Assembly (NCBI GenBank): GCA_029880855.1 | Contig: JAOUNS010000005.1 | Span: 145,130 to 209,129, forward strand | Source: Gammaproteobacteria bacterium | Lineage (GTDB): Bacteria; Pseudomonadota; Gammaproteobacteria; UBA6429; Thiohalophilaceae | DNA length: 64,000 nucleotides | Reading direction: 5' to 3' | Part shown: piece by piece, positions 1 to 64,000 of the stretch | Layout of the letters: every line of letters starts with the position of its first letter | Numbering within the stretch: the first letter of the stretch is position 1 | Translations under genes and position numbers: made by a program | The notes under the pieces: generated by a model | The model's database searches: none | What the model was told of the DNA's origin: nothing | The model's input: only the letters and a program-made list of their open reading frames with translations

Positions 1-504
1 ACTCTTGAGCAAGTGATCACTGGGGGAATCCGGGGTCAGGGCGATTTTGATATCCTGTTTTGCCTTTAATGCATCCAGATTATCCGCCTTGTCACTCCAG
101 GCCACGATGGCATCGCCGCCCTTTGATTCGTCGATGACAGCGATGATCGTACCGGGATATTTGACATCAGCGCCGTTCAATAAATAAGAGTCGACGGTGG
201 CCACGGCAAACTGTAGTTTACCCTTTTTCAGTTTTTTCATGCGCTCGGCATAATCCGCCTTGTCATCCTCACATTGCAGGACATAGCCGGCACGTCGCAT
301 ACGCTTGCGCATTTCGTCAGAACACAGCGGGTAATACCCGATCCAGTTATCTACGCCGATACGGATGGTCCCCTTGGTGGCGATTGCGTCCGAGGTGGAA
401 CGCTGGGCATCATCCTCCAGCAAGGGACTGACAAACTTATAGCCGATAATGAAGATCACCCCGACAACAAACAGTCCGAGCACAAACTTGGTATGACCTT
501 TCAT
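1..504 (-). CDS. Periplasmic substrate-binding protein, NMT1/THI5-like (ABC sulfonate/nitrate family), 5'-partial at window edge
   Basis: Minus-strand ORF runs off the window start. N-terminal TM/signal MKGHTKFVLGLFVVGVIFII then SBP-like sequence GTIRIGVDNWIGYYPL. Its ATG overlaps the upstream gene's TGA as ATGA. Confidence 0.5.
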   Translation of the reverse strand, partial: MKGHTKFVLGLFVVGVIFIIGYKFVSPLLEDDAQRSTSDAIATKGTIRIGVDNWIGYYPLCSDEMRKRMRRAGYVLQCEDDKADYAERMKKLKKGKLQFAVATVDSYLLNGADVKYPGTIIAVIDESKGGDAIVAWSDKADNLDALKAKQDIKIALTPDSPSDHLLKS

Positions 505-1295
505 GGCTTGCCCTGTTTAAAATCAGTCAACACGAAATCTTCAGATTCAGCCAACACGCCTTTCAGGCCTTCCTGCAACTCCTTAACATTCATGGCTGAT
601 TTATAGATAATCTTGCCTGCCTGATTGAGTGAGTGATTATCCCGGATGCAGAAACCGATGGTGTGAAACACGATGGGCGAATCTTTCAGGATATCATTCA
701 CGACCTGTTTCGGACTCTCTCCACTGCTGGCTTCACCGTCAGTCACCACCACGAGGTGATAGTTGCCATAGCCAAGCTGGCGACGACCCTGTTCAGTCAG
801 TTTTTTATAGGCAATCGAGATAGAGGATTTCAAAGGCGTGCCGCTGCCCGGCTTGGACTGATTCACCGCCTTGATAAACTCGTTGCGGTTGTTGAGTCCC
901 AACGACAGACGTTCGGAGATGCCGTAGTTGTCAAACACCAGCAAACCCAGATTGGTTGCCGTCGGGATATCCCTGGCAAAGCGCTGCAGCGCGTTTTTCG
1001 CCGCGTCACTCTTCGTCTGGTTACCGGAACAACCCTGGTCGATCATGCTGCCGGAATTGTCAAATACAACATAGATATTGGATTGGTCGAGTTCCTTGCC
1101 CACCTCGCTGCCACCCGCTTCATTCAGAAACGGCCAGGGAGTGCGATTTTTCTGCGAGGCTTCAACCGAGCCTGAACCAGTAGGCTGGTCTGGTTCACTG
1201 AATATAACTATAAGTGCAACGATTCCGAAAAACAGCAGTGCATTTTTGACAAAAGACACAAATCCGCCCCCTGAGCGATTACTTTTACGACCCAT
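501..1295 (-). CDS. von Willebrand factor type A (vWA) domain membrane protein
   Basis: 264 aa with an N-terminal TM helix. MIDAS motif DxSxS in VVFDNSGSM, and a vWA-like VVVTDGEASSG segment. Confidence 0.7.
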   Translation of the reverse strand: MGRKSNRSGGGFVSFVKNALLFFGIVALIVIFSEPDQPTGSGSVEASQKNRTPWPFLNEAGGSEVGKELDQSNIYVVFDNSGSMIDQGCSGNQTKSDAAKNALQRFARDIPTATNLGLLVFDNYGISERLSLGLNNRNEFIKAVNQSKPGSGTPLKSSISIAYKKLTEQGRRQLGYGNYHLVVVTDGEASSGESPKQVVNDILKDSPIVFHTIGFCIRDNHSLNQAGKIIYKSAMNVKELQEGLKGVLAESEDFVLTDFKQGKP

Positions 1296-1313
1296 CGACT
1301 TCTCCTCCCTTCC

Positions 1314-3032
1314 CTAGAGTGGTTTGAATACTTCGGATTCCGCCTCGATCTGAATCAAACGGAATTCCACTCGCATATTGGCACGCCACTCATTTTCATT
1401 TTTTGGCGCACACGGGTCAGAGCCGCACAGGCCGTTCTTTGGTGCACTGATACCGTGTCCAACCAGTGCAAATTGTGAGGTATCCAGTATCACCTGTTTG
1501 GATTTGGCATAATTGATAATACTGTCACGAACTTCCGCTGCACGGGTGTAGCTCAGATTCTTGGCCGATTGAGTGATCTGTCTTAACACAATGGAATTGG
1601 CGCCGGTCTTTTTCTTGCGCAAATACCCCAGGGGATCGCTGTGCCCTTCCACAGTAATCACCGCGCCGCCATATGTTGAAGCCAGTTCAATCACGCGATC
1701 AAACTCTTTGCTGTAGTGGTCCGGGGTAAATGATTTCTGGTTGGGCTTGAAGTACACCTCAAACGAGATCAACGCCCCTTCATCCAGCCGCCCCTGTTGC
1801 TGACGGGTTGTCACCACTTTGTTCACCTTGTCCTGATGGAAACGCGGTTGCTCCGGACCGGATGTAGCGGCCAGCCCGGCACGCAGTTTGGGGTAGTTCC
1901 AGCCGGCATGTTGCAGTGGTGTATTACGCGCAACCAGCCCGATCGACTTAAAGGCACGCTGAATGCTATTGTTACGGCGATCAAAATTACGCGGATAGTG
2001 CTTGTCGGTAAAGAACTTGATATTACCCTTGTAACCGACATGGTCCGCATCCGCATAGAGGGCCTCGGTATCACTGACAGCCTGTTTGGAATCCAGCAGC
2101 AGGCCGGCGCCGGCCTGCATCATATCTCTAAACTCGGCGGAGTTTTTATTTTTACTGACAGCATGCACTTTTTCCTGGGCCTTCATCAAACCATGCACAA
2201 ACTTTTGTACCTCGTCACGGTGCTGATCGAAGTAATCGGCACGCACCGCATAGACATCAGCGATGACCTTGTTGGCGGTCTTGGTGGAGAGCAGGATACG
2301 CGCACCACGCACGGAATCTTCCGAGCCGGTGCCCACGTTGCCACCGGATGTCAGCGCCAGCGCATCGGGAATAATTACCATGGCCGCATCAATATCCTTT
2401 TCATAAAAGGCCGCCATGGGTGTATTATCGCTGCCGGTCAGATCAGGCAACCACTTGAGGTTAACGTCCGCCATGCCCAGTCCGGCATCGGCCAGAACCT
2501 GCGCCAGATAATCCACGTGCGGACCATAAGCCTGTAAGGCAATGGTCTTGCCCCGCAGGTCTTTCGTCCGCCGTATACCGGGTTTGACCACCAGCGCATC
2601 ACCGCCGGCAGATTCACTTAATTGATAGATAATGATGGGTTTGGTGCGACCATCCCGGGAAGTGACTTCGGCGGCCATGTTGATCATGCCCAGCGTACCG
2701 CGCAGGTAGGGACTCTTGCCGCTTAGATAATCTTCAACCTGTTGCCTGAAGACATCAACCCGCTGCAGTTTCAGTTTCAGCCCCAGCTTGCCAAAAATAC
2801 TGTTTGAGGTTGTGGAACTGCTGTTGCCATTGGCATAGATGGTCCGGATATCGGCACCCCAGGTAATGATGGGGACATTGACCTCCTGACCGGACTGGAC
2901 CTTCCCCACCGGGGTGTTGATAACTTTGTCCAGCGAAGGCGATGAAATATATTTGGGTGCAGCCGCCACTGTCGTAGTTATGAGTACAGAGAAAACACAC
3001 AGTACAAGCCGTCGTCCAAAATCCTTATTCAT
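1314..3032 (-). CDS. Fusion protein: N-terminal SBP-like (NMT1 family) domain plus C-terminal OmpA-like peptidoglycan-binding domain
   Basis: 572 aa with a signal peptide. C-terminus shows VITVEGHSDPLG...NMRVEFRL, the OmpA/MotB PG-binding signature. The middle looks like an ABC SBP fold. Confidence 0.55.
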   Translation of the reverse strand: MNKDFGRRLVLCVFSVLITTTVAAAPKYISSPSLDKVINTPVGKVQSGQEVNVPIITWGADIRTIYANGNSSSTTSNSIFGKLGLKLKLQRVDVFRQQVEDYLSGKSPYLRGTLGMINMAAEVTSRDGRTKPIIIYQLSESAGGDALVVKPGIRRTKDLRGKTIALQAYGPHVDYLAQVLADAGLGMADVNLKWLPDLTGSDNTPMAAFYEKDIDAAMVIIPDALALTSGGNVGTGSEDSVRGARILLSTKTANKVIADVYAVRADYFDQHRDEVQKFVHGLMKAQEKVHAVSKNKNSAEFRDMMQAGAGLLLDSKQAVSDTEALYADADHVGYKGNIKFFTDKHYPRNFDRRNNSIQRAFKSIGLVARNTPLQHAGWNYPKLRAGLAATSGPEQPRFHQDKVNKVVTTRQQQGRLDEGALISFEVYFKPNQKSFTPDHYSKEFDRVIELASTYGGAVITVEGHSDPLGYLRKKKTGANSIVLRQITQSAKNLSYTRAAEVRDSIINYAKSKQVILDTSQFALVGHGISAPKNGLCGSDPCAPKNENEWRANMRVEFRLIQIEAESEVFKPL

Positions 3033-3354
3033 TTTGATAACCCCATTATCGTTTTTTTACAGGTTCTCGACCTGAAACCTATAGAAAGATATACCACCCA
3101 TGTACGGAAATAAAGCCAATCCCCTTACAATGATGCGGCATATTGTCTCCCCTGTTAATCATCATCTGCAGCGTGCTTTGATAATAAACAGATCCGGCTG
3201 TAGATTCACCGCAGAACTATCACGCGATGATTTCCCGCCCGCTCCGCACAAACATACCATATCTATAAACCACTCGTCCCGAACCAGTCTGTTTGTTGTA
3301 AGTCGACAAACAGAGAAAAAATGCACTACCCCGCAGGGTAGTGCATGAGTGGGC

Positions 3355-5139
3355 CTAGTCCTCGATCAATGCCTGAAGTTTTTTCTCAGGTTTAACAGCC
3401 TCCGTGATGCCATGTAAATCACCTGACTTCATGCCGATCTCGGCCAGCAGTGAGTCAATCAGCGGGGCCTGACTGCGATAGCGCAAGGCGCTGTTCACAA
3501 CCTGGTCCGCCAGACTGCCGTCCGTACCGTTTGCCCTGTCTGTTCCAGTGGCGGCAACGGTACCCCCGTTCAGGCCGTCAACCTGGATGATCTTGATCCC
3601 TTCGATCTGTTCCATGGGTTTGACGCTCTCACGGATGATATCCGGCAATACCTTCAGCAACTCAAGACGAATCTGCATGGCAATCTGTTCAGCAGACAGA
3701 ATGTTGGCAGCTTCGTTGATCGAGCGCTTGCCCTCGGCTTCCACCGCATACCGTTTGGCATCGGCTTCCGCCCTGACTTTTATCGCCTCGGCCTGTGCAG
3801 AAGCCTCGATGTGATACTTCTCGGCATCGGCATTGGCCAGAATGCGAATCGACTCGGCCTTGTCATCAGCGGCCTGCTTGTCGGCATCGGCCGCCACCGT
3901 AATGGAGATCGCCTGTTTCTCCGCATCCTCGCGGGCCTTCACCAGTTCAATCGCCTTCTTACGTTCAGCCACTGCCGTTTCCTTCACCGTCAGCACCAGT
4001 TCGGCCTCCTTCACCGCTTTCTGCCGGGCAATATCCGCATCGGCCTGGGCCTGCGATTTTTCCTTGGACTTTTCCGCCACCGCAATGGCCTTGTCCTGAT
4101 CGGCAATTTCAATCGCCTTGTTACGCTCGATATTGGCGGTCTCGATCACCTTCTCCCGTGCGATGTCCTTTTCACGCAACAGGCGTTCTTTCTCGATCCG
4201 CTCTTCCTCGATGGCACGATCAGCCTGGATACGCGCCAGCTCAACCTGCCGGCCGGCCAGGATATCCGCTTCCTGTGCATCACGGTTTTTATCGGCACGC
4301 TCGCGGGCAATCTCGGCGATCTGGGCGGCGCGACGAATTTCCACTTCACGTTCCTGGGCCAGTCTGGCGTACTCTTCCTCACGCTTGATTTCGAGTGTCT
4401 GCCGTTCTGTCTCCAGGTTCTTGCTCGCGATCTGGACATTCGTGTCCTGCTCAATATCATTGCGCAACTTGCGTCGAGCCTCGATCTCTTCAGTCAGGCG
4501 AGTCAAACCCTCAGCGTCAAACGCATTATTCGGGTTAAAGTACTCACGACTGGTTTGATCCAGTCCGGTCAATGATACCGATTCCAGTTCCAGACCATTC
4601 TTCAACAGGTCCTCCGATACCACCTGTTGTACCTTCTGCACAAAATCCACACGCTGTTCATGCAGTTCGGTCATGGCCATCTCCGCCGCCACTGCACGCA
4701 GGGCATCGACGAATTTACCTTCCACCAGTTCCTTGAGGGCTTCCGGGTTCATGGTTTTCATACCCAACGTTTGTGCGGCATTGGCGATGGAATCCGCCAG
4801 CGGCTTGACCCGCACATAAAACTCCGCTGTCACATCCACACGCATCCGGTCTCTGGTAATCAGTGCCTGTTCATTGGAACGACGCACTTCCAGACGCAGC
4901 GTGTTCATGTTCACCGGGATGATTTCATGCAAAACCGGAAACACCAGGGCGCCACCGTTCATGATCACCTTTTGTCCGCCAAAACCGGTGCGGACAAAGG
5001 AGACTTCCTTGGAGGCCCGTCGGTATAAACGGGCAAAGATCATCCCCATCACCAACAGTGCGACGAGGATTATGCCCGCCACCACCAACACCTCATACAT
5101 ACCGCTTAACATCAACATGGTCTTCTCCTTAACAAGCAA
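3355..5139 (-). CDS. yqiK: Flotillin family (SPFH/band-7) protein, YqiK-like
   Basis: 594 aa with an N-terminal TM, an SPFH domain and a long Ala/Glu/Arg-rich coiled-coil (EA-repeat region) typical of bacterial flotillins. Confidence 0.8.
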   Translation of the reverse strand: MLVKEKTMLMLSGMYEVLVVAGIILVALLVMGMIFARLYRRASKEVSFVRTGFGGQKVIMNGGALVFPVLHEIIPVNMNTLRLEVRRSNEQALITRDRMRVDVTAEFYVRVKPLADSIANAAQTLGMKTMNPEALKELVEGKFVDALRAVAAEMAMTELHEQRVDFVQKVQQVVSEDLLKNGLELESVSLTGLDQTSREYFNPNNAFDAEGLTRLTEEIEARRKLRNDIEQDTNVQIASKNLETERQTLEIKREEEYARLAQEREVEIRRAAQIAEIARERADKNRDAQEADILAGRQVELARIQADRAIEEERIEKERLLREKDIAREKVIETANIERNKAIEIADQDKAIAVAEKSKEKSQAQADADIARQKAVKEAELVLTVKETAVAERKKAIELVKAREDAEKQAISITVAADADKQAADDKAESIRILANADAEKYHIEASAQAEAIKVRAEADAKRYAVEAEGKRSINEAANILSAEQIAMQIRLELLKVLPDIIRESVKPMEQIEGIKIIQVDGLNGGTVAATGTDRANGTDGSLADQVVNSALRYRSQAPLIDSLLAEIGMKSGDLHGITEAVKPEKKLQALIED

Positions 5140-5151
5140 CTTTCCGTTTAA

Positions 5152-5826
5152 TTAATCTATTAATGACGGATTCGTATTCTCTATCACCCTGAACACCGAA
5201 CCGGTCTTCTCCAGTAATAACACAGCCGTTCCTTTTACCAGTTTCACCTCCTCGCTCTCCGGCTCGACCATGACATAATGAGTCAAGCCGTTCTGATCCT
5301 TTACCTTGGCCTCGGCGGCACTGCCTTTTGCCGCCGTGCCAAGGGTGATGACTGCAACGCGTCCAAGCAGTGTCTTCTCTTCCACCGCCTCGGTCTCATC
5401 CTTCGGGATCACTTTCGCGATCCCGCCGGCCAGTACACGCACCACCGGCAAGGCAAGCAACAAGGCAATAAATACAGCCAAAATCCCTGGCAGTAATGCT
5501 CCTGTTAAATCCTGCATGACAGACTGGATACCCAGTCCAATCAGGCCAAAACCGGTCAGAAAGATCACCAGCACAATCAGCGCCGGAACCTGACCAAACC
5601 GCAACCAACCCAGAAACCTGCTGACAGGCGAAACCGTGGATACCGCAGTGCTGTGATCCACATCCATGTCCAGCTCGGGCAGCAGGGTATCAATAAAACT
5701 GGAGATACCCGCCCCCAACAGACTCGCCACGCCTTCGAGCACCGCAATACCCAGCATGACTGCCAGTGCCACAGTAAAGGGCATATTCTGAGCGGCGTTC
5801 AAAAACTCCAGCATATTCATCTTCAT
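5152..5826 (-). CDS. yqiJ: YqiJ/NfeD-like inner-membrane protein (OB-fold C-terminus), flotillin partner
   Basis: 224 aa with multiple TM helices and a C-terminal soluble beta-rich domain. Its start overlaps the upstream stop by 4 nt, and it is conserved next to yqiK. Confidence 0.6.
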   Translation of the reverse strand: MKMNMLEFLNAAQNMPFTVALAVMLGIAVLEGVASLLGAGISSFIDTLLPELDMDVDHSTAVSTVSPVSRFLGWLRFGQVPALIVLVIFLTGFGLIGLGIQSVMQDLTGALLPGILAVFIALLLALPVVRVLAGGIAKVIPKDETEAVEEKTLLGRVAVITLGTAAKGSAAEAKVKDQNGLTHYVMVEPESEEVKLVKGTAVLLLEKTGSVFRVIENTNPSLID

Positions 5827-6503
5827 CCCATTTCAGTTTTGATTGCTGCCAAACGTTCCTGGATGCGATTTCTGTGTGCCAACGCTTCCAGTTCCGCCAC
5901 CTTTGCCGATGTCTTGCCGGCAAAGCCGGGTCGGTTGCTGTTGAAACCAGTAGCTCTTTCCAGCACTCGTTCAAACGCCGACTCGGCCCGTGCCACTTTG
6001 GCATCGACACTTTCATTATTGCATCCGTGCATTACCGCTCCCTGTTCCCCCACAACACCAGCCATGGTTTCACGATATAACTTCAGCTCTTCCTGCATTT
6101 CGCGCTTCTTTGCCTGCAAGGCGCTGATAAATCCTTCCAGCTCCTTTTCCCTGCCATTGGCTTCAGCTATGGCTGCTTCCAGCACCGGTACTTGCGCCTC
6201 GATATCCAGCTGTTGCGCAATGGCGGCTTCTGCCAGGTCATCGCGGTTTTCCTTTACCGCCAGTTCGATATTCACTGCCAGCGATTCATGCCGACTGTTT
6301 TCTTCGGTCAGTCGTGTGTTTGCCAAATGCCGGCTTGCCACCACCCGTCCCAATTCCACACGGACATCGTCAATGGCACTGTCAATTTCGCGGATCGCCT
6401 GTTCCATGACAGCTTCCGGCACCGCGTTTTCGACCGCATCCACCAGCGCATGAAATCCACCACTAATCAAACGGCCGACCCTGCCGGTTAAACTCTCTTT
6501 CAT
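5823..6503 (-). CDS. pspA: PspA/IM30 (phage-shock protein A / Vipp1) family protein
   Basis: 226 aa, all-helical and coiled-coil rich (AIAQQLDIEAQ..., LQAKKREMQEEL), with PspA-like length and composition. Confidence 0.7.
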   Translation of the reverse strand: MKESLTGRVGRLISGGFHALVDAVENAVPEAVMEQAIREIDSAIDDVRVELGRVVASRHLANTRLTEENSRHESLAVNIELAVKENRDDLAEAAIAQQLDIEAQVPVLEAAIAEANGREKELEGFISALQAKKREMQEELKLYRETMAGVVGEQGAVMHGCNNESVDAKVARAESAFERVLERATGFNSNRPGFAGKTSAKVAELEALAHRNRIQERLAAIKTEMG

Positions 6504-6536
6504 CGTCCTTCTCCTTGTTGTTACTTCACAGTGTTA

Positions 6537-7070
6537 CTATTTGCTTATCACCCGCGCCAGATCCAGCACCGGATCGAGTCGCTTGTAAACCACATCTGTT
6601 GCATAACAGGGACAGCGTTCACTGATCCCCAACTGCATGACTGAGCCCATTAATCTGAACAGGCGATCGGCAATGCCGTCTTCAATGTGTTCCATCTGCT
6701 CACGGTCGGACTCCTTGTGCAAATGGCTCTCGGATACAATGAGAAAGGCCATCATATCCGGCAACCATTCCAGTGCTCTGGACACCACCTCCGAGTGGAC
6801 ATTATGTTGCATCTCCAGCTCCCGCATCTTTGTGCCAAACGGGGACAGCATACCCTGCAACATATCAAAACTGCTGCGGTAGTCCTTGCGTCGCTGACGG
6901 CGCTCTCTGGCATCGGCAATAATGGCTCGCAACTTGTCACTGGGTGTTACCGCATCCGGCAGCTTCAATTGATTTAAAAATTGCGCATCCTCCTCGGATA
7001 TCCGCGCACTGATGTTCACTGCCTTGCCTGTCTGTTTACCCTTGCTGCCACCTTTCGATGCTGATGCCAT
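6537..7070 (-). CDS. Hypothetical protein
   Basis: 177-aa ORF with a perfect 12-bp inverted-repeat operator just upstream (7089-7118). Confidence 0.4.
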   Translation of the reverse strand: MASASKGGSKGKQTGKAVNISARISEEDAQFLNQLKLPDAVTPSDKLRAIIADARERRQRRKDYRSSFDMLQGMLSPFGTKMRELEMQHNVHSEVVSRALEWLPDMMAFLIVSESHLHKESDREQMEHIEDGIADRLFRLMGSVMQLGISERCPCYATDVVYKRLDPVLDLARVISK

Positions 7071-7088
7071 GTTTTCTCCACCTCTCCG

Positions 7089-7118
7089 GTTATTGGTTTA
7101 CGAATGTATATAAATGTA
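7089..7118. promoter_or_regulatory. Perfect palindromic operator-like site TACGAATGTATA-taaatg-TATACATTCGTA in a promoter region
   Basis: A 12-bp perfect inverted repeat read directly from the sequence, followed by another TACGAAT copy. It sits between divergent genes 6537..7070(-) and the HK 3' end. Confidence 0.5.
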
Positions 7119-7293
7119 TACATTCGTATACGAATAGTCAATAGGGTGGGGGTCGAAAAGCGAGGCTTCAAGAGCGGTGGCGTGGATAAGGGCAACCAGC
7201 CGTCAGGTTGGCGGGATGGTGTCTTACGGCCGGGCAGGTTAAATACAAGGTTTGAGGGGAGCGTCCCGCTCAGGAATGGTGCAAAAAGTGACG

Positions 7294-10200
7294 TCAGGCC
7301 AGCCTGGAGGCTGTTTTGATTTTCAGCGTCGAATCCAGTGCTTTGATTAATACTTCAGTATCAACCGGTTTGGTCAGGTACCAGGCAAAGCCGGCCTCTT
7401 TGCCCCGCTCAATATCCGCCGGCATGGCATCGGCAGTGAGCGCCAGGACGGGGATGTGTTGCGTGGCGGGATTGCCCTTTAGTGCTTCGAGCACGGTATA
7501 GCCGTCAATTCCCGGCAACTCAATATCCAGCAGGATGACATCCGGTTGATACTGATTGGCCATTTGCAACCCCAGTTCACCGGTAGCGGCGGCCAGCAGA
7601 TGCATGTGGGGATAGTGGCTGAAGAGTCCCTGAATCAAGCGAATATTGGCCGCATTGTCTTCTATATAGAGCACCTTATAGACGGTTTGCACTGACTTTC
7701 CGCCGGGCTGCCCGGTTTCACCCGGTTTGCGGCTCTGTACAGCCTCAGCCAGTGGCAGTTCAAACCAGAAGCTGGAACCTTCGCCGGTGGTCGATTCGAC
7801 GCCTATCCGTCCCCCCATCAACTCCACTAATTGTTTGCACAGGGCGAGACCAATACCGGTACCGTCAATGCCAGACTTTTCCACTCCCAGCCGCTCAAAC
7901 GGTTTAAAAAGCTTGCTCAGGTTGGTCTGCTCAATACCAAATCCCCGGTCAAGGATCGTCACACGGCACATGTTATTTTCAAGCATGGCGTATTCCAGCT
8001 GGATGGAACCACCATCGTGGTTGTACTTAATGGCGTTTGACAACAGATTCAGAATTATTTGTTTAAGGCGAACCGGATCAGCCAGAACAACACATGAGTG
8101 TTTTTCCTCGAAAGTTAACCGGATGTGCTTGGCATCAAGCTGTGGCTGCATGATGTTGACACCCAGTCGAAGCGATTCGGTTAAATCCACCGGTTCGATG
8201 TGCGTGGTCAGATTGCCGGTTTCGATACGGCTCAGATCCAGCAGTTCATTGATCAGGTTAAGCAGGTGGTTGCCGGCTTCCAGTACCTCATTCACAAACC
8301 CGTTTTGGGTTTTGCTCAGTTTTTCGATACTCAATAATTGCGCAAATCCCAAAATGGCATTCATCGGTGTACGCAATTCATGACTCATGCGTGACAGAAA
8401 TTCACTTTTCGCCTGATTGGCCCGTTCCGCTTCGTCTCTTGATTGAATGATTGCCTGCTCGGCGTTCCTGCGCTCGGTGATATCCTCCATGGTGCCGATA
8501 AACCACTTCAGTTCATTTTGTTCAAAAATTGGTGTACCTGCCGTACGCACCCAACGTTCAGCGCCATCCTTGCGAATAATGCGGTGCTCGGTATTCACGG
8601 TTGTATGATTTTTTACCCCCGCCTCAATGGCGCCTCCAATTCTTTCGATATCATCCGGGTGATGAAATATCTGCAACCCCCATTCCCTGAGATCTTCATT
8701 CTGATACCCGACAATATCGAGAAAGGCCTGGTTGGCATACATTTGCCCGCTGTCCGGCCCGGACTGAAAGATTCCCATCGGACTGTTTTCCGCCAGCCTG
8801 CGGAAGCGATTTTCGCTTTCAATGATCCGGTTTTCCGCCTGTTTACGCTGACTGGTATCATTGGTGGTCACCATCAGGTGGGCTTCACCGTGACGATAAA
8901 AACGTGACATCGTGCTGTCAAACCAGACCTCCTTGCCAAAGCTGGTCACCGTGTGAATTTCACTCTCCCGGGTATTCCCGTCCTGCAAGGTCGCCAGCGC
9001 CAGATCCAGCAAACCGGTCTTGCGCCAGGATTCAATCTTGCGGAAGTTTTGTGCCAACATCTGTTCAACAGAGGCATTGATGAGTTTGCCCATGGCCTCA
9101 TTGGCAAAAACACATTCGCCCGACTCTTTATAAGCACTGATGCCGGCCGGTGAGGTATTAATCATATTGGTATTGAGATATTCCGTTTCAGCCAGTTCCC
9201 GACTGCGTACCTCGACAAGATTCTCCAGTTCTTCCCGGTATTGTCCCAGTTCTTTTTCAATACGCACACGTTCTGTTATATCAATGCCTATACTGACCAT
9301 GTATTCCATGTCGCCGTTGTTATCGCGCAACAGGGTATTGGACCATTCAATTAAAAACCGATCACCGGAGGTATTTACCCAGTAATTGGTATAGTGGCCT
9401 TCCATCGCCGCCGGGTTATTTGCCAATGCCTCAAAGGCCTGCTCACGAATTGTCGCTGCATCCTCAGCCGGCAGGAAGGTATCCCAGGGATATTTGCCGA
9501 TCACTTCGTCATCCGTTAAACCACTGAGTTTTTCCGCCTCCTGGTTAAAACGACATACGCGACCTTCCTTGTCCAGCACCACAACCAGCGCACCGGCATG
9601 TTCCAGTACTGCATCCAGAAAAGCCTGTCCGGTATGGCTGGTTTGTTCATACATCTCTCGTTCGTGTAATAATTCGTTTAATCGATGAGTCAATACACCC
9701 AGTTCATCCAAAGATTGAGGTGTCGCTATTTCCCGCGCCGCTTGATTCGGCAGCGTCCTTTTACCCAGAAAATCTTGCAGCGGATCGAGTCCTTGATGAT
9801 AACTCCTGATTGCCAGCCAGGTACCAACTGCGGCAACCACGACCAGCGCAAACCAGAGGGCAATGGTCTCCCAATAAAAAATGCCAAACCGATTTTTAAA
9901 ATAGGTGATCAGGATAGTGTCGATCAGGATGGGGGTGAACAGTCCCAGCATACCAAGCCGGAATGACATGGGGTTACCCACAATTTTTATTCCACGCGGG
10001 GCCAGAAATCGCCCCATGAAATCGGTCAGATAGAAATAGATGGGAAATGCGACGATCAGTACAACCGGTATCAACCCGAAAATCGAATACAGGTGTCGCT
10101 GATAGGTATATTCAACGATACCGAGTTGTTCGAGAGAGAAGTCGGCTGACAATGCCCCACCGATACAATATACGGTAAGGAACCCAAGCAAATAATAGGG

Positions 10201-10503
10201 CATGGGTCGAAATACTTTTTCTGCTGATCTATTGGCGATAAGGGGGTCTATCTGTGTCAGTCGGATCACAAAATCACCGGCCATACGCGAAAAATATAAC
10301 CCTGCCAGCAGACAAGATAAAACATATGGCGCTGAGTAACTGACAAAAATCAGATAAAACTCCGGCATTGGATAGAAACCGGTTATCCCCATAATGGTCC
10401 CACCCAGAAATGGCGGCAGCAACAACAGCATGGCGATGGAATACACAAACCCGCGCCGGAGTTGTTGTTCTGTCATCAATTGAGGTTGGGTTTTGCTCGA
10501 CAC
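7294..10503 (-). CDS. Hybrid sensor histidine kinase (polytopic N-terminal sensor, multiple PAS/PAC, HisKA, HATPase_c, C-terminal receiver)
   Basis: 1069 aa. H-box [14 protein letters not shown]. HATPase motifs NLLSNAIKY and GTGIGL. Receiver domain with [11 protein letters not shown] ... LTKP. Confidence 0.85.
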
Positions 10504-10988
10504 GCTGTGTTTACTTATACGATTACTGTCAAACTTGCGTCAGTACCATACAGTATATAGATACAAACAAATCATGCATAAATGGCGCGGCAATACTTTG
10601 TAAAATAATGTTTCATGGGGATAGTACAACTATGGATATTAAGGCATTAATTACGGATAAGTACGTAAAATACCGATATGGTCATAACCAACACATAGCC
10701 GTGGCAAAGGACAAGCACAGGCGTGGATTTAATGTCGCGTCGAAACCCCAGGGAAAACATATAACGCAAAAATCGCCACTGTGCCGGAGACCAAAACAGG
10801 ATGTGATCACCACACAGAGTTCGATAAATATCCGGCACAGCCCGTGCGAGTTGATTCGCGATCAGACCGTGCAGCAGTAATAATGAAACAATAATGAAAA
10901 ATTCCATTCTTTATCACAGCCTGCAACATTCATACGGTTATGTCGGTTCCTGGTATTCTTATATATGATGTATATAGCTGATGCCGGT

Positions 10989-11585
10989 TCAGAAGATGAC
11001 GAATACGGGAATCGAGTCAGGTCTGTTTTGGCTGTGACCCCATACTTCTCGACTGTCAACCGATGCGGGCGTATCCACAATACCGCCCATGCCGGGAAAT
11101 GAAACCGCTTGCAGCACTTCGGCCAAATCAGCTTCCAGACCACGGATGACCGGTTTGACTTTTTCCTGGTCGTACTCCTGCGACAGATGGTTCATTGAAT
11201 ATGACAATACCAACAGGGCATTCACCACATCAGCGACCGCTTCCTGCGGAATATCAAATGCCGGGGCACAGGCCTGCAACATTTCCACCGCCTCGTCAGC
11301 AAACGGTAATGCCAGGCCAAAACAGGCAGTATCAGGTGCAATCTTTCCCACCGTTACACCAATCAGTTCCCGCCATCCACCCAGATCCTGAAATGGATGG
11401 TCAGTGATATCCAGGTATTTCAGTTGGCATCGTCTGCTCTCGGCGATAGCGATGCCCATGGCATTGCCAAAGGCTTCTTCTATCCCTTGTGATAACAACA
11501 TCACAATTTGTTCGTCGTCCTTATCCCGGCTCGACCCGTACAACATCTCAAATGTGGCAACCGGTATGTTTACTGTCAGACTCAT
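10989..11585 (-). CDS. Hypothetical protein (possibly CheX/CheC-like phosphatase fold)
   Basis: 198 aa immediately downstream of the GGDEF gene. Family assignment is weak. Confidence 0.35.
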   Translation of the reverse strand: MSLTVNIPVATFEMLYGSSRDKDDEQIVMLLSQGIEEAFGNAMGIAIAESRRCQLKYLDITDHPFQDLGGWRELIGVTVGKIAPDTACFGLALPFADEAVEMLQACAPAFDIPQEAVADVVNALLVLSYSMNHLSQEYDQEKVKPVIRGLEADLAEVLQAVSFPGMGGIVDTPASVDSREVWGHSQNRPDSIPVFVIF

Positions 11586-11666
11586 GAATAGACCTTTTCG
11601 TTTTATTTTATCTCGAGTTTACGCCAGGTCTGAATCGTACAACAGCCCCATTGTCCTGCACTGCTG

Positions 11667-13118
11667 TCAATGCTGTTCTCCATCATCCTGACATATCTGA
11701 TCGCGACCGGATTCCTTGGCTGTATTGAGCAGTTTGCTCGCCCGCTGAATCATCGCATCGGGTCCGGTATCCGTTTCACTCAATGTCACCAGGCCAATGC
11801 TGGCGGTGATATGCAGCATCTCACCCTCGCTGTAGCCTATTTCCAGATTACGGATGATCTGGTGGATACGTTGTGTTACTTCAAACGCGTTGTGCCTGTC
11901 TGTGTCTGTCATAACCAGACAAAACTCCTCACCGCCATAACGGGCAAACCAGTCCACGGTCCTGATGTTTTTTTGCACGGCATCACAGAGTGTTTTCAGC
12001 ACTTTATCACCGATCAGGACACCGTAGGCCTTGTTAAATCGGCCGAAGAAATCGATATCCAGCAAGGCAATGGAAAATGCGCGGTTGTTTTTTCGGGCAA
12101 GATCAAACTCTCGCTGGAAACGGTTATTAAAATATTTTCTGTTGTATACCCCGGTCAGGCCATCCCGTTCCGCCTCACTGCGCATGCTATCCAGGATCTT
12201 CCTGCCCCGACGGGCGATCAAATTGGATGCACGTTCGGACAAAACACGGGTCAGGTTTTCAAAATTTCTGGTTTCGACATCATCACCTTTTGCCGACGCC
12301 ATGTCCTTCAGGGTGTCATAACACACAACGCTGTTCCGACCACCGGCCTTGGCGGCATACAAGGCTTCATTGGCATGTTGTACAAATTCAGCATAACCTG
12401 CCGCCGGATGGTAAGTGGAGACACCGATGCTGACTGTAATGTCAGTTTTGCAGGAAAACCCATGCCGGGCCACCTGCTGTCTGAATAACTCGGCGGCCTG
12501 CATCGCGCCTGCCGAATCCTGCTCCAGCAGGACGGTGAACTCATCACCGCTTAGACGGGAAATATTGCCGGCATTGATAAAATGTTGCCGGATTAATACC
12601 GCAACCTCACGTAATACAGTATCACCGGCAAGATGCCCGAAGCTGTCATTCAGGAATTTAAATTTATCCATATTGATAAACAACAGGGAGACTGAAACGG
12701 CGCCGGTATTCCCGTCCTCCAGCGACTCCATACTGCGTTGAAATTCTTTTCTGCCGGTCAGACCGGTCAATGCATCCACATTGGCCAAATGACAAATTCG
12801 ATGCAGGCGCCGGTATAACTGCGCGTCTGAAAGCGGATATCTGCATACATCGCCGTGAATACCAAGCGCATCGAGAAATGCAACCTCCTCTTCTTCACCG
12901 GCGACCAGCACGAGGGCGGGCCGGTAAGTCAGACAGGCCTGTTGCAATGCATTGATATCGGTGAAGGCGCGCTGATCAAACACATATGCATCAACCTGCA
13001 TTTCCGCCGTTTGTTCCTGTGCATTCACCGGCCGGGGGATGAAGTGTGCGAAATCGCAATCTTCCGGTAACGGCTCATTGCTGCACCAGCCGATGGTAAA
13101 ACGATCACTGCTTTGCAT
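11667..13118 (-). CDS. Diguanylate cyclase with tandem GGDEF domains (first degenerate SGDEF, second GGEEF) and a degenerate N-terminal receiver-like domain
   Basis: Motifs RLSGDEFTVLL and ARYGGEEFCLVM, with an RxxD-like region. Confidence 0.8.
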   Translation of the reverse strand: MQSSDRFTIGWCSNEPLPEDCDFAHFIPRPVNAQEQTAEMQVDAYVFDQRAFTDINALQQACLTYRPALVLVAGEEEEVAFLDALGIHGDVCRYPLSDAQLYRRLHRICHLANVDALTGLTGRKEFQRSMESLEDGNTGAVSVSLLFINMDKFKFLNDSFGHLAGDTVLREVAVLIRQHFINAGNISRLSGDEFTVLLEQDSAGAMQAAELFRQQVARHGFSCKTDITVSIGVSTYHPAAGYAEFVQHANEALYAAKAGGRNSVVCYDTLKDMASAKGDDVETRNFENLTRVLSERASNLIARRGRKILDSMRSEAERDGLTGVYNRKYFNNRFQREFDLARKNNRAFSIALLDIDFFGRFNKAYGVLIGDKVLKTLCDAVQKNIRTVDWFARYGGEEFCLVMTDTDRHNAFEVTQRIHQIIRNLEIGYSEGEMLHITASIGLVTLSETDTGPDAMIQRASKLLNTAKESGRDQICQDDGEQH

Positions 13119-13161
13119 GTCTGCTCCCGGTTAAATTGACTGGCCTTGTGTTCAGCACCAC

Positions 13162-15492
13162 TTACTGCCCCACTTCCACCACCAGTTCCCGCAGGTCGGC
13201 CCGGCCGTGGTCATCGATGACTCTGACCTTAAAATTCCCCGGCGTGCTTTGCCAGTAATAAGGCGTGCGCGTATCCGTTTTGCCAAGAAAGCTTTCGTTG
13301 ACAAACCAGTAGAGAGTTTTAACATCGGCATCGGTAATTGCACTCAGGGCAATGGTACGATCTTTCTTTTTGTTCGGTCGATAGATATAGGTGACGTTTT
13401 TCAGTGGCGAGGTGATTTTTGGTTTAAGGCCATCCACCGTGTAATTGTGTTGCCTGCATTCCGGCAGAAACGGCGGCGGCAGGCGCCGTGCAATACCCGC
13501 TTCCCGGAATACTGATAACAGATCGGATGACCAGAATTCGTAGAGGCTTTGCTTAACTTTCTTGCCTGGTTTGCAGGCGCGCAGACCGGTGCGCTGATCA
13601 ATGTAGATCAATCGGTGCACATGACATTTGGTTATCGGTGAAACACCGGGGATAAAACCGGCATTCTCCTTGACGGGACAGAACTTGTGGGCGATTTCGC
13701 CGGAGAGCGCACAAACCTTGACCTGTTTGACGCTGTCAGGTTGATAAATACGGACACGGCTGATATCCGGGTAAACCGTACGCAGTGCATCGACAATGCG
13801 AAAGAACAACATACCGGCGGTCTTTCTGCCGATGAGGGCGGGGTTGCCGTCACCCTGAAAGTTACCCACCCAGACCGCCAGCACATATGGTCCGAATATC
13901 CCGATGCTCCAGGCGTCACGAAAACCATATGAGGTGCCTGTTTTCCAGTAGACCGGCATGGTCTGTTGCAAGGCGACATTTTCAAAACTGTGTCCGGGTC
14001 GCGGGTTTCCGCCCAGCATACTGAGCGTGATGTGCGCTGCCGCTTCACTCAATATCTGTTTCGGTTGACTGCGTGATTGGGGTTGGTTGTCCCATCGCAG
14101 CTCCTGCAGTTGTCCCTTGTTGGCCAGCATGGCGTAGAGTTTGACCAGCGTCAGCATGGACACTTCCGCCCCCCCCAGTACCAGTGACAGGCCGTAATGC
14201 TCTTTGGATTTGGGCAGGTCGACATCGGCCTGTTGCAAAAAATCGTACAGATCAGGATTGGCCAGTTGTGCTGCGATGGCGACGGCGGGGACGTTGCGGC
14301 TTTTGATCAATGCTTCTGTCACACTGATGGGACCGGCAAAATCACGGTCATAGTTTTCCGGGTTATAGGCGCCAAAGCTGCTGGGTGCATCCTTGAGCAT
14401 AGTCCTGGCGTGCAGCAGTCCCTGTTGCAGACCGAGGCCGAAGATAAAGGGCTTCAGTGTAGAGCCGGGTGAACGACGCGCCAGTGTGCCGTTGACCTGT
14501 CCGTGGATGCGTTCATTGAAATAGTCGGCCGAACCGACCATGGCCTTGATGGTCATGTCCCGGTAGTCGAGCAATACTGCCGTGGCATTGTAGATCCCCT
14601 GCTTTCGGTTGCGTTCCACAAAGTTATTGATGTTGCGTTCCAGGAGTTGTTGCAAGCGCAAATCCAGCGAGGTGTGGTTATCCTGTTCGGTATGTGTACG
14701 CAACCAGGCCTCGACGAAGTGGGGGGCGTGAAACGGAATGGCCTTGCGATCATGGGCCTGTAACGGTAACCGCAACAACTCCGCTTTTGCGTTACTTTCC
14801 GGATAAGCCTCCAGCCAGCGTTCGATAAGTTCATCCCTGGCACGTATCAAACCGGGGTTGTTACTGCCCTTGTCCAGGCTGCGATAGGCGGGGCTTTGCG
14901 GGATCACCGCCAGAGTCAAGGCTTCATGCAGTGTGAGTCGATCTGCCGTCTTGTTGAAATAGATCAAACTGGCGGCGGCAATGCCTTCGATGTTGCCGCC
15001 ATAAGGAGCCAGGTTGAGGTAGGCCTCCAGAATTTCATCCTTGCTGTAATGCAGTTCCAGCTGTATGGCGCGCAGGATCTGATAGAGCTTGCCGGGAATG
15101 TGTTGTGACTGGATATCAAAACGCAGTCGCGCCAATTGCATGGTAATGGTGGACGCACCGACTCGCGCTGAACCGGCAATGTAGGTGGTCCAGGCCGCCT
15201 TGATGATAGCCAACGGATTGATACCGGAGTGTTGATAAAAATACCGGTCTTCGTATAACAGGGTCGCCTTTTGAAAGACCGGCGCAATATCCCTGAGTTT
15301 GATCCGCAAACGATATTTTTCATCCGCAGAAATGGTCAGACGCAACAGGCTGCCGCGCTCATCATAGACCGCCTGCGAGACAGGTTTGGTCGCATAGAGA
15401 TCCGGTGATGGCAGAAAAAAAATCAGCGCCGCCAACACAAGACCGGCGGCAATGAACCATCGCCGCCGGATATGTCGCCGATTGTCCAGCAT
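13162..15492 (-). CDS. pbpC: Penicillin-binding protein 1C (transglycosylase/transpeptidase)
   Basis: 776 aa with a GT51 motif region (EDRYFYQHSGINPLAI...TITMQLAR) and a transpeptidase domain, in the conserved pbpC-yfhM arrangement. Confidence 0.85.
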   Translation of the reverse strand: MLDNRRHIRRRWFIAAGLVLAALIFFLPSPDLYATKPVSQAVYDERGSLLRLTISADEKYRLRIKLRDIAPVFQKATLLYEDRYFYQHSGINPLAIIKAAWTTYIAGSARVGASTITMQLARLRFDIQSQHIPGKLYQILRAIQLELHYSKDEILEAYLNLAPYGGNIEGIAAASLIYFNKTADRLTLHEALTLAVIPQSPAYRSLDKGSNNPGLIRARDELIERWLEAYPESNAKAELLRLPLQAHDRKAIPFHAPHFVEAWLRTHTEQDNHTSLDLRLQQLLERNINNFVERNRKQGIYNATAVLLDYRDMTIKAMVGSADYFNERIHGQVNGTLARRSPGSTLKPFIFGLGLQQGLLHARTMLKDAPSSFGAYNPENYDRDFAGPISVTEALIKSRNVPAVAIAAQLANPDLYDFLQQADVDLPKSKEHYGLSLVLGGAEVSMLTLVKLYAMLANKGQLQELRWDNQPQSRSQPKQILSEAAAHITLSMLGGNPRPGHSFENVALQQTMPVYWKTGTSYGFRDAWSIGIFGPYVLAVWVGNFQGDGNPALIGRKTAGMLFFRIVDALRTVYPDISRVRIYQPDSVKQVKVCALSGEIAHKFCPVKENAGFIPGVSPITKCHVHRLIYIDQRTGLRACKPGKKVKQSLYEFWSSDLLSVFREAGIARRLPPPFLPECRQHNYTVDGLKPKITSPLKNVTYIYRPNKKKDRTIALSAITDADVKTLYWFVNESFLGKTDTRTPYYWQSTPGNFKVRVIDDHGRADLRELVVEVGQ

Positions 15493-15495
15493 TAA

Positions 15496-18400
15496 TTACT
15501 CAACCGTAATTTTACCACCCAGACTGCGGTAACGAACGTTACGATCATACATCCCTTCCGCATAGGTGGGCGGCACAACGAATTGTCCCTTATTGGTCGC
15601 CTTGATCCGGTAGATAAACTCTTCAGCGGATTTTGTCATGGTGCCATAGAGGATCACCCGATCTTCACGCAGGTCCATATAGTCCGGTCGCCATTGACTG
15701 TTTTGCTGACGGGTGGCATCCAGCACCAGTTCAAACCCGCCGGGTAACAGATCCACCACGGCCACGTTGTAGTGTGAACCGCCGTCCAGCGTACGCATTT
15801 GCATGCGCACTTCCACCTCTTCGCCGATCTTGACCTTGTCGATCACATTGCCGTTGGTATCACGGTACTCACGATACACTTCCAGACCGCCTTCCAGTTT
15901 CTTGTCCGGCAGGTTGCGATCAAAGCCGGCCTCGGTCGCCTGATAGAAGACCGGTTGCGGGTTGGCGGCGGTATCCAGATTAAGCCGGTTAATGGCCGCG
16001 GCGATATCAATCTGCGGGAAGAGCTTGTCCGGCAGATTCAGTGCTTTCGCCTTGTTTTCCTTGTCATAACCGGTCACCTTCACCTGCATCTTGCCGGCCT
16101 TCTCCACCTGATCGGCATAGGCATCCAGTGCCAGTATGGCGTAGGAGGCGGACAGGGTATTGAAGTGCCCGCTGTTGATGCGTGAAGTGATGGATTCCAG
16201 ATCACCGCCACTGATTTTCTTCAGGCGTTCCGGGAAATGACGCGCCAGGATATACAACAACTGCGCATCCCGAGACAGGTTGTCGTAGAAGGTGCTGTAA
16301 TCCACTTCGATCTTCGCCCCCAGCTTCATATCATCCAGCAGGTTTTCCGCTTCCTTGTCCAGATGCAGGAGTTTATAGGCCGCCGCCATATAGGCACGAC
16401 TGATTTCCTGATCCCATTTACCCTTGTAAAAGCGTTCCATCTGTTCCCGCATTTCGTTCAGATAACGGGTGGTGACCTTGCCGTTCACGGTCAACAGATA
16501 GATGGCATAGGCGCGCACCCGCGCATCAGCCAGATTATCGATGGATTTTTGCGCCATTTGATCCGCATAACGCAGGGCGTGTTCGAGCATACTGTCCGGG
16601 ACAGCAAAACCGTGCTGTTTCGCTTCATGCAGGAAATGCAGTGCATAGATACTCTGCTTGGGTGAAACAAACGAGTTCGCGGCCCAGAAGCCGAAGGCCC
16701 CTTCATTGTTTTGCCGACTGCGCAGGATGTCCACCACCATGTCGATACTGGACTGCGCCTTGTCATGTTGATAGGCCAGCTCCTCGCGACCTTGCAGGGC
16801 CACAATGGGGAAAACCTTGCTCACCAACTGTTCGGTACACAGATGCGGATAGTCTTCCAGATAACGCAACATACCCCGCGACAAGCCCAGCGGGACAATT
16901 GAGGCGGTCAATTCACGCTGCCGGAACTCGGGATACATTTCCCGCGGCAGTTTAAGTTCCGCCTTGCCTTTCTGTACATAACCACCCTGCACATCCACCA
17001 CACGGGTCACGGCCGGACGCACACTCAGATCCACTCCGGCTTTGGATTGTTTATCCTTGTGGGCGGCGACAAAGCTCAGATTGGCGGAACCCAGTTTGTC
17101 GGTCTTTGCCTTGAGGCGGAAGGTGATGCTCTTTTCGCGACCTTCATCAATCTGCAGTTCCTGTTTGGCCTCGCCGACCACTTCCAGATGTTCGGACTGT
17201 TGCAGGGCAACCGTCACCTTGGCCTGTTTGCCCGAACCCTCCACATTGTTGGCCACGTTCAGGCTGATGTTGAATTCGTCACCGGGTGCAACAAACAGGG
17301 GCACATTGGGACTCAGGACAAAGTGACCGCGGGCCAGCGCCTTCTTGTCCGCCACACCCATGCTGCCGGATGAAATCGCCACCGCCATAAAGCGCAGCGT
17401 ACCGTTGAAATAATCGGGAACGGTATAGCTCACCTTGCCGCCGTTACCGGTGGCATCAATGATACCTGACCAGTAGGCAACCGGTTTCTCGGTACGACGT
17501 TTGAAGGGGTTCAGGTTCTTGCTCTCTTCTTCATACATACCGCCGCCCGCCGCAGAGACCTGCCGCACCACAGAGAATTCGGGCAGGATCAGATCGAGGA
17601 TCTGCGCGGTCTCCACTTCCAGGGCCTTTTTGCGGAAGAAGTGTTTCAATGGATCGGGGGTGGTGTAATTCGCCACCTGCAGGATACCTTCATCCACGGC
17701 AAACACCACGATCTTGCCCGGCTGCTGCACCTGATAGTTGATATCCACTTTCTCACCCGGCCGCATCAAGTAAGGCACTTCCAGTTTCACCCGATTGCGA
17801 CGGGCATCGCGATTGATGGTGAATGGCTGGATACCGTAGCTGAGCGGACTCATGAAGATCTCTTTCGAGGCCATGTCACGCACGAAACTGACATTGACAT
17901 AGGCATTGCCTTCAATACCGTCCGGCAAGACGATATTCTGTACCGAACTGGTGGTGCCGGTCTTGAACCACTTATGGGCGTAGACCTTGTCACGTTCGAT
18001 GGTAATCAAGCCGGCACCGGTATAGGGTGCGCGAATACTGACCTGAATGACATCCCCGGCCTTGTAATCGTTCTTGTCGAGTTTGATTTGCAGCTCGGCA
18101 TTCTTTTCCAGGTTGCGTGCCAGATTGGCTTCACCCGCCACACTGAATTTAACCTTGTTCAGCTCTATGCCCTGTTTGTCCTTGACCAGCAGCACATAGT
18201 CACCGGGTGTCTCCGTCGGCAAGCTGTAGTTCACACCCTTGTTACTGATCACCAGTGGTTTTTCACCGAGCTTTTTCTCCTTTAATACCGACTGATACTT
18301 GTAGGTACCATTGTCCTGTTTGACCAGGGCGGAAACATATTTTTGTTCGATCAATTCAACGCTCAGGTCTTTGGCGGCAGTCAGTTCCAGCGCCGGATCA

Positions 18401-21198
18401 ATGGCGATGAATTGCACCGTCCGTTCGCTCTTCTTGCCCACATAACCGAGCGGGCCATCTGACTTAAAGCCCACCAGATAGGTGCGGGGCGAGACCAGGG
18501 TGCTGCGCTCCGTGGAGACACTGCGCCCGCCTTCCGCTTCATACCCATTGGTGCGCAGCGTGACGTTATACGAGGTACTCGCAAAACGTTCCAGGTTGAG
18601 ATTGATCTCGGCTTCACCTTCGTTGTCGGTCAAGGTTTCCGGCAGGCGTTCACTAAAGCCCTTGTCGGCCCGGGCCGGATCGTAGAAACGATAGGCGCTG
18701 TATTTACTGAACACCGGATGATAGGGCGACAGGGTCATGTTGGCGGTAATCCGGCGTTCCGTTGCCGGTGTGCCATAGAGATTTTTCAGGAAGACCCGGG
18801 CACTGAGTTCTTTGGGATGGACCCAGCCCATGATGCGTTCCTGTGAAAACCTCGACGAGATCTTCATCCGATCGGGCAGGAACTCTTCCAGCTTGATCGA
18901 GGTGGACCCCAGCAGGTTGCGCCCGTGTTCATCCTTGACCAGATAGAGTTTGATTTCATACTCACCGGTGGGTGAACTGTTGCGCGTGGTATAACTCAAG
19001 GATTCAAACCCGGCGCTGGAAAGCGGGAATTGTTTTTCCTTGATCACCAGACCACGCGGATCGGTGATCACCGCCTGTAACGGGATATTGGTCAGATCCT
19101 TTTTCCAGTCGGAGGATTTGACAATCATACCTATATTAAAGGTATCACCGGGCCGGTAGATGCCGCGATCCGAGAAGAGATAACCGGTCAGGACGTTCTT
19201 CTCACCGCCCTGTCGTACACCACCGATGTCAAACCGCGACAGATCAAGATTGCGGTCATGCCGGTTATAGGGAATAAAGGCAATATCATCGCCATGGCTG
19301 ACATGGATGGCGGTCGGTTGTTGTCCCCGTTGCAGTTGTGACAGGTTGGGCACCGAAACCTTGCCATTGGCATCGGTCACGGCACGGTGTACCGAAACAC
19401 CGTTAATCCCCAGCACATCCACCCGTGCCCCCATCACCGGGCGGCCGTTACTGATGGAGACCACAAACACGTCTCGGGTCTGATCGGCATTTTGTTTGAC
19501 CAACATGCCCAGATCGGTAATCAGGATCAATCGCTTGGCATTGACACCGGTCTTTTGTTTGCGGTTGACATCCCAGCCGTGCATTTCAAACAGGAATACC
19601 CCGCTGCGTTTTTGCGCGTTCTCCTGCAAGTACTTGCCAAAATCAAATGACGTGTACTGGCTCTTGCCCGGTTTAACTCTGGGCATTCGCTGGGTCTGGT
19701 TAAACAGCACCGAGATATTGTCACCGGTAAACTGATAACTGTTGAAATAGGGATTCTGGAAATTACCCCCCGTCTGGCTCACCAGATGTTGTAACTGCGA
19801 AGGCAAGACATAACTCACTTCATAATAAATACCTTCATTGCCGCGTGAGACAATCGGCAGTTTCTTGTCGCCGCTCAGGGTCAATAGACCGCCTTCCCCC
19901 ATGATCTCCAGTTCTCGGGGATAATCTCCCATGCGACGGGTTTGTTCATAGGTATTGGCAAGGATATAGCCACCCACTGACTTGACACCCTTGTTGAGGC
20001 GGATATACAGGGTACGACGCGGCGGGACATCGATTTTGAAACTGTGCAGGGTGGCAAATTCCCGATCCGCCGGCAGGTGTTGCAGTTGCACACGTTCTGA
20101 AAGGTTGAGTATTTCCGGTCCAATCTCTTCCGGACGAGACCATGAATAGTTTTTGGTCACCCGTTTATGCATTTTTGATACGGGACGATCCTGCGGTAAC
20201 AAATAGACCTCAAGATTTTTTTCCAGCAGGTCTTCATGCACACCGTCGGTTGTTTCGATCAACAGCACCTGTTCCGGATCATTATGCGCATTGCGCACCA
20301 GTGTTGTCTGGGCCGAGGCGATGCGGAAGTAACTGTACATGCCGGGCACCTTGACCCAACCGCTTAACTCTGTCCCCATGGCCACACCATCCCGTTTGGA
20401 ACGGACACCATCATCAATGGTCAGGGTCAGAATCTGTTCCTTGAGCGGAATATCAACCGGTGAGGAATGGATATAGGCCTCATTACCGACCTTGTTGAAG
20501 CTGATCTCATACGGATAGTCATTCCCCTTGTCTTTCAGACGCGGATCGGCCTCTTTCATATTCAGTTTTACCCGTCCCTTGAAATCTTCCTGATCCACCC
20601 GGTGGGAAAACCGCATGGTGGAAACCAGCTTTTTCAACTTGGGATTAACCGGGTCCTGATAAAACTCGGTACTGAGCATTTCACCGCTGAAGCCCGGAGT
20701 TTCAAATGACAGTGAATAACGCTCCAGGCGGATGTGTTTGGGAAACAGTTTGCTGTCCAGATCCACGCTGTATTTTTTGGCGATGGACCACTCTTCTTCC
20801 GGAACAAAGATCAGGCGACGATCCGATTGCCAGGTCCACTTGCCCGCAATCGCCGGGGAGAGTTTGACGCCTTCTGTAATCTGTTTGCCGATCTGTTGCA
20901 ACTGGGCAACCGAATCGCCAAATTGCAGGATCAGGGGATGGGGTTTGGGGTTTTCCTGTGTCAGATCGGTCACGCCCGGCGTGGTCATGTAGACCTTGAC
21001 CGTCGCGGGATTGGGAATGAGTGATATCCCAATCCAGATAATCAACAGCGCAGCCAGGCCACCGCGGAATTTCCATTTATTGTTCTTGCGCCACTGATTA
21101 AATGCAGCCGTAAAATTTTTCAGCGACTGCAGAATTTTTGATAAGGCCTGATTTGATTTAACGCTGTTTTGATTATTTTCTGATGTTGATTCCGTCAC
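15496..21198 (-). CDS. yfhM: Alpha-2-macroglobulin family protein (YfhM/ECAM)
   Basis: 1900 aa with an N-terminal TM/lipobox-like region and the thioester motif CTEQ (LEDYPHLCTEQ). Pairs with pbpC. Confidence 0.9.
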   Translation of the reverse strand: MTESTSENNQNSVKSNQALSKILQSLKNFTAAFNQWRKNNKWKFRGGLAALLIIWIGISLIPNPATVKVYMTTPGVTDLTQENPKPHPLILQFGDSVAQLQQIGKQITEGVKLSPAIAGKWTWQSDRRLIFVPEEEWSIAKKYSVDLDSKLFPKHIRLERYSLSFETPGFSGEMLSTEFYQDPVNPKLKKLVSTMRFSHRVDQEDFKGRVKLNMKEADPRLKDKGNDYPYEISFNKVGNEAYIHSSPVDIPLKEQILTLTIDDGVRSKRDGVAMGTELSGWVKVPGMYSYFRIASAQTTLVRNAHNDPEQVLLIETTDGVHEDLLEKNLEVYLLPQDRPVSKMHKRVTKNYSWSRPEEIGPEILNLSERVQLQHLPADREFATLHSFKIDVPPRRTLYIRLNKGVKSVGGYILANTYEQTRRMGDYPRELEIMGEGGLLTLSGDKKLPIVSRGNEGIYYEVSYVLPSQLQHLVSQTGGNFQNPYFNSYQFTGDNISVLFNQTQRMPRVKPGKSQYTSFDFGKYLQENAQKRSGVFLFEMHGWDVNRKQKTGVNAKRLILITDLGMLVKQNADQTRDVFVVSISNGRPVMGARVDVLGINGVSVHRAVTDANGKVSVPNLSQLQRGQQPTAIHVSHGDDIAFIPYNRHDRNLDLSRFDIGGVRQGGEKNVLTGYLFSDRGIYRPGDTFNIGMIVKSSDWKKDLTNIPLQAVITDPRGLVIKEKQFPLSSAGFESLSYTTRNSSPTGEYEIKLYLVKDEHGRNLLGSTSIKLEEFLPDRMKISSRFSQERIMGWVHPKELSARVFLKNLYGTPATERRITANMTLSPYHPVFSKYSAYRFYDPARADKGFSERLPETLTDNEGEAEINLNLERFASTSYNVTLRTNGYEAEGGRSVSTERSTLVSPRTYLVGFKSDGPLGYVGKKSERTVQFIAIDPALELTAAKDLSVELIEQKYVSALVKQDNGTYKYQSVLKEKKLGEKPLVISNKGVNYSLPTETPGDYVLLVKDKQGIELNKVKFSVAGEANLARNLEKNAELQIKLDKNDYKAGDVIQVSIRAPYTGAGLITIERDKVYAHKWFKTGTTSSVQNIVLPDGIEGNAYVNVSFVRDMASKEIFMSPLSYGIQPFTINRDARRNRVKLEVPYLMRPGEKVDINYQVQQPGKIVVFAVDEGILQVANYTTPDPLKHFFRKKALEVETAQILDLILPEFSVVRQVSAAGGGMYEEESKNLNPFKRRTEKPVAYWSGIIDATGNGGKVSYTVPDYFNGTLRFMAVAISSGSMGVADKKALARGHFVLSPNVPLFVAPGDEFNISLNVANNVEGSGKQAKVTVALQQSEHLEVVGEAKQELQIDEGREKSITFRLKAKTDKLGSANLSFVAAHKDKQSKAGVDLSVRPAVTRVVDVQGGYVQKGKAELKLPREMYPEFRQRELTASIVPLGLSRGMLRYLEDYPHLCTEQLVSKVFPIVALQGREELAYQHDKAQSSIDMVVDILRSRQNNEGAFGFWAANSFVSPKQSIYALHFLHEAKQHGFAVPDSMLEHALRYADQMAQKSIDNLADARVRAYAIYLLTVNGKVTTRYLNEMREQMERFYKGKWDQEISRAYMAAAYKLLHLDKEAENLLDDMKLGAKIEVDYSTFYDNLSRDAQLLYILARHFPERLKKISGGDLESITSRINSGHFNTLSASYAILALDAYADQVEKAGKMQVKVTGYDKENKAKALNLPDKLFPQIDIAAAINRLNLDTAANPQPVFYQATEAGFDRNLPDKKLEGGLEVYREYRDTNGNVIDKVKIGEEVEVRMQMRTLDGGSHYNVAVVDLLPGGFELVLDATRQQNSQWRPDYMDLREDRVILYGTMTKSAEEFIYRIKATNKGQFVVPPTYAEGMYDRNVRYRSLGGKITVE

Positions 21199-21499
21199 GG
21201 CTGTACCCCATTTTTCCCTGTCTCGTCTGATATACCGGCCCGCTTCAGGTCCGGCATCCTCTTGTTCTTGAGAGCATATACAAATTCAGCATTTTTCCCT
21301 ACATGGATTTCCCCTGTTGTGAGTTGATTTTAGCCAATTTTGCCGATTTGGACAGATGAAACTACACTCTTTTTGCAGGCATACAGCCGGGTATCAGCGC
21401 AGTATCATTATCCGCTACAATGCCCATGGCAACCACATAGCGAACCGCCTGACACAGGATATAATTAACCACTGATACCGGTTATACCGGAGGACGCCA

Positions 21500-22186
21500 T
21501 TGCAAACAATACTACTGGTCGAGGATGAATCCGCCATTGCCGATACCGTGATCTATGCCCTGGAAACCGAAGGCTTCCAGACTAAATGGCATACATTGGG
21601 ACAGGCGGCGCTGGCCGATCTGCAACAGGGCGGCGAGTATGCACTGGTGATCCTTGACGTTGGTCTGCCGGATGCCAATGGTTTTGATATCTGTAAACAA
21701 ATTCGCCGCTTTTCTGATGTCCCGGTTATCTTCCTCACCGCCCGCAACCAAGAGATCGATCGCATTGTCGGCCTGGAAATCGGCGCCGATGATTACATGA
21801 GCAAGCCCTTCAGCCCCCGCGAACTCTCCGCCCGGGTCAAGGCGATCCTGAAACGTGTCAAACCGGGCCTTACCGTCGAATCCGACTGTGAATTTATCAT
21901 TGATCACCATCGGGCCTCGATCCGTTATCACGGTCAGCAACTGGAACTGACCCGCTACGAATATCTGATCCTGAAGATGTTGTTACAACAGCCGGAACGG
22001 GTCTACTCCCGGGTCCAGATAATGAATACCGTCTGGAATGAACCGGAGGCCAGCCTCGAACGTGCGGTGGATACCCACATCAAGACCTTGCGCACCAAAC
22101 TGCGGAATATCAACGGCGACAGCGACCCCATCAAAACTCATCGGGGACTGGGCTACAGCGTCAGCGGCCGGGTACATGAGTCTTAG
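21500..22186 (+). CDS. creB: OmpR-family response regulator CreB
   Basis: Receiver domain (LLVEDE, D-box ILDVGLPD) plus a winged-helix domain, followed by creC and creD. Confidence 0.8.
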   Translation: MQTILLVEDESAIADTVIYALETEGFQTKWHTLGQAALADLQQGGEYALVILDVGLPDANGFDICKQIRRFSDVPVIFLTARNQEIDRIVGLEIGADDYMSKPFSPRELSARVKAILKRVKPGLTVESDCEFIIDHHRASIRYHGQQLELTRYEYLILKMLLQQPERVYSRVQIMNTVWNEPEASLERAVDTHIKTLRTKLRNINGDSDPIKTHRGLGYSVSGRVHES

Positions 22187-23615
22187 CCTGCGCATCCTGC
22201 TGGCCTATGTGGTCTTGACCGGGCTGTCCATTCTCTATCTGATGCAAAGTGTCACCACTGAACTGGTCCCAGGTATGCGTCAGTCACTGGAAGAGGTGCT
22301 GGTCGACACCGCCAACCTGCTGGCCGAATCCGTACAGGAGGAGATCCGTTCGGGACAAGTCGCACGGGGCCGGTTTGCCGGCAGCATGGATGCCTTTACG
22401 CAACGGAATATTGATGCCCTGATCTCATCCAAATTCAAACACGACACCAATTTGGTGGTGTATGTAACTGATGCGAAAGGCATCGTTTTATACGACTCAC
22501 GCCGGCAGGATACCGGCAAGGATTATTCCCAATGGAATGATGTTTATCTCACACTGCGCGGGCGTTACGGCGCCCGTTCCACCCGCCTGAACCCCAATGA
22601 TCCGAACAGCAGTGTGATGTATGTGGCGGCACCGGTTCGACACAAACAAAAAATCATCGGCGTTGTGACCGTCGGCAAACCCAGTGCCAGTGTCCAGCCC
22701 TACTTTGAATCCGCTGTCCGCAAGATTGAAAACAAGATCCTGATCCTGCTGCTCGCCTCCCTGGCGCTGGTCACCTTTGTCGTCTATTGGCTGACCCAGT
22801 CTATCCGTCGCCTTACCCAATACGCCCACGCCGTACAGGCCGGTGAACGTGTTAATGTTCCCGCGCTGCGTGAAAAAGAGCTGGCGCAACTTGCCGACGC
22901 CATGGAGCAAATGCGGATCTCGCTGGAAGGCAAGAATTATGTCGAAAACTACCTGCATAACCTGACCCATGAACTGAAAAGCCCGCTGGCCGCCATCCAG
23001 GGTGCAGCGGAATTGTTACAGGAAGAGATGCCGGTGGAGGCACAACAACGCTTTGTGCGTAACATCGCCAATGAAAGTCAGCGTCTGCGGCAAATCGTCG
23101 AGCAGTTGCTGCGTCTGGCCACACTGGAAAAACGCCGTCAACTGGAAGAGGTTGAAGCGGTCCAAACCGCCCAGTTGATCACACAGCTTTGTGACGACAA
23201 ACTCCCCATACTGCAGGCCAAACATCTGACGCTGAATATCAATCCCCTCTGTACAGGCACGGTAGAGGCCGAACGTTTTCTCCTGCAACAGGCCATCAGC
23301 AACCTGCTGGATAATGCCATCGACTTCAGCCCGGCCGGAGCGAAAATAGAGCTCACTGACACACACAATGATCAGGACTGGACCTTTTGCGTCCGCGATT
23401 ATGGACCCGGTATCCCGGAATATGCCCTGCCGCGCATTTTTGATCGTTTCTACTCCCTGCCCCGTCCGGACAGCGGCGCCAAAAGTACCGGTCTGGGGCT
23501 CAGCCTGGTCCAGGAAGTGATTAAGCTGCATGGCGGCAAAACCCATATCCGCAATGCCGGGGACGGTGGTGCGGAAATCTGTATCAGCCTGCCTTTGTAC
23601 CGCTCCCCGCGCTAA
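22176..23615 (+). CDS. creC: Sensor histidine kinase CreC
   Basis: MSLSLRILLAYVV start overlaps the creB stop (ATG at 22176). H-box LTHELKSPLAAI. HATPase motifs N-box NLLDNAIDF, G1 DYGPGI and G2 GLGLSLV. The in-frame upstream extension (22038) is a likely ORF-track artefact. Confidence 0.8.
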   Translation: MSLSLRILLAYVVLTGLSILYLMQSVTTELVPGMRQSLEEVLVDTANLLAESVQEEIRSGQVARGRFAGSMDAFTQRNIDALISSKFKHDTNLVVYVTDAKGIVLYDSRRQDTGKDYSQWNDVYLTLRGRYGARSTRLNPNDPNSSVMYVAAPVRHKQKIIGVVTVGKPSASVQPYFESAVRKIENKILILLLASLALVTFVVYWLTQSIRRLTQYAHAVQAGERVNVPALREKELAQLADAMEQMRISLEGKNYVENYLHNLTHELKSPLAAIQGAAELLQEEMPVEAQQRFVRNIANESQRLRQIVEQLLRLATLEKRRQLEEVEAVQTAQLITQLCDDKLPILQAKHLTLNINPLCTGTVEAERFLLQQAISNLLDNAIDFSPAGAKIELTDTHNDQDWTFCVRDYGPGIPEYALPRIFDRFYSLPRPDSGAKSTGLGLSLVQEVIKLHGGKTHIRNAGDGGAEICISLPLYRSPR

Positions 23616-23717
23616 AACCATACCACACACAAAACACACATTTCACACAGAACCCCCACACTATCCACAATCCCGCCTGTCATGCTGTGATCAGCAACCA
23701 TGACAAGGGGAACAACC

Positions 23718-25097
23718 ATGAACAGACGATTTATTTTCAAGGTAGGTATCATCGCTGCACTGATGCTGCTTCTGCTGATACCACTCGCCATGATCGAGGG
23801 TGTGGTCAGTGAACGCGTTTTCTTCCGTGAAGAGGCCCGCAACAGTATTTCGCAAAGCTGGACCGGCAATCAGAAACTGATTGGGCCGGTACTCATTGTG
23901 CCATATGTGGAGTACTACAAAAAGCGCGAATGGGACAGCAACCTGAAGACCTATCAGAATATCACCTATCACACCAACAGAAAGCTGTATATCCTGCCGG
24001 AAAACCTGCAAATTAACGGTGAGGTAAAAACTGAAAATCGCAAACGCGGCTTATATGACATTCCTGTTTACGCCACCGATCTGGATATAAAAGGAACATT
24101 CAGCAACCGTGAAGCGGTACATCAGGCACAGAACAAAGGCAGTAACATCAAATGGAAAAAACCGTATCTGACTATATTAATCAGTGATATCCGGGGTATC
24201 AGTGAACAACCACTGTTAAACTGGGCAGGTAAAGAGTATGAATTCGCATCAGGCTCTGCTGTCGAACAGATTGGTAACGGTATGCACGCCTCACTTGGTG
24301 AGCTGGAAACAGGTCGCATCACCGCCTATCCGTTTTCCTTCAAGGTTAACCTGAAAGGGATGGAGAAGATCCAGTTTGCTGCGGTGGGTAAAACCACGAA
24401 AGTGTCATTATCCGCCAACTGGCCGCATCCGAGCTTTATCGGACGTTATCTCCCGGCAACAAAAGTGATCGATCCCGATAAATTTTCCGCCACCTGGCAA
24501 CTGTCATCCTTTTCCAGTGACATGCCTCGGCTGATCAACGCCTGCCAGAATAACCAATGCAGTGAGTTTACGAATAACACCTTCGGCGTGGCATTAATCA
24601 ACACCGTTGATATTTACCATAAAACGGAACGTTCTGTAAAATACGCCATTCTGTTTATCAGTCTGACCTTTATTACTTTCTTCCTGTTTGAAATCATGAA
24701 GAATCTGCGTCTGCATCCCATGCAATATCTGCTGGTCGGTATGTCACTGACATTCTTCTATCTGCTGCTGGTCTCGCTGTCTGAGCATATCGCCTTCATC
24801 TACGCTTATATGATTGCAGCCGGCGCCAATATCATTACCATAGGCATCTATATCAGCGCCATATTGTCCAGTCGCAAGATGGCTACCGGTTTTTCCGGTA
24901 TGCTGACCCTGCTGTACATGATGCTTTACGCAATCCTGGTTTCGGAAGACAACTCACTGCTCATGGGTAGTCTGTTGTTCTTCTCGATCCTGTCGCTGGT
25001 GATGCTCATCACCCGCAAAGTGGATTGGTATGAAGTAACCGAGAAGCTGGCCAACCAGACAGCCCACAAATCTCCGATTGAACAAACAAACGGGTAA
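23718..25097 (+). CDS. creD: Inner membrane protein CreD
   Basis: About 460 aa with an N-terminal TM after MNRRFIFKVGII and a polytopic C-terminus, in creBCD order. SD aagggga lies upstream of the ATG at 23718. Confidence 0.75.
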   Translation: MNRRFIFKVGIIAALMLLLLIPLAMIEGVVSERVFFREEARNSISQSWTGNQKLIGPVLIVPYVEYYKKREWDSNLKTYQNITYHTNRKLYILPENLQINGEVKTENRKRGLYDIPVYATDLDIKGTFSNREAVHQAQNKGSNIKWKKPYLTILISDIRGISEQPLLNWAGKEYEFASGSAVEQIGNGMHASLGELETGRITAYPFSFKVNLKGMEKIQFAAVGKTTKVSLSANWPHPSFIGRYLPATKVIDPDKFSATWQLSSFSSDMPRLINACQNNQCSEFTNNTFGVALINTVDIYHKTERSVKYAILFISLTFITFFLFEIMKNLRLHPMQYLLVGMSLTFFYLLLVSLSEHIAFIYAYMIAAGANIITIGIYISAILSSRKMATGFSGMLTLLYMMLYAILVSEDNSLLMGSLLFFSILSLVMLITRKVDWYEVTEKLANQTAHKSPIEQTNG

Positions 25098-25102
25098 CAA
25101 AA

Positions 25103-25131
25103 AGCCCCGCCGGTTGATAACCGGCGGGGCT
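25103..25131 (-). terminator. Rho-independent terminator (serves the minus-strand gene 25158..27260; possibly bidirectional)
   Basis: GC-rich stem GCCCCGCCGG / CCGGCGGGGC with loop TTGATAA. A T5 run follows on the minus strand. Confidence 0.6.
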
Positions 25132-25157
25132 GATTCCTGTAACTTGTTTATCTCAGC

Positions 25158-27260
25158 CTAAAACACCACAGCAGCCATGACCAACGGTCCATGTCTTAAC
25201 AGGACGGCATCTTCGAGGAAAAAGCCACGCTCCCCATTCGGCCGATTTTCATCTTCGCCAGGTTCACCACCCGGGAAGTAATCAAAGTTAACCCGATAGC
25301 CCACTTTCACATAACCGCCAAGGTTCCAGAGCGACTTCCAGCGTTTAAACCAGACCCAGCCGGCCTCCATCTGCGTACCGAACATGATATCGTTGTTAAT
25401 ATCCGGTCTTTCGCTCCAGGGCCCGGTGCCAATTCCCTTGTATGTATATGAAACCATGCCAAGTCTGCCTTCTATATCAAAATAGGAACGGCTCTCACTG
25501 ACACCATATTTTTCCAGATAATTAATCGTTGTGTAGCCGTAATGTGCGGCTAAAATATCCACATCCACTTCAGCTATACCGGTAGCCAGCGTCTGCCAAC
25601 CGAAAACACTCGACCATTCTTTTTCAGCAATTTTCCTGAACTGATTATAACTTTGGTAAACAATACCAAACTGGGTCCGTGCATGAGACAGCAGACTCAA
25701 TTTAACGCTGACATAATCCATATCATATTTGAAATTTGTACTATTGGTGCTGTCTTTTAGTGTTACCGTAGTGGAGCTCTGCTCAAACCCCAGTTTGAAA
25801 TCATAGTTGTACAGCAATTTTTCCCAGCCAACGTAGGCGCCAAAGTATTTAATTGCATCCTTGCTCGCATCCGACGAGACAACCTGGGATTCGACCACTT
25901 CCTGGGCATATTCAACCCCATAATCCACATTGAACAGTTTGCCCTGAAACTCCACCATATTGACCAGCGCATTCTCAATGTCATAGCTCAGATCACTGTC
26001 AGCGGAAAAATGCCAGAATGCATACTGACCACCAACCCCGACTGACAATGCATAGGACTTAAAGCTTTCTCGATAGCTGTTGGACAACTCCTGTCCCAGG
26101 CTCAAGCGTTCGCCGGGACTCATATCTCCGGCAAACAGGTTGCCGCGCACATGGCCGTACGTTGCCAAATTTTCGGCCATTTTTCGCAGATCTGCCGTTC
26201 CGTCCAACTTCAAATAGACCCGTTCTCCGGTATCCTTGTCGACGATATAGGTTAACAGGATGCTCCCATCGCTGCCACGGGCGCCGGCCAGTTCCCAGCC
26301 GACATTTTTCTGTTGCGAGGCGTCCAGCACAAACTGCTCGATAATCCGGCCCTGATTATCCAGTTTACTGGCCAACAGGCCTTTACTGAAAGGCGTGCGG
26401 TAGAAATAATGGATAGTCCATATATCCCCGCCTTCGACAAAGGCGATATTCTCAAAGCCGCTTTCCCGGTCATCAACCAGGGCTGTATAAACACTCTTGT
26501 CACCGCGTTTGTAAAAATGGTGCCGCAGTACACGCTCTTCAGGGTCATGGAAAAAAGCATGCGGATGCCCTTCACTGTCCCAAACAATGGAATGACTGCC
26601 TCGTATACGTTTGCTGTCAGTCACTTTTTGTCCTGCAACGTCAAAATCAAACACGATAGAATCGTCAAGAAAACCACCATTACTATTCGTGTAAACCCGT
26701 GCAGGCATAGAGCTTGACTGTTCAGATTCATACTCCGGCTGACTGACATGAGTGCCGTTTATGTAGTGATCAAATGAATCATTACCTGCCTTTGTGCGGA
26801 AGAATATTCTGCCCTTGGCATCGGTCACAAATTTCTCATCAGCCAATGCACCACTGACCCGGGTCGTGTGACAGCGTGGTGTACAAATCTCTACAAAAGA
26901 ACCGGAGGCAACCACAATCGTGGTTGTTATTACCTTGCCGTTTACAACTGTGGTTTGCGTAATTGTATGCACAGCATTGACATGAGTAATGAGTTTTCCA
27001 TCACTGGAAACACCGGTTGCACGGGCAGTGACTCGCATCTGGCCAAATTGATTTTTGAATTGAACCCGCTGAAAATTACCATTGGTATATATATAGGCAT
27101 AAGTACCATAATCCGCATAAAAACGCCCGCTGTTATCACTGAAAATCCTGTTCGGTTTGACGTTGGGAAAGCCTTCCAGATATTCAATTGCATATGCACT
27201 GTATTGGCAGCCAAAAGACAAAAAAACCAGTGTAAAAATGAACTTGATGTATCCGCGCAT
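25158..27260 (-). CDS. Hypothetical exported protein, probable outer-membrane beta-barrel (C-terminal ...AAVVF)
   Basis: 700 aa with a signal peptide (MRGYIKFIFTLVFLSFGCQYSAYA), Tyr/Gly-rich beta-strand-like segments and a terminal aromatic residue. GC is lower than the flanks. Confidence 0.5.
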   Translation of the reverse strand: MRGYIKFIFTLVFLSFGCQYSAYAIEYLEGFPNVKPNRIFSDNSGRFYADYGTYAYIYTNGNFQRVQFKNQFGQMRVTARATGVSSDGKLITHVNAVHTITQTTVVNGKVITTTIVVASGSFVEICTPRCHTTRVSGALADEKFVTDAKGRIFFRTKAGNDSFDHYINGTHVSQPEYESEQSSSMPARVYTNSNGGFLDDSIVFDFDVAGQKVTDSKRIRGSHSIVWDSEGHPHAFFHDPEERVLRHHFYKRGDKSVYTALVDDRESGFENIAFVEGGDIWTIHYFYRTPFSKGLLASKLDNQGRIIEQFVLDASQQKNVGWELAGARGSDGSILLTYIVDKDTGERVYLKLDGTADLRKMAENLATYGHVRGNLFAGDMSPGERLSLGQELSNSYRESFKSYALSVGVGGQYAFWHFSADSDLSYDIENALVNMVEFQGKLFNVDYGVEYAQEVVESQVVSSDASKDAIKYFGAYVGWEKLLYNYDFKLGFEQSSTTVTLKDSTNSTNFKYDMDYVSVKLSLLSHARTQFGIVYQSYNQFRKIAEKEWSSVFGWQTLATGIAEVDVDILAAHYGYTTINYLEKYGVSESRSYFDIEGRLGMVSYTYKGIGTGPWSERPDINNDIMFGTQMEAGWVWFKRWKSLWNLGGYVKVGYRVNFDYFPGGEPGEDENRPNGERGFFLEDAVLLRHGPLVMAAVVF

Positions 27261-27463
27261 AATATTTGCTCAAAATTAGAATATTAATGTTTTCTGCGAA
27301 ACAGACGCAGAAGATGTAACTCAATAAGAGAATAGTAGCACGGATATACAGAGGGTAAAATAAACCATATGATGAAGACAGCCCTGAAGGACACCTCCAA
27401 CTGACTGATACTTGATGAAAATATCCGCCCCCGGGCGGTATACCCGGAGGCAGATTCGGCTGG

Positions 27464-28660
27464 TCAGCCTTTTACACAAACAACCTGACGCAGGGTATGC
27501 ACAACTTCAACCAGATCACTCTGATTTGCCATCACCACGTCAATGTCCTTGTAGGCACCGGGGATCTCATCGATAACACCGGCATCCTTGCGACATTCGA
27601 TACCGGCGGTCTGTTGCTCCAGATCGGCGGTGCTGTAGTGACGCTTGGCCTTGCCACGACTCATACGACGACCTGCACCATGCGAGCATGAGCAGAATGA
27701 ATCCGGGTTGCCTTTACCACGGACAATGTAGGATTTGGCCCCCATGCTGCCCGGGATAATACCCAGTTCATCCACACCGGCACGAATCGCACCCTTGCGC
27801 GTGATGTAGACGTTTTCACCGAAATGATTTTCGATGGCCACGTAGTTGTGGTGACAGTTGATCGCTTCTTTGGTCACGCCAAACTTTGGCAGTTCCTTTT
27901 TCAGCGCATCAACAATCAGACGCATCATTTCACGACGGTTATCCATCGCATAATCCTGCGCCCAGTGCACCGCAGTCACATAGTCATCAAAATGTTCCGC
28001 ACCTTCAGTAAAGTAGGCCAGATCTTTATCAGGCAGGTTGTGGATATGACGTTCCATATCCTTCTGCGCCTGACGAATAAAGTACTGACCAATCACATTA
28101 CCGATACCACGGCTGCCTGAATGCAACATGATCCAGACATCATCATTTTCATCCAGACAGATTTCGATGAAGTGGTTACCACCACCCAGCGTACCCAGCT
28201 GGCGTATCCAGGTCTGGTAGGGCTTCTTCTGCATCTTCAGAATCTTCGGATGCTTCTGCAAGACCTCATCCAGCCCCACACCCAGTGCGCGAATGGTTGA
28301 ATCACGCGCCTTGTCGGTCTTGTGCATATCAAAGCCCACCGGAATGGCGGCTTCGATGGCTGAACGCACACGCTTCAGGTTATCAGGCAAATCTTTCGCC
28401 TTGATAGACAGACGCATGGCATTCATACCACAACCGATATCCACACCAACCGCAGCCGGAATGATCGCACCTTTGCAGGGAATCACTGAACCCACCGTCG
28501 CACCCTTGCCATAGTGCACATCGGGCATGGCCGCGATATGGCTATGCACAAAGGGCAGTTGTGCAATGTTGTACAACTGCTGGTAGGCCTCATGCTCAAT
28601 GTCATCGGTGTAGATCTTGACCGGCACCTTGCCTTTGGTAATTAACTTTTTAACAGGCAT
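27464..28660 (-). CDS. rtcB: RNA-splicing ligase RtcB (3'-phosphate/5'-OH RNA ligase)
   Basis: 398 aa. GGNHFIEI motif, multiple His/Cys metal ligands (HSGSRGIGN, CHHNY), and HGAGR near the C-terminus. No rtcA or rtcR is adjacent. Confidence 0.9.
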   Translation of the reverse strand: MPVKKLITKGKVPVKIYTDDIEHEAYQQLYNIAQLPFVHSHIAAMPDVHYGKGATVGSVIPCKGAIIPAAVGVDIGCGMNAMRLSIKAKDLPDNLKRVRSAIEAAIPVGFDMHKTDKARDSTIRALGVGLDEVLQKHPKILKMQKKPYQTWIRQLGTLGGGNHFIEICLDENDDVWIMLHSGSRGIGNVIGQYFIRQAQKDMERHIHNLPDKDLAYFTEGAEHFDDYVTAVHWAQDYAMDNRREMMRLIVDALKKELPKFGVTKEAINCHHNYVAIENHFGENVYITRKGAIRAGVDELGIIPGSMGAKSYIVRGKGNPDSFCSCSHGAGRRMSRGKAKRHYSTADLEQQTAGIECRKDAGVIDEIPGAYKDIDVVMANQSDLVEVVHTLRQVVCVKG

Positions 28661-28733
28661 AACTGCTTTCCTTTATCTGTGATAATCATGGCGCTGCGAG
28701 CCATCATAATGACCGCTGCGCAGACAGCACTTT

Positions 28734-28922
28734 TTAAAAGCTGCGACCCGATCCACATATACATGGATCGTTGCGGCCCAGCTTTTCGTGCAGCTCTTTC
28801 TCACCATGAACGACCCTAGTTCCTCGTTTCACGTTTGTCTCAGAGGGATAACCCCTGCAACGTTTGCTGGTCTTCTCAAAAGGGGAAAACCTGTTCGTCT
28901 TGTTTATCATATCGCATGACAC
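28734..28922 (-). pseudogene. Small ORF ending in a truncated SEC-C zinc-binding motif (...[14 protein letters not shown]); likely a gene remnant or 5'-leader ORF
   Basis: The NDPCxCGSG signature of the SEC-C motif is present, but the ORF terminates before the second Cys/His pair. It lies in the 274-nt leader upstream of rtcB. Confidence 0.25.
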
Positions 28923-28934
28923 ACCTCCATTTTC

Positions 28935-29909
28935 TTACTTTTCAAGAACAAACCATTCAGGATTTTTTACTTTCCTGTACCGACGGTTAAATTTTTTGTC
29001 TTTCAGCAAAAATCCAGGCGCAGTATCAGTTTGTTTGAAACAGAAACGCTTCGGTAAATGACTATACAAGGAACGAGGAGGTTTTGCATAACGAATATGT
29101 TTTACCTGACTTCCTGTATCGGCACTGTGAAAATATATTGCACCAACACCGAGTTCGTTCCTTATAAAGTCAATAGCAGCGGATAACACAGCCTCATCCC
29201 AGATTTTCTGATATGGTTGAATAACATGGCGACAATAATGCATTATATTGTCTATACTTCCGTTAGCCCCATACCACTCCGGCATCTTTCCGGTTGCTGC
29301 TTTGTACCGAATCACATCCTGCTCCAGCTCTTTTGCCTGTCTTACCCAATCACTTTGTACCTCTTCAATTAAGGCCTCATTCATAGAAAAATCAAGATCT
29401 ATACGCGCCCAGGCCAGGGTCTCACGTTTAAATGGGCGCACACTCCAATCAAGTATCGGATGTGAATAACTGTTCAACAGTTGCTCATACTCTGGCTTTA
29501 CCAGTTTTTTATAAACGCCATCGTGTTCATTGGAAAAGTTCAACTGCAAAACAAGGTTATACCCATCACGGGAAGTTTGATCATAATCATGACGCGAACA
29601 ACCCCACCGATCTACTGTCAGGACAAAATGATGCATTTCTTCCTTCCAATAGTCGGCAATCAGATTATGGGTCAAACACCCGTTACCCGCCCATGCCAGG
29701 ACTGATTTCACCACGGGTTTATCCAATAAAACCGAGAAACCTGACTTGCGAATATCAGCAATTGTCTTACCATCACCAACAAAATGATCCAGTAACATCA
29801 ATGCATATCTGTCCTTAAAGTAGCGAAACAGTGTCCGTTCATCAGGCAGACAGGCAATAATTTCATCCAATTCATGTTTATTCATTGTCCATGTCCTGTA
29901 ATAAATCAA
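28935..29909 (-). CDS. Hypothetical protein (no recognisable domain)
   Basis: 324-aa ORF. Likely start at MNKHELD (29885). Lower GC, upstream of rtcB. Confidence 0.5.
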   Translation of the reverse strand: MIYYRTWTMNKHELDEIIACLPDERTLFRYFKDRYALMLLDHFVGDGKTIADIRKSGFSVLLDKPVVKSVLAWAGNGCLTHNLIADYWKEEMHHFVLTVDRWGCSRHDYDQTSRDGYNLVLQLNFSNEHDGVYKKLVKPEYEQLLNSYSHPILDWSVRPFKRETLAWARIDLDFSMNEALIEEVQSDWVRQAKELEQDVIRYKAATGKMPEWYGANGSIDNIMHYCRHVIQPYQKIWDEAVLSAAIDFIRNELGVGAIYFHSADTGSQVKHIRYAKPPRSLYSHLPKRFCFKQTDTAPGFLLKDKKFNRRYRKVKNPEWFVLEK

Positions 29910-29922
29910 ATTTCAATTCCTG

Positions 29923-31365
29923 TTATAAATGTCGCGACAACATCAAATTCCGTTCAGCTATCCAGCGACGTATAACAGCCATTTCACGTTCAGTTGCCAG
30001 GCGGTTACGCAAACCACGGATTTGATAAACCGTCCTGTTTGTATTACGCACCTCAATGGTCAACAACTTCATCTTTGTCGTCCTATCCTGCATTTCCAGG
30101 CTCCAGATCGACGTATTGCCTGAATAACAGTTACTCGCATAGGTTGCGACACAGTGGCCCAGTTTGCGTCCTTCGTCGATCAACTCATCACTGCTGAGTA
30201 ACTCACGGAACAACCAGGTTTTCAGGTTCTTTCCCTTTTCAGTTCCTTCCACAAACTGATAGTCATGAACCCTTGACTTAACCCACTGCAACTTACCATG
30301 ACGTGTCGCCTTGCCAAGACGGGTATGCCAGTTATCCACCTGACGTAACAGCGACTCGGGAGTACGTCCACGCATGGTAAAGTTTGGTTGCTCAGGCCCT
30401 TCTTCCTGTGCCACACCGCGCGCAATAAAAACGGTGCGTGTTTCATACTTCTGATTCCAGATGTAATCAATAATCGGATGATAATGACTGGTATCCAGCA
30501 TGGGATTCTCAATAAAGAATCGCAAGACACTCAACCAAAACTCATCATCCCGAAAATCACGCACCAATCTGGTTTCCACCACTGCATCGGCTATCCGTTT
30601 GTTTCCACCCAGTGCACATATCTGTGCCCAGCGAAACGCACTCTTCACATCATACCTATCCGGCGCCAGGGTAAAATAATGCGCCATCTTTTTCGTCATC
30701 CTGACAGGCAGATCATTTGCAGCACGGATGTTCTTCCCTTCCCCCAGATGGATATACCAGCGAGCCTCGGTCAACTTTACATCCTGCCAGGCACTGTCCA
30801 TAAAAGCCGGTACCGGATATTTGGCAAACAAATGTCTGGCCAGCGAGGCAAACTGACGACCGGCATTGTGTGTATTGGGAGTCCATTCCGAAATCGGCCG
30901 TACCCACTTGCCATACATCTGCACCATGCCGGCAACGCCCTTGATATAGTCAACATGGTTCATCAATTTGGTCTTCTCATCCAGCATGATCAACACATCG
31001 CGCAAGAGCTTTTTGTTCCCGACACGATTAAACCCGTTGCGTATCGCGCCTATGGTTTCACCCGCTGATTCATAGCCCGATAACTTACCTGAAAAAAGGT
31101 CGATAATCAGGTTACTCATTCTTCCCTTTTGCTTGCGATACTTCATCTTTCTCTTCGCATACTGCATTCTAAAATGGGAATATTCCAGGTGCAGTTCCGC
31201 CTCACTCTTGTTAAGCGTGGCGCTAAAGCCTTGATCCATGCACCAGTCCAGGTATTCATCCATAGACTTAAATCCCATGGCACGCGCATACATCATGGCT
31301 GTCGCCTGACGCTCATCCCTGCTTCCCTTGTTTTTACGTTTATGCGCCATGGTTAAATTCCTCAT
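29923..31365 (-). CDS. Hypothetical protein, PcfJ-like (C-terminal GHCV motif region)
   Basis: 480 aa. C-terminal KLGHCVATYASNC resembles the PcfJ-like family seen on conjugative and phage elements. Assignment is tentative. Confidence 0.45.
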   Translation of the reverse strand: MRNLTMAHKRKNKGSRDERQATAMMYARAMGFKSMDEYLDWCMDQGFSATLNKSEAELHLEYSHFRMQYAKRKMKYRKQKGRMSNLIIDLFSGKLSGYESAGETIGAIRNGFNRVGNKKLLRDVLIMLDEKTKLMNHVDYIKGVAGMVQMYGKWVRPISEWTPNTHNAGRQFASLARHLFAKYPVPAFMDSAWQDVKLTEARWYIHLGEGKNIRAANDLPVRMTKKMAHYFTLAPDRYDVKSAFRWAQICALGGNKRIADAVVETRLVRDFRDDEFWLSVLRFFIENPMLDTSHYHPIIDYIWNQKYETRTVFIARGVAQEEGPEQPNFTMRGRTPESLLRQVDNWHTRLGKATRHGKLQWVKSRVHDYQFVEGTEKGKNLKTWLFRELLSSDELIDEGRKLGHCVATYASNCYSGNTSIWSLEMQDRTTKMKLLTIEVRNTNRTVYQIRGLRNRLATEREMAVIRRWIAERNLMLSRHL

Positions 31366-31424
31366 TCATTAAATTGATCTGCCCGGCTTGTTGCCTGCCG
31401 GGCAGACCTCCTTTTACATCCCTG

Positions 31425-32576
31425 TTAACCTGACTGCAGGTTGATACGAACGGTATCTTTCATGATCCCGTCCAGACCACCGAATACAGTCAGCCTGTCC
31501 ACTTTCTCGGTTACCTTTTCCAGAACTTCCAGTTCCTTCAAACGCATTAGAGTCGGGTTGTCTTCCATCAGTCGTGCAGTGTTCAGCAGTGAACGAGTCG
31601 CTGCTGTTTCTTCACGACGCTTGATGACATTGGCCTGCGCCACTTTTTCAGCCTCAACCACCTGGTTAAGGATCTCCTTCATGTCACCCGGCAGAATGAC
31701 ATCCTTGACACCGACGCTGCGCACTTCAATACCGAACTCGCTGATCTTTTCCTTCACTGAGTCAAAGATCACACGATCCAGTGCATCCTTTTCACCCAAC
31801 AGGGTATCCAGAGTGCGGGTACCTACTGCCTGACGCAGGGCAAACTGCATTTCACGATAGACATAGTCATTCATGTTTGACAGCTTGCTACGCGCAGCCA
31901 CCGGATCAGCGATCTGGTACTGTGCGGTCAGGTTAACGCGCAGGCTAACCTTGTCCTTGCTCAGGATCTCCTGTCCCTGAACTTCCATGGCCTGCAAACG
32001 CAGTTCAATCTGTTCAACCTTGATGTTACGGTTGAACTTCCAGAAGGCGTACAGCCCCGGCTTCAGTACATCAAGCAACTTGCCGTCAACAATCAGCAGA
32101 CCGGCATGATTGTCAGCCACTTCACCGGCAGTGACATAGTTAATCACTTCACGCGGCATGCTGTTCATACGCGCATGAGCGATCAAACGTGCCTTGTCCT
32201 TTGCCAGTGCGAAGTCATGTTCAATGTTCACGACTTCAACTTTTACATCCACCAGTCCCTTCCAGTACAACTGGCGAGTTCCCGGCGCCAGAATATCGGC
32301 CAGCTTGCCATTCTTGTAGACCAGACCGACTTCATATTCACCCAGCTCAACGAACTGGAAATACTGATCGACCAGATCTCGGTGCTCTTTCACCAATACA
32401 TCAAGGTATGGATGATTGAACTCTGCAACAGTCAGGTTATGAACCTCAACCGCAATACGACCGGTCAGATCAAATATACGGTAGATGCCCGGTTCAAGAA
32501 CCTTGACCACATTACGATCTTGCATATACACACCACGTTCATGTTGTGCGATAACGATACGCTTTAGTCCGAACAT
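31425..32576 (-). CDS. SPFH/band-7 domain protein (slipin-like)
   Basis: Likely start MFGLKRIV (32576) with an AAGGAG SD 8 nt upstream. Two SPFH-like repeats and a C-terminal coiled-coil (EAEKVAQANVIKRREETAATR). Confidence 0.65.
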   Translation of the reverse strand: MFGLKRIVIAQHERGVYMQDRNVVKVLEPGIYRIFDLTGRIAVEVHNLTVAEFNHPYLDVLVKEHRDLVDQYFQFVELGEYEVGLVYKNGKLADILAPGTRQLYWKGLVDVKVEVVNIEHDFALAKDKARLIAHARMNSMPREVINYVTAGEVADNHAGLLIVDGKLLDVLKPGLYAFWKFNRNIKVEQIELRLQAMEVQGQEILSKDKVSLRVNLTAQYQIADPVAARSKLSNMNDYVYREMQFALRQAVGTRTLDTLLGEKDALDRVIFDSVKEKISEFGIEVRSVGVKDVILPGDMKEILNQVVEAEKVAQANVIKRREETAATRSLLNTARLMEDNPTLMRLKELEVLEKVTEKVDRLTVFGGLDGIMKDTVRINLQSG

Positions 32577-32844
32577 CAAATTACTCCTTCTTAAGTTAAA
32601 GTTTGGGAAACGCCCCACACATCCGTGACGGAACACAAACCTGTTCACCTGCGGGTCGCTTTTATTCCCCGGTTTGGTACCCACAAGTCGTGTCACATCA
32701 AACCCCACACGGTATTTGCAGGTACCTGGCCGCTCGTTAAACGAGACTGGCAGGCTTACATCGTTATGTTCAGGTCACAGTCATGCTGTGATTCAATAGC
32801 GCATCATTCACCGAAGTGAAAGACTTGCTCTTAAACCACGGGAG

Positions 32845-32921
32845 CGTTTCCCTGTGGTGGTGCTCACCGGCACCAACGGGCGGAGTCGAACCGCAAGCCT
32901 TTCGGCCTTTGCCATAGACAG
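32845..32921 (-). other. tRNA-like fragment or pseudo-tRNA (T-arm-like GCGG-AGTCGAA-CCGC but no foldable acceptor/anticodon arms); possible att remnant
   Basis: Has a T-loop consensus and a GC hairpin (GCCTTTCGGC), but the spacing to any CCA/acceptor does not fit a cloverleaf. Confidence 0.3.
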
Positions 32922-32997
32922 CGTGATAGGCTGGTCTGAAGAACGGGGATTGAACCCGTAACCCACTGATTATGAGTCAGTTGCTCTCCCAATTGAG
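32922..32997 (-). tRNA. tRNA-Met/Ile2 (anticodon CAU), canonical D-loop (GG) and T-loop (UUCAAUC); G1 opposite G72
   Basis: Cloverleaf folded by hand. Acceptor tcttcag, T stem ACGGG/CCCGT, anticodon stem ACTGA/TCAGT, loop CTCATAA. Confidence 0.7.
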
Positions 32998-33164
32998 CTA
33001 TCTTCACTGGTGCAATTGATCACTCATCGCTTTGTATACACATTGCTATCCCGTCAGGTGAGCGTCTGTGCACAGGTCAGGCATACAGAACCTGAACCGC
33101 TAAGCTAAATCAATGTATCAAGAGCTTCTGAACGATGTGTTAATTCAACACAAAGTTACAATTC

Positions 33165-33191
33165 TTTATGTTTAACGTGTGGCCAGCTTAA
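33165..33191. repeat. Perfect 11-bp-stem palindrome GTGTGGCCAGC-ttaa-GCTGGCCACAC
   Basis: Read directly from the sequence. Lies downstream of the HNH gene between two tRNAs. Confidence 0.5.
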
Positions 33192-33220
33192 GCTGGCCAC
33201 ACGAGATACAAAGGATCACC

Positions 33221-33291
33221 TCCTGTTACTGTAGGGTGGGCATCGCCCACCAATCCAACCTCAACCAAGTTTTTTTTTCGGTGGGCAATGC
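33221..33291. repeat. Compound inverted repeat GTAGGGTGGGCAT...ATGCCCACCCTAC enclosing two GGTGGGC/GCCCACC hairpins and a T9 run
   Basis: The outer 13-nt arms are exact reverse complements, and the inner hairpins are GGTGGGCATCGCCCACC and GGTGGGCAATGCCCACC. Confidence 0.5.
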
Positions 33292-33310
33292 CCACCCTAC
33301 ATTCATGTTG

Positions 33311-33874
33311 TTAAAACATATCACGACGTTCTTTAGTGCACTGCGCCTTCAGAAACTCCATCTGGTCTGCCTGGATATGGCGATTTCGTAAAATCAGCCA
33401 TTCCGCATGGTTCGGTGTATAGGGAACCGCATGCAAACGCATATTGATTTCCTTTAACAACCGATCTGCCTTGCGTTGATTACATGCCTTACAGGCCGTA
33501 ATTACATTGGTCCAGACATCCTTGCCACCGCGTGACATGGGAACAATATGATCCCGAGTCAGGTGTTGGTTTCCCAGTGTGGTCAAGCAATACATACAGG
33601 TATGACCATCACGACGAAACAACTCACGATTTGTCAGTGGTGGTGTCACCGCATACTTTGAGTAACCTTGTATCCCCTTGGCGGCAATAATTGGATGCAC
33701 ATCCATATAGGAACGGGTATTACTCAGACGGTTCGTCCCACCATAAAATCGCATGGTCTGTTCACCAAGTGTCCATGCCACCTGATCACGGGCATACAGC
33801 AATACGGCTTCCTGCCAGTCGATCCAGCCTGTGGCCTGTCCACTTTGACTCAAACGCAAAATCATGTGAGTCAT
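33311..33874 (-). CDS. HNH endonuclease (homing-endonuclease-like) embedded in the tRNA array
   Basis: 187 aa. HNH motif CMYC...HLTRDHIVPMSRGG...NVITACKACNQRKADR. AAGGAG SD 8 nt upstream. Confidence 0.8.
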   Translation of the reverse strand: MTHMILRLSQSGQATGWIDWQEAVLLYARDQVAWTLGEQTMRFYGGTNRLSNTRSYMDVHPIIAAKGIQGYSKYAVTPPLTNRELFRRDGHTCMYCLTTLGNQHLTRDHIVPMSRGGKDVWTNVITACKACNQRKADRLLKEINMRLHAVPYTPNHAEWLILRNRHIQADQMEFLKAQCTKERRDMF

Positions 33875-33938
33875 TTCGTCTACTCCTTTGTTGTATCGTT
33901 AATAGTTAGCCCATTAACAATTGGGAAGTGTTTAAAAA

Positions 33939-34028
33939 TGGCGGAGAGAGTGAGATTCGAACTCACGGCAGGTTTTAACCTACTCCTCGTTAGCAATGAG
34001 GTGCCTTAAGCCACTCGGCCATCTCTCC
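33939..34028 (-). tRNA. tRNA-Ser (anticodon GCU), type II long variable arm
   Basis: CCA encoded. T stem GTGAG/CTCAC with loop UUCGAAU. Long variable arm. Anticodon loop TTGCTAA. Confidence 0.7.
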
Positions 34029-34032
34029 ATAA

Positions 34033-34196
34033 AAGGTGCGTTCGGTCAGGGTATTACGCACATCCATGTGCTCCACCCTTCGGGCCAGCCTCCGGCTGTT
34101 CAAAATTGCTCCCGGCAATTTTGTCGAACTGACACTCCATAAAGGACCCAAATTTTAAGTTTGGTGCGTTTGCCAATTACGCCACGAACGCATGAA
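34033..34196. ncRNA. Structured repeat element, copy A (hairpins GCACA-tcca-TGTGC, CCC-ttcg-GGG, CAGCC-tcc-GGCTG, CAAAATTGC-tcccg-GCAATTTTG; ends complementary)
   Basis: An approximately 90-nt core is shared with copies B and C, with compensatory base changes in two stems. No ORF. Confidence 0.5.
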
Positions 34197-34198
34197 TT

Positions 34199-34271
34199 TG
34201 GCAGGGGATCCTGGATTTGAACCAGAAATGCAAGTGTCAAAGACTTGTGTGTTACCGTTACACTAATCCCC
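34199..34271 (-). tRNA. tRNA-Gln (anticodon UUG)
   Basis: CCA encoded. Acceptor aggggat/atcccct. T stem with G-U. Anticodon stem CAAGT/ACTTG with loop CUUUGAC. Confidence 0.7.
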
Positions 34272-34281
34272 TTTTATAAAT

Positions 34282-34358
34282 TGGTGCGCTCCCGGGGAGT
34301 CGAACCCCGAAAAACCTGGGTCTAAGCCAGGTACGTATGCCAGTTCCGTCAGAAGCGC
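34282..34358 (-). tRNA. tRNA with Leu anticodon UAG but type-I (5-nt variable loop) architecture, discriminator A73
   Basis: T stem CGGGG/CCCCG with loop UUCGACU. Anticodon stem CCTGG/CCAGG with loop CUUAGAC. Variable loop UUUUU. Confidence 0.55.
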
Positions 34359-34365
34359 ATTAAAT

Positions 34366-34441
34366 TGGTCGTGCCCCCTGGACTTGCACCAGGCACTCCG
34401 AGCTTATGAGGCTCGTGCTTTTCTTGCTAAGCTAGAGCACG
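34366..34441 (-). tRNA. tRNA-Met/Ile2 (CAU), non-canonical class: T-loop UGCAAGU, D-loop AGCAAGAA lacking G18G19
   Basis: D stem GCTT/AAGC, anticodon stem CGAGC/GCTCG with loop CTCATAA, T stem CCTGG/CCAGG, all folded by hand. Confidence 0.6.
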
Positions 34442-34495
34442 TTGGGTCGCTACGCACAACTCTGTGTTCTCGCGACATAAGTACATCCATAAAAA

Positions 34496-34571
34496 TGGAC
34501 ACGCGGGTCAGTGTTGCACCGACATAGTCCTGGTTTGCAATCAGGTACATTTCTAACTCTGCCACCGCGTG
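34496..34571 (-). tRNA. tRNA-Cys (GCA), non-canonical class: T-loop UGCAACA
   Basis: Acceptor cacgcgg/ccgcgtg perfect. Anticodon loop TTGCAAA. The D-arm is poorly canonical. Confidence 0.5.
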
Positions 34572-34592
34572 ATGATTTGGCACCCCGGGCAG

Positions 34593-34624
34593 GAATCGAC
34601 AATTTTGTCTGGAACAAAATTGGT
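34593..34624. repeat. Short hairpin repeat copy 1: GAATCGACAATTTTGtctggaaCAAAATTGG
   Basis: 8-bp stem CAATTTTG/CAAAATTG. A near-identical copy lies at 36843-36874. The stem equals the element A-C hairpin in the opposite orientation. Confidence 0.5.
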
Positions 34625-34740
34625 CATCGCGATAGCGATGCCTGTAAGGCACAGGTCATGGATGACCTGTGACAGCCCACACCAATTGTTTTGGAGGCAA
34701 TTGTTCTGCCATTAAACTACCGAGGCATTAACGAGATTAA
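34624..34740. other. Structured non-tRNA spacer (hairpins CATCGC-gata-GCGATG, CCTGT-aaggc-ACAGG, GGTCATGGATGACC)
   Basis: No T-loop and no ORF. Shares the CATGGATG-core hairpin with 34954-34971 and 36899-36918. Confidence 0.35.
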
Positions 34741-34745
34741 ATATT

Positions 34746-34821
34746 TGGTACACCCGGTAAGATTTGAACTTACATCATTCCGGTTAAAAGCCGGAAGCTT
34801 TACCAATTAAGCGACAGGTGC
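34746..34821 (-). tRNA. tRNA-Lys (UUU), canonical
   Basis: T stem GTAAG/CTTAC with loop UUCAAAU. Anticodon stem TCCGG/CCGGA with loop CUUUUAA. D-loop AATTGGTA. Confidence 0.75.
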
Positions 34822-34830
34822 ATTAAAAAT

Positions 34831-34906
34831 TGGACTCCCTGACCTGATTCGAACAGGTATCTCAAGCTTCGTAAACTAGTATTCTGATCCATTGAACTAC
34901 AGGGAG
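34831..34906 (-). tRNA. tRNA-like gene with perfect acceptor and T-arm (ACCTG-ATTCGAA-CAGGT) but unfoldable anticodon arm; possible pseudo-tRNA
   Basis: Acceptor ctccctg/cagggag pairs perfectly. No 5-bp anticodon stem can be drawn around ...ACTAGTTTACGAAGCTT... Confidence 0.35.
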
Positions 34907-34914
34907 TTGGTTGG

Positions 34915-35070
34915 TCGCGAAGGGTGAACGGCGGGATAGGAGCCGTGAACGCCAGGTCATGGATGACCTGGCTGGACTTTGTAATAACTACATGGATGTA
35001 GTTATTACAAAGTGAACCTTCACCTTCCTGGGTAAAAGCCAGGTGTGCTATCTATTACACCAGCGACCGA
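34915..35070. other. Structured spacer containing a perfect 17-bp hairpin (CTTTGTAATAACTACAT-gg-ATGTAGTTATTACAAAG), a CATGGATG hairpin and complementary ends
   Basis: Read from the sequence. The ends GGTCGCG...CAGCGACC pair like an acceptor stem, but there is no T-arm. Confidence 0.4.
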
Positions 35071-35080
35071 AAAATTAAAT

Positions 35081-35156
35081 TGGCACGCCTGGCAGGAGTC
35101 GAACCCACAACCGTTCGGGTAGAAACCGAATGCTCTTCCGATTAAGCTACAGACGT
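35081..35156 (-). tRNA. tRNA-Arg (UCU)
   Basis: T-loop UUCGACU. Anticodon stem TTCGG/CCGAA with loop TTTCTAC. D-loop AATCGGAA. Confidence 0.65.
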
Positions 35157-35171
35157 GTAGTGTCGTGCTGT

Positions 35172-35247
35172 TGGCGCACCTGTGAGGACTTCAACCTCAA
35201 CCTTCCATCTTCGGACGATGGTGCTCTTGCAATTAAGCTACAGGCAC
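35172..35247 (-). tRNA. tRNA-Arg (CCG), non-canonical: T-loop UUGAAGU (G56) with D-loop AAUUGCAA (C19)
   Basis: T stem TGAGG/CCTCA. Anticodon stem CCATC/GATGG with loop GUCCGAA. Confidence 0.6.
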
Positions 35248-35255
35248 ATTTAATT

Positions 35256-35354
35256 TGGCGGAGAGACAGAGATTCGAACTCTGACACCTGCTCCCGCAGG
35301 CCCTCTGTTTTCAAGACAGTCGCCGCTACCCAGACTCTTTCGGCTTACCTCTCC
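35256..35354 (-). tRNA. tRNA-Ser (UGA), type II; D-arm region unusually long
   Basis: T stem CAGAG/CTCTG with loop UUCGAAU. Variable-arm hairpin CCTGC-tccc-GCAGG. Anticodon loop CUUGAAA. Confidence 0.55.
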
Positions 35355-35360
35355 ATAATT

Positions 35361-35435
35361 TGGTCATCGCCATCGGAATTGCACCGATACCTTCTGTATG
35401 TAACACAGATGTTCTGCTGTTAAACTAGGCGACAT
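35361..35435 (-). tRNA. tRNA-Val (UAC), non-canonical class: T-loop UGCAAUU, D-loop AACAGCA
   Basis: T stem ATCGG/CCGAT. Anticodon stem TCTGT/ACAGA with loop GUUACAU. Confidence 0.6.
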
Positions 35436-35442
35436 TTATTTC

Positions 35443-35619
35443 TTAAGCATAGGGCCGAATCAAATCCAGCAATTCATCCAGTTTTGGGTTATTCCTGTTT
35501 TCGATCCAGGCATTGGCCAATATCCAGCGAAAATTTGCCGGTAAAGGCGTTATCCGGTTGTCAGGAATACGTAGCTGACGACACAAGCGTTGAAATTTGT
35601 TTAACTCGATATTATTCAT
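35443..35619 (-). CDS. Small ORF (58 aa, MNNIELNKFQRLCRQLRIPDNRITPLPANFRWILANAWIENRNNPKLDELLDLIRPYA) inside the tRNA array
   Basis: Perfect AGGAGG SD 6 nt upstream of the ATG. It fills the spacer between tRNA-Val and tRNA-His, and is below the 60-aa cutoff of the ORF track. Confidence 0.45.
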   Translation of the reverse strand: MNNIELNKFQRLCRQLRIPDNRITPLPANFRWILANAWIENRNNPKLDELLDLIRPYA

Positions 35620-35651
35620 AAACTACCTCCTGTAAATTAGGCCAAAAAGAT

Positions 35652-35728
35652 TGGGTTGGCTGAACGGACTCGAACCGATATCGTCATGATTCACATTCAT
35701 GGGCTTTACCAATTAAGCTACAACCAAC
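35652..35728 (-). tRNA. tRNA-His (GUG) with encoded G-1 and discriminator C73
   Basis: Anticodon stem CATGA/TCATG with loop AUGUGAA. D-loop AATTGGTA. T-loop UUCGAGU. The extra 5' G pairs with C73, the His identity element. Confidence 0.75.
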
Positions 35729-35737
35729 ATTGAAAAT

Positions 35738-35815
35738 TGGTCCGTACAAAAGGATTCGAACCCTTGACCTCCTGGCCCCAAACCAGGCGCTCTTCGCAGA
35801 CTGAGCTATGCACGG
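35738..35815 (-). tRNA. tRNA-Pro (UGG)
   Basis: T-loop UUCGAAU. Anticodon stem CCTGG/CCAGG with loop UUUGGGG. 10-nt D-loop without GG. Confidence 0.65.
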
Positions 35816-35821
35816 ATAATT

Positions 35822-35897
35822 TGGTACCTCGATCTGGACTCGAACCAGAAACGCCCGATTATCGGTCGAGTGTTTTACCAATTAAACTATCAAGGCT
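35822..35897 (-). tRNA. tRNA-Ile (GAU), C33 in anticodon loop
   Basis: T stem TCTGG/CCAGA with loop UUCGAGU. Anticodon loop CCGAUAA. D-loop AATTGGTA. Confidence 0.6.
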
Positions 35898-35900
35898 TGG

Positions 35901-36047
35901 GGAACCGGACGGGATTACTTCGTACATCCCTGTACTTCGCCCTGCGAACCAGCCTTCGGCTGTTCAAAATCGCTCCTGGCGATTTTGTCAAACCCGCACA
36001 GACCAGATTGAAGGTCTGGTTGCTTTGACCAATTTGCATACCGGTTC
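35901..36047. ncRNA. Structured repeat element, copy B
   Basis: Same core as copy A, with compensatory changes (GTACA-tccc-TGTAC; CAAAATCGC-tcctg-GCGATTTTG). Ends GGAACCGG/CCGGTTC are complementary. Confidence 0.5.
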
Positions 36048-36053
36048 AATAAA

Positions 36054-36129
36054 TGGCGGGACCGAAGAGGCTTGAACTCTCACCACCCTGATCGACAATC
36101 AGGTGCTCTACCAATTAAGCTACGACCCC
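36054..36129 (-). tRNA. tRNA-Asp (GUC), canonical
   Basis: T-loop UUCAAGC. Anticodon stem CCTGA/TCAGG with loop UUGUCGA. D-loop AATTGGTA. Confidence 0.7.
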
Positions 36130-36178
36130 ATGGTGAATTGGCGAATAGGTTTGTTAAATCACACTCAAAGAATGTTAT

Positions 36179-36322
36179 TTAACAACCCCACTCTCTTTTC
36201 AGTTTCTGTTTATCAGTCCGACGTTTGGACCGTTCAGATTTTTCATGCACACCACCTTTTCGCATCAGTGGATGGTCATGCAAAGGGTTGCGTGGTTTTG
36301 ACACGCGATCTTTTGCTTTCAT
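36179..36322 (-). CDS. Small basic ORF (about 47 aa, MKAKDRVSKPRNPLHDHPLMRKGGVHEKSERSKRRTDKQKLKREWGC)
   Basis: GGAG lies 7-8 nt upstream of the ATG. It sits in a 230-nt tRNA-free spacer and could equally be non-coding. Confidence 0.25.
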   Translation of the reverse strand: MKAKDRVSKPRNPLHDHPLMRKGGVHEKSERSKRRTDKQKLKREWGC

Positions 36323-36360
36323 CTTACTTCTCCGTGGTTAATTAAAGTTGCAAAAAATTG

Positions 36361-36655
36361 GTGGACGGGACGGGGCTATTTCGCACATCCATGTGCTACA
36401 CCCTTCGGGCCAGCCTTCGGCTGTTCAAAATTGCTCCCGGCGATTTTGTCGAACCCGCATCAAATGAGTACCCGGGCATTACTCCAGGCATGGAACATCT
36501 TGGGAAACGCGCACCAGTTGAGACCCGTTACCATAAGCCGCGAACCTGCATCCGTAAACCCGTGGATATTCTCAGTTAACCCATTCAGGATATTACTCCC
36601 CACCATAAGCTAACCGTTTTTTGGTGAGCATTTCCGTTTATGCTACCTGCCCATA
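36361..36655. ncRNA. Structured repeat element, copy C (long form, about 295 nt)
   Basis: The 5' 100 nt are nearly identical to the copy A core. The 3' 190 nt are unique. Confidence 0.5.
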
Positions 36656-36659
36656 AAAT

Positions 36660-36735
36660 TGGTGGAGCTGAGAAGATTTGCACTTCCAACATCCTGCTTG
36701 CAAAACAGGCACTCTACTAGTTGAGTTACAGCCCC
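36660..36735 (-). tRNA. tRNA-Ala (UGC) with G3-U70 identity pair; non-canonical class (T-loop UGCAAAU, D-loop AACUAGUA)
   Basis: Acceptor ggggctg/cagctcc gives G3 opposite U70. Anticodon loop UUUGCAA. Confidence 0.7.
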
Positions 36736-36742
36736 TTAAAAT

Positions 36743-36830
36743 TGGTGGATTGCCCAGGATTCGAACCTGGATACGTCAGAGACTCCTGATTTACAGTCAG
36801 GTGGTGCCGCCCCGTCGCACCGCGCAATCC
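36743..36830 (-). tRNA. tRNA-Tyr (GUA), type II
   Basis: Acceptor ggattgc/gcaatcc perfect. T stem CCAGG/CCTGG with loop UUCGAAU. Anticodon stem CCTGA/TCAGG with loop CUGUAAA. 11-nt D-loop. Confidence 0.7.
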
Positions 36831-36842
36831 AAATAAACTATG

Positions 36843-36874
36843 CGAATCGACAATTTTGCCTGGAGCAAAATTGG
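36843..36874. repeat. Short hairpin repeat copy 2: GAATCGACAATTTTGcctggagCAAAATTGG
   Basis: Near-identical to 34593-34624. Confidence 0.5.
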
Positions 36875-37340
36875 ACGCACGCAATGCGCCCGAAGGGCAA
36901 AGGCCATGGATGGCCTTTGTCAACTTACAAGCCAGAGGCGACGAGGTTACAACTCGTGGGGCTCACCATCTGCCCAACACATCCATGAAAATCAAAGGCT
37001 GAGACTACACCTTTAGCGCAACACCTTTTGTCGGATTACCACCCTCCGTGCGAGGAGAGTGTTGCCGCGTATCCACTTAAACCAACCCGAAGGTTGCGCT
37101 TAAGTAATATTGCATGGCTGCTTTTTTTAACGTGTAGCGATTCACGTGTACCGTAGCGTCTACTCGATATACGTCTTACCGTGTACCTTGCGGGCACTAA
37201 AGAGGAGCAACCTCACCGTGCAGTTGTATATCAATATCCTTTGGCTTGCGGCCGCCGGATCACCTGCCTTCTCTCGCGAGGGCAGGATTAAGCCATTTTC
37301 GACTCTACAGCAGGACGCGTCTTTGCGTTTTTACCTTACG

Positions 37341-37411
37341 GTGAAATCTCGGGAATCGAACCCGAACCAAAACAGGCTAAGTGTTTCGCTCTACCATTGA
37401 GCTACATTTCA
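37341..37411 (-). tRNA. Second type-I tRNA with Leu anticodon UAG; CCA not encoded; G7 opposite G66
   Basis: Canonical D-arm TAGCTCAATGGTAGAGC. Anticodon stem AAACA/TGTTT with loop CUUAGCC. T stem TCGGG/CCCGA with loop UUCGAUU. Confidence 0.5.
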
Positions 37412-37875
37412 AACCTATCAGGATGTGCGCGTCCTGGTGGTTTCATACTGCTTTAACAGTACAAAATGCCACACACCCAATGTCTTTCCACTGTCGTGTA
37501 CTTAACCATGTTTCGAGATATTGTCCCTGATTTTGACACCAGAGCCTTTACCTCTAACATTGCACAGCGCCCTTGTTTACGAGACTCGGACTAACCGCAC
37601 TACTGCTTGCTTCTCGTTGTTCACAACGTTGCCCCCGGTGTTGGCTGGCGACCAACGTCCCATTGCCCCCTTTTCAGGTACGCAATGGTCATACCGGCGT
37701 GCTTACCAACTATCTCCAGCCGACGCTGAAGACTTTGGAAGCGCAGCTTGTCTGAATTGACCTGTCCGTAAAGACAGGTGAAGGGTTATAGGAGACCACT
37801 TCTTTTTCGATATTGCTATCGATTATCGTTGTCAGACCAACACACTTTTTATGTCCGTGCCGGACAATTCAAAAT

Positions 37876-37950
37876 TGGCTCCCGGGGCTGGACTTGAACC
37901 AGCATACAACTGCTTAACAGGCAGGCCACCTACCAATGGTGCACCCAGGA
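37876..37950 (-). tRNA. tRNA-Asn (GUU)
   Basis: T stem GCTGG/CCAGC with loop UUCAAGU. Anticodon loop CUGUUAA. D-loop ATTGGTA. Confidence 0.65.
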
Positions 37951-37956
37951 ATTAAA

Positions 37957-38084
37957 TTTGCTGCAACGGGATCCTTGCTTTGGACTCCTGTCCTCTCGCG
38001 ACATTCGTACATCCCTGTACATCGTTCCGACCTATCGACATCCTGTTCTTATAACAGGCGCTCTACCAACTGAGCTACCGTTAC
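37957..38084 (-). other. Degenerate or interrupted tRNA-like gene: canonical 5' half (D-arm TAGCTCAGTTGGTAGAGC; anticodon stem CCTGT/ACAGG with loop UAUAAGA, UAA-like) but an about 50-nt insert carrying the element hairpin GTACA-tccc-TGTAC where the variable/T region should be
   Basis: The acceptor halves gtaacgg / gcaacgg pair with one G-U. The T-arm is not canonical. Confidence 0.3.
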
Positions 38085-38090
38085 ATTTCG

Positions 38091-38246
38091 TCATACACAT
38101 TGTTATACGGGCCGGGTTTCCCCACCCCGGCTCCCGAAAGTTGGTTCCGCTTTACTTACCCTCGCCTTGTCAGGCAGTAACGAGTAACAAAACAACAGGT
38201 CCGGAACCCTGCCAGGTGCTGCCACACCTCCGTATAACAATGTGTA
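38091..38246. mobile_element. MITE-like or structured element bounded by perfect 18-bp inverted repeats ATACACATTGTTATACGG / CCGTATAACAATGTGTAT
   Basis: The terminal inverted repeats are read directly from the sequence. The interior carries nested hairpins GCCGGG/CCCGGC and GGTTCCG/CGGAACC. Confidence 0.4.
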
Positions 38247-38254
38247 TAGAAAAT

Positions 38255-38328
38255 TGGAGCGAGTACAGGGATTCAAACCCTGACCAGGAGGTTGGAAGCC
38301 TCGCATGCTATCGTTACACCATACTCGC
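38255..38328 (-). tRNA. tRNA-Gly (UCC), T-loop UUUGAAU, D-loop without GG
   Basis: Acceptor gcgagta/tactcgc perfect. T stem CAGGG/CCCTG. Anticodon loop CUUCCAA. Confidence 0.6.
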
Positions 38329-38526
38329 AATAAAGGGGGCATTACCGATAGCAATGCCATACCAACTCCTGGTATGAGACGCGTCGAAGGTTTTAAAAGA
38401 CGCATCTCCCCAAAGCGTAATGCTTCATGCACTACGCGTATAAACACTTCCCAAATTGTTAAAGAGCATTACCGACCATGACATTTCACAATCGAATTTC
38501 CCGGAGGGAAATTATTCGGGGCATAA

Positions 38527-38558
38527 AAAAACCCCGTTAAGCAGATGCCTAACGGGGC
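38527..38558 (-). terminator. Rho-independent terminator on the minus strand
   Basis: Stem CCCCGTTA/TAACGGGG with a 10-nt loop and a T7 run on the minus strand. Confidence 0.6.
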
Positions 38559-38620
38559 CTGGTTTTACTCCCGCGGAAGGCATCTTTTTCAAGCCTTCCG
38601 CATAAATTCAATACGAAAAG

Positions 38621-38803
38621 CTAGCTCATACCGAGATCACTCGCATATGATTTAATCTGTTCATCAATATTGGAGAAATGACATTCAGCAAAACGCACAT
38701 TTCTGCCAAGCAGCTGTGTATGGGCGGCCGGACGTATTTGTCCCACCCCGTTCATACCGGGCCGTGCAGATAACCAACGATTTGTGCGATAGTTGTGTTG
38801 CAT
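38621..38803 (-). CDS. Small ORF (60 aa), divergent from the XRE regulator
   Basis: GGAG 6 nt upstream of the ATG. No known domain. Confidence 0.3.
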   Translation of the reverse strand: MQHNYRTNRWLSARPGMNGVGQIRPAAHTQLLGRNVRFAECHFSNIDEQIKSYASDLGMS

Positions 38804-38914
38804 TTATTTCTCCAAAGTAATGGCGGAAGTATAACGAGACAATTCAAGATTGCAAGATAATTTTTCAAGTTTCTTGTAACATTAATATTAACTAATATTC
38901 GTGGAGCTGAATCC

Positions 38915-39508
38915 ATGTCGGACAAGAAGAACCCAACCGCCGTCCAAATCGGGCAACGTATCAAACAAGCCCGAAAAATGGCCGGTTTCGAAACCGCCGC
39001 ACAACTATTGGAAGAGATACCAGAGTGGGGAACCGGGAGATTAGGGAATTATGAAGCAGGGATATCCTTGCCTTCTCCGGATGATATCAAGCTTATTTCA
39101 AGAGTTACCGGCTCCTCCCCTTGCTGGATTATGTTCGGTCTTGGACCGATACGCGCATCTGGACGTGATTTACAGGCTATCCGCCATCAGAATCTGGTTT
39201 ACGTTTTTGAGGGCTGCCGTGGAGAGCGTGGCGCCATTACAAGCTTCCTGAAAGCGGTCGGTCTGTCCCGCAGCAAAATTGATGAGCATCTTGATAACCC
39301 CTTTCTGGCCATACCGGATCGGCTGGCCCGCAAGTGCGAGATATTTGCTGAACGGAAATCCGGTTGGCTGGATGAACAACATGTAGAATCTGATCCGGTC
39401 TGTGCAGCATTCCCGGATGAGATGCGCAGGGTGATGGAGATCTATTCCAACCTGAGCGGAGAGAAACGCGAACTGTTTTTAAAAATGGCGGAAGTGTTTG
39501 TTGAATAG
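38915..39508 (+). CDS. XRE-family (Cro/CI-type HTH) transcriptional regulator with an uncharacterised C-terminal domain
   Basis: N-terminal IGQRIKQARKMAGFETAAQLLEEIP... is a typical HTH_XRE. Confidence 0.65.
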   Translation: MSDKKNPTAVQIGQRIKQARKMAGFETAAQLLEEIPEWGTGRLGNYEAGISLPSPDDIKLISRVTGSSPCWIMFGLGPIRASGRDLQAIRHQNLVYVFEGCRGERGAITSFLKAVGLSRSKIDEHLDNPFLAIPDRLARKCEIFAERKSGWLDEQHVESDPVCAAFPDEMRRVMEIYSNLSGEKRELFLKMAEVFVE

Positions 39509-39618
39509 ATTTATTACCCGCGTTTATAAAAATATATACAAATATCGTCCGGTTTAATTTCATACTGTTTCGCAGTATAGTCCGCGTCATGGATCACTAA
39601 CCTAAAAAGGAGTGTAGT

Positions 39619-40275
39619 ATGAGTAAGGCTTTACAATTTGGTGAAACGGTTGAAGGTTACGATATTCCTGTTTTAAATGAGCGTGAAATTCGCGCAGCGG
39701 CCGGACTGCTTTTCCTGTTACTGTTTACCTCTGTTCTCATTGTTGCCACAACAGAAAATTTTCTCTTGTTAAAATATGCCGTTACGATCTTTTTTGTTGA
39801 TATTTTAATTCGTCTCTTTATCAGTCCCCGGTTTGCACCAACCCTGATTCTGGGCAGGCTGATTGTTCGCAACCAAAACCCGGAATATGTCGGTGCGCCT
39901 CAGAAAAAATTTGCCTGGGCCTTCGGTGCAATTCTCTCTGCCATTTTTTTTACCCTGATGGTTGTGGTTAATTCATTCAGCCCCATTACCGGCATTATTT
40001 GTTTCACCTGCCTTATCTTTTTATTCTTTGAGACGGCATTTGGTATCTGCCTAGGTTGTAAGTTCTATAGTATGTATTACAAACAACAGGCCCGATATTG
40101 TCCCGGTGAAATATGCTTGCCCGAGTCTCGACAGGCGATCCAGAAAACCGGCTCCGGACAAATTCTGGTCCTGCTTGCTTTTATCGCCTTTATTGCACTG
40201 ACAGCCATGTTGTTTAATGACTATTTCAGTGTCAAACCCTATGACATGTTTGGTATCAACACGCCAAAACAGTAA
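39619..40275 (+). CDS. Polytopic membrane protein (DUF4395-like)
   Basis: 218 aa with 4-5 TM helices and a conserved Cys cluster GICLGC. Confidence 0.55.
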   Translation: MSKALQFGETVEGYDIPVLNEREIRAAAGLLFLLLFTSVLIVATTENFLLLKYAVTIFFVDILIRLFISPRFAPTLILGRLIVRNQNPEYVGAPQKKFAWAFGAILSAIFFTLMVVVNSFSPITGIICFTCLIFLFFETAFGICLGCKFYSMYYKQQARYCPGEICLPESRQAIQKTGSGQILVLLAFIAFIALTAMLFNDYFSVKPYDMFGINTPKQ

Positions 40276-40281
40276 CTTGTC

Positions 40282-40758
40282 ATGCGATTGATTGGTATAA
40301 AACAGGAACTGTTTCCGTTATGGAAGCAGTTTCGCTGCAGTTTGTACCTGACCATAGATGATGATTACCATCAGCAGGAAATGATACAGATTCATCAAAA
40401 CAGCGATTGGTTATGTCGTTTTATAGAGAATGACTCACGGGAAATAATCGGGCTGGTGGAAATATCCTTCCGCAACATTGTGGATGGATGTCTGTCCAGC
40501 CCGGTTGCCTATCTGGAAGGTTTATATCTCACAGAAGCCGAAAGAGGTAAAGGACATGGTAAACAGGCCATTGACCTGATTTGCCAATGGTGTGTGGAGA
40601 ATGGTTTTTCTGAATTGGCAACAGATACACAGTCAGGCAATACGAAAGCACAGTTATTTTATACACGATTGGGTTTTAAAGAGATCGACAGGGTTGTCGA
40701 ATACCGACTCGAGCTGTCGCCGCCCGCCATTTCTACTCCGCTTTATTCAAAAGATTGA
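40282..40758 (+). CDS. GNAT-family N-acetyltransferase (aminoglycoside 6'-N-acetyltransferase-like)
   Basis: 158 aa with the acetyl-CoA motif region ERGKGHGKQAIDLI and ATDTQSGNTKAQLFYTRLGF. Confidence 0.65.
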   Translation: MRLIGIKQELFPLWKQFRCSLYLTIDDDYHQQEMIQIHQNSDWLCRFIENDSREIIGLVEISFRNIVDGCLSSPVAYLEGLYLTEAERGKGHGKQAIDLICQWCVENGFSELATDTQSGNTKAQLFYTRLGFKEIDRVVEYRLELSPPAISTPLYSKD

Positions 40759-40881
40759 TTTCGTTGAATTTATTCCTAACATCAATAATACAATTTTGTC
40801 GAATGTATCACGCTCGGCAGTTATCCGCGTGCTATTCTTATACAACAGCTATTACCCGGAAAGCCCAATCAGGAGGCTAAA

Positions 40882-41214
40882 ATGAACATTCGTGCAGTAT
40901 CCAGTTGCGTGTTGGGACTTCTATTGGCAGGTCAAACGATGATCGCACTTGCCGACGACAATGAAAGTCCCAATAAGGCCGAGAAGACCACAGGCGTACA
41001 AAACGCCATTGACCAAAACACCAGAAATACCGGCAAATTCAATGAGAAACATCCGGGCAAGGCCACCCCGAAAGGATTGGTCCGTTCCCGTGAAGTCCTG
41101 GAACGTAAACAGGCCGGTGAGCGTCCGGGTCGTCCGGAAGTCTCCCGACCGGAACGTCCTGAAAAACCCGCCCGCCCCGAAAAGCCTGAACATCCGAATA
41201 TGGCAAAGCGGTAA
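40882..41214 (+). CDS. Secreted low-complexity protein with RPE/KPE repeats
   Basis: Signal peptide, AGGAGG SD, and the tandem repeat PGRPEVSRPERPEKPARPEKPEHP. Confidence 0.5.
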   Translation: MNIRAVSSCVLGLLLAGQTMIALADDNESPNKAEKTTGVQNAIDQNTRNTGKFNEKHPGKATPKGLVRSREVLERKQAGERPGRPEVSRPERPEKPARPEKPEHPNMAKR

Positions 41215-41286
41215 TCGACATTGTGATATACAACCAGGGGTACCATGTGTACCCCTTTTTATTGACCGCTGCATCCATTATTCATC

Positions 41287-42066
41287 ATGCCCATCCCCAA
41301 ATTTCTTTTGTTACTATTAATCAGTACAACCTTATTTCTGTCTGCTACCACCGTTGTTGCTGCGGACAGGTGGACCTTCTCTACCGGCGTGGATTACAGC
41401 CAGGGTGACTATGGCGCAACAATAGATACAGAAATCTGGTACATCCCGTTTGCAGTCAAGCTGGAACAGGCCGATATGGTTTACAAGCTCACCGTACCAA
41501 TGCTGGCCATGTCGGGTCCAGGCAATGTAATCGGTGTTGATGCAGTGCCCGGCACCGGCAACCCCAATGAACGACATTCAGAAGCCGGCATGGGTGATAC
41601 GGTGGTGGCCGTGTCCAAAGCATTATTACCTTATCAGCCGGGCAAGCTGTTTCTGGAACTGACCGGCAAGATCAAGCTTCCTACGGCAGATGAGACACGG
41701 GGACTGGGCACCGGAAAAATTGACTACGCCATTCAGATCGATCCTTTTTACGGTATTCGCAAGACCAGTCTTTTTGCCACGCTGGGTTACAAGCTGCAAG
41801 GCGATCCGCCAGACATTACATATCGCAATATTTTGTATTATTCGCTGGGCATCGACTATGCGTTTACAGAGCAGATCGGCGCAGGTCTGATTTATGATTA
41901 TCGACAGGCCGGTACCGCCGGTGGAATTGCGCCGGAGGAACTGACCGTTTATCTACATCGAAAACTCGATAATTCCAGGAAACTGCTGATCTATCTGCTA
42001 CATGGCTTGAGTGACGGCAGCCCGGATATGGGACTGGGAATTAATGTGAGTTACATCCTTAAGTAA
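41287..42066 (+). CDS. Putative outer-membrane beta-barrel protein (MetA-pathway/transporter-like family)
   Basis: Signal peptide, alternating beta-strand pattern and C-terminal aromatic-rich strands. Confidence 0.5.
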   Translation: MPIPKFLLLLLISTTLFLSATTVVAADRWTFSTGVDYSQGDYGATIDTEIWYIPFAVKLEQADMVYKLTVPMLAMSGPGNVIGVDAVPGTGNPNERHSEAGMGDTVVAVSKALLPYQPGKLFLELTGKIKLPTADETRGLGTGKIDYAIQIDPFYGIRKTSLFATLGYKLQGDPPDITYRNILYYSLGIDYAFTEQIGAGLIYDYRQAGTAGGIAPEELTVYLHRKLDNSRKLLIYLLHGLSDGSPDMGLGINVSYILK

Positions 42067-42958
42067 AACTCCCGGCAATTCGGCTTATTTCACGCAATGC
42101 CTTCAGGGCCGCATCCTGATCCACAACACAACTGGAAAGATCACCGTAGTACTGCTCAAGACATTGTAATAACAAGGTTTGTATTTTTCCTTCATCCGGT
42201 TTGTACGGCAAGTGGCAGGACGTATAAAGGCTTTCCAGTGACTTTTCCTTATCGGCAAAATGCTGTTCTATCCTGTCAATCGACCAATCTCCATCACGTA
42301 TGGACTTCAGTTGCTCACGGTTCCTTTCCAGATCGATATCACCTTCTGTCATTATCTGTTCCACCTCATCCAGCAACCGTACAACGTGGTAGGCAAATTT
42401 AACATCATAACCAAATTCTTCGATCATACCCTTGCGCTTGCCCTGCGGTTGTTTTGTTTTTAGCTTGCGCATTTGTGCAAATGCATAACCTTTAAACTTG
42501 TGCCATGCCCCTTTGTGCAGAAACAGTCGGCGACTTTCCCGAACCATATCGCCAATATCGGTGGCGAACAGTACGCATCTCTGTGGCACGAACAAACTGT
42601 CGATCATATTTGGATTGTTTTCCATGCACAACCGGAAATACTTGATGATGGAATAGATCGCCAAATCATATTCTCGCCCTTTGCCTCCCAGGGCGGTATT
42701 GTCCATGATATGGTGCATCTGAAATTGTTCGAAACGCGGTCCAGGCGTGGAGAATCCTTCAATCTCTCCACGCAAATGGGGAAAGACATAATCCCGTAGC
42801 GGAATACAAAACCCGTACACATCCATATCAGACACATCGGTACTGACGCCATAGGCCATGGAGCCCATGATCACTTCATATTGCATCCCGCCGGATAAAT
42901 AGGGTGGTGCCGATTTAATCAACCCCTTCTTATGCAGTTCAGCGACAATGCTTGCCAT
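42059..42958 (-). CDS. Pol-beta-superfamily nucleotidyltransferase, PF10127-like (divergent paralog)
   Basis: GSMAYGVSTDVSDMDVYGF fits G[GS]x9-13DxD. Last gene of a 9-gene minus-strand operon. Confidence 0.6.
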   Translation of the reverse strand: MASIVAELHKKGLIKSAPPYLSGGMQYEVIMGSMAYGVSTDVSDMDVYGFCIPLRDYVFPHLRGEIEGFSTPGPRFEQFQMHHIMDNTALGGKGREYDLAIYSIIKYFRLCMENNPNMIDSLFVPQRCVLFATDIGDMVRESRRLFLHKGAWHKFKGYAFAQMRKLKTKQPQGKRKGMIEEFGYDVKFAYHVVRLLDEVEQIMTEGDIDLERNREQLKSIRDGDWSIDRIEQHFADKEKSLESLYTSCHLPYKPDEGKIQTLLLQCLEQYYGDLSSCVVDQDAALKALREISRIAGSFT

Positions 42959-42970
42959 GCCCTAACTCCT

Positions 42971-43765
42971 CTACCGCGTAGTACGAATAATATGACGAAA
43001 TGCTTCATTGAACTCCGCCTTGTCAAAGGATGGTTTGTTTTCCGGAAAGTTGTTTTTTATAAACACCAGTAAATCACCGATCCGTCTGTCGACGACAGAA
43101 AACAGGGTTTTATACTGCTCTCGCTCCAATATATCCGTTTCATTGCTGCGCGATTTTAACTGCATCAGTTCATCCACAGCGCCTCTGAAATCTCCCTTTG
43201 GATAAAACCTTGCCAGTATCACCGGAAATTCTACCGGGGGGATGGTCTTTTCACTTATTATCCACTCACAACATAACAAAGCACGCAACACATAGAAATA
43301 CCGCTTTAATTTTATCTGCCCCACGCCCGCCAGATTAGCCCAGCCCCGTTTGGCCATGCCCAAATAGTGGTAAACACCATTACCCGGCCGGTAGCTTTTT
43401 CTTGCCAGTTCCCGTAACGTAATCGTGACATTATCAACCTGTTGATAAACAATGGGGGAGTGCAACCATTCAAGCAAAGGGCCATTTGATTTGCTCAACA
43501 GTCCCATCGCCTTGCGCAAGTCCCAACCACTAATATCGAGCAAATCATTAATGGGTTGTTCAATAACATCCCGTTCCTCATATAGAGATAAATACCAGTC
43601 CGGATCATGGCAATAGATAAATCGGACATCATAATCACTATCCGGCGATGGGAAACCCCAGGCACGGGAACCGGATTCACAGGCATATAACACCGTCACA
43701 TGTTGTGCAGCATGCTGGTGTAGCAAGGCCGATAATATATCCGTTTTTACTGTCTCATCTATCAT
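42971..43765 (-). CDS. Pol-beta-superfamily nucleotidyltransferase, PF10127-like ('predicted nucleotidyltransferase')
   Basis: YACESGSRAWGFPSPDSDYDVRFIY. Start taken at MIDETVK (43765) to avoid a 115-nt overlap with the NADAR gene. Confidence 0.6.
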   Translation of the reverse strand: MIDETVKTDILSALLHQHAAQHVTVLYACESGSRAWGFPSPDSDYDVRFIYCHDPDWYLSLYEERDVIEQPINDLLDISGWDLRKAMGLLSKSNGPLLEWLHSPIVYQQVDNVTITLRELARKSYRPGNGVYHYLGMAKRGWANLAGVGQIKLKRYFYVLRALLCCEWIISEKTIPPVEFPVILARFYPKGDFRGAVDELMQLKSRSNETDILEREQYKTLFSVVDRRIGDLLVFIKNNFPENKPSFDKAEFNEAFRHIIRTTR

Positions 43766-43773
43766 TGTCAAAC

Positions 43774-44337
43774 TCACTTCCGCAAACCTTGCCGGACTGC
43801 CATTAACGCAAACCCCAACAGGTTCAAGCCAGGCCACTTGGCCGGATTGTTTGCGTTGCCGTGTGTCTTTTCCAGTCCGATACCCCAAATTTTATCCACC
43901 GGACTGGCTTCCACCAAAACCCGGTCGCCGGTTTTCAACAAAAAATCACCGAGTTCAGGATTTTGGTGGAATTTTTCAATATTCCCCCGCAGCACAATAT
44001 CAAAACGATGCGACAGCCATTTCTGTTCGGTATAGCCACAGACCGTTCTGCCAAGTTTTTTTGCATCACCCGGATGTGACGCCGCGAGAATCTTCTTTTG
44101 TGCTACCTGATCGCTAAACAGTCGAGCCTTTTCCGCCATCATATAATGCTCGGCAGTGGGGTAACTTGTCCCATTAATCACAAATTCAGCCGGAAACCAC
44201 TGGCTCAGACAGCTTTGATCAACAACCCCCGACTGTTTTGGTGTGTGCCCCCAAAAGAACAGGTATTTGACCCTGTTGCCTTGTTCAAGGTAATCAAGCA
44301 AATCATCTTTTGATGAGAATAAGGACTGCATCGTCAT
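43774..44337 (-). CDS. NADAR (YbiA/DUF1768) family protein
   Basis: 187 aa with WGxG (KIWGIGL) and EASP motifs. Confidence 0.65.
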   Translation of the reverse strand: MTMQSLFSSKDDLLDYLEQGNRVKYLFFWGHTPKQSGVVDQSCLSQWFPAEFVINGTSYPTAEHYMMAEKARLFSDQVAQKKILAASHPGDAKKLGRTVCGYTEQKWLSHRFDIVLRGNIEKFHQNPELGDFLLKTGDRVLVEASPVDKIWGIGLEKTHGNANNPAKWPGLNLLGFALMAVRQGLRK

Positions 44338-44705
44338 TGCTGATCTTGCTCATACTTTCCAATTACGGCTATTGTTCCAACTATGTTGGCATTCAGTTCA
44401 GGTAATTCCTCCGCCGGGATCCACCACTCAGTATGGTGCGCAGCGCCAACCTGTTGAACCGAATATTTATCCATAAAGGATTTCCTTACCTCGAACCGGG
44501 TAACAAATCCAACACTACTCTGTTTTACATTCCATTTTTCGGCAATCTCTCTGGCATATTGCTCGTTGGTTACCGGATAAAAGACAGGCTGTTCAGGCAA
44601 CCGTGGCGGCCATGCTGTATAACCACTCGCCTCCACAAGTTTTAGTTCGTTTGGTCCGGTAGGACGATACAGGGTAATTGTGTCTTCCTGCATGTCGGTT
44701 GTCAT
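44334..44705 (-). CDS. Hypothetical protein
   Basis: Start at MTTDMQ (ATG at 44703-44705) overlaps the upstream stop as ATGA. Unknown fold. Confidence 0.45.
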   Translation of the reverse strand: MTTDMQEDTITLYRPTGPNELKLVEASGYTAWPPRLPEQPVFYPVTNEQYAREIAEKWNVKQSSVGFVTRFEVRKSFMDKYSVQQVGAAHHTEWWIPAEELPELNANIVGTIAVIGKYEQDQQ

Positions 44706-44980
44706 TTCTCCGTCGCCTCTTTTTCCATTGTGGCCCAATAAATCACATCACGAAAATCGATTTTGGCACATTCCACCAGTTGCGCCACCTCTGCCACATC
44801 GCCTTTTGCAAGATACAAGATAGAATAGCGTGTATTCAGCAGATTATATTCCGAGCCGGCCATCACATGTTCCGGTTTTACCTCATCCAGTAGCTGAATA
44901 ACTTTCATTTTATCAAAAGAACTGTAGTCATTCTCAAGATGCGCGATGATAGACTGTGAAAAAGTAAACTCATCGTTCAT
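44702..44980 (-). CDS. Hypothetical protein (92 aa)
   Basis: In operon, translationally coupled to the downstream gene. Confidence 0.4.
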   Translation of the reverse strand: MNDEFTFSQSIIAHLENDYSSFDKMKVIQLLDEVKPEHVMAGSEYNLLNTRYSILYLAKGDVAEVAQLVECAKIDFRDVIYWATMEKEATEK

Positions 44981-45043
44981 AAGTTACACCATATTTTAGA
45001 ATCACACTTGTCGCTTACATCAGATAAGATTAAGGAGTTAATG

Positions 45044-45907
45044 TCAGAGTACATTTTCTTTCACCCTCGCAAGACAACTCACCACCGACAAATCCTGTTT
45101 GCTGCCAAACACGCCGGCAGGTATGACAGCCAGACCATTTTCCTCGAATTGTTTGTATCCCTGCGGAACAACGGAAAGATAACCAACCTCCGGTTTTTTC
45201 CAGCCCAACGCCACTTCCGTCAATTGTGGTGTCAGATCCTGCCATGCCTTGTCGAACCATTGTTGCAGCAATTGACCATGTGATTCCACCATCAGGCTTG
45301 CCATGGTTTTCTCAAAACCGGGCAATGGACTGCGACTCACCGCCCAACCCAGCTCGCCGCTTGATAACAGCAACTTTGCCACGCTGCCAAGAAAAATCAC
45401 CTGCTCATGGTCAAGGCGTTGCATTACCGTGTATGCGGAAAAATTATAAACTGTATCCACAATCAGCCGGCGCTCCGGGTCGGCATCCAGCCACTTTAGC
45501 AAATCGACTATCTGATTCTCATGTAAATATGATCCGCTCGGCATCATGGGGTCGGCAATGACCGCAACACACCTTGACTCAATCGGCAATTCAAAACGCT
45601 GCATGCCCAGCGTGCGATAGGTCCGCAACTCCATGTCATCAGGCAACAAATGAAAATAGACCGGGTATATATCCTCCGGTAATACGGCTGTATATTTCAT
45701 TCGGGAAAACATGAAATACAGCTCCTGTAACAAGGCCCTGACTCCCGTTGAGCGCTTCACAAACCAGCCGGGTTCAGCAAAGGTATACCGGTCTGCCACA
45801 CTGATTGCCTGAAGAGCCTTTTTCAGTGGCACAGGATCGAGATCATCCAGTGGTGACAAACCGGCAGGTCGATAGTCACGGTAAAATTGAAACTGCCTAT
45901 AATCCAT
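45044..45907 (-). CDS. Hypothetical protein (287 aa)
   Basis: ORF in operon. No motif recognised. Confidence 0.45.
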   Translation of the reverse strand: MDYRQFQFYRDYRPAGLSPLDDLDPVPLKKALQAISVADRYTFAEPGWFVKRSTGVRALLQELYFMFSRMKYTAVLPEDIYPVYFHLLPDDMELRTYRTLGMQRFELPIESRCVAVIADPMMPSGSYLHENQIVDLLKWLDADPERRLIVDTVYNFSAYTVMQRLDHEQVIFLGSVAKLLLSSGELGWAVSRSPLPGFEKTMASLMVESHGQLLQQWFDKAWQDLTPQLTEVALGWKKPEVGYLSVVPQGYKQFEENGLAVIPAGVFGSKQDLSVVSCLARVKENVL

Positions 45908-47240
45908 AACAGTATCCTGCTGTGTTATTCTTCAGCACTTCACTGTCCGATACTTCAAGGCTGGCATAACATCGGCCATCCGCCATCAAATTCCAGCTGC
46001 GACACATGCCGTTTGCCAGCTCCCATGAGACCGATGGCTCGGTATACGCCGCCACTTGCATGGTTCTGCCGTTTTTGACATAGCGGTATACCGGGCTGCC
46101 CCATGGCAAGCGCATCACCTCTTCCCAACCTTGCTCGGCGGCATAATTGATCAGCATGGCCAACGGTACCTGTTGTGCATAACTCCAGTCATTAGAGGCC
46201 TGATCATAGAAAACGGACTCTGAACTGCTCGCCACGTATAACTCTTTAAAACAGACCTGCTCAATCTCCTGTTGCATGGCCCAATCAAGATAAGCCTCGA
46301 TTTCTGCCGGGCTGTCTATTCCCCCCTTCTGTAACAGACAAATCACTCTCAGGGTCATCCCCGCCCCCTGTTGTCGATTCCCTCTGTATGCCTGCAGCAA
46401 ATTATCAAAGGCCACATCCAGCCCCATAATAGCGGCGGCACGTTGCGCCGCGTAGTGGTGACGTGAAACAGCCAGCACGCTCAACCCTGAATCAGACAAT
46501 GCTGACAATCGTGCCTTCGGGTTCGGGTGATTGGCGATGAAATATCCGTTGGTAATCATCACCACCTTGTCGAAACGACGGCGACATAATTTGATCAATG
46601 CATGCAAGCGCTCTGCCGGCAACAATCCCGGCTCACCGCCGCCGGTAATCACGGCGCGGGTTGCACCGGCCAGTGCCGCCTGATGCAACACCTCGTTCGT
46701 CCGTGCCATAGAGAGATGTTTCTGCTTGTGGATGTGTGAGATGGATGCTTTTGAAAAACAGAACGGGCACTGTGCCTGACAACCATTGGCAATGGGCAAA
46801 ACAGAAATCGTACGTGGTGCCAACTCATCAAAGCCGGCCACAGACTGCTGCATAACGGCATAAGCCTCCGCCATGGCCTCTTCCACACGAACAGGCTTTA
46901 ACGCATTATCCACCGGATAGTACAAACCATTGACCCGGATCTGCTCCGACTCAATATATTTTCCCAGCCCGGTACCGGTCAAATCATTCTCTTTCAGGCG
47001 ATCCGTCTCAATAAGAGTTTCCAGTACAAGCAGGCGATTACCCGGATAGCCCAGTTTCTGCAACAGGCCGGCGGCCTTGTTTATCCCGATCGGCAACTGT
47101 GCATGATCAACCAGAAAAAACACACCCGGATAACTGCTTTGGCTGATCCCGGCCTTGTCATAGATCCGGCTATATTTGTCATAGGCCAATAACAGGTTGC
47201 TCAGTACTGTGACGTGATATTGTTTAATCAACATCTTCAC
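45897..47240 (-). CDS. Radical SAM domain protein
   Basis: CxxxCxxC (NGCQAQCPFC) and a GGGEPGLLP glycine-rich SAM motif. Confidence 0.7.
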   Translation of the reverse strand: MKMLIKQYHVTVLSNLLLAYDKYSRIYDKAGISQSSYPGVFFLVDHAQLPIGINKAAGLLQKLGYPGNRLLVLETLIETDRLKENDLTGTGLGKYIESEQIRVNGLYYPVDNALKPVRVEEAMAEAYAVMQQSVAGFDELAPRTISVLPIANGCQAQCPFCFSKASISHIHKQKHLSMARTNEVLHQAALAGATRAVITGGGEPGLLPAERLHALIKLCRRRFDKVVMITNGYFIANHPNPKARLSALSDSGLSVLAVSRHHYAAQRAAAIMGLDVAFDNLLQAYRGNRQQGAGMTLRVICLLQKGGIDSPAEIEAYLDWAMQQEIEQVCFKELYVASSSESVFYDQASNDWSYAQQVPLAMLINYAAEQGWEEVMRLPWGSPVYRYVKNGRTMQVAAYTEPSVSWELANGMCRSWNLMADGRCYASLEVSDSEVLKNNTAGYCYGL

Positions 47241-48156
47241 ACTCCTTGATATTCGCTATTTCCAGTAACTTCCCGGCCTGTTCGGTTATCTCCTTCTCCA
47301 TATACAGAGCCGCTCTCCACTCCGCCGGTATTCCCTCATAACCATAAAATGCACCGGCAATCTGCCCGCAGACAGCCGCCGTGGTGTCGGCATCGTCTCC
47401 CACATTCACCGTCATGAGGATGGCGTCACGGAAATTATTCGTGTGGGCAAAACACCATAAGGCGGTTTCCAGGGTATTGATAACATAACCACTGCCGGAT
47501 AACTGGTTATATCCCTTGTCCAGATATTCACCCCGGCCAATTCTCTCCACTTTTTCCGCCGGTGAGTTGTAGCCATGTCCAGTGAGGATAGTGGTCTTGT
47601 CCTTGCCCTGCATGGCCAGGGCCAGTTGCACGGCAAACAGACGACAACTTTCCACTGCTTCATCACAACCATGGGTGGTGCGTGAACTATCCGCAGCGAA
47701 CTGCAACAATGCATCACGGTCATGTTGGTAAGTGATCGCTACCGGCGCCAGACGCATGACTGAACCATTACCGGCACTGCGCGGGTCGGTCGATCCGGCG
47801 AACGGATCACCGGTAACACTGAACCGGTTCAGGGCATCGGCGGTGGTGCCGCCGATATCGAAACAACGCCCGGTTGAACTCATATAACCTTCTTTATACC
47901 AGCGACAGTAACGCTGCATCTGATCGGTGGCATCGAATCCGCTGCAGGCAAGCAAGCTGTCGGCCAAACAGAGTGCCATGGAAGTATCATCGGTCCATTT
48001 GCCTTTCGCCAGATTAAACGGACCACCACCGGTCATATCGGTAACAGGCGGAAAGGAACCGCGCATTTTAAATTCCACGGTGGTTCCCACTGCATCACCC
48101 GCCGCCAGACCGACCAGCATGCCTTTTGCTTTATCAAGTAACAATTTATTCATCAC
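47224..48156 (-). CDS. ADP-ribosylglycohydrolase (DraG/ARH) family protein
   Basis: N-terminal GMLVGLAAGDAVG... and TDDTSMALCLADSL are family hallmarks. Confidence 0.8.
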   Translation of the reverse strand: MMNKLLLDKAKGMLVGLAAGDAVGTTVEFKMRGSFPPVTDMTGGGPFNLAKGKWTDDTSMALCLADSLLACSGFDATDQMQRYCRWYKEGYMSSTGRCFDIGGTTADALNRFSVTGDPFAGSTDPRSAGNGSVMRLAPVAITYQHDRDALLQFAADSSRTTHGCDEAVESCRLFAVQLALAMQGKDKTTILTGHGYNSPAEKVERIGRGEYLDKGYNQLSGSGYVINTLETALWCFAHTNNFRDAILMTVNVGDDADTTAAVCGQIAGAFYGYEGIPAEWRAALYMEKEITEQAGKLLEIANIKECEDVD

Positions 48157-48415
48157 AACCCCTGTATGGCGCGAATACGCCTGCCCAAATCACAAATGCC
48201 TCGTTCATGGTTTTACCCTGCTCCATTTGTGCCGCGACAAAACCGGCCTTGGCCAACACATTCAATACTTCCTCAACATCGCCCTGACTATAACAGGGAT
48301 TGGCCTTGTCTCTGGCGGCAAGCTGGATACAGCTTTCTATCCTGGCCGCATCATACTGCGCGGCCAACTCACGTATTTCCGCCATATGCAGATTTGTGAC
48401 TGTTTGTATTTTCAT
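48146..48415 (-). CDS. Hypothetical small protein (89 aa), first gene of operon
   Basis: ORF only. Confidence 0.4.
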   Translation of the reverse strand: MKIQTVTNLHMAEIRELAAQYDAARIESCIQLAARDKANPCYSQGDVEEVLNVLAKAGFVAAQMEQGKTMNEAFVIWAGVFAPYRGCDE

Positions 48416-48459
48416 GACACATCTCCTTTGTATCGCTCTTTCCCGGTCAGCCGGAAAAT

Positions 48460-48478
48460 TGCGCTTGACTTAGTGTAA
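48460..48478. promoter_or_regulatory. Perfect palindrome TAGTGTA-aactg-TACACTA (GT-N7-AC core) between divergent operons; candidate NrtR operator overlapping a TTGACT/TATCTT promoter
   Basis: The 7-5-7 inverted repeat is read from the sequence. An NrtR-like gene is the first gene to the right. Confidence 0.5.
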
Positions 48479-48528
48479 ACTGTACACTATCTTGTTATTG
48501 TATTCAAGACGCAAAGTAAGGAAGGGCC

Positions 48529-49194
48529 ATGTTTCAATATAAGTATCCACATCCTGCGGTCACCACTGACATAGTGATTTTCACTATCCGCGATAACCAG
48601 TTGAAATTATTGCTGATTATGCGGGCCGGTGAGCCATTTAAAGGCAAGTGGGCCTTGCCCGGCGGCTTTGTGACTATGGATGAAAGCCTGGATGAGGGTG
48701 CTCGGCGTGAATTGGAAGAAGAGACCGGTGTCAGCGGGGTCTATCTGGAACAGCTCTATACCTTTGGCGCAGTGGACCGTGACCCCAGGGAGCGGGTCAT
48801 TACTGTGGCCTACTATGCGCTGATCCCGTCGGACAAGATCCGCTTGCAGGCCGCCACCGATGCCGAAGCGGTGGGCTGGTTCAGCATGGATGCGTTACCG
48901 GAACTGGCGTTTGATCATCAACAGATCGTTGCCATGGCCCAGCAACGACTGGCGGCAAAACTGGATTACTCGACCATCGCGTTTCAGTTTATGCCGGAGG
49001 AGTTCACCCTCAGTGAATTGCAGTTGGTCTACGAGATCATTCTGCAGGAAGAGATGGACCGTCGTAATTTTCGCAAATGGGTCCTGGCCCTGGAACAGAT
49101 TGAAGAGACCGGTAACGAACGACGCGAAGGCGCACATCGACCGGCCAAACTCTATCGGGTGATTCATCCGAACAAGGTTGAGATTATCAAGTGA
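48529..49194 (+). CDS. nrtR: Nudix hydrolase fused to C-terminal winged-helix domain (NrtR-like ADP-ribose-responsive regulator)
   Basis: Nudix box GGFVTMDESLDEGARRELEEETGV. C-terminal about 90 aa is helix-rich. Confidence 0.65.
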   Translation: MFQYKYPHPAVTTDIVIFTIRDNQLKLLLIMRAGEPFKGKWALPGGFVTMDESLDEGARRELEEETGVSGVYLEQLYTFGAVDRDPRERVITVAYYALIPSDKIRLQAATDAEAVGWFSMDALPELAFDHQQIVAMAQQRLAAKLDYSTIAFQFMPEEFTLSELQLVYEIILQEEMDRRNFRKWVLALEQIEETGNERREGAHRPAKLYRVIHPNKVEIIK

Positions 49195-50129
49195 CAAGTG
49201 ACAGGAGGTGGATCATGAATACCTTAACATTGGCACACTATTACACCACACCGGATGTACAGGCCATGGCCGATTATGTGGGCGACAGTCTGGAACTGGC
49301 CCTGATCGCCCGGCGCGAAAAGGCACAGCGGATTGTCTTTGCCGGTGTGCAGTTCATGGCAGAGACAACAAAGATCATCAACCCGGATGCGGAGGTGATC
49401 CTGCCCGATGCGGCCGCCACCTGTTCACTGGTGACCCAAACCGACATGGCAGCACTGCGCGCCTGGCGCGAACGCTATGCCGACCACGTACATGTGAGTT
49501 ACATCAACTCCAGTGCCGAACACAAAACCATTTCAGACTGGATTGTCACCTCACGCAACGTGGACGAGATCATCGCGAGCATTTATGCCGCAGGTAAAAA
49601 AGTGATCTTCTCGCCGGATCGCAATATGGGCGCCTGGCTGAATTACCAGTACGGCTATCAGATGCCGGTCTGGAACGCGGTCTGTGAGGTGCATGACAAG
49701 TTCAAGGAAGAACAGATCGAATACATGCTCACCAGTGCGAACGGTAAGGCCTGGTTGTTGGCCCACCCGGAATCACCGTTGCCGGTGTTAAAGCGGGCCG
49801 ACATGGTGGGTTCCACCAAACAGATGCTGGACTGGATAGAAAAATTCAGTGGTGCAACCGAGGTGATCTATGTCGCCACCGAAGAAGGGCTGTTGCACAA
49901 CATGCGTCAGTTGCGCACGGATTTAAATATCCAGCAGGCGCCGATCTACAGCGGCTGCCAGTGCAATGCCTGTCCCTACATGAAACGCAATACAGTGGAT
50001 TTGGTCAGGCAGGCGCAAATGGGAAAAGGCTTTGTCATCGATTATCTGACAGAAGAGACCATGGACCAGGCAAGAAAACCAGTTGAACGGATGTTGTCTT
50101 TCAGTCAACCAAAAAGGAATGCCGCATGA
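49191..50129 (+). CDS. nadA: Quinolinate synthase NadA
   Basis: AHYYT, CSL, SAEHK, HPES and CxxC (SGCQCNACPYM) motifs. Start may be at MNTLTL (49206). Confidence 0.85.
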   Translation: MTSDRRWIMNTLTLAHYYTTPDVQAMADYVGDSLELALIARREKAQRIVFAGVQFMAETTKIINPDAEVILPDAAATCSLVTQTDMAALRAWRERYADHVHVSYINSSAEHKTISDWIVTSRNVDEIIASIYAAGKKVIFSPDRNMGAWLNYQYGYQMPVWNAVCEVHDKFKEEQIEYMLTSANGKAWLLAHPESPLPVLKRADMVGSTKQMLDWIEKFSGATEVIYVATEEGLLHNMRQLRTDLNIQQAPIYSGCQCNACPYMKRNTVDLVRQAQMGKGFVIDYLTEETMDQARKPVERMLSFSQPKRNAA

Positions 50130-50184
50130 GGCGTGAACGAGGAGCAGTACCATAACATCAATGCAATGAAACAGGAGGTGTATC

Positions 50185-51108
50185 ATGTACAGATATTTTA
50201 AGGGCGAACCGAATGCCTTTGTTATTCGGTACAAAAACGGCAAGCTGAAACGCCATGGTCCGGGATTGACCTTCTGGTATTGGCCGCATAACACTTCCAT
50301 TGCCTCACTGCCACTGGTGACACAGGATGCGCCGTTTATTTTCAAAGAGACCACGGCCAACTATCAGGAGGTGAGCATACAGGGTCAGTTACGTTATCGC
50401 TTTATTGAACCGCTGGAAGCGGCCGGGTTGATGGACTTTACCATTGATCCAAAAACGGGGCGTTATCGCAGCAAGGACCCGGAAAAACTGGTGCAACGTG
50501 TGATCAACGCGGTACAGGCCAATACCCGCAGCGGCGTGAACAAACTGTCACTGGATGAGGCCTTGATCAAGGTAAAGGAACTTTCCTCTACCGTGCTGCA
50601 ACAGGTTCAAAGCGAAGATGCGTTGCGCACACTGGGCGTGGTCGTAGAAAGTCTCCACTTCACCACCGTCAAGGCGACACCGGAGATGCAGAAGGCACTG
50701 GAAGCCGATTATCGGGAGAGCTTGCAACAACGGGCGGATCTTGCCATCTATGCCCGACGCAAGTCGGCAGTGGAAGAAGAAAGCAAGATCAGCAATCGTG
50801 AACTCGATAATGAAGTGGAACTGGAACAACGTCGTCGTGAGCTGGTGGCCAGACAGGCGGAAAACCGCATCAAGTCCGCCGAGGCGGAAGCAAAGGCCAT
50901 GGAGCTGGAAGCGGAAGCCGAGACTCGCGCCGATGAGATCCGGTTTGGTTTATATCAAAACCTGACGCCCCAGGCCCTGGTTGGTCTGGCGCTGAAGGAG
51001 TGGGCGGCCAATGCCGGTACCATCGGTAATCTGACCATTACACCGGATCTGTTGGCCAATGTCGTGCAATGGATAGGAGGCAAGGACCATGATCAATCCG
51101 GCCGTTAA
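50185..51108 (+). CDS. SPFH/band-7 domain protein
   Basis: SPFH-like core with a C-terminal coiled-coil (EAEAKAMELEAEAETRA). Confidence 0.65.
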   Translation: MYRYFKGEPNAFVIRYKNGKLKRHGPGLTFWYWPHNTSIASLPLVTQDAPFIFKETTANYQEVSIQGQLRYRFIEPLEAAGLMDFTIDPKTGRYRSKDPEKLVQRVINAVQANTRSGVNKLSLDEALIKVKELSSTVLQQVQSEDALRTLGVVVESLHFTTVKATPEMQKALEADYRESLQQRADLAIYARRKSAVEEESKISNRELDNEVELEQRRRELVARQAENRIKSAEAEAKAMELEAEAETRADEIRFGLYQNLTPQALVGLALKEWAANAGTIGNLTITPDLLANVVQWIGGKDHDQSGR

Positions 51109-52078
51109 TTCTACCGGGAGACGTGCGGGCACTGCGCCCGCACGGCGTGCCGCTTATGAGCATCTGGTCATTGTCACCCGGCAGACCGAGCTGGAAGAAC
51201 TGACGGCGCGTTTTAACACCGCCGCACAGGCTCGCTTTTATCTGGAACATGCCGGACGTGACTTCACACCCATTGCACAGGATCACCAACAGTATCATGC
51301 TGTACTGGATAACCTGCGTGGTGCTATCCCCCGCGGAATCAAGTCACAAATCATTGATCGACAGTTTCTGCCGCAGTTCAGTTTTGGTGAAGATGATCTG
51401 GTTGTGACGATTGGACCGGATGGTCTGGTGGTAAACACCGCCAAGTATCTTGCCCAACAACCGATCCTGGCGATCAATCCTGATCCGAACAAGATCGAAG
51501 GGGTGTTGTTGCCCTTCACCATGGATAAGGCTGTGACATCGCTGGCCGATACACTGGCCGGTCAGCGGCGTATACAGTCCATCACCATGGCCAATGCCAG
51601 ATTGAATGACGGTCAGGAGTTATTGGCGTTTAATGATCTGTTTATCGGACCGAAAAGCCACACCTCGGCCCGCTATCGACTGGAACAGAATGGTAATGCA
51701 GAAGATCAATCTTCCAGCGGGATCATTGTCTCAACCGGCGCCGGTTCCACCGGCTGGCTGAAATCGGTCTATACCGGTGCGGTGGGTATTGTTGAAGCAC
51801 TGGGTGGTGAAGTGCGCTTGCCCAAAGACGGCGGGCGTTTTGGCTGGGACGAGGATTACCTGATCTATACTGTGCGTGAACCCTGGCCCAGCAAGACCTC
51901 GCAGGCCAAACAGATATTCGGTCTGATTACACCGGATCAACCGTTAAAACTGACCTCATACATGGCACAACATGGTGTGATCTTCAGTGACGGTATCGAA
52001 AGCGACTACCTGCAATTCAATGCCGGGTTTAGCGCCACCATCGCCATTGCCGATCACAAGGCAAGATTAATCATTTAA
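51089..52078 (+). CDS. NAD(+) kinase-like protein (diacylglycerol/NAD kinase fold)
   Basis: DLVVTIGPDGLVVN (variant of GGDG) and the C-terminal IIVSTGAGSTGWLKS motif. Confidence 0.6.
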   Translation: MINPAVNSTGRRAGTAPARRAAYEHLVIVTRQTELEELTARFNTAAQARFYLEHAGRDFTPIAQDHQQYHAVLDNLRGAIPRGIKSQIIDRQFLPQFSFGEDDLVVTIGPDGLVVNTAKYLAQQPILAINPDPNKIEGVLLPFTMDKAVTSLADTLAGQRRIQSITMANARLNDGQELLAFNDLFIGPKSHTSARYRLEQNGNAEDQSSSGIIVSTGAGSTGWLKSVYTGAVGIVEALGGEVRLPKDGGRFGWDEDYLIYTVREPWPSKTSQAKQIFGLITPDQPLKLTSYMAQHGVIFSDGIESDYLQFNAGFSATIAIADHKARLII

Positions 52079-52095
52079 GGAGAATTATTTGTAAC

Positions 52096-52704
52096 ATGAT
52101 GTACCAAACGATCCGCTTGGAATACTACACAAAACAGAAACAGGCATGGCCGAAAGAAGGCAAACATATTCTGGCGCAATACGATGCTGACAGCGTTATC
52201 GTCTATCAGGCCTATCGACCGGCTATTGGTTTGTTTGCTGTGGAGAATCAATACTTTGGTGGTGAGTTCAGTCTTAATCGCATGAGCTGGATCAAACCCA
52301 ACTTTTTATGGATGATGTATCGCAGTAACTGGGCGCGTACACCCGGCCAGGAGATTGTCTGTGGAGTAAGACTGAAGCGGGATTTTTTTGATGAAGTGGT
52401 GCGCACGGCCGTACCGTCATCCTTTGATAAAACCCGTTACAAAGACCAGACAGAATGGAAACGCGCTGTCAAACGTTCCTCTGTCCGACTGCAATGGGAC
52501 CCGGATCATGGACCATCCGGCAACAAGTGTGAGCGCCGGGCCATCCAGCTTGGCCTGCGCGGCGATATACTGGAGCAATACAGCAGGGATGCGATTATCG
52601 AGATCATCAATATGACGCCGTTTATTCAAAACCAAATTTCCCATCTCGCACAGCACTACAATGGGCTGTTAACACCCGAGGAGTCGATTTACCCTCTTCC
52701 ATAG
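52096..52704 (+). CDS. DUF4291-like protein
   Basis: 202-aa ORF. Last gene of the nrtR-side operon. Confidence 0.45.
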   Translation: MMYQTIRLEYYTKQKQAWPKEGKHILAQYDADSVIVYQAYRPAIGLFAVENQYFGGEFSLNRMSWIKPNFLWMMYRSNWARTPGQEIVCGVRLKRDFFDEVVRTAVPSSFDKTRYKDQTEWKRAVKRSSVRLQWDPDHGPSGNKCERRAIQLGLRGDILEQYSRDAIIEIINMTPFIQNQISHLAQHYNGLLTPEESIYPLP

Positions 52705-52860
52705 CACCATTTTCCAGCGGCCCATTTCCTTGACCCGCTAAATAACGACACCTATTATTACTGTGTCATTTTGTCAGGTGGTGCTCTATTTCAGACAATT
52801 ACCTCATCTTGCATAGCGCACGGCCGAAATATATTCACCCGAAAAAGGATAGCCCCCTCA

Positions 52861-53864
52861 TGAAAAAATTTTTTCCCCTGTTAATCAGCGGATTGGTATT
52901 TCTATCCGGTTGCAGTACCCAGGTCAGCCTCATGGTACAGCGTGCGCCTGAAATCAACCTCAAAGAGATCAGAACCCTCAATGTCAAACCGTTCAGTGTA
53001 GCAGGCACGCTTAATCTGGATTTGGACAATCAAGCAGCCACCCCGCAAAAAATGTCAGATAAAAAATTCGCGCTTGAAGTGGTTAAACTGCTGCTGGATG
53101 TGAATGACGCAAAGAGCGCCCAGAGTTATATCGACAAACAACATGCCGAAATTCAGGAGACACACCTGCGTGACCTGACCAAAGCAATATTTCGCAATGG
53201 CCATTTCAAGGTAAATAACGGCAACCAGTATCAGGCACAGCTTACCGGTGATATTAACTACGACGTACAGGATGTGATGGAAACACAGGAAAACAAGGAT
53301 AAACATGGCAAGGTAACAGTTTCCTACAAACTGACACGTACCGCCAATGTGGCTATCCAGTTTAATGTCCTGGACAGTAACGGGACCATGCTCGGAACCA
53401 CGACAGTTACCACAAAGACCAGCGACAGTACAACTGCGGGAGACAAATCAAAGGCACGTAAAAAGACCATGGACTGGCCGTTCCTGGTCAAAAAAGCAAT
53501 AGCCGCCCTGCATGAGTCAACGATTAATAAAATTGCGCCTTACTATATTAAGGAAACACGGACTCTGGCTGAAGGCGATATGAAATTAATCAAAGACGGT
53601 AACAAGGCTGCCGCTGACAATAACTGGCCCACCGCCATCTCGCTCTGGCAAACTGTTGCAAAAGCCGGTAACAACAAAGACAAGGCTGCCGCCCTGTACA
53701 ATCTTTCAGTCTATGATGAACTGCAGGGTGATTTCACACACGCCCTGGATAAGGCAAACAAGGCTTCTTCCCTGCACAAACAAAAACGCTACACCGAACA
53801 GGTACAAACCCTGCATCGTCGTATAGCCGAAGCAAAGGAAGTCAAGGAACTGTTAAACAAGTAA
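52861..53864 (+). CDS. Lipoprotein with C-terminal TPR-like region
   Basis: Lipobox LLISGLVFLSGC. Start at MKKFF (52861). Confidence 0.55.
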
Positions 53865-54854
53865 TCAGCCGGGAGAAAGGTTTGCTTTCTCCGCCCGGTT
53901 TTTCATCAAGCCAAGGATGGATTGATGAAAATCGGCCAACACCATCCGTCCCCACAAATCTCCATACAGCTTGAGATGTGATTTATTCAGAAAACGTGTG
54001 GTCAGGCTCAAACGGGTATCACCATTTTCCAGTCGGACCAGATCATAACCACCGTCCAGTACCGTAAAATAGTCACCGCCCAGTTCCACATGACGATCCA
54101 GCGCATGTCGTGGTATGGAACCCGGTGGAATGCGAAATTGGTAATGCAGGGCAACCGGCCTGTTCCATTCGGTGATCACTTCTTTGAACTCCACGCCTTT
54201 TTCCCAACGTGAGGTGCGCACACTGCCGACACCACTGCCATCCATCGCTGCTTCAACCGGTTTGGGCAGACCAATCAGATGCACAAACGAAAAGCCCAGT
54301 TCAGCGGGACGTATATCACGTACCGCCGCCAGTTGATCAAACACGATGTCGGGTGGCGCATGGATCACGATGGTATTGGAAACAGTTTGTTCGCTCTGCT
54401 CCGGCGGCAGGTGTGCTTCAATGGGGCCGATCAACAAGGGCAGGAGAGCAAAGACCGGCAATGTTGAGCGAGACACCTTGAAGCGGTTATTGATATAACC
54501 GGCCAGCAGCCCACCCAACATGGACGCAACCAAAAAAACCGGCGCGACCAGCACAATACAAATCAGTCCTTCCAGCAGGGTCACCATCATGGCGGCCAGA
54601 AACAACAGCATGGCATTGATGGACAACCCCAGTTGGCGTTTGACAGGCACATGTTGCCCTTTTGCGTACCACAATACCGCAACGGCACCAACACAAAACG
54701 GCGCAACAAATAAAAATCCTGCTGAAACAATTTGTAATAGCGAAGAAAGACTCTTCAGTTCAAATGTCACCCGTGTCAGCAAGCCATAGCCCATACCAAC
54801 CAGCAAGGCAGTAACGATCTGTTTGCGATGGAGACTATCCTGTGCATCTGTCAC
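53865..54854 (-). CDS. Membrane protein with C-terminal SRPBCC-like domain
   Basis: Three N-terminal TM helices and a soluble C-terminal half. Confidence 0.5.
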   Translation of the reverse strand: MTDAQDSLHRKQIVTALLVGMGYGLLTRVTFELKSLSSLLQIVSAGFLFVAPFCVGAVAVLWYAKGQHVPVKRQLGLSINAMLLFLAAMMVTLLEGLICIVLVAPVFLVASMLGGLLAGYINNRFKVSRSTLPVFALLPLLIGPIEAHLPPEQSEQTVSNTIVIHAPPDIVFDQLAAVRDIRPAELGFSFVHLIGLPKPVEAAMDGSGVGSVRTSRWEKGVEFKEVITEWNRPVALHYQFRIPPGSIPRHALDRHVELGGDYFTVLDGGYDLVRLENGDTRLSLTTRFLNKSHLKLYGDLWGRMVLADFHQSILGLMKNRAEKANLSPG

Positions 54855-54870
54855 GGTGATGGTTTCCTTA

Positions 54871-55155
54871 TTAGTGTTTTCTATTCAGGATAAATGGAAT
54901 AACCCTGGCACTGATAACAAATATCAAACCCGTTATCAATAGGAGGTAGTTTGCTGTCAATTCATCTGTCGAGGCTGTGATCTTGTAGTAATCAGGAGTA
55001 TTTTCACCACGCAAAAATGAGTTAATTTGTACCCATACCTCCACCGGCAGAAGCTCAACCAGTGGGCTTATCAGTAAAAGGTTAACAAACATCAGACCCA
55101 TACCAACTTTTGTCAACCATTTATAAAATGCATGTTGTTTGTTATTTGTCGACAT
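54871..55155 (-). CDS. Small membrane protein
   Basis: 94 aa with 2 TM helices. Confidence 0.4.
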   Translation of the reverse strand: MSTNNKQHAFYKWLTKVGMGLMFVNLLLISPLVELLPVEVWVQINSFLRGENTPDYYKITASTDELTANYLLLITGLIFVISARVIPFILNRKH

Positions 55156-55548
55156 CTTTACAGTCTGATCGTTTCACCGCATCCATCCGCCATGAGCCCG
55201 CCGCACGCCACACCACGACCGTATCGGTCTGTAATTTATTGAAATCCAGTTTCCAGGAAACCACCACTTCATCATCGAAGTAGACATAGACCCGGTGTTT
55301 TTTATCCAGCGCCAGATCTTTTACGACAACCCGGTCACCGGCATAGTTAACCGGAAAGAATATCTTTTCAGATTTGTCGATCCGCAGATACAACCGATGG
55401 GTGGTTTCAGCATATGGTTTGGCGAGATTTGACCCCAGACAGACGGTGCCGGTCGGTTCAACGGCAAGAATGGAATTTGATTGGCATAATAACAGGCCGG
55501 CGCACAGGCTTTTGTATAAACCATGCAGTATCGGATGGTGGTTTGTCA
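55142..55548 (-). CDS. Hypothetical exported protein
   Basis: Start at MTNHHP with a signal peptide. The ORF-track N-terminal extension is unlikely. Confidence 0.4.
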
Positions 55549-55728
55549 TTGTATATGTCCCGTCTGGTTCAGGACTTATATAGCAACAAACACCGGCAAT
55601 GGCAACTCCACAACGATCTGACGCCGGCGGGTATGGCAGCATCTTCGCTACAAAGTACACGAAGATGCGCAAAGAAAAATATCCTTCTTTGCGTCTTCGT
55701 GCTTTGCGTTAAGTCTTTTTTGTCAAAA

Positions 55729-57066
55729 TCAGGCGGTGGCCGTGACACTTTCAGTGATGGTCAGATGACGACATGCCCTGGCCAGCGCATCGGCATCGCC
55801 CACATTGCCGGGGAAAATGACCACCGGCAGATTGGGATAGCGGGGATGATCCGCCGGACAACAGACGACGGAACAACCGGGCAGGATCTGGCCCATCACG
55901 CGTGAGGTGCGCAGATTTAATCCCTTGCTCAAGACATCATTTGATGTAATACCACCCTTGCTGATCAGAAAACCCAGACTGACCGGCAGGTTGCGTACCA
56001 CTTCCATCAGAAATTCAGAAACGCGCTCGCCGAAGGCCAGTCTTTCCGCCTGTGAGGGGAAAGTCTTCTCAGTCCGACTGGTGTAGATCACGACATTAAT
56101 GCGGGCCTGGTGTAAATCGGTGATTTTTTCAATCACATTGTCCAGCAAATTCGGATCATTATCGATCCGTTCCACATCCACTTCCACACCGGCAATACCC
56201 GGCTCATCCAGCAGGGCCTGTAATTGTTGCGTGGTCTTTTTCACATGGGAACCAACCACCACGGCGCCCGGTTTACCATTACGGACATAACGCGCCATCT
56301 GTTCCGCCTTGACCGGTTGCGGTGGCAATTGCGCCAGTGCGGTGAGCAGACTGGCGCCGCTCCTGAATAAAAATCGTTTGCCTTTCCTGGCGGCCGTCAT
56401 CAACTGGGTGCAGAAGTTATTCAGATCAGCCTGTGTCTCACAGTCCACCACACAACATTTATTGTCATGCAGCGCCATCAGTCGCGCCAGACTGTCGCCA
56501 CGCACATCGTATAAAAGAAATTGCGCCACATCTTTGGCCTTGATACGGCCTTTGGTCTTTTCTTCCACATAGTCGGGCATATAGCTGTGGCTGTAGCCAA
56601 ACACGGAGTCACGGGCGAACTCGGTTTCATGCACCGGCACCGGCTCACCATCCACCAGCAGATAATGCACACTGTCACGGGTAAAACGGCCGCCTTCAAA
56701 AAAGGCCGGCACCATAAAGTGGGCGTCAAATGGTCCCAGCTCTTCCGCAATCACGTCGGTTTCCACCGGATAGTGACCGCGCAAGGTGGAATCGGATCGA
56801 CTGACCACCAACGGATTGATCTCGCGCCCGGTCTCCGCCAGTTCAGCCATGGCCTGCTTCAGGTTGATACAGACTTCCCGCGTCAGGTCCCGCGCCGAGA
56901 CTGCATCCATACCGCGGGTATTGGTCAGTACAAAAAACAACGGCGCCCTGTCCTGTAAACCGGTCTTTAGCGTTGCCACATCCCAACGGGTCAGCAATAA
57001 ACAACTGTGCACGGTTTGTGAACCGGTGGGGTCATCATCCAGCACAATAATCTTTGTTTCCGCCAT
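55729..57066 (-). CDS. Four-carbon acid sugar kinase family protein (OtnK/YgbK-like, DUF1537)
   Basis: N-terminal IIVLDDDPTGSQT and overall length. Start at MAETKII. Confidence 0.65.
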   Translation of the reverse strand: MAETKIIVLDDDPTGSQTVHSCLLLTRWDVATLKTGLQDRAPLFFVLTNTRGMDAVSARDLTREVCINLKQAMAELAETGREINPLVVSRSDSTLRGHYPVETDVIAEELGPFDAHFMVPAFFEGGRFTRDSVHYLLVDGEPVPVHETEFARDSVFGYSHSYMPDYVEEKTKGRIKAKDVAQFLLYDVRGDSLARLMALHDNKCCVVDCETQADLNNFCTQLMTAARKGKRFLFRSGASLLTALAQLPPQPVKAEQMARYVRNGKPGAVVVGSHVKKTTQQLQALLDEPGIAGVEVDVERIDNDPNLLDNVIEKITDLHQARINVVIYTSRTEKTFPSQAERLAFGERVSEFLMEVVRNLPVSLGFLISKGGITSNDVLSKGLNLRTSRVMGQILPGCSVVCCPADHPRYPNLPVVIFPGNVGDADALARACRHLTITESVTATA

Positions 57067-57162
57067 ACTCTGTCTCTTTAAATTGGTATGTTGTCTCATC
57101 ATTAAAAACCCGTTCCGACACGATGGGAGTGATACATCGTGCCGGTCGGGCTGCCTTGCGCA

Positions 57163-59379
57163 CTACTCTGTTAATGTAATAACACGTTCAACCATTGCTT
57201 CCGGTGTAATACCGTTGAAGGCCATGATCTCATCCGCTGATGCGGTGGTTTCACCCCGCTTCCAGCAAATCGTGTCGCGCTTCGGTGCGGTGGTGCGTAA
57301 CAGTACCGGCTCCAGCGGCGCACTCGGTCCGCCACTCACTGCCAGCATGACATCACCAGCGAACAGCTTGTTGAAGTCCGCATCACCCATAAAGTTGTTA
57401 TCGGGTTGTGATACCGTATCCCAGGCCACATCAGTGGGGCGATACAGGCGACGCGGATTCAACACGGCAACGATGCGTACCTTGTAACCCTTTGCTTCCA
57501 GAGCATCTTTCGCCTTGAAGACCGGCAGAAAGACCATGTCACCGGTGACGGCAAACACCACGGTGCCCTTGTTGCCTTCAGCCGATTCATAAATCGTTGC
57601 CGCGCCCTTTTCAACAGCAACACGCGCATCGGCAATACTCATATACACCGGCAAGGGGCTCTTGGAGGCGATGATCACCATCCCCTTGTTGTAACTATTG
57701 ATGGCATATTCATAGGCCGCCTGCATGGCATTCGCGTCACACGGAAACAGCGGATAGACATTACCGTTACGCATCATGGCGCCGAAGTAGTTTTCGATCT
57801 CCGGGCGTTGATGGGTCCAGCCGTTACGGCCCTGCTCCAAAGCACCGGCGGTAAACATGGTAACCACCGATGGTGTCTTGCGGCGCAGTTCGGCCATGGC
57901 CTGTGTCACGGTCTGTACAATGGGCCAACCGTTAATGGCGAAGGACTCATAGGACAACCACAACGAACGCGAGCCAAACAGGGCCAGACCGGCGGCAAAA
58001 CCGGCGCAGGCGTCTTCATTCAATGGTTCATACACCTGCCCGTTTGGCTCCTGATTATATAAAGGGTCCACGGTCGGGTGACGGATCTTCAGGGCATCAT
58101 TGATGTTCTTCATCGCAGAGGCCTCATTACCATCCGCATTGGTGACCACATAACGCGGATCGGCCTTGCCCACCTGCGCCACCAGTGCGCCCATGGCGGT
58201 GGCCGGCACCGCCTTGTCACCGACAGCAAACTCCTGCATCTGCAAGTCAGGCAGCGGAGTGAGCGCCAACTCGGATTCAGTTACGACGGTCTTTACCGCA
58301 GGCCCGCCACCGGCACGACTGAAGTTGTCACGCACGATCTGCCAGGCCGATTCCGGCAAGGCGCGGCGCTGCAAACCGTCGATGATGTGCTGCGCGTCCA
58401 GGGTATCGGCCGGATAGAGGTTATGTGACTTGGCGCCAACGGTATGCACGCCGGTCCCTTTCAATTGCTTGATGATAAAGGCGGTCAACTTGCCGCTCAT
58501 GGCAGACTTCGCGGCTTTATCGATCCCTTCCAATACCGCTTTGGTAAAGGCCAGCCGGTTGGGCAGTGAGAAATGGCTGCTGTCCACATAGGCACCCTGC
58601 TGACCGCTGTCATCAAAGTCTTTCGCATCCACCAGGATCACTTCCTCAAACTTGTGGCCCTTCCAGTATTCGATCATCTGTTGGTTGCTGTGCAGCGAGA
58701 CCATGGAGTGGTGCTCCTGGGAATAACCGTTCCAGATCAAGACCGGCAGGAAGTTGGTCACCTCCGGATAGGCGGTATTGAAGTGCATCATGGCATTCAA
58801 CACGTAGGGTTCGCCCATGCCGCCGTCACCAATGGTCACCGGGAACAGTTTGTCGCGATGCAGCCAGGCACCGGCCATGGCGAAGTGCATACCCTGTCCC
58901 AACGGACCGGCGGGGGCCAGCAGGCCGGGAATGGCGCCGGACAAATGGCCCAACAGACCGTGCTTTTCACGGAAGCGGGTCTGCATGTCGGTCATAGTAT
59001 GAATACCCATCTCCTCCAGCGAACTGTCGAGGAACATGGCGGAATAGAAACCGGGGGCATGGTGGCCCACCTCAGTCACGATATTGGTATGACCCAGCAT
59101 CATCAAGGAAGAGTGGGCCTCGGCACTGGAGGCAAACCCGCCGGGATGGCCGGAACCCTTGGAACCACAGACCTGCAGGGTCACATAACGCAGGGCATCG
59201 GCCCCCAACAGGGTCTGATAGACCGCGCTATCGTCAATTTTGCTGATGGCGGATTGCCCTTCGGCAATCACCGCGCCGGCTGCGTATTTATCCGAATTTG
59301 CCCAGGCCTCACCAAAGTACTGGATACCCTGACAAAATGCCGGTGCACTGGATAGCTGTTCCGCTGTATTGCTGCTCAT
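57163..59379 (-). CDS. Transketolase-family thiamine-diphosphate enzyme (738 aa)
   Basis: GSGHPGG TPP-binding motif and GDGG...N motif. Confidence 0.55.
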   Translation of the reverse strand: MSSNTAEQLSSAPAFCQGIQYFGEAWANSDKYAAGAVIAEGQSAISKIDDSAVYQTLLGADALRYVTLQVCGSKGSGHPGGFASSAEAHSSLMMLGHTNIVTEVGHHAPGFYSAMFLDSSLEEMGIHTMTDMQTRFREKHGLLGHLSGAIPGLLAPAGPLGQGMHFAMAGAWLHRDKLFPVTIGDGGMGEPYVLNAMMHFNTAYPEVTNFLPVLIWNGYSQEHHSMVSLHSNQQMIEYWKGHKFEEVILVDAKDFDDSGQQGAYVDSSHFSLPNRLAFTKAVLEGIDKAAKSAMSGKLTAFIIKQLKGTGVHTVGAKSHNLYPADTLDAQHIIDGLQRRALPESAWQIVRDNFSRAGGGPAVKTVVTESELALTPLPDLQMQEFAVGDKAVPATAMGALVAQVGKADPRYVVTNADGNEASAMKNINDALKIRHPTVDPLYNQEPNGQVYEPLNEDACAGFAAGLALFGSRSLWLSYESFAINGWPIVQTVTQAMAELRRKTPSVVTMFTAGALEQGRNGWTHQRPEIENYFGAMMRNGNVYPLFPCDANAMQAAYEYAINSYNKGMVIIASKSPLPVYMSIADARVAVEKGAATIYESAEGNKGTVVFAVTGDMVFLPVFKAKDALEAKGYKVRIVAVLNPRRLYRPTDVAWDTVSQPDNNFMGDADFNKLFAGDVMLAVSGGPSAPLEPVLLRTTAPKRDTICWKRGETTASADEIMAFNGITPEAMVERVITLTE

Positions 59380-59587
59380 CGTGATCTCCTTCGATCTGGC
59401 GAAATCACCCGGCTGACTCAGCCGATAATTTCATAATGTATAAACGTTTTCACTATGTGAAATATTTGTCACAAACAAAAAGCGATGAGATTGTTTGCCC
59501 ACCGCTGTTTTCAAGACTTGCATATACCTTAGCGATTAATCTACAATTTCGCAATACAGAATCGTTTTCATATTGTGAAACATTGTT

Positions 59588-60322
59588 ATGAGCACCCAAA
59601 TCCAGGTAATAGATCGTTCCGCCGCCCTGATGGACGCCATCGCGGCCTGTAACAGCCCCGCCAGTCTGAAGATCCTTTCTGCGGAAACCGGCCTCCACCC
59701 CTCCACCGCCTTTCGCATCCTCGGCTCGTTAATCGACAACGGCTTTGTCGAGCGGGACAGTACCGGCCACTATTACATCGGTCGACGCATTGCCCAACTG
59801 GCCACCAGCGTACGGCGCGGTATGGACCTGCGCGAAGAGGCCCGGCCGGTCATGGAAATGCTGCGCAACGAGATCAACGAATCCATCAACCTCACCGTCC
59901 GCGAAGGCGATGAAGTGATCTACGTGGAACGGGCTGTCCCCAACCGCATGATGCGTGTTGAACAGGTCATCGGCAGCCGCGCCCCCCTGCACGTCACCGC
60001 CGTGGGCAAACTCATGTTGCATGAACTGGGGGACGACTTCATCCGGGCCTATGCCGAACGCACCGGCCTCAGACCCTACACAATGCACACCCGCACCACA
60101 ACCGATGCCCTCAAACAGGATCTGCAACAGGCCGTCAAACAGGGTTATGCGTATGACGATGAAGAAGCCGAAATCGGCGTTGGTTGCATCGGCGTCCTTA
60201 TCCGCAGCCATGCCGGAGAAGTCCTCGGCGGCCTCTCCGTCTCCGCCCCCATTGAACGCAGAAAAAATGGCTGGGGGGCGTTGTTAAAACAGGCGGCGGG
60301 GGAGATAGGGAGGAGGTTGTGA
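59588..60322 (+). CDS. IclR-family transcriptional regulator
   Basis: N-terminal HTH (LKILSAETGLHPSTAFRILGSL) plus an IclR effector domain. Confidence 0.8.
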   Translation: MSTQIQVIDRSAALMDAIAACNSPASLKILSAETGLHPSTAFRILGSLIDNGFVERDSTGHYYIGRRIAQLATSVRRGMDLREEARPVMEMLRNEINESINLTVREGDEVIYVERAVPNRMMRVEQVIGSRAPLHVTAVGKLMLHELGDDFIRAYAERTGLRPYTMHTRTTTDALKQDLQQAVKQGYAYDDEEAEIGVGCIGVLIRSHAGEVLGGLSVSAPIERRKNGWGALLKQAAGEIGRRL

Positions 60323-60366
60323 TAATTAATATTTCGTGAAAGCAAGCCGGGAATAACCAGTGATGT

Positions 60367-60825
60367 TTAATCCGGTGATTGACATCCTACTTCTATCTCA
60401 AGCTTCCCTTTATATGTGATATCAACATCTGAGGAGATAATAAACGCTAACGGCATTTCGGCAGCAGTTCGGGTATTTTTCAGTCCACGCAATCTTTCCA
60501 GCTTAATAACACCACCTTCAATATCAGGAAGCTCTGTTACTTGGTAATACAAAAGCCGTGATTTGCATCCACAGTAAGCGGTGACTTTCTTGAATTGTGT
60601 ATGAGTAAACAATACCATACCTTGCTTTGTCATCTCGACTCTTTCAGGTGTCAGGCCAATACACCTGTCAACGTGATTTTTAAACTTGATTCTATCGACT
60701 CGAGGAACATTTTTCTCAGATGCGGTGCTCGTCTTGTTGTGAGCAAAACCACCACATGCGACGAATAAAAACTGTATGCAAATCGCCAAAGCAAGTTTAT
60801 GTGTGGTCATGTTTTTCATATACAA
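60367..60825 (-). CDS. Hypothetical lipoprotein
   Basis: Lipobox FLFVACGG. Low-GC region. Confidence 0.4.
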   Translation of the reverse strand: MYMKNMTTHKLALAICIQFLFVACGGFAHNKTSTASEKNVPRVDRIKFKNHVDRCIGLTPERVEMTKQGMVLFTHTQFKKVTAYCGCKSRLLYYQVTELPDIEGGVIKLERLRGLKNTRTAAEMPLAFIISSDVDITYKGKLEIEVGCQSPD

Positions 60826-61017
60826 AATTTATTTATGGTCTTCTTGTACCACCATATGTAGACGTATGTCTATAATCAACTTTCAGATTTATAAAAAATT
60901 AGAATAGAACCAAAAAATCATGGCGTCAGCGGGGAAATAAATTTTTCGTACTCACCCAGCCCACACAACCAAAACAATAACTATACTTCCATCATCACCC
61001 CTGCCGGATTTACCTGT

Positions 61018-61533
61018 ATGCCGCGCCATAAAAAGCGGGTTTCCTCACAACGTTCCATTCAAACCGTGCTTGACCAATATCAGCGTCAGGTGATTATTCC
61101 CCATTGTCACCGTTGTACAAAACCCTGTTGCAGCTTGAATGAAGTAGTACTGGAGTTTGACTGGAAGCAGTTGCAGGATTTCTATCAGCTTGAAACCGGG
61201 CAAAATGCCTTTGACCGCAGTTTGAAAAACGGTACAGGTCCACACTGGATACGCAAAAAAAATGACCTGTATTATGCGCATGGTTCGCCCTGCCCGGCCT
61301 ACGACACGGCATCGCGTCGATGCAGTTATTATCAATCCCGGCTCAAGCCGCAGAATTGCAGTGACTTTCCGGTCTATCTGGATAATGAGACCATTGTGCT
61401 GGACAGCCGCTGTGAAGCGGCCGGTGTTGAGAATTTGATTTCAGCTTTACAGGAAAAATTTCCCGCCAGGGTGTTTACCTGCCGGCGATCAGCCCGTTTG
61501 CCGGTGCTGTTATATATAGAATCAAAACACTAA
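61018..61533 (+). CDS. YkgJ/UPF0153 family Cys-cluster protein (CxxCxxxCC)
   Basis: CHRCTKPCC motif. Confidence 0.5.
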   Translation: MPRHKKRVSSQRSIQTVLDQYQRQVIIPHCHRCTKPCCSLNEVVLEFDWKQLQDFYQLETGQNAFDRSLKNGTGPHWIRKKNDLYYAHGSPCPAYDTASRRCSYYQSRLKPQNCSDFPVYLDNETIVLDSRCEAAGVENLISALQEKFPARVFTCRRSARLPVLLYIESKH

Positions 61534-61660
61534 CAAATTATAACCATCATTTACCTCTGGTATACTTACTGAATCCGTCATCGCTCTGATGATAGTCTGA
61601 TTAAAATGATGGGATGGAGACGTCACTTCCCCATCCCACGTACCTGGTTACATCAAAGAA

Positions 61661-62665
61661 CTAAAACCTGAATTCCATACCAACGCCGAGGAAGGTATTG
61701 GTTGAACTGGTGCCACCGGTATCTGAATCCCTTGAACTGTACATGGCATAGCCGGTTGTTTGCTTGTCGTACTTGTGTTCATAACCGATTGCCAGCAAGG
61801 TGTTTTCCGTTACGGTCGGGGCATTGTCTTCCACCATGACATACTGGACCTTGAACTTGCCCGTGCTGCCAGTCTTCATCCCCATGCTGAAACCCATCCA
61901 GGTTTCTTCGTTGTTGGCATTGGTCGCTGTTGCCACACCATTTTGGTAGAGGAAACCAACCTGCATCTCTTTCATCTGATAGATGGCTACAAGACGCATC
62001 TGGCTGTCACTCTCCGCACCGGCGCCGTTTTCATACATGCTCTGCGCAATACCGAGATAGAGCGGACCGGCTTTATATTTGAGCGAGAACATGATGTTGT
62101 CGGCCGGCCCGGTATCGGCATTACCACCGGTACCCGGATCTTCGCCCGGGGCGAAGGCGATAGAGTAGTCGATCTTGCCGGAGCCGCCCAGGTAGGTCAC
62201 CATGCTGTCCATGCGATCTTCACCGGTTTGATCTCCGGCCCTGGCAAAGTCACCATCGGTGTCATTGAACTGATCAAAATCTTCCTGGATCAGCTTCAAT
62301 GGGGTTTCCTGTCGACCGAGTCGCAGCTCGCCAAACCCCCCTTTTAAACCGACATACTGATCCCGCCTGCTCAAACCGGCGGTATTGTCACCCGTACCGT
62401 AGTCATCACTGTCCGGATTCACCCCGAACTCAATGTTATAAATGCCCGACAGATCCTTGTTGAAACTGCGCGAACCTTTCACACCCAGTCGTGATGAATG
62501 GCTGCGCATCTGCCAGTTATTGGTTATCTTGGTACCGGCGACTTCCTCCTGTACCTGCCCATAACTCAAATGGAGCCGTCCATATACCTCAGGGTCTGCG
62601 GCCATCGACATCAAGGGTGTCAACATACCTGCCAACAACCCCGTGGCTATCATTTGTTTTCTCAT
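61661..62665 (-). CDS. Outer-membrane porin (Gram-negative porin family)
   Basis: Start MRKQMIATG with SD GGGGAGA. Signal peptide. C-terminal ...GMEFRF. Confidence 0.75.
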   Translation of the reverse strand: MRKQMIATGLLAGMLTPLMSMAADPEVYGRLHLSYGQVQEEVAGTKITNNWQMRSHSSRLGVKGSRSFNKDLSGIYNIEFGVNPDSDDYGTGDNTAGLSRRDQYVGLKGGFGELRLGRQETPLKLIQEDFDQFNDTDGDFARAGDQTGEDRMDSMVTYLGGSGKIDYSIAFAPGEDPGTGGNADTGPADNIMFSLKYKAGPLYLGIAQSMYENGAGAESDSQMRLVAIYQMKEMQVGFLYQNGVATATNANNEETWMGFSMGMKTGSTGKFKVQYVMVEDNAPTVTENTLLAIGYEHKYDKQTTGYAMYSSRDSDTGGTSSTNTFLGVGMEFRF

Positions 62666-62993
62666 TTTATTCTCCCCGTAAAGATTGGATTTGTATTGAC
62701 GGCCGAATGATACTCCATCACACATATAAATAGCGTGAACCAGAACGAGACTACAATAAATTTCGTTTTCCATGTCTGCCGGTTGGGATTCGTTCCCGGC
62801 CCGCCGTCTGATAACCAGACAATCCGTAAATCACCCGTGGCTTGTTTTTTCGGCATTGCGCCACGCCTTCACCCCATCTGCCGGCATTTCTTCTCTTGAA
62901 ATTCAATAAGATAGAAAACAACCATAATTTTTTGAACTATTTCCAGTCATACCTGCCCAAATTTTCAGATGATGTATCAGACGAGATGATTCA

Positions 62994-63311
62994 GTGTCAC
63001 AGCGTTTTAATCAATTTCTCGCGATTTGCCTGGCAGGCCTGATCGGTCTGTCGCCGGTGATGGCAACGTCCATGGCGGATAATTCGAAGCATGACGTTAT
63101 GCATTGCCTGGTACACCAGACAGATCAATGCCCGCACCATGCAGACGGTAATAGCGGATGTGATTTCCATCAATGCTTTACACAAGTCATGAATTTCGCA
63201 GCGCCAGTTATGCTCGGGACCGGCCGACCGGCCGAACACGCCCTGCCTCGCGGTGACAACCCACCAACACCAGTTGATCAAACCTCACTCTATCGCCCTC
63301 CCAGGGCCTGA
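62994..63311 (+). CDS. Small exported His/Cys-rich protein, possible copper-associated
   Basis: Signal peptide plus HCLVHQTDQCPHHADGNSGCDFHQC, directly upstream of copA. Confidence 0.4.
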   Translation: MSQRFNQFLAICLAGLIGLSPVMATSMADNSKHDVMHCLVHQTDQCPHHADGNSGCDFHQCFTQVMNFAAPVMLGTGRPAEHALPRGDNPPTPVDQTSLYRPPRA

Positions 63312-63415
63312 AACCAGCCACGATTTGTTTCTGCATAGACCATACTTGGAGATATGCAGCCAGTTTCAGTTTCCATACATCCGTTTAGAGATGTACAAAA
63401 ATGAGGATATCGCAA

Positions 63416-64000
63416 TGTCAAAATTGATCTTGCCTTCTAACACAGTTTCATTATCCCGCCGTCGCTTTGTCCAGGGTCTGGCAGCAGGCGGCGCATTGAT
63501 GGGGCTGGGATTAAATCCACTCTCCGGCATGGCCGCCCCGCTGCAACAGCGCATGGGGCCACAAACCCTGCGCGGTAATCGGTTTGATCTCACTTACAGC
63601 CCCACACCGGTTAACTTTACCGGCAGTGAACGCATGGCCACCGCCATCAATGGCTCTGTCCCCGCGCCGGTATTGCGCTGGAAAGAGGGAGAAACAGTCA
63701 CTCTGACCGTGAAAAACATGCTGGCGACGGACACCTCTATCCACTGGCACGGTCTGATCCTTCCATACAAAATGGACGGTGTACCCGGGATCAGTTTTAA
63801 CGGCATCAAGCCGGGTGAGAGTTTTACTTACAGGTTTCCGGTCATACAAAGCGGCACCTACTGGTATCACAGCCATTCCGGTTTTCAGGAACAAACGGGT
63901 GCATATGGTGCGATCATTATCGACCCGAAGGAACCGGAACCCTTCAAGTATGATCGTGACTATGTGGTAATGCTGTCGGATTGGTCCGATGAAGACCCAA
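63416..64000 (+). CDS. copA: Multicopper oxidase CopA, 3'-partial (Tat signal RRRFVQGLAAGGA)
   Basis: HWHG and YWYHSH copper-centre motifs. Continues past the window end. Confidence 0.85.

Follow-up and report, generated by a model that had tools for sequence, protein, structure and literature searches.

In the 64-kb window (the whole stretch of DNA analysed), a dense tRNA array occupies the minus strand from 32932 to 38328. We consider it quite likely that this segment forms the RNA-gene core of a 'tRNA supply plus RNA repair' cassette, acquired horizontally and residing in a bacterial chromosome, probably that of a gammaproteobacterium, and that the rtT-type elements found in the T-loops of its tRNA genes are tolerated selfish invasions. 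The unit comprises 21 uninterrupted and four interrupted tRNA genes, decayed copies, a GOLLD RNA, an HNH endonuclease gene and small ORFs. Unless indicated otherwise, the features described below lie on the minus strand.

Gene content of the tRNA array

A dense, co-oriented series of minus-strand tRNA genes had been proposed for this segment, and ARAGORN called 20 tRNAs between 32932 and 38328, against a floor of about 10 set by the original prediction. Nineteen of them reached the gathering score of the Rfam tRNA model (39-68 bits), and tRNA-Tyr was recovered with 39 bits in a permissive scan. The 21st uninterrupted gene, tRNA-Ser(UGA) at 35256-35354, has a D-loop enlarged by 10-12 nt and scores 28.3 bits with the tRNA-Sec model. 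When the interrupted genes are included, the total is about 25 tRNA genes, and U is the first anticodon base in 13 of 25; the uninterrupted set is rich in U34 anticodons and provides approximately one tRNA for each amino acid.

DNA as rich in tRNA genes and repeats as this is hard to assemble, and the array might be taken for a chimera of tRNA-containing reads. However, contigs from two further metagenome datasets (ENA ERZ27296342, JGI 3300022221) match it at 100% identity over 21.2 and 14.9 kb, which rules out a one-off misassembly, and diverged yet syntenic relatives exist. An assembly artefact is thus scarcely credible.

The first gene of the array is tRNA-Gly(UCC) (38255-38328; ARAGORN, 56.5 bits with Rfam), and the next uninterrupted gene is the intact tRNA-Asn(GUU) (37876-37950; ARAGORN), whose orthologue in the related locus L248 holds an rtT-type element. 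The type II tRNA-Tyr(GUA) (36743-36830; ARAGORN) is also intact. Both ARAGORN and Rfam identified tRNA-Ala(UGC) (36660-36735, intact), tRNA-Asp(GUC) (36054-36129), tRNA-Ile(GAU) (35822-35896), tRNA-Pro(UGG) (35738-35815), tRNA-His(GUG) (35652-35727), tRNA-Val(UAC) (35361-35434), tRNA-Arg with the anticodons CCG (35172-35247), UCU (35081-35156) and ACG (34831-34906), tRNA-Lys(UUU) (34746-34821, intact), tRNA-Cys(GCA) (34496-34571), tRNA-Gln(UUG) (34199-34272) and tRNA-Ser(GCU) (33939-34028). The same holds for a CAU-anticodon tRNA at 34366-34441, which is Met or Ile2 and by eye not initiator-like, and for a UAG-anticodon tRNA at 34282-34358, which is of class I (short variable arm) and is kept in L248 and in a second related locus, L252. 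A further CAU tRNA was called by ARAGORN at 32932-33007; the orthologous genes of L248 and L252 share its backbone but carry the anticodons UUU and AAU. The anticodon list of the original prediction, including two CAU and two UAG, was essentially right.

The spacers had been described as uniform AAAATTGG sequences acting as a shared processing signal. Uniformity did not hold, as this exact 8-mer occurs in nine copies in the array; in the whole window there are 11 copies versus 4.9 expected, and 11 were reached in 1 of 100 shuffles. What remains of the description is the encoded CCA, present in 19 of the 20 tRNAs and followed by an A/T-rich run. The idea of a processing signal likewise comes down to these two features, a combination that is ordinary for gammaproteobacterial polycistronic tRNA precursors. 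The co-oriented genes probably form one transcription unit. A point against the favoured reading is that a simple sigma-70 scan gave only a weak promoter-like site upstream of the array. The precursor would be cut at the A/U-rich tracts behind each encoded CCA, and RNase P and exonucleases would then mature the cut tRNAs.

The segment had been described as a tRNA gene array in which no ORF reaches 60 aa. This was incorrect, since an HNH endonuclease gene of 187 aa lies inside the array at 33311-33874 (Pfam HNH_5, 60 bits). Nor does the segment consist of tRNA genes throughout, as a GOLLD RNA, two small ORFs and a 170-nt hairpin RNA are present as well. The endonuclease is 72-73% identical in L248 and L252 and 44-51% identical on viral contigs. 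The two small ORFs, each with an RBS and conserved in related loci, encode s47, a basic protein of 47 aa (36179-36322), and s58, of 58 aa (35443-35619). s47, a member of no named family, is conserved in related cassettes and on the phage contig L124, and s58 shows 64-69% identity across four related cassettes.

The conserved 3' domain of GOLLD (RF02032) was located at 36996-37481, matching the full model (1-416) with 154.8 bits and E-values of 1.9e-41 to 1.9e-42. This score is only about 5 bits over the Rfam gathering score of 150; the E-value, however, is decisive. The region 37482-37875 (folding z = -5.3) is the probable variable 5' half, so that GOLLD probably extends to about 37875, with a total of about 0.9 kb. 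A second UAG-anticodon tRNA (37340-37411; ARAGORN, 54.4 bits with Rfam), with C37 and a 3' end ACC-G that lacks the full CCA, is placed in an unstructured linker of GOLLD. Finally, the 170-nt hairpin RNA at 38085-38254 (z = -6.1) has a closing stem of about 20 bp and is 77% identical to L248 9278-9619, the differences in this stem being compensatory; it belongs to no Rfam family.

rtT-type elements in tRNA T-loops

Several tRNAs had been regarded as aberrant, and Phe, Trp, Thr, Glu and a type-II Leu had been reported as not found. Among these five, Thr is the only isoacceptor truly absent from the array; the genes for Glu, Trp and Leu are interrupted, and a Phe-like gene is decayed. Five copies of an rtT-type element account for the aberrant tRNAs and for most of those reported as not found. 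The gene for tRNA-Glu(UUC) (35898-36047) is interrupted by 72 nt between T-loop positions 58/59, while its L252 orthologue is intact. Another 72-nt T-loop interruption was found in the type-II tRNA-Leu(UAA) gene (34035-34191; 3' end ACC-T), in contrast to the orthologous tRNA-Leu(CAA) of L252, which is intact. In tRNA-Trp(CCA) (34578-34726) about 75 nt separate T-loop positions 54/55, and the T-loop of a second tRNA-Lys(UUU) (34908-35069) is interrupted by about 84-89 nt, which form two hairpins with UCCA loops and show weak element similarity (9.2 bits, plus strand). In-silico excision of the inserts restores all four tRNAs, and for Glu and Leu-UAA the removal of exactly 72 nt leaves a 7-nt T-loop and a cloverleaf accepted by ARAGORN. 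The interrupted Glu gene differs from its interrupted counterpart in L248 by four stem changes, all of them fully compensatory, and the acceptor stem of the interrupted Leu has been retained by compensation.

Some invaded genes have a perfect cloverleaf and others are decayed; altogether, interruption or decay affects 7 of about 28 tRNA-type genes. The Phe-like gene at 37962-38085 (21.6 bits), orthologous to a tRNA-Phe(GAA)-like gene of L248, has the anticodon loop UAUAAGA, a 3' end GCA and, in place of the T-region, a partial element with the GUACAGGGAUGUAC hairpin. A tRNA-Tyr(GUA) copy (36831-36990) carries an antisense element in its T-loop and has lost its 3' end, although its 5' 63 nt are 91% identical to the intact tRNA-Tyr of L248. 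At 36354-36652, a composite tRNA-like gene comprises an acceptor, D-arm, T-stem and CCA as well as a sense element and about 190 additional nt, and its anticodon is not resolvable. A tRNA 3'-half remnant (T-arm and acceptor strand, CCA absent) lies at 32869-32905.

The element consists of four hairpins (72-77 nt, or 72-88 nt over the split Glu, Leu-UAA, Trp and second Lys genes). In at least six tRNA genes it sits in the T-loop DNA, after a palindromic TCGA core and in either orientation. A covariance model, R1, detected five strong copies, all within the array. Three are sense to the tRNAs, at 36377-36448 (R1 match 36456-36367, 91.0 bits), 35916-35987 in Glu (35995-35906, 93.5 bits) and 34052-34123 in Leu (34131-34042, 92.7 bits), and two are antisense, on the plus strand, at 36851-36921 (36843-36931, 59.2 bits) and 34600-34674 in Trp (34592-34683, 43.8 bits). 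When related arrays were compared, Glu, Asn and Leu each offered empty as well as filled orthologous sites, and target duplications were absent. Support for the structure of the element comes from 98.8% pairing and from 170 double-sided changes versus 55 in shuffles, and G-U pairs (34) far outnumber A-C pairs (6), a sign of folding on one strand. The element is common across Gammaproteobacteria, with at least 119 loci in reference genomes. Four R1 copies lie in E. coli tyrT-rttR, so the rtT repeats belong to the same element family, and Rfam RtT matches cover the element copies in locus L050. Outside the array, 0 of 109 element copies interrupt a complete tRNA gene.

These data are best accommodated if the rtT-family element is a selfish mobile element that would invade T-loop DNA, insertions being tolerable in an accessory array. 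No transposase was linked to the element. The compensatory stem changes in the interrupted Glu, the compensated acceptor stem of the interrupted Leu, the excess of G-U over A-C pairs and the co-encoding of RNA ligases with the array speak against selfishness, as they would also fit an RNA-level function of the element. One such function would be that of an intron-like sequence, sense elements being cut from the precursor and the tRNA halves around them rejoined by the co-encoded RtcB in a protein-dependent tRNA splicing within a bacterium. The exact 72-nt excisions, the compensated stems, the folding of one strand and the presence of RtcB in the same cassette, with a second RtcB in relatives, agree with it. 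Nevertheless, two of the strong copies lie antisense to the tRNA, decay has affected some of the invaded genes, and neither a splicing endonuclease nor a known ribozyme was found. Moreover, copies elsewhere are found by eye in both orientations inside IS91-like ORFs, the element of E. coli sits in rtT repeats outside functional tRNAs, no cassette protein is encoded at any of the 8-kb genome loci in which the element occurs, and the minimal RtcB cassettes L250 and L251 have no arrays. Splicing is, on these grounds, improbable.

It is also unlikely, if slightly less so, that the tRNA-element chimeras are themselves functional products, namely rtT-like small RNAs on a tRNA scaffold whose processing would rely on RNase P and CCA-dependent enzymes, a parallel to the tRNA in the GOLLD linker. 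A unit of this kind yields RtT RNA in E. coli as a stable, processed product (Rfam RF00391), and the high conservation and covariation of the element, its folding on one strand and the cloverleaf retained by interrupted genes point in this direction. However, antisense and decayed copies exist, RtT itself is without known function, and occupancy varies between orthologous tRNAs of close relatives, which resembles gain and loss rather than a fixed function.

Cassette genes, relatives and origin

The array is embedded in a conserved order of genes: an HTH regulator, s60, the tRNAs with s47, s58 and HNH, a band-7 protein, a 316-aa protein, RtcB and two RlaP. In the window, the divergent HTH regulator (197 aa; 38915-39508, plus strand) has 73-75% identity and a shared position with L248 and L252. 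It is followed by s60, an ORF of 60 aa (38621-38803; 37% identical in L248), whose gene is closed by a terminator-like hairpin (38529-38560) directly upstream of the array leader (38330-38468), which is kept in L248 and L252. Beyond the array lie the Band-7/SPFH protein (383 aa; 31425-32576), a PcfJ-like protein (29923-31350), limited to this version of the cassette and with a homologue on a 299-kb viral contig, the 316-aa protein of unknown family (28935-29885), in relatives always directly upstream of RtcB, and the RtcB RNA ligase itself (398 aa; 27464-28660; 443 bits), 81-89% identical in relatives. The two RlaP nucleotidyltransferase genes (42059-43888), contiguous with RtcB in L248, are displaced here and lie across the array from it. 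This link to RNA repair was not visible from the segment on which the original prediction was made.

In L248, the HTH regulator, s60, s47, s58, HNH, the band-7 and 316-aa proteins, RtcB and both RlaP are syntenic and 37-89% identical; L252, adjoined by an integrase, has most of the cassette genes, and phage contig L124 carries 28 tRNAs together with s47, Ro60, Y-RNA-like matches, RtcB and HNH. Genes at 25-48 kb have a mean GC3 of about 0.51 versus about 0.62 for the flanking genes, which are ordinary chromosomal genes. As the 64-kb window contains no phage structural gene and no integrase, mobility is proposed on the basis of relatives and composition. The array region falls within the definition of a tRNA array unit by Tran 2016 (20 or more genes at a density of 2 or more per kb) and, together with the low GC3 and the location of relatives by an integrase or on phage contigs, this supports the earlier proposal of an accessory, mobile-element-type tDNA array. 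Co-orientation and encoded CCA are also seen in gammaproteobacterial tRNA operons, but a core housekeeping operon of the host is very hard to reconcile with the atypical GC3, these relatives, a set of about one tRNA per amino acid, the GOLLD, HNH and mobile elements inside it and several non-canonical members.

Those members (the class-I UAG tRNA, Ser with its enlarged D-loop and the tRNA inside GOLLD that lacks a full CCA), the share of interrupted or decayed genes and the frequently poor transcription of published arrays (PMC8421152) could suggest that the whole array is an inert, decaying and now functionless relic left by an earlier phage or island insertion. We doubt this strongly, since 21 genes keep good tRNA scores, tRNA stems show compensatory changes, and diverged relatives preserve the array order, the small ORFs, the regulator and the repair genes at 50-89% protein identity. 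In addition, the same paper describes the Anabaena L-array as inducible and as aiding survival under translational stress. In the favoured reading of a supply and repair cassette, array tRNAs would supplement or replace host tRNAs under translation stress or ribotoxin cleavage, and cleaved tRNAs may be resealed by RtcB and RlaP, the latter having damaged tRNA as its target (PMC12776372). By homology, the GOLLD RNA may form a multimeric cage.

The invasion of T-loops in complete tRNA genes appears to be undescribed in the literature that could be searched. The other components have known counterparts: the architecture of GOLLD, its cage and tRNAs inside its linker have been reported (PMC12286853), and both phage tRNA-plus-repair kits, in which tRNAs are accompanied by RtcB, RlaP and Ro60 (PMC7824862), and tRNA arrays containing GOLLD and HNH (PMC6582537) have already been described.

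Gene content of the array

ARAGORN identified 20 tRNA genes on the minus strand, spanning 32932-38328, which is above the floor of about ten genes on which the original prediction of an array depended. Nineteen of these 20 passed the Rfam tRNA gathering score (39-68 bits), and the remaining one, tRNA-Tyr, scored 39 bits in a permissive scan. A 21st gene, coding for tRNA-Ser(UGA) at 35256-35354, was overlooked by the scanner solely because its D-loop is oversized by 10-12 nt. The total is 21 uninterrupted genes, or 25 including four interrupted genes that could be restored, and 13 of these 25 tRNAs have a U34 anticodon. [quoted passage not shown] Since contigs from two other datasets match the window at 100% identity over 21.2 and 14.9 kb, the array is real and correctly assembled, and the suspicion of a misassembly can be dismissed. 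CCA is encoded in 19 of the 20 tRNAs and is followed by an A/T-rich run. This is the general feature of the spacers, which are less uniform than had been described: the array contains the exact sequence AAAATTGG only nine times. Over the full window the count is 11 versus 4.9 expected, and 11 was reached in one of 100 shuffles. Nor is the segment free of ORFs of 60 aa or more, as had been stated, since 33311-33874 (minus strand) encodes a 187-aa HNH endonuclease.

Phe, Trp, Thr, Glu and a type-II Leu had been listed as not found. Thr is indeed absent and Phe exists only in a decayed form, but the other three are present as split genes. They were recovered by a scan in which all possible internal segments of each gap were deleted and ARAGORN was run again. 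In this way, tRNA-Glu(UUC) at 35898-36047 and the type-II tRNA-Leu(UAA) at 34035-34191 were restored, each carrying a 72-nt insert in the T-loop between positions 58 and 59 (58/59), as were tRNA-Trp(CCA) at 34578-34726, with an insert of about 75 nt at T-loop position 54/55, and a second tRNA-Lys(UUU) at 34908-35069, with an insert of about 84-89 nt. No tRNA was recovered by deleting single segments from 38095-37945 or from 36995-36831, and for the composite gene at 36354-36652 a two-deletion scan gave many conflicting anticodons, none of which was adopted. Over 63 nt, the remnant at 36831-36990 shares 91% identity with an intact tRNA-Tyr of L248, a related array; in the window, an antisense insert breaks this gene and its 3' end is lost. 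By eye, the tRNA-like sequence at 37962-38085 is the orthologue of a gene in L248 that has a GAA anticodon (Phe) and ends in CCA; the window copy has drifted to the loop UAUAAGA and the end GCA. tRNA scanners therefore under-count such arrays, with four to seven genes being invisible here, and this affects surveys of the tRNA content of phages and islands.

Several further features were observed in and around the array. A UAG tRNA with a class-I body and a 5-nt variable loop is found at 34282-34358 (minus strand), as well as in L248 (11397-11472) and in a second related array, L252 (8143-8219); its identity is uncertain because bacterial tRNA-Leu is normally type II. The tRNA past the HNH/RtcB block (window 32932-33007, minus strand; L248 13554-13627; L252 10605-10680) has a common backbone with 85% mean column identity, while its anticodon is CAU in the window, UUU in L248 and AAU in L252, an apparent anticodon switch between orthologues. 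Just past this last tRNA, at 32869-32905 (minus strand), lies a tRNA 3'-half remnant without CCA, 70% similar to the 3' half of tRNA-Arg(UCU), which could be an old attachment-site or recombination scar. Two strong inverted repeats located between the HNH gene and the last tRNA, one at 33169-33210 with 21-nt arms and no spacer and the other at 33230-33301 with 22-nt arms, could be terminators or REP-like. At the opposite end, 38085-38254 (minus strand) folds into a 170-nt hairpin with a closing stem of about 20 bp (z = -6.1). The hairpin is found at the equivalent place in L248 (9278-9430), with compensatory closing-stem changes (ACACATTG/CAATGTGT versus GCACGTTG/CAACGTGC), and is covered by no Rfam family. 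Candidates are a MITE and a new structured RNA. The terminal sequence of the hairpin (ATACACATTGCTATCC...), present at 38093-38115 (plus) and 38231-38248 (minus), has a third copy at 33036-33058 (plus). This copy and the inverted one at 38248 would enclose nearly all of the array in the manner of terminal inverted repeats, although with 18 of 23 matches this may be due to chance.

rtT-type elements in tRNA T-loops

The three sense inserts belong to one repeat family, an rtT-type element of 72-77 nt. R1, a covariance model built from the element alignment, was run without filters on the full 64 kb and found five strong copies, every one within the array. Three are in sense orientation relative to the host tRNA, with 93.5 bits in Glu, 92.7 bits in Leu-UAA and 91.0 bits in the composite gene (36354-36652), and two are antisense, with 59.2 bits at 36843-36931 and 43.8 bits at 34592-34683, the latter in Trp. 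The similarity of the Lys insert to the element is weak (9.2 bits). Read in the orientation of the element, the left junction is GA/CAA in all five strong copies (the slash marks the junction), extended to TCGA/CAA in four of them and to TTGA/CAA in the Glu copy. The T-loop core TTCGAA reads the same on both DNA strands, so that insertion after TCGA puts the insert at 58/59 on one strand and at 54/55 on the other, in agreement with the observed sites.

In an alignment of 86 copies the element folds into four hairpins. Pairing is found in 98.8% of the cells versus 26-47% with slid partners, and double-sided changes number 170 versus 55 in shuffles, the observed value being reached in none of 500. 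The base of hairpin 1 and the whole of hairpin 2 are invariant solely because the search pattern fixed both. G-U pairs (34) are far more numerous than A-C pairs (6), indicating that one strand of the element is the folding strand.

The idea that the element is private to the array was ruled out by a pattern search of the reference-genome collection, where it occurs at no fewer than 119 loci, nearly all of them in Gammaproteobacteria of many orders and often in several copies per genome; a scan of viral contigs for the element gave nothing. Its contexts elsewhere are tRNA-3'-end repeats and group II intron hits; inspection by eye also placed it in either orientation within IS91-like ORFs. When 109 copies elsewhere were excised in silico, a complete tRNA was restored in none, so that complete tRNA bodies with an element look special to the arrays described here. 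In seven reference loci (L020, L080, L037, L078, L101, L106 and L113), the element was seen by eye inside IS91-like transposase frames near YRDGTTHV.F/EPLDF. These copies lie in both orientations, and the one in L106, counted as 71 nt, would shift the frame. Several IS91 copies have the element at an identical site, as if the interrupted IS still spreads. In L004, L014, L047 and others recognised by shared flanks, from Ectothiorhodospira and related MAGs, the element occupies a fixed position in group II intron hits (RF02001), which indicates that part of its copy number comes from hitch-hiking. The element itself was rejected as a group II intron domain, as the model alignment (Ectothiorhodospira) is a forced match of generic hairpins.

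The Rfam RtT RNA family (RF00391) covers element copies in the reference locus L050, where they lie in repeats after tRNA-Tyr. At the tyrT-tyrV-rttR locus of E. coli K-12, R1 finds four copies with E values of 1e-7 to 1e-4, each reading AGGUUCGAC...GAGUAAUCCUUCCCC, which makes the classical rtT repeats diverged members of the element family. The family to which these E. coli repeats belong is widespread, strongly structured and targeted at tRNA T-loops. The kinship is seen only with the covariance model, since blastn of the element against E. coli gave no match. The Rfam RtT model, which includes an inverted tRNA-3'-end arm missing from the window copies, finds nothing in the window, even with matches up to E 1 allowed. 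We also observed that the fourth and weaker E. coli copy (15.3 bits) is located in the tyrT-tyrV spacer (1872-1957 of L127, the extracted locus), the other three being in and downstream of rttR.

Related loci were reached through homologues of s47, a small ORF of the array. The gene order s47, Asp, Glu, Ile, Pro, His, s58 (a second small ORF) is common to L248/L249 and L252/L253, and these related arrays supply natural empty and filled sites. The Glu site is filled in the window and in L248 and empty in L252 (GCGGG-TTCGAGT-CCCGC); the Asn site is filled in L248 and empty in the window and in L252; and the Leu site is filled in the window (UAA) and empty in L252 (CAA), with no counterpart called in L248. 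No target duplication was found at these three sites. By eye, tRNA-Ala of L248 carries an antisense element while the Ala gene of the window is intact, and L252/L253 contain no element whatever. Occupancy thus differs among orthologous genes, as would be expected of an element that is mobile or was so recently.

In the interrupted Glu gene, three anticodon-stem pairs (CCAGA/TCTGG versus CTAAC/GTTAG) and one D-stem pair differ between the window and L248, and all four remain paired. The acceptor stem of the interrupted Leu gene is fully paired and differs from that of L252 at three pairs. Provided that the insertions are old, the cloverleaf of both genes would have remained under selection. The element in the Glu gene of L248 is closer to the window Leu and composite copies (87-90%) than to the window Glu copy, so independent insertion or gene conversion may have taken place. 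Precise removal of the insert restores the cloverleaf and an RtcB-type ligase is co-encoded, as would suit sense elements acting as tRNA introns, spliced either as group I introns or by an endonuclease and RtcB. However, two of the five strong copies are antisense to their tRNA, and the gaps of the array contain no known ribozyme, intron (group I included) or Y RNA family at E up to 1; in addition, no splicing endonuclease family was found among the island proteins. It seems quite unlikely that the sense T-loop inserts are excised and the halves joined at 58/59 by the RtcB of the cassette, or that tRNA-element chimeras are working RNAs of the repair cassette, even when the two options are taken together. 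We favour a different reading of the sequences, in which the rtT-type elements would best be seen as selfish insertions tolerated by an accessory array. Were the interrupted tRNAs nevertheless processed, this would be bacterial, protein-dependent T-loop tRNA splicing, of which we know no earlier case in bacteria, and with either splicing or functional chimeras the 40-year-old rtT RNA of E. coli would become a degenerate member of a functional RNA class instead of a curiosity.

GOLLD RNA and the RNA-repair cassette

A GOLLD RNA (RF02032) matches at 36996-37481 (minus strand) with 154.8 bits (E 1.9e-41; gathering score 150), covering positions 1-416 of the 416 in the model. Both UAG tRNAs of the original prediction are present, yet one of them (37340-37411), with C37 and without a complete CCA, sits inside the linker of this RNA, the unstructured part of the model. 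The 394 nt from the preceding tRNA-Asn to the GOLLD match fold with z = -5.3 versus shuffles. As GOLLD RNAs combine a conserved 3' region with a variable 5' region and exceed 800 nt (PMC12286853), a 5' extension over these 394 nt would agree with the published architecture. Using a pattern from the 3' domain, at least 120 GOLLD loci were found on viral contigs. Among 120 such loci, a same-strand tRNA lies nearby in 53, with three or more in 33; the linker itself contains a tRNA in 11, whose anticodon is UAG in a single case. The window GOLLD is a divergent copy, since blastn matched it to none of the 120 viral loci, and GOLLD is not present in the arrays most closely related to the window. The GOLLD cage structure has been solved, the 14-mer cage being that of GOLLD env-38 only (PMC12286853), and the window gives a defined context for testing GOLLD and accessory tRNAs together. 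Here, GOLLD lies on a Gram-negative chromosome within a compact conserved cassette of tRNAs, RtcB, RlaP, band-7 and small proteins.

To the left of the array are genes for a band-7/SPFH protein, a PcfJ-like protein, a 316-aa protein without known family and RtcB (443 bits). To the right, an HTH regulator and three unrelated genes are followed by two RlaP (253 and 57 bits), NADAR, radical SAM and ADP-ribosylglycohydrolase genes. The last group forms, with two ORFs of no known function, a cluster at 42059-48156 (minus strand) that adjoins NrtR and NadA, and of it only the RlaP pair is common to L248. In L248 the cassette is contiguous, in the order HTH (divergent), s60 (a 60-aa ORF), tRNAs with s47, s58, HNH, a second RtcB, tRNA, band-7, 316-aa protein, RtcB and two RlaP, and its proteins are 37-89% identical to those of the window. 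L252 has a similar cassette adjoining a phage-type integrase, and two minimal cassettes (L250 and L251) consist only of s47, s58, the 316-aa protein and RtcB. The small ORFs s47 and s58 (47 and 58 aa) have ribosome-binding sites and are conserved genes in related loci. It was also observed that s47 (36179-36322), s58 (35443-35619) and the 316-aa protein (28935-29885), all on the minus strand, always accompany the 398-aa RtcB (27464-28660, minus strand), even without a tRNA array (L250 7158-9712; L251 1763-4391), which looks like an undescribed four-gene RtcB module. A proposal that s47 is an ArfA-like rescue factor was based on a motif seen by eye and was dropped, with no Pfam, NCBIfam or PHROG support.

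A phage contig, L124, has 28 tRNAs with s47, Ro60, sub-threshold YrlA/YrlB matches, RtcB and HNH, and downstream of this array are Bro-N, AAA_24, PD-(D/E)XK and D5 primase genes. At 1524-3941 of this contig (IMGVR_UViG_3300038379_000927), Ro60/TROVE-vWA lies in the array together with YrlA (48 bits) and YrlB (25 bits), both sub-threshold, and RtcB and HNH come next, forming a phage-borne Ro60-Y RNA-RtcB unit within a tRNA array. The window itself was rejected as a phage genome, given that the flanking genes are chromosomal and that the phage collection holds no near DNA match; no phage structural or replication genes were found in the 64 kb. Mean GC3 is about 0.51 for genes at 25-48 kb versus about 0.62 in the flanks. 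Together with the related arrays on a phage contig (L124) and beside an integrase (L252), this atypical GC3 suggests that the array may have spread horizontally. The divergent HTH regulator near the array is conserved in relatives, and suggests that expression of the array could be conditional. A strong terminator-like hairpin at 38529-38560 precedes a leader, which is conserved in both L248 and L252. Two further candidates were discarded. PADLOC gave only generic HNH matches for a defence system adjoining the array. A 700-aa neighbour considered as Ro60 had no Pfam or PDB match; with a signal peptide and an OMP-like C-terminus it looks like a putative outer-membrane protein, and it lies outside the cassette, as it is missing from relatives.

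Proposed working and comparison with known systems

The array would be expressed, under regulation, as a single minus-strand precursor cut in A/U-rich tracts; E. coli RNase E reportedly separates polycistronic tRNA precursors at A/U-rich sites (work of Li and Deutscher and of Ow and Kushner, both from 2002). The pieces would be matured by RNase P and exonucleases, and the resulting tRNAs may back up host tRNAs during translational stress or ribotoxin attack. Cleaved tRNAs would be resealed by RtcB and RlaP (PMC7824862; PMC12776372; PMC8421152), and GOLLD would, by homology, form a cage with the tRNA attached (PMC12286853).

Parts of this organisation are already described, namely tRNA arrays with GOLLD and HNH (PMC6582537), phage islands with RtcB/RlaP/Ro60 (PMC7824862) and the array unit (PMC4758250). 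The searchable literature gave no account of the rtT repeat as a member of a widespread T-loop-targeting family, of complete tRNA genes interrupted by the element, of the conserved s47-s58-316aa-RtcB core, or of GOLLD within such a cassette in a Gram-negative chromosome. Mycobacterium tRNA arrays with GOLLD RNA and an HNH endonuclease were reportedly also treated by Morgado in 2020. Those arrays are horizontally transferred, with at least 20 tRNA genes, GOLLD with a tRNA or pseudo-tRNA inside, and HNH (Behra 2019, PMC6582537), and the window resembles them in having GOLLD with an internal tRNA and an HNH gene in a tRNA cluster. In contrast, its host is apparently a gammaproteobacterium and not an actinobacterium, the array is physically in an RtcB/RlaP/band-7 cassette, and several tRNA genes are split by rtT-type elements. 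Phages and jumbo phages have tRNA islands with RNA-repair genes (Iyer et al. 2021, PMC7824862), and GOLLD/ROOL RNAs occur near phage tRNA islands (Kretsch et al. 2025, PMC12286853). Like these, the window combines tRNAs with RtcB, RlaP nucleotidyltransferases and ADP-ribose-processing genes, with GOLLD adjoining tRNAs; HNH and PcfJ homologues are found on viral contigs of 92-350 kb, and L124 has a similar module. The window cassette, however, is among chromosomal genes and has no close DNA match in the phage collection. With the long arrays (L-arrays) of Acidithiobacillus (Tran 2016, PMC4758250) and the inducible Anabaena trn operon (Santamaria-Gomez 2021, PMC8421152), which are supernumerary and have spread horizontally, it shares more than 20 tRNA genes and a nearby regulator, and has in addition GOLLD, repair genes and T-loop elements.

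The E. coli rtT unit (RF00391) and the window elements are alike in that a four-hairpin module lies between TTCGA and AAUCC of the T-arm, followed by the acceptor strand and CCA. In E. coli, however, the module is housed in a duplicated tRNA 3' end or minihelix after intact tRNA-Tyr genes, whereas in the window complete tRNA bodies of several specificities are interrupted, and in both orientations. An Rsr(Ro60)-Y RNA-RtcB operon of Salmonella and relatives was reportedly described by Hughes in 2020. The window is similar in that RtcB is co-encoded with tRNA-like non-coding RNAs, and L124 has Ro60 and YrlA-like RNAs, but the window has no Ro60/TROVE gene and no Y-RNA match. In archaeal non-canonical tRNA introns and bacterial group I tRNA introns, removal of the insert restores the cloverleaf; the element differs from these in occurring in both orientations and in non-tRNA contexts, with no group I match. 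IS200/IS605-derived PATEs and REP/RAYT are hairpin-bearing, non-autonomous elements moved as single strands. The element is like them in being small, with subterminal hairpins showing covariation, no terminal inverted repeats and no target duplication at the three empty or filled sites, in the short fixed sequence adjoining the insertion in T-loops and in its strand-asymmetric fold, but its flanks outside T-loops vary and many copies travel inside other mobile elements.

Follow-up and report, generated by a model that had tools for sequence, protein, structure and literature searches.

The three copies of a repeated structured element (A, B and C) in this DNA are three minus-strand genes of an accessory tRNA array of an uncultured marine gammaproteobacterium, each interrupted by the same small element in a copy of 72 bp. 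This element belongs to a widespread but unannotated family of sequences of about 72 nt with four hairpins, found in many bacteria including E. coli, and is probably a small non-autonomous mobile DNA sequence that targets T-loop sequence.

Interrupted tRNA genes in the array

The window (the whole stretch of DNA analysed, 64 kb) contains about 25 tRNA genes in one array on the minus strand, and the repeat must be read on that strand. A sequence-only reading had described three copies with a conserved core inside the tRNA transcription unit, and this was borne out: a 23-nt core pattern occurs three times in the window against 0.00 expected, and the quoted compensatory changes (GCACA/TGTGC vs GTACA/TGTAC, and CAAAATTGC/GCAATTTTG vs CAAAATCGC/GCGATTTTG) are present. 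The supposed autonomous core of ~90 nt, however, is a 72-nt insert plus T-arm flanks. The copies have only the inner 72 nt in common; the ends, and 40-85 nt flanking the insert on either side, are normal tRNA sequence.

Contrary to the claim that no copy folds as a tRNA, ARAGORN called a minus-strand tRNA for both A and B once the insert was deleted, with copy A reaching up to 115% of the default threshold as tRNA-Leu(taa) and copy B being called as tRNA-Glu(ttc); the Rfam tRNA model also matched the 5' part of copy A (27.8 bits). Given these calls, the complementary 7-nt ends noticed earlier do exist but are true acceptor stems, and the analogy with retron a1/a2 sequences falls, since the ends and outer parts are those of ordinary tRNAs, into whose T-loop the repeat has been inserted. 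Likewise the AAAATTGG spacer said to precede each copy is the reverse complement of CCA plus AATTTT (an A/T-rich spacer), which places it at the 3' ends of the genes rather than at their starts. In all three genes the insert sits right after the T-loop TTYGA (tRNA position 58/59). A and C carry inserts that share 94% identity, though the tRNA bodies around them are unrelated, and the inner ~170 nt of copy C have no homolog in any locus compared and no match in Rfam. The copies are not just decayed tRNA genes either: tRNA genes make up the flanks, but tRNA decay does not account for the core.

A covariance-model scan of the window found strong matches inside the tRNA array only, three on the minus and two on the plus strand (Table 1). 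One of the plus-strand copies splits the tRNA-Trp gene, and the reverse complement of copy A aligns with this insert hairpin by hairpin; the other lies between the GOLLD RNA and tRNA-Tyr. A related insert, with both of its hairpins antisense, interrupts a tRNA-Lys gene whose ortholog in locus L004 (7738-7812) is intact. Finally one interrupted neighbour, the tRNA-Phe ortholog, has decayed: its anticodon loop lacks U33, CCA is absent, and ARAGORN gives no tRNA after any single deletion.

Table 1. Positions in the window of the interrupted genes, their inserts and the neighbouring ligase gene
Feature	Position	Strand	Basis and remarks
RtcB RNA ligase gene	27464..28660	-	Pfam RtcB, E = 1.5e-132; syntenic with the tRNA array
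Copy A, tRNA-Leu(UAA), class II, split in T-loop	34035..34191	-	ARAGORN after 72-nt deletion
Insert of copy A, 72 nt, four hairpins	34052..34123	-	After T-loop TTCGA; tRNA-sense ('alpha') orientation; covariance model 84.1 bits; four-hairpin fold z = -2.8
tRNA-Trp(CCA), split between T-loop positions 54 and 55	34578..34726	-	ARAGORN tRNA-Trp(cca) after 75-nt deletion
Insert of Trp gene, 75 nt, element in opposite orientation	34600-34674	+	Covariance model 34593-34678, 72.9 bits
tRNA-Lys(UUU), split in T-loop by related insert	34908..35069	-	ARAGORN tRNA-Lys(ttt) after 87-nt deletion
Insert of Lys gene, 87 nt	34926-35012		Two CATCCATG hairpins; weak covariance-model match, 12.9 bits
Copy B, tRNA-Glu(UUC), split in T-loop	35898..36047	-	ARAGORN tRNA-Glu(ttc) after 72-nt deletion
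Insert of copy B, 72 nt	35916..35987	-	After TTTGA; last hairpin GUACAGGGAUGUAC; covariance model 80.5 bits; fold z = -4.3
Copy C, tRNA-like gene, 294 nt	36359..36652	-	Acceptor-like ends, D-arm, T-arm GCGGG/CCCGT, CCA end
Insert of copy C, 72 nt	36377..36448	-	After TTCGA; covariance model 84.6 bits
Fifth element copy, antisense to the tRNAs	36844..36926	+	Covariance model 79.2 bits; followed by TCGATTC
Decayed tRNA-Phe ortholog with a different insert	37959..38084	-	Compared with L007 tRNA-Phe
'Gamma' module insert in the Phe ortholog	37974-38022		Opens with hairpin GUACAGGGAUGUAC

Empty sites, hairpins and the wider family

Comparison with related genomes, where the same tRNAs are free of inserts, points to the insert as the derived state. 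The tRNA-Leu(taa) ortholog of copy A is uninterrupted in L004 (8506-8591) and intact in L005, the ortholog of copy B in L007 (5489-5583) has an uninterrupted T-loop TTCGAGC, and the array of L078, with 25 uninterrupted tRNA genes by ARAGORN, contains zero copies of the element. The exons of copy A still form an excellent cloverleaf, and its acceptor stem differs from that of the L004 ortholog by two compensatory base-pair changes, implying that selection on this gene for tRNA structure lasted until recently and may be continuing.

Pairs of filled and empty sites define the insertion itself. In the tandem tRNA-Arg genes of L144 a filled site, GGTTCGA[insert]ATCCC, stands beside an empty one, GGTTCGAATCCC, and in the ERIC elements of E. 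coli the filled form GGGGATT[71 nt]CACTC corresponds to the empty GGGGATTCACTC. These comparisons show that the element integrates without target duplication. It goes in next to GA^A, with GGTTCGA^ATCC as the preferred site; in this array it is present in either orientation and has spread to at least five sites.

A, B and C all fold into a row of four hairpins. In the tRNA sense the first reads CAAAWUYGY-CNGGA-RCRAWUUUG, the second is variable and GC-rich, the third is CCC-GAA-GGG and the fourth NNNC-A(N)GGAU-GNNN, with the loops CNGGA and A(N)GGAUG conserved family-wide. The hairpins are conserved through covariation, as the earlier reading of a conserved RNA-like secondary structure had it: in an alignment of 54 family members, 87.9% of the cells are paired, compared with 71.8% in shuffles and 26-43% in slid controls, and 239 cells carry double changes, compared with 85 in shuffles. 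Watson-Crick pairs make up nearly all of the stems (482 of 486 cells in the first hairpin); G-U pairs number 37 when one strand is read and 25 when the other is.

Family members were found on at least 120 metagenome contigs and 12 viral contigs, and 616 of 5,426 E. coli genomes carry the element, unannotated, in one or two copies each inside ERIC repeats. Other members lie on prophage-like contigs or next to housekeeping tRNA genes, so tRNA arrays are not the family's only setting. Among 108 non-redundant units, with a median length of 72 nt, 43 (~40%) are followed by TCGAAC (on the other strand, preceded by TTCGA). An intact tRNA on the same strand lies within ~600 nt of 30 of the 46 TCGA-type units, versus 5 of the 65 other units. 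Since many TCGA-type units sit in a duplicate of the 3' part of a tRNA that closely follows the intact gene, the pattern suggests that only insertions sparing an intact tRNA copy survive. Beside housekeeping tRNAs the order is regular: the intact tRNA, ~70 nt, a GAACC-N4-GGTTC hairpin, the unit and then the 3' tRNA fragment.

Mobile DNA or functional RNA

If the element is mobile DNA, as we think probable, compensatory changes would keep its hairpins intact because the mobilising enzyme recognises them, probably on single-stranded DNA; candidates would be an HUH/Y1-type transposase or a site-specific recombinase acting in trans. Insertion would most likely disable the tRNA, or at best be tolerated, and would be unlikely to give rise to a new RNA gene. 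The occurrence at non-tRNA sites, in both orientations and with almost no G-U pairs means that mobile DNA fits at least as well as a function in RNA. Several observations sit uneasily with this explanation: genomes carry few copies (one or two in E. coli, for example), unlike what is usual for MITE-like elements; the tRNA array is the only part of the 64-kb window that contains the element; and simple insertion leaves the regular arrangement beside housekeeping tRNAs unexplained. No transposase or recombinase for the element was found, the metagenomic copies having housekeeping genes as neighbours.

Some further difficulties for mobile DNA also speak for RNA splicing. Leu(UAA), Glu(UUC) and Trp(CCA) are represented in the array solely by interrupted genes, joining the exons of A, B, Trp or Lys restores a canonical cloverleaf, and copy A shows the compensatory acceptor-stem changes described above. 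The inserts would then be intervening sequences cut from the pre-tRNA, so that A, B and Trp would give functional tRNAs: an endonuclease would leave a 2',3'-cyclic phosphate and a 5'-OH, and the neighbouring RtcB would rejoin the exons, a bacterial counterpart of the archaeal non-canonical T-loop introns. Insertion after A58 keeps the five-base T-loop motif 54-58, an established part of tRNA structure, contiguous, and RtcB lies ~4 kb from the nearest array end, on the same strand, in a synteny kept in relatives. However, RtcB is found equally beside L014 and beside the uninterrupted array of L078, and therefore accompanies arrays without inserts too and is not specific to interrupted ones. We judge splicing quite unlikely, since the element occurs in both orientations and in non-tRNA sites such as ERIC repeats, the Trp gene is split at 54|55, the Phe ortholog with its related insert has decayed, and searches turned up neither a splicing endonuclease nor a ribozyme nor an Rfam intron match. 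Moreover an intact housekeeping tRNA copy is nearly always kept beside the interrupted fragment, which would be needless if the insert were spliced.

An unlikely role in RNA would be the binding of the global regulator CsrA/RsmA, or of another conserved RNA-binding protein, by the two GGA loops of each unit transcribed in the tRNA sense. The tRNA body would then provide a stable scaffold and a handle for processing, and the array would be partly a protein sponge or a regulated precursor. The CsrA SELEX consensus is RUACARGGAUGU and the CsrB repeat CAGGA(U/A/C)G (PMC7652899). The last hairpin of copy B, GUACAGGGAUGUAC, matches the former and the common loop CAGGAUG the latter, a likeness of the tRNA-sense loops to CsrA-binding GGA hairpins that one would hardly expect by chance in an element acting purely as DNA. 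Both family-wide loops are conserved across very distant bacteria, suggesting a conserved host partner. Transcription is established for ERIC elements and for tRNA operons. All 46 metagenomic copies of the T-loop type are tRNA-sense (true by definition of the type), and no antisense copies were noticed among the metagenome matches listed. This sense bias is explicable by an extended DNA target, GA^ATCC, however, and UCC loops would be shown instead by two of the five copies in the window and by the pair of hairpins in the Lys insert, all of which are antisense. G-U pairs are nearly absent from the stems and show no clear strand asymmetry, and long, stable stems are said to disfavour CsrA binding.

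Least credible, to the point of being very improbable, is the original interpretation of A, B and C as a free-standing non-coding RNA family with its own terminal helix. Covariation, the location within the tRNA transcription unit and the absence of any Rfam family matching the element at E <= 1 are in keeping with it, but the terminal helix, D-arm, anticodon arm and T-stem belong to identifiable tRNAs, the common part is the inner 72 nt alone, and the same 72 nt occur elsewhere without such ends. Deletion scans and ortholog comparisons contradict a discrete RNA gene, the repeat being an insertion in a tRNA T-loop. Overall the earlier observation was partly confirmed and its interpretation partly supported.

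Comparison with known systems

Group I introns also interrupt bacterial tRNA genes, including tRNA-Leu(UAA), but they do so in the anticodon loop and not the T-loop; 72 nt is far below the size of any group I ribozyme, and Rfam gave no intron match. Closer in position are the non-canonical tRNA introns of Archaea and the red alga Cyanidioschyzon, which occur at T-loop positions, form a bulge-helix-bulge and are processed by EndA and RtcB. The likeness extends to a T-loop intervening sequence in a canonical tRNA gene with RtcB encoded nearby; the differences are the bacterial host, the lack of a detected splicing endonuclease, an RtcB that is not specific to interrupted arrays, and a 72-nt insert of four autonomous hairpins that also occurs outside tRNAs and in both orientations. 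With CsrB/RsmZ-type RNAs and the TwoAYGGAY motif (RF01731) the element shares several (A)NGGA(U) loops per transcript, AUGGAU among them; it differs from both in having long stems, in being an insertion rather than a gene and in that about half of its local copies are antisense.

Among DNA elements, MITEs, REP/REPIN and Rickettsia palindromic elements are likewise short, hairpin-rich, non-coding and polymorphic in presence, lie in transcribed regions and can sit inside functional genes. Unlike these, the present element has no terminal inverted repeats or target-site duplication, has a low copy number, prefers one short target (40% TTCGA) and consists of four hairpins with conserved loops. Palindrome-associated derivatives of IS200/IS605, moved as single-stranded DNA by a Y1 HUH enzyme, resemble it in lacking target duplication, in having a hairpin at each end, in inserting 3' of a specific short sequence with strand-specific logic, and in stems kept by Watson-Crick covariation. 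Here, however, the left hairpin abuts the target directly instead of lying ~20 nt away, and no TnpA gene was seen near the element copies; the link would be one of analogy only.

The nearest relatives are insertions of ~70 bp at specific internal sites of enterobacterial ERIC elements, reportedly described by Sharp in 1997 and by Wilson and Sharp in 2006. In the literature, as far as we found, these have neither been described as an element family of their own nor tied to tRNA T-loops. They are nevertheless the same sequence family: the 71-nt units of E. coli share the four hairpins, the loops CATCCATG and TCCTG and the ...AATTTGTC end. Some ERIC copies contain a unit and others lack it, with no target duplication, the target in E. 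coli being the ERIC repeat and not a tRNA gene.

Host genes of copies A, B and C

Copies A, B and C, the three repeats for which the sequence-only reading had proposed a novel non-coding RNA family, are copies of a 72-nt insertion element lying within tRNA genes. Much of the description on which that proposal was built held up: a 23-nt first-hairpin pattern had just three matches (0.00 expected by chance), at the places where the copies had been located, the compensatory changes quoted between them were correct on inspection, and the fold of every 72-nt core, on both strands, is a row of four hairpins. The strand assigned to the copies and the statement that they are not tRNA did not hold, since the core flanks read as ordinary tRNA on the minus strand. 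The acceptor-like ends, taken for a feature of the repeats themselves, are therefore the true acceptor stems of tRNA genes, and the supposed 'AAAATTGG' spacer is the complement of CCA plus spacer. What survives of the proposal is a real element family absent from Rfam, sitting inside tRNA genes and not forming an ncRNA gene; against Rfam 15, copies A, B and C had no non-tRNA match (gathering score or E <= 1).

The interrupted genes were identified by removing each possible internal segment and running the product through ARAGORN. Loss of 72 nt turned copy A into tRNA-Leu(UAA), a call that survived at 115% of the ARAGORN default threshold, and copy B into tRNA-Glu(UUC), both with acceptor, D, anticodon and T arms and a 7-nt anticodon loop; the 5' part of copy A already scored 27.8 bits against the Rfam tRNA model (RF00005). 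The insert follows position 58; the T-loop sequence just before it is TTTGA in B and TTCGA in the other two copies. A D-arm, a T-stem and ends resembling those of a tRNA accompany the 72-nt insert in copy C, as do ~170 nt of middle sequence; with the insert removed and a second deletion of ~125 nt, ARAGORN gave conflicting calls (Gly, Trp or His), and its inner part (~170-205 nt) had no homolog in any of the comparison loci that we fetched. The same scan identified interrupted Trp and Lys genes in the array. Single-deletion scans of the gaps in the arrays of three related genomes (L004, L005 and L007) revealed no further simply interrupted tRNA, these gaps containing small ORFs, doubly interrupted genes or other RNAs.

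The reverse complements of A, B and C match two further sequences hairpin by hairpin, one inserted in the Trp gene and one located between tRNA-Tyr and GOLLD, and share with them the loops CATCCATG, CCCTTCGGG and CTCCNG and the trailing TCGA. The antisense insert splits the T-loop between positions 54 and 55, which is the TCGA^ junction seen from the other strand. With a covariance model of 54 family members, five strong matches were obtained across the 64-kb window. All lie in the array (three minus, two plus; A, B and C at 80-85 bits) and all belong to the training set of the model; the membership of A, B and C is supported independently by the pattern search. The Lys insert was a weak sixth match, and nothing scored elsewhere in the window. 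Copies A, B and C have the family's hairpin order, its loops CNGGA and A(N)GGAUG, and its GAC...start.

Compared with related arrays that carry the genes uninterrupted, the T-loop inserts are derived insertions. tRNA-Leu(UAA) is uninterrupted in L004 and L005, tRNA-Trp is uninterrupted in L004 and L007, the tRNA-Lys of L004 is a clear ortholog of the interrupted Lys gene, an odd Glu gene of L007 has its T-loop (TTCGAGC) intact, and ARAGORN found 25 uninterrupted tRNA genes in L078, another comparison locus; the Glu gene in L004 is interrupted, but by different modules. The insert of A shares 94% identity with that of C and 81% with that of B, in host tRNA bodies that are unrelated; the element has thus spread among genes. 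The Phe ortholog in the window has decayed, with U33 of the anticodon loop lost, no CCA, and a related insert of a second type, which we call gamma. Gamma inserts read ATG-GUACAGGGAUGUAC-GAAU-GUCGC[variable hairpin]GCGAC, lie on the 3' side of T-loops and sometimes share a gene with the main element (as in the L004 Glu gene); their inner hairpin covaries among copies (GGGC/GCCC, GCACA/TGTGC, GGAC/GTCC).

The tRNA array and its neighbourhood

The order of array, HNH gene and slipin gene, with RtcB nearby, is kept in L004, L005 and L007. The slipin beside the array is 100% identical to a protein of 'MAG: Gammaproteobacteria bacterium' and has many relatives in marine sulfur-oxidiser-like genomes. 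An 87-kb metagenome contig in ENA matches the window. A phage origin of the window was rejected in favour of a bacterial chromosome, as no INPHARED phage resembles the array and the flanking slipin has no viral relative. At least 572 gammaproteobacterial genomes, among them Pseudoxanthomonas and Lysobacter, encode relatives of the HNH endonuclease at 50-66% identity, and the gene failed as a marker for related arrays, only 3 of 80 fetched loci having one. Since nearly all genomes with an HNH relative are without the tRNA array, the gene is a common chromosomal one rather than a homing enzyme tied to the array.

Features of the array, its neighbourhood and selected comparison loci
Feature	Sequence	Positions	Strand	Observation
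RtcB gene	window	27464-28660		Pfam E = 1.5e-132
tRNA array	window	~32,930-38,330	minus	dense; 20 tRNAs by ARAGORN
HNH endonuclease gene	window	33311-33874	minus	at array end
Copy A	window	34033-34196	minus	tRNA-Leu(UAA) gene at 34035-34191; exon ends ...GTCAGTTCGA / CCCTGAC
gamma insert	window	34446-34490	minus
tRNA-Trp(CCA)	window	34578-34726		75-nt insert just 5' of TCGATTC; ARAGORN deletion scan
tRNA-Lys(UUU)	window	34908-35069		87-nt insert; ARAGORN deletion scan
tRNA-Ser(UGA)-like gene	window	35260-35354	minus
Small ORF	window	35443-35620	minus
Copy B	window	35901-36047	minus	tRNA-Glu(UUC) gene at 35898-36047; exon ends ...GGGTTTGA / ATCCCGT
Small ORF, basic product	window	36190-36320	minus
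Copy C	window	36361-36655	minus
GOLLD RNA	window	36996-37481	minus	Rfam 154.8 bits; embedded tRNA-Leu(tag)
gamma insert	window	37974-38022	minus
GTTATAC-stem element	window	38090-38258	minus
gamma insert	L004	6617-6826
gamma insert	L007	6985-7294
GTTATAC-stem element	L004	5838-5996
GTTATAC-stem element	L007	4695-4860
Small ORFs	L004	6334-6541, 7082-7286
Small ORF	L007	5197-5412
Element 3' half after ORF	L005	7542-7864		model 23.6 bits
Unit in palindromic element	L079	8890-9080
Unit in palindromic element	L024	8900-9080

Several further features lie among the tRNA genes. A GOLLD RNA stands here within a chromosomal bacterial array, near RtcB and HNH; an Rfam scan found none in the L004, L005 and L007 arrays, and in L078 an unexplained gap of ~800 nt surrounds that locus's own tRNA-Leu(tag). 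The Ser(UGA)-like gene is missed by ARAGORN and matched in Rfam by tRNA-Sec only (28.3 bits, sub-threshold), and its orthologs in L007 are called tRNA-Ser(tga). Three arrays have, between tRNA-Gly and the Phe/Asn genes, a conserved structured element of ~150 nt closed by a GTTATAC...GTATAAC stem; from no more than three sequences RNAalifold gave 57 pairs, 12 of them with compensatory changes, and Rfam gave no match. The small ORFs, conserved in related arrays, encode proteins of 47 aa (basic, MKAKDRVSKPRNPLHDHPLMRKGGVHEK...) and 58 aa (MNNIELNKFQRL...), without a significant Pfam match for either; the product of the basic ORF looked ArfA-like but had no match in Pfam.

Distribution, target site and fate of the host gene

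A degenerate first-hairpin pattern, in which complementarity was not enforced, retrieved 12 viral contigs and at least 120 metagenome stretches, and all four hairpins recur in the matches, whose median length is 72 nt. Searching viral contigs with the exact core produced either no match or chance matches inside coding sequence only, and 1.25 Mb of other gammaproteobacterial DNA contained just five model matches. In E. coli the unit is present in 616 of 5,426 complete genomes, in one or two copies, unannotated and inside ERIC repeats, where alignment reveals a clean 71-nt insertion (GGGGATT[...]CACTC) with the target not duplicated; one ERIC holds three units. We take these to be the '~70-bp insertions at specific internal sites' noted for ERIC, reportedly by Sharp (1997) and Wilson & Sharp (2006). 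The name BoxC was considered for the E. coli element and rejected, BoxC being a triplex-forming motif.

Other settings were also seen. In L005 a 59-codon ORF of the array small-protein family is followed by the element's 3' half (GGCTGGCCTGAAGGGTAAAGCACAGGGATGTGCGTAATAACCCC), and looks as if it had taken the place of the first hairpins. In two genomes without the array (L079 and L024) the unit is nested in a longer palindromic element, whose outer repeats (GGTTGGCATGGCATTTTCAAGAC...) are inverted and which has additional CATCC(N)TG hairpins on either side; this element is intergenic, ~1 kb upstream of an HNH homolog. In GC-rich, prophage-like viral contigs (L089, L090 and L095-L098), where an AlpA-like gene adjoins, the unit sits at the extreme 5' end of an ORF, and ATGACAAATTCGTCGGGAACGAATTTGGAC in the tRNA-equivalent sense would encode MTNSSGTNLD, which suggests an in-frame insertion into coding sequence or one just upstream.

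TCGAAC stands immediately after 43 of the 108 non-redundant metagenomic units, against a 4-mer expectation of ~0.4%. Within ~600 nt on their own strand, 30 of 46 TCGA-type units have an intact tRNA, which commonly ends ~70 nt upstream of the unit; among the 65 others only 5 have one. Where examined, the host is a duplicated 3' fragment of the neighbouring intact tRNA or, less often, one of two tandem copies, as in the tRNA-Arg pair of L144, in which GGTTCGA[insert]ATCCC stands beside GGTTCGAATCCC without target duplication. That an intact copy is nearly always kept beside the hit one argues that insertion disables the tRNA.

Since the genes around these units are housekeeping ones (serS, ispE-prs, dnaQ) and not integrases, and the would-be island measures only ~170 nt, we rejected a genomic-island origin for units in 3' tRNA fragments; an IS91-type target (GTTC^) was likewise rejected because the junction is GGTTCGA^. 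In the literature searched, no relevant account of elements that target T-loops, or of T-loop introns in bacteria, was found. Beside housekeeping tRNAs in six metagenome loci (L143, L158, L193, L170, L129 and L151) we also observed a recurrent order of intact tRNA, terminator, degenerate inverted copy of a tRNA 3' half, GA, unit and direct 3' tRNA fragment, with the inverted copy ending in a GAACC-N4-GGTTC hairpin and a regular ~70 nt from tRNA end to unit. This regular architecture is not explained by simple insertion.

Selection on the hairpins and relation to known elements

The 54-sequence alignment gives strong support to the four hairpins: 87.9% of cells pair, compared with 71.8% after shuffling (none of 500 shuffles reaching the observed value) and 26-43% with partners slid, and both sides change in 19 of the 26 pairs. 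The stems are almost purely Watson-Crick (482 of 486 cells in the first hairpin), with 37 versus 25 G-U pairs by strand, neither strand being clearly favoured. Such stems, together with the two orientations and the non-tRNA sites, fit selection of the hairpins at the DNA level, for example through a mobilising enzyme that would recognise them on single-stranded DNA.

Two readings that give the insert a role in RNA are still alive, namely that it is removed from the transcript or that it serves as a protein-binding module on a tRNA scaffold. Favouring such a role, the exons of copy A still form an excellent cloverleaf whose acceptor stem differs from that of L004 by two compensatory base-pair changes, and the array has Leu(UAA), Glu(UUC) and Trp(CCA) solely as interrupted genes. 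The T-loop motif comprises five bases ending at A58, and with the insert after A58 it stays contiguous. RtcB, as the ligase that might rejoin the halves, is a weak argument for removal, because it also adjoins the comparison locus L014 and the uninterrupted array of L078. For protein binding, the conserved tRNA-sense loops are CNGGA and A(N)GGAUG; CsrA/RsmA-binding RNAs present GGA in hairpin loops at two or more sites per RNA, and the unit would do the same in its tRNA-sense orientation only. The last hairpin of copy B, GUACAGGGAUGUAC, matches the CsrA SELEX consensus RUACARGGAUGU, the ideal site being ACA-RGGA-UGU and CAGGAUG the CsrB repeat (PMC7652899). It is conceivable, though we consider it improbable, that the unit is a mobile decoy for which T-loops and ERIC hairpins would be safe, highly transcribed landing sites, its tRNA-sense transcript binding CsrA/RsmA through two high-affinity GGA hairpins; in that case the interrupted tRNAs would not be dead genes and would instead act as protein sponges on a tRNA scaffold or as precursors under CsrA control. 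Bolder still would be a variant in which the units are cut out and the adjacent RtcB joins the tRNA halves.

The element family itself is genuine, widespread, absent from Rfam and essentially undescribed, and its preference for tRNA T-loops appears to be new. T-loop-split tRNA genes occur in Archaea and a few eukaryotes, and no bacterial case is known to us; in this one bacterial array a single tiny element splits at least five genes at the T-loop. As tRNA finders miss interrupted genes, the tRNA complements of such arrays are under-counted. The family is now concretely defined by a 72-nt four-hairpin consensus, the target GA^ATCC and no target duplication, and E. coli offers a model organism with clean filled and empty sites, in which the mobilising enzyme, the processing or tolerance of T-loop insertions and the function of the CsrA-like loops can be approached.

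Among known systems, archaeal-type protein-spliced introns have a bulge-helix-bulge at their junctions and a splicing endonuclease. The unit folds as four independent hairpins, and no splicing endonuclease was found among 10 neighbouring proteins scanned. MITEs combine terminal inverted repeats with a short target-site duplication; the ends of the unit, in contrast, are not inverted repeats of each other, and filled and empty sites in L144 and E. coli ERIC reveal no duplication beyond a one-base ambiguity. Among the ORFs near some copies, inspected by eye, no Y1 transposase (TnpA) was seen; they were housekeeping genes. Like IS200/IS605-derived elements, the unit leaves its target unduplicated, inserts on the 3' side of a short constant sequence and has hairpins close to both ends, and we rate it as belonging among the small non-autonomous mobile hairpin elements.

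Follow-up and report, generated by a model that had tools for sequence, protein, structure and literature searches.

A probable leucine isoacceptor without the long variable arm and a probable GOLLD linker tRNA-like domain share the anticodon UAG in a bacterial tRNA array

The long variable arm is required by SerRS, and a minimal E. coli tRNALeu lacking both arms is still charged by E. coli LeuRS, with an A73C change abolishing leucylation (PMC9976931). A natural type I tRNALeu(CAA) has been described for S. coelicolor (Wang et al., NAR 2019, PMC6614811). With its leucine anticodon and a variable loop of 5 nt, this tRNA occurs alongside long-arm tRNA-Leu, and the only LeuRS of that organism leucylates it; its charging hinges on a lineage-specific (i.e. 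Streptomyces-specific) feature of LeuRS and A73 is not a determinant. Animal mitochondrial tRNA-Leu is also class I, and mitochondrial charging proceeds through A73 and A14 without a long arm (PMC9976931).

Long tRNA arrays (i.e. L-arrays; Santamaria-Gomez et al., PMC8421152) are horizontally acquired, contain more than 20 co-oriented tRNA genes and have homing-endonuclease (i.e. HNH) and rtcB genes in their neighbourhood. Published GOLLD RNAs are large RNAs located in tRNA arrays, with a linker joining a variable 5′ domain to a conserved 3′ one (PMC12286853). Cryo-EM of GOLLD RNAs has resolved 10–14-mer nanocages with the linker facing the inside (Kretsch et al., Nature 2025, PMC12286853), and linker tRNAs were drawn as covalently linked cargo within the 14-mer cage. 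A tRNA-Phe is reported for a Mycolicibacterium GOLLD (cited in PMC12990946). The presence of a tRNA within a GOLLD linker is an already reported arrangement, and the function of GOLLD has been open since 2009.

The window analysed here (i.e. the whole stretch of 64,000 nucleotides) is a fragment of a bacterial chromosome, probably proteobacterial, and its DNA is also present on a metagenome contig of 87 kb. Genes for a CreC-like sensor kinase and for CreD form one flank, and genes for NrtR and NadA the other. The region between these flanks (25158–48156, about 25.1–48.2 kb) is an island with a lower GC content, in which genes for RtcB, a PcfJ-like protein, an SPFH protein and an HNH endonuclease are followed by a tRNA array and then by HTH, DUF4395 and GNAT genes. 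The array (32932–38328) consists of 20 tRNAs called by ARAGORN, a tRNA-Ser(UGA) and several interrupted tRNA genes, all on the minus strand. The HNH homing-endonuclease gene (33311–33874, minus strand), with PHROG and Pfam HNH matches, is inside the array, and the RtcB RNA ligase gene (27464–28660, minus strand; Pfam PF01139, E 1.5e-132; PHROG 1075) is about 4 kb from the array in the same island. Genes for RNA repair and ADP-ribose functions are numerous around the array: besides RtcB, the island encodes two RlaP proteins (42059–42958 and 42971–43888), NADAR (43774–44337), a radical-SAM protein (45897–47240) and an ADP-ribosylglycohydrolase (47224–48156). Island proteins of 700, 324, 287 and 134 aa had no Pfam or PHROG match. 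With more than 20 co-oriented, closely spaced and supernumerary tRNA genes in an island of distinct composition, accompanied by HNH and RNA-processing genes, the array resembles the published L-arrays in orientation, size, horizontal acquisition and HNH and rtcB neighbourhood (PMC8421152) and differs from them in also having a GOLLD RNA and small insertion elements. Searches for relatives of the whole array returned only single-tRNA matches in GenBank phages (megablast) and in plasmids (blastn).

Two tRNAs of this array, tRNA1 (34282–34358, minus strand) and tRNA2 (37341–37411, minus strand), had been singled out in the original prediction as short-variable-loop tRNAs with the leucine anticodon UAG. 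ARAGORN and Rfam agreed on the cloverleaf, the anticodon and the loops of both. ARAGORN called tRNA-Leu(tag) at 34282–34358 (minus strand, 77 nt, CCA encoded) and at 37340–37411 (minus strand, 72 nt, without CCA), and the Rfam tRNA model RF00005 scored 52.0 bits for tRNA1 and 54.4 bits for tRNA2 (gathering score of 29; E values of about 1e-9 to 1e-10). An alternative fold with a different anticodon would have refuted the original prediction by its own terms; another fold or anticodon was proposed by neither program for either tRNA, and every descriptive detail (i.e. A73 and the UUUUU variable loop of tRNA1, CUUAG in both anticodon loops and no CCA on tRNA2) was confirmed by direct reading. The treatment of the two tRNAs as a pair of one kind did not hold, as sequence alignment found their bodies to be unrelated, tRNA2 is located inside a match to the GOLLD model RF02032 and the counterparts of tRNA2 carry unrelated anticodons. 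It is likely that the two tRNAs differ in nature, with tRNA1 being a functional armless leucine isoacceptor and tRNA2 a tRNA-shaped domain of a GOLLD linker and not an independent gene.

The tRNA1 gene is a free-standing gene of the array, identified by ARAGORN, Rfam, family alignment and covariation as a class I tRNA-Leu(UAG) with A73 and an encoded CCA. Its sequence reads GCGCUUC UG ACG GAACUGGCAUA CGU A CCUGG CUUAGAC CCAGG UUUUU, followed by CGGGG UUCGACU CCCCG GGAGCGC A CCA. Direct reading gave a perfect acceptor stem of 7 bp, a D stem of 3 bp, a D loop of 11 nt, the anticodon loop CUUAGAC, the 5-nt variable loop UUUUU in place of the long variable arm of class II, and the T loop UUCGACU. 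The discriminator A73 is shared by 38 of 38 family members. All elbow contacts (i.e. U8-A14, A15-U48, G18G19, A20a and U54-A58) are there and are invariant in the family alignment, in which the search probe partly predetermines the D-loop positions. The anticodon UAG is a leucine anticodon (i.e. NAG or NAA) and pair 3-70 is G3-C70, not G3.U70. Position 37 is A in tRNA1, and both A37 and G37 are found in the family; bacterial tRNA-Leu reading CUN codons usually has G37.

Relatives of tRNA1 were found in phages. A sensitive BLAST search of GenBank phages with the 77-nt tRNA1 matched genes annotated as tRNA-Leu of 74–77 nt, with 73–81% identity over 75–100% of the gene, in phages whose hosts are Mesorhizobium, Aeromonas, Providencia, Proteus, Streptomyces and Mycobacterium; dozens of records have a 74–77 nt tRNA-Leu. 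Examples are gene 114 of Mycobacterium phage Crossroads and gene 141 of Streptomyces phage Jay2Jay (both tag), t14 of Aeromonas phage 4_4572 and the tRNA-Leu (caa) of Mesorhizobium phage Cp1R7A-A1. The anticodons assigned to the matches by ARAGORN were UAG, CAA or UAA. Stems diverge, and the D arm (UGACGGAACUGGCAUACGU or close variants), the 5-nt variable loop, the UUCGACU T loop and A73 are common to tRNA1 and the phage genes, which reside in genomes of virulent or temperate phages whereas tRNA1 is in a bacterial chromosomal island. The claim that all bacterial tRNA-Leu have the long arm was too strong in view of these dozens of phage genes and of the charged type I tRNALeu(CAA) of S. coelicolor (PMC6614811). 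Animal mitochondrial tRNA-Leu has no evolutionary link to this phage family and, unlike tRNA1, works with a dedicated LeuRS in an organelle.

An exact 19-nt probe for the D arm (TGACGGAACTGGCATACGT) produced 51 matches at 49 IMG/VR loci. Every one of the 52 ARAGORN tRNAs with the D arm of tRNA1 had a leucine anticodon (UAG in 25, CAA in 24, CAG in two and GAG in one), and 50 of these 52 were class I; the other two (i.e. L011 and L033) had a long-arm body. Arrays with an armless tRNA-Leu usually contain long-arm Leu tRNAs as well, mostly with UAA. An alignment of 38 distinct family members had 98.9% of stem cells paired, double (i.e. compensatory) changes at 19 of 20 pairs and a covariation score of 0.757 as compared to 0.19 for column shuffles and ≤0.19 for slid partners. 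Invariant positions were U8, A14, A15, G18, G19, U48, U54, U55, C56, A58 and A73, with the invariance of A14, A15, G18 and G19 being partly by construction because most rows were fetched with the D arm of tRNA1 itself. The probe does not cover U48, A73 or the T loop; independent of it, though fewer, are the phage genes found by BLAST and one locus from a Pseudomonadales MAG (i.e. L060). Membership of tRNA1 in this covarying family, the restriction of the family to leucine anticodons and the conservation of the determinants are direct observations.

The same D arm was present on the two long-arm bodies, so that the best reading of the armless form is a tRNA-Leu whose variable arm was lost, i.e. 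a putative derivative of canonical type II tRNA-Leu. The family appears to circulate among tRNA clusters of phages and bacterial tRNA arrays of horizontal origin, and E. coli genomes yielded no match to tRNA1. No description of armless phage tRNA-Leu, nor a charging test, was found in the literature searched, and the size and constraint of the family are apparently undescribed there. This large and strongly constrained family is a natural test case for the rule of long-arm-independent charging by bacterial LeuRS. When phage or array sequences are annotated, a short-arm tRNA with a leucine anticodon should be taken neither as a sign of recoding nor as an artefact.

The determinants that are invariant in the tRNA1 family are those reported for E. 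coli LeuRS (PMC9976931). Because the long arm is dispensable for bacterial LeuRS, tRNA1 most likely represents a genuine Leu isoacceptor that serves the rare CUA codon, rather than a reassigned tRNA or a pseudogene. The suggestion in the original prediction that the tRNAs could be Leu isoacceptors is supported for tRNA1, whose family always has leucine anticodons and keeps the LeuRS determinants, and probably does not apply to tRNA2 (i.e. C73, C37 and no CCA). The likeness recorded between tRNA1 and the S. coelicolor type I tRNALeu is one of features, the latter being an actinomycete chromosomal housekeeping gene with the anticodon CAA. We infer that tRNA1 is expressed, charged and used in decoding. 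It is most likely co-transcribed with its neighbours, because spacers are 7–9 nt and CCA is encoded, and would then be processed as they are. The host LeuRS would charge tRNA1, which would read CUA and probably other CUN codons. The frequency of CUA in neighbouring genes, which the original prediction had suggested examining, identified this codon as the rarest Leu codon, at 0.7% in the flanking genes (8 of 1141 Leu codons) and 3.0% in those of the island (14 of 474), i.e. four times commoner in the island than in the flanks. The likely role of tRNA1 would be that usual for array and phage tRNAs, namely to supply a codon that is poorly read by the host.

A different picture emerged for tRNA2, a UAG tRNA-shaped module recognised by ARAGORN, by the Rfam tRNA model and by its position in a GOLLD alignment. 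Its sequence is UGAAAUG UA GCUC AAUGGUA GAGC G AAACA CUUAGCC UGUUU UGGU, followed by UCGGG UUCGAUU CCCGA GAUUUCA C. The D arm (UAGCUCAAUGGUAGAGC) is unrelated by alignment to that of tRNA-Leu; its loop, AAUGGUA, is of a generic 7-nt kind that lacks 20a and Leu-type features. The anticodon loop is CUUAGCC (i.e. C37), the variable loop has 4 nt (UGGU), position 73 is C and no CCA is encoded, making tRNA2 the only one of the 20 array tRNAs without it. The acceptor stem (UGAAAUG/GAUUUCA) has a G7.G66 mismatch and one G-C pair. U8, A14, A15-U48, G18G19 and a standard T loop are kept. Of the features expected of a LeuRS substrate, tRNA2 has neither A73 nor a usable 3′ end, and its D loop is not of the Leu type with A20a.

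The GOLLD model RF02032 matched 36996–37481 (minus strand) over model positions 1–416 with 154.8 bits and an E value of 2e-42, a score only 4.8 bits above the gathering score of 150. This part contains a 5′ hairpin, a linker with tRNA2 and a conserved 3′ domain, and in the Rfam alignment tRNA2 is inserted into this linker, which is unstructured and joins the 5′ hairpin to the pseudoknotted 3′ domain. Upstream, about 370 nt are free of ORFs and align in a three-way alignment with the 5′ regions of two other GOLLDs (i.e. L060 and L058); this region (37482–37850, minus strand) is probably the GOLLD 5′ domain, with a 5′ end placed to about ±15 nt. Because these 370 nt align with two other GOLLDs, the whole RNA is estimated at about 855 nt, similar to the 833 nt of the env-38 GOLLD solved by cryo-EM (PMC12286853). 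The GOLLD is positioned between the tRNA-Asn and tRNA-Tyr genes of the array, and follows tRNA-Asn(GUU) both in the window and in L060. The window GOLLD shares with published GOLLDs its domain order, its location in a tRNA array and the tRNA in its linker (PMC12286853); it differs from them in its location on a bacterial chromosome and in having UAG on a class I body with C73 and C37.

From its linker position, C73, C37 and a D loop without Leu-type features, tRNA2 is best described as a linker tRNA(-like) domain of the GOLLD and is probably not a normal Leu decoder. Its label of 'Leu' is the output of an anticodon look-up only, and selection for decoding most likely does not act on UAG at this position. 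Within the GOLLD particle, the domain probably functions as a tRNA, or a mimic of one, that is kept tethered. Alternatively, tRNA2 may be released only after extra processing and CCA addition; it is still a good generic tRNA (54 bits) and could be cut by RNase P and RNase Z, CCA-tailed and used.

Linker tRNAs were then compared across GOLLD loci. A pattern search retrieved other GOLLDs, including L058 (IMG/VR, 186 bits) and L060 (the Pseudomonadales MAG, 190 bits). Among the GOLLD loci examined in full, four had a tRNA at the same linker site, each with a different anticodon, namely UAG in the window, GCU in L058, CCU in L060 and UCU in L184. No linker tRNA was called in L059, a confirmed GOLLD, or in L061, for which no GOLLD match reached the gathering score of Rfam. 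The four linker tRNAs have generic D and T arms in common and differ in their anticodon arms and acceptor sequences. All four have 5–6 of the 7 acceptor pairs, 1–2 G-C pairs and no encoded CCA. In contrast, among free-standing tRNAs of the same loci CCA is encoded in 56 of 59, 7 of 7 acceptor pairs are formed in 55 of 59 and the mean number of G-C pairs is 4.2–4.8, a difference that rests on four embedded examples. This systematic contrast between linker tRNAs and their neighbours was not found in the literature searched. The absence of CCA, the weak acceptor stem and the non-conserved anticodon of linker tRNAs as compared to their free neighbours are a concrete, testable observation relevant to the question of whether tRNAs are stored, hidden or presented by the cage.

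Other features of these loci were also recorded. The linker tRNA of L058 (6291–6363, minus strand) has the serine anticodon GCU on a 73-nt class I body, a mismatch between anticodon and body like that of the window, with the anticodon of a class II family on a class I body. The L184 viral contig, which has a GOLLD and a tRNA array, contains a permuted tmRNA at 2259–2440, and another viral contig with a GOLLD and a tRNA array (i.e. L182) contains a group I intron near the array at 2092–2294. CCA is encoded in every free-standing tRNA of the window array, L058 and L184. In the window array CCA is usually followed by AUUU or AAUU, which may be a conserved processing signal of a polycistronic precursor, and spacers are often only 5–10 nt.

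Several other explanations of the two UAG tRNAs were considered. Both could be ordinary, redundant tRNA-Leu(UAG) genes for the rare CUA codon, with tRNA2 merely located between two GOLLD halves. The good generic tRNA scores of both, the rarity of CUA among Leu codons and the canonical contacts of tRNA2 (i.e. U8, A14, A15-U48, G18G19 and a standard T loop) agree with this explanation, which is nevertheless unlikely given that tRNA2 has C73, C37, G7.G66 and one G-C acceptor pair, is alone among the 20 array tRNAs in lacking CCA, has a body unrelated to the Leu family and is replaced by tRNAs with GCU, CCU or UCU at the same GOLLD position elsewhere; the loss of leucylation with A73C in the minimal E. 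coli tRNALeu (PMC9976931) also counts against it. An altered identity of one or both tRNAs, i.e. charging with an amino acid other than leucine and recoding of CUA or CUN, had been raised in the original prediction. A short loop with a leucine anticodon is indeed the expected look of an anticodon-mutated non-Leu tRNA, and the closest phage matches of tRNA2 are tRNA-Gly and tRNA-Asn bodies. The body of tRNA1, however, is a tRNA-Leu body whose D arm is also found on long-arm Leu tRNAs, and anticodons in its family shift only among leucine anticodons, with LeuRS determinants being kept, so that reassignment lacks support for tRNA1. AlaRS would not charge tRNA1 because the 3-70 pair is G3-C70 and not G3.U70, nor would SerRS because the long arm is absent, and most other synthetases read the anticodon (PMC9976931). 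No pointer to recoding was noticed among the genes of the window, and we regard reassignment of either tRNA as extremely improbable.

Both tRNAs, above all the one tethered in the GOLLD, could instead be decoys or sponges for tRNA-targeting nucleases or toxins, with the armless Leu design evading enzymes that recognise the long arm of class II tRNAs. The RNA-repair genes of the island (i.e. RtcB, two RlaP, NADAR and ADP-ribosylglycohydrolase) would fit such a role, a sponge function has been proposed for array tRNAs (PMC8421152), evasion of anticodon nucleases by phage tRNAs is documented (PMC10264068) and the anticodon differences among linker tRNAs could mirror a diversity of nucleases. Decoy activity is pure inference and is considered quite unlikely; the strict Leu anticodons and kept LeuRS determinants argue that tRNA1 is charged and used. 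Decay of both genes into pseudogenes in a cryptic, horizontally acquired array is consistent with the interruption of several neighbouring tRNA genes, the often poor expression of L-arrays (PMC8421152) and the non-canonical features of tRNA2; it is very unlikely in view of the perfect cloverleaf of tRNA1, the strong covariation of its family and the recurrence of a linker tRNA in four GOLLDs and, as reported, in mycobacterial GOLLDs, which argues for retention. A more far-reaching proposal, which we consider doubtful, is that GOLLD linker tRNAs form a class of non-decoding mimics that trap a tRNA-binding factor, combined with shedding of the long arm to escape host factors. A weak A/U-rich acceptor stem, the lack of CCA and a free-drifting anticodon would be the marks of this class; tethering 10–14-fold in a nanocage would recruit or trap, for example, an anticodon nuclease, the ribosome or an enzyme of tRNA modification or processing; and loss of the long arm from tRNA-Leu would let phages and arrays evade host factors by which class II tRNAs are recognised. 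If true, the locus would be part of a tRNA-centred toolkit of attack and defence together with RtcB, RlaP and NADAR. The preferred reading remains that of an armless leucine isoacceptor (tRNA1) and a GOLLD linker domain (tRNA2).

The interrupted tRNA genes of the array were examined by in-silico removal of 72–90 nt from the T arm, after which ARAGORN recovered a long-arm tRNA-Leu(UAA), a tRNA-Trp(CCA), a tRNA-Glu(UUC) and a second tRNA-Lys(UUU). Three of the array insertions are copies of one element, which starts with GACAAAAUYGCCRGGAGCRAUUUUGAAC and continues with three further hairpins. The element has a length of about 75–80 nt and consists of the hairpin CAAAAUYG..CRAUUUUG, a variable hairpin, a GCCC..GGGC hairpin and a hairpin with a CAUGGAUG-type loop before the end ..GAGUAAU. 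A covariance model built from metagenome copies (i.e. model R1) identified five copies in the window, three in sense orientation to the tRNA genes (34035–34131, 35899–35995 and 36360–36456, minus strand) and two antisense (36843–36938 and 34592–34690, plus strand). The first hairpin of the element adjoins TCGA of the T-loop-coding palindrome TTCGAA in five of five copies. The genes interrupted by the element are tRNA-Leu(UAA), tRNA-Glu(UUC), tRNA-Trp(CCA) and two tRNA-like stretches. The type II tRNA-Leu(UAA) gene (34030–34200, minus strand), the only long-arm Leu tRNA of the array, has a T-loop insertion of about 72 nt that matches model R1 with 87 bits; the tRNA-Leu(taa) of 82–87 nt was called by ARAGORN only after in-silico excision.

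The 28-nt pattern of the element was found at ≥120 (i.e. at least 120) metagenome loci, and IMG/VR had none by exact pattern. An alignment of 73 copies supported a structure of four to five helices with compensatory changes, 96.8% pairing and a covariation of 0.279 as compared to 0.097 for shuffles. Rfam (E<1) returned no known RNA family or self-cleaving ribozyme for the insertions. Among the matches listed, the metagenomic sites were mostly T-loop-like partial copies of tRNA 3′ ends, the D loops of type II tRNAs, group II introns, stretches downstream of 5S rRNA and a small number of unassigned recurrent sites. An intron in the T loop, removed from the RNA and sealed by the nearby RtcB, was largely rejected as two of the R1 copies are antisense and complete tRNAs were present at only 2 of the 96 metagenomic sites listed. 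Insertion in both orientations points to a mobile element acting at the DNA level rather than an intron, possibly a non-autonomous, hairpin-ended one. No description of T-loop-targeting elements was found in the literature searched; this widespread and unnamed structured element inserting into T-loop-coding DNA may be the most novel item of the window.

Further irregular tRNA genes were observed in the array. The second tRNA-Lys(UUU) (34900–35075, minus strand) has a T-arm insert of about 90 nt with long perfect hairpins, CAUCCAUG loops and a flanking TTCAC repeat. A tRNA-like stretch upstream of tRNA-Asn (37950–38110, minus strand) has the odd anticodon loop UAUAAGA and an inserted block (37988–38014), which is repeated at 34462–34488, upstream of tRNA-Met. 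A stretch of 300 nt (36355–36660, minus strand) has a tRNA-like start (GGGCAGG UA GCAU...) and ends with a T arm, an acceptor 3′ strand and CCA; with possibly two insertions, it may represent the Phe or Thr gene that the array lacks. Rescue to a tRNA by a single deletion was negative for 36355–36660, 37950–38110 and 36835–36990. The type II tRNA-Ser(UGA) (35260–35354, minus strand), with the anticodon loop CUUGAAA, G73 and CCA, was missed by ARAGORN and obtained only a weak tRNA-Sec-like match of 28 bits in Rfam.

Two small ORFs with Shine-Dalgarno-like leaders are located between tRNA genes, one of 47 aa at 36179–36322 (minus strand) and one of 58 aa at 35443–35619 (minus strand). The 47-aa ORF, for which a resemblance to ArfA was considered, had no Pfam match and this identity was dropped. 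Neither ORF belongs to a Pfam family, and both are also gene calls on a public metagenome contig with the same DNA.
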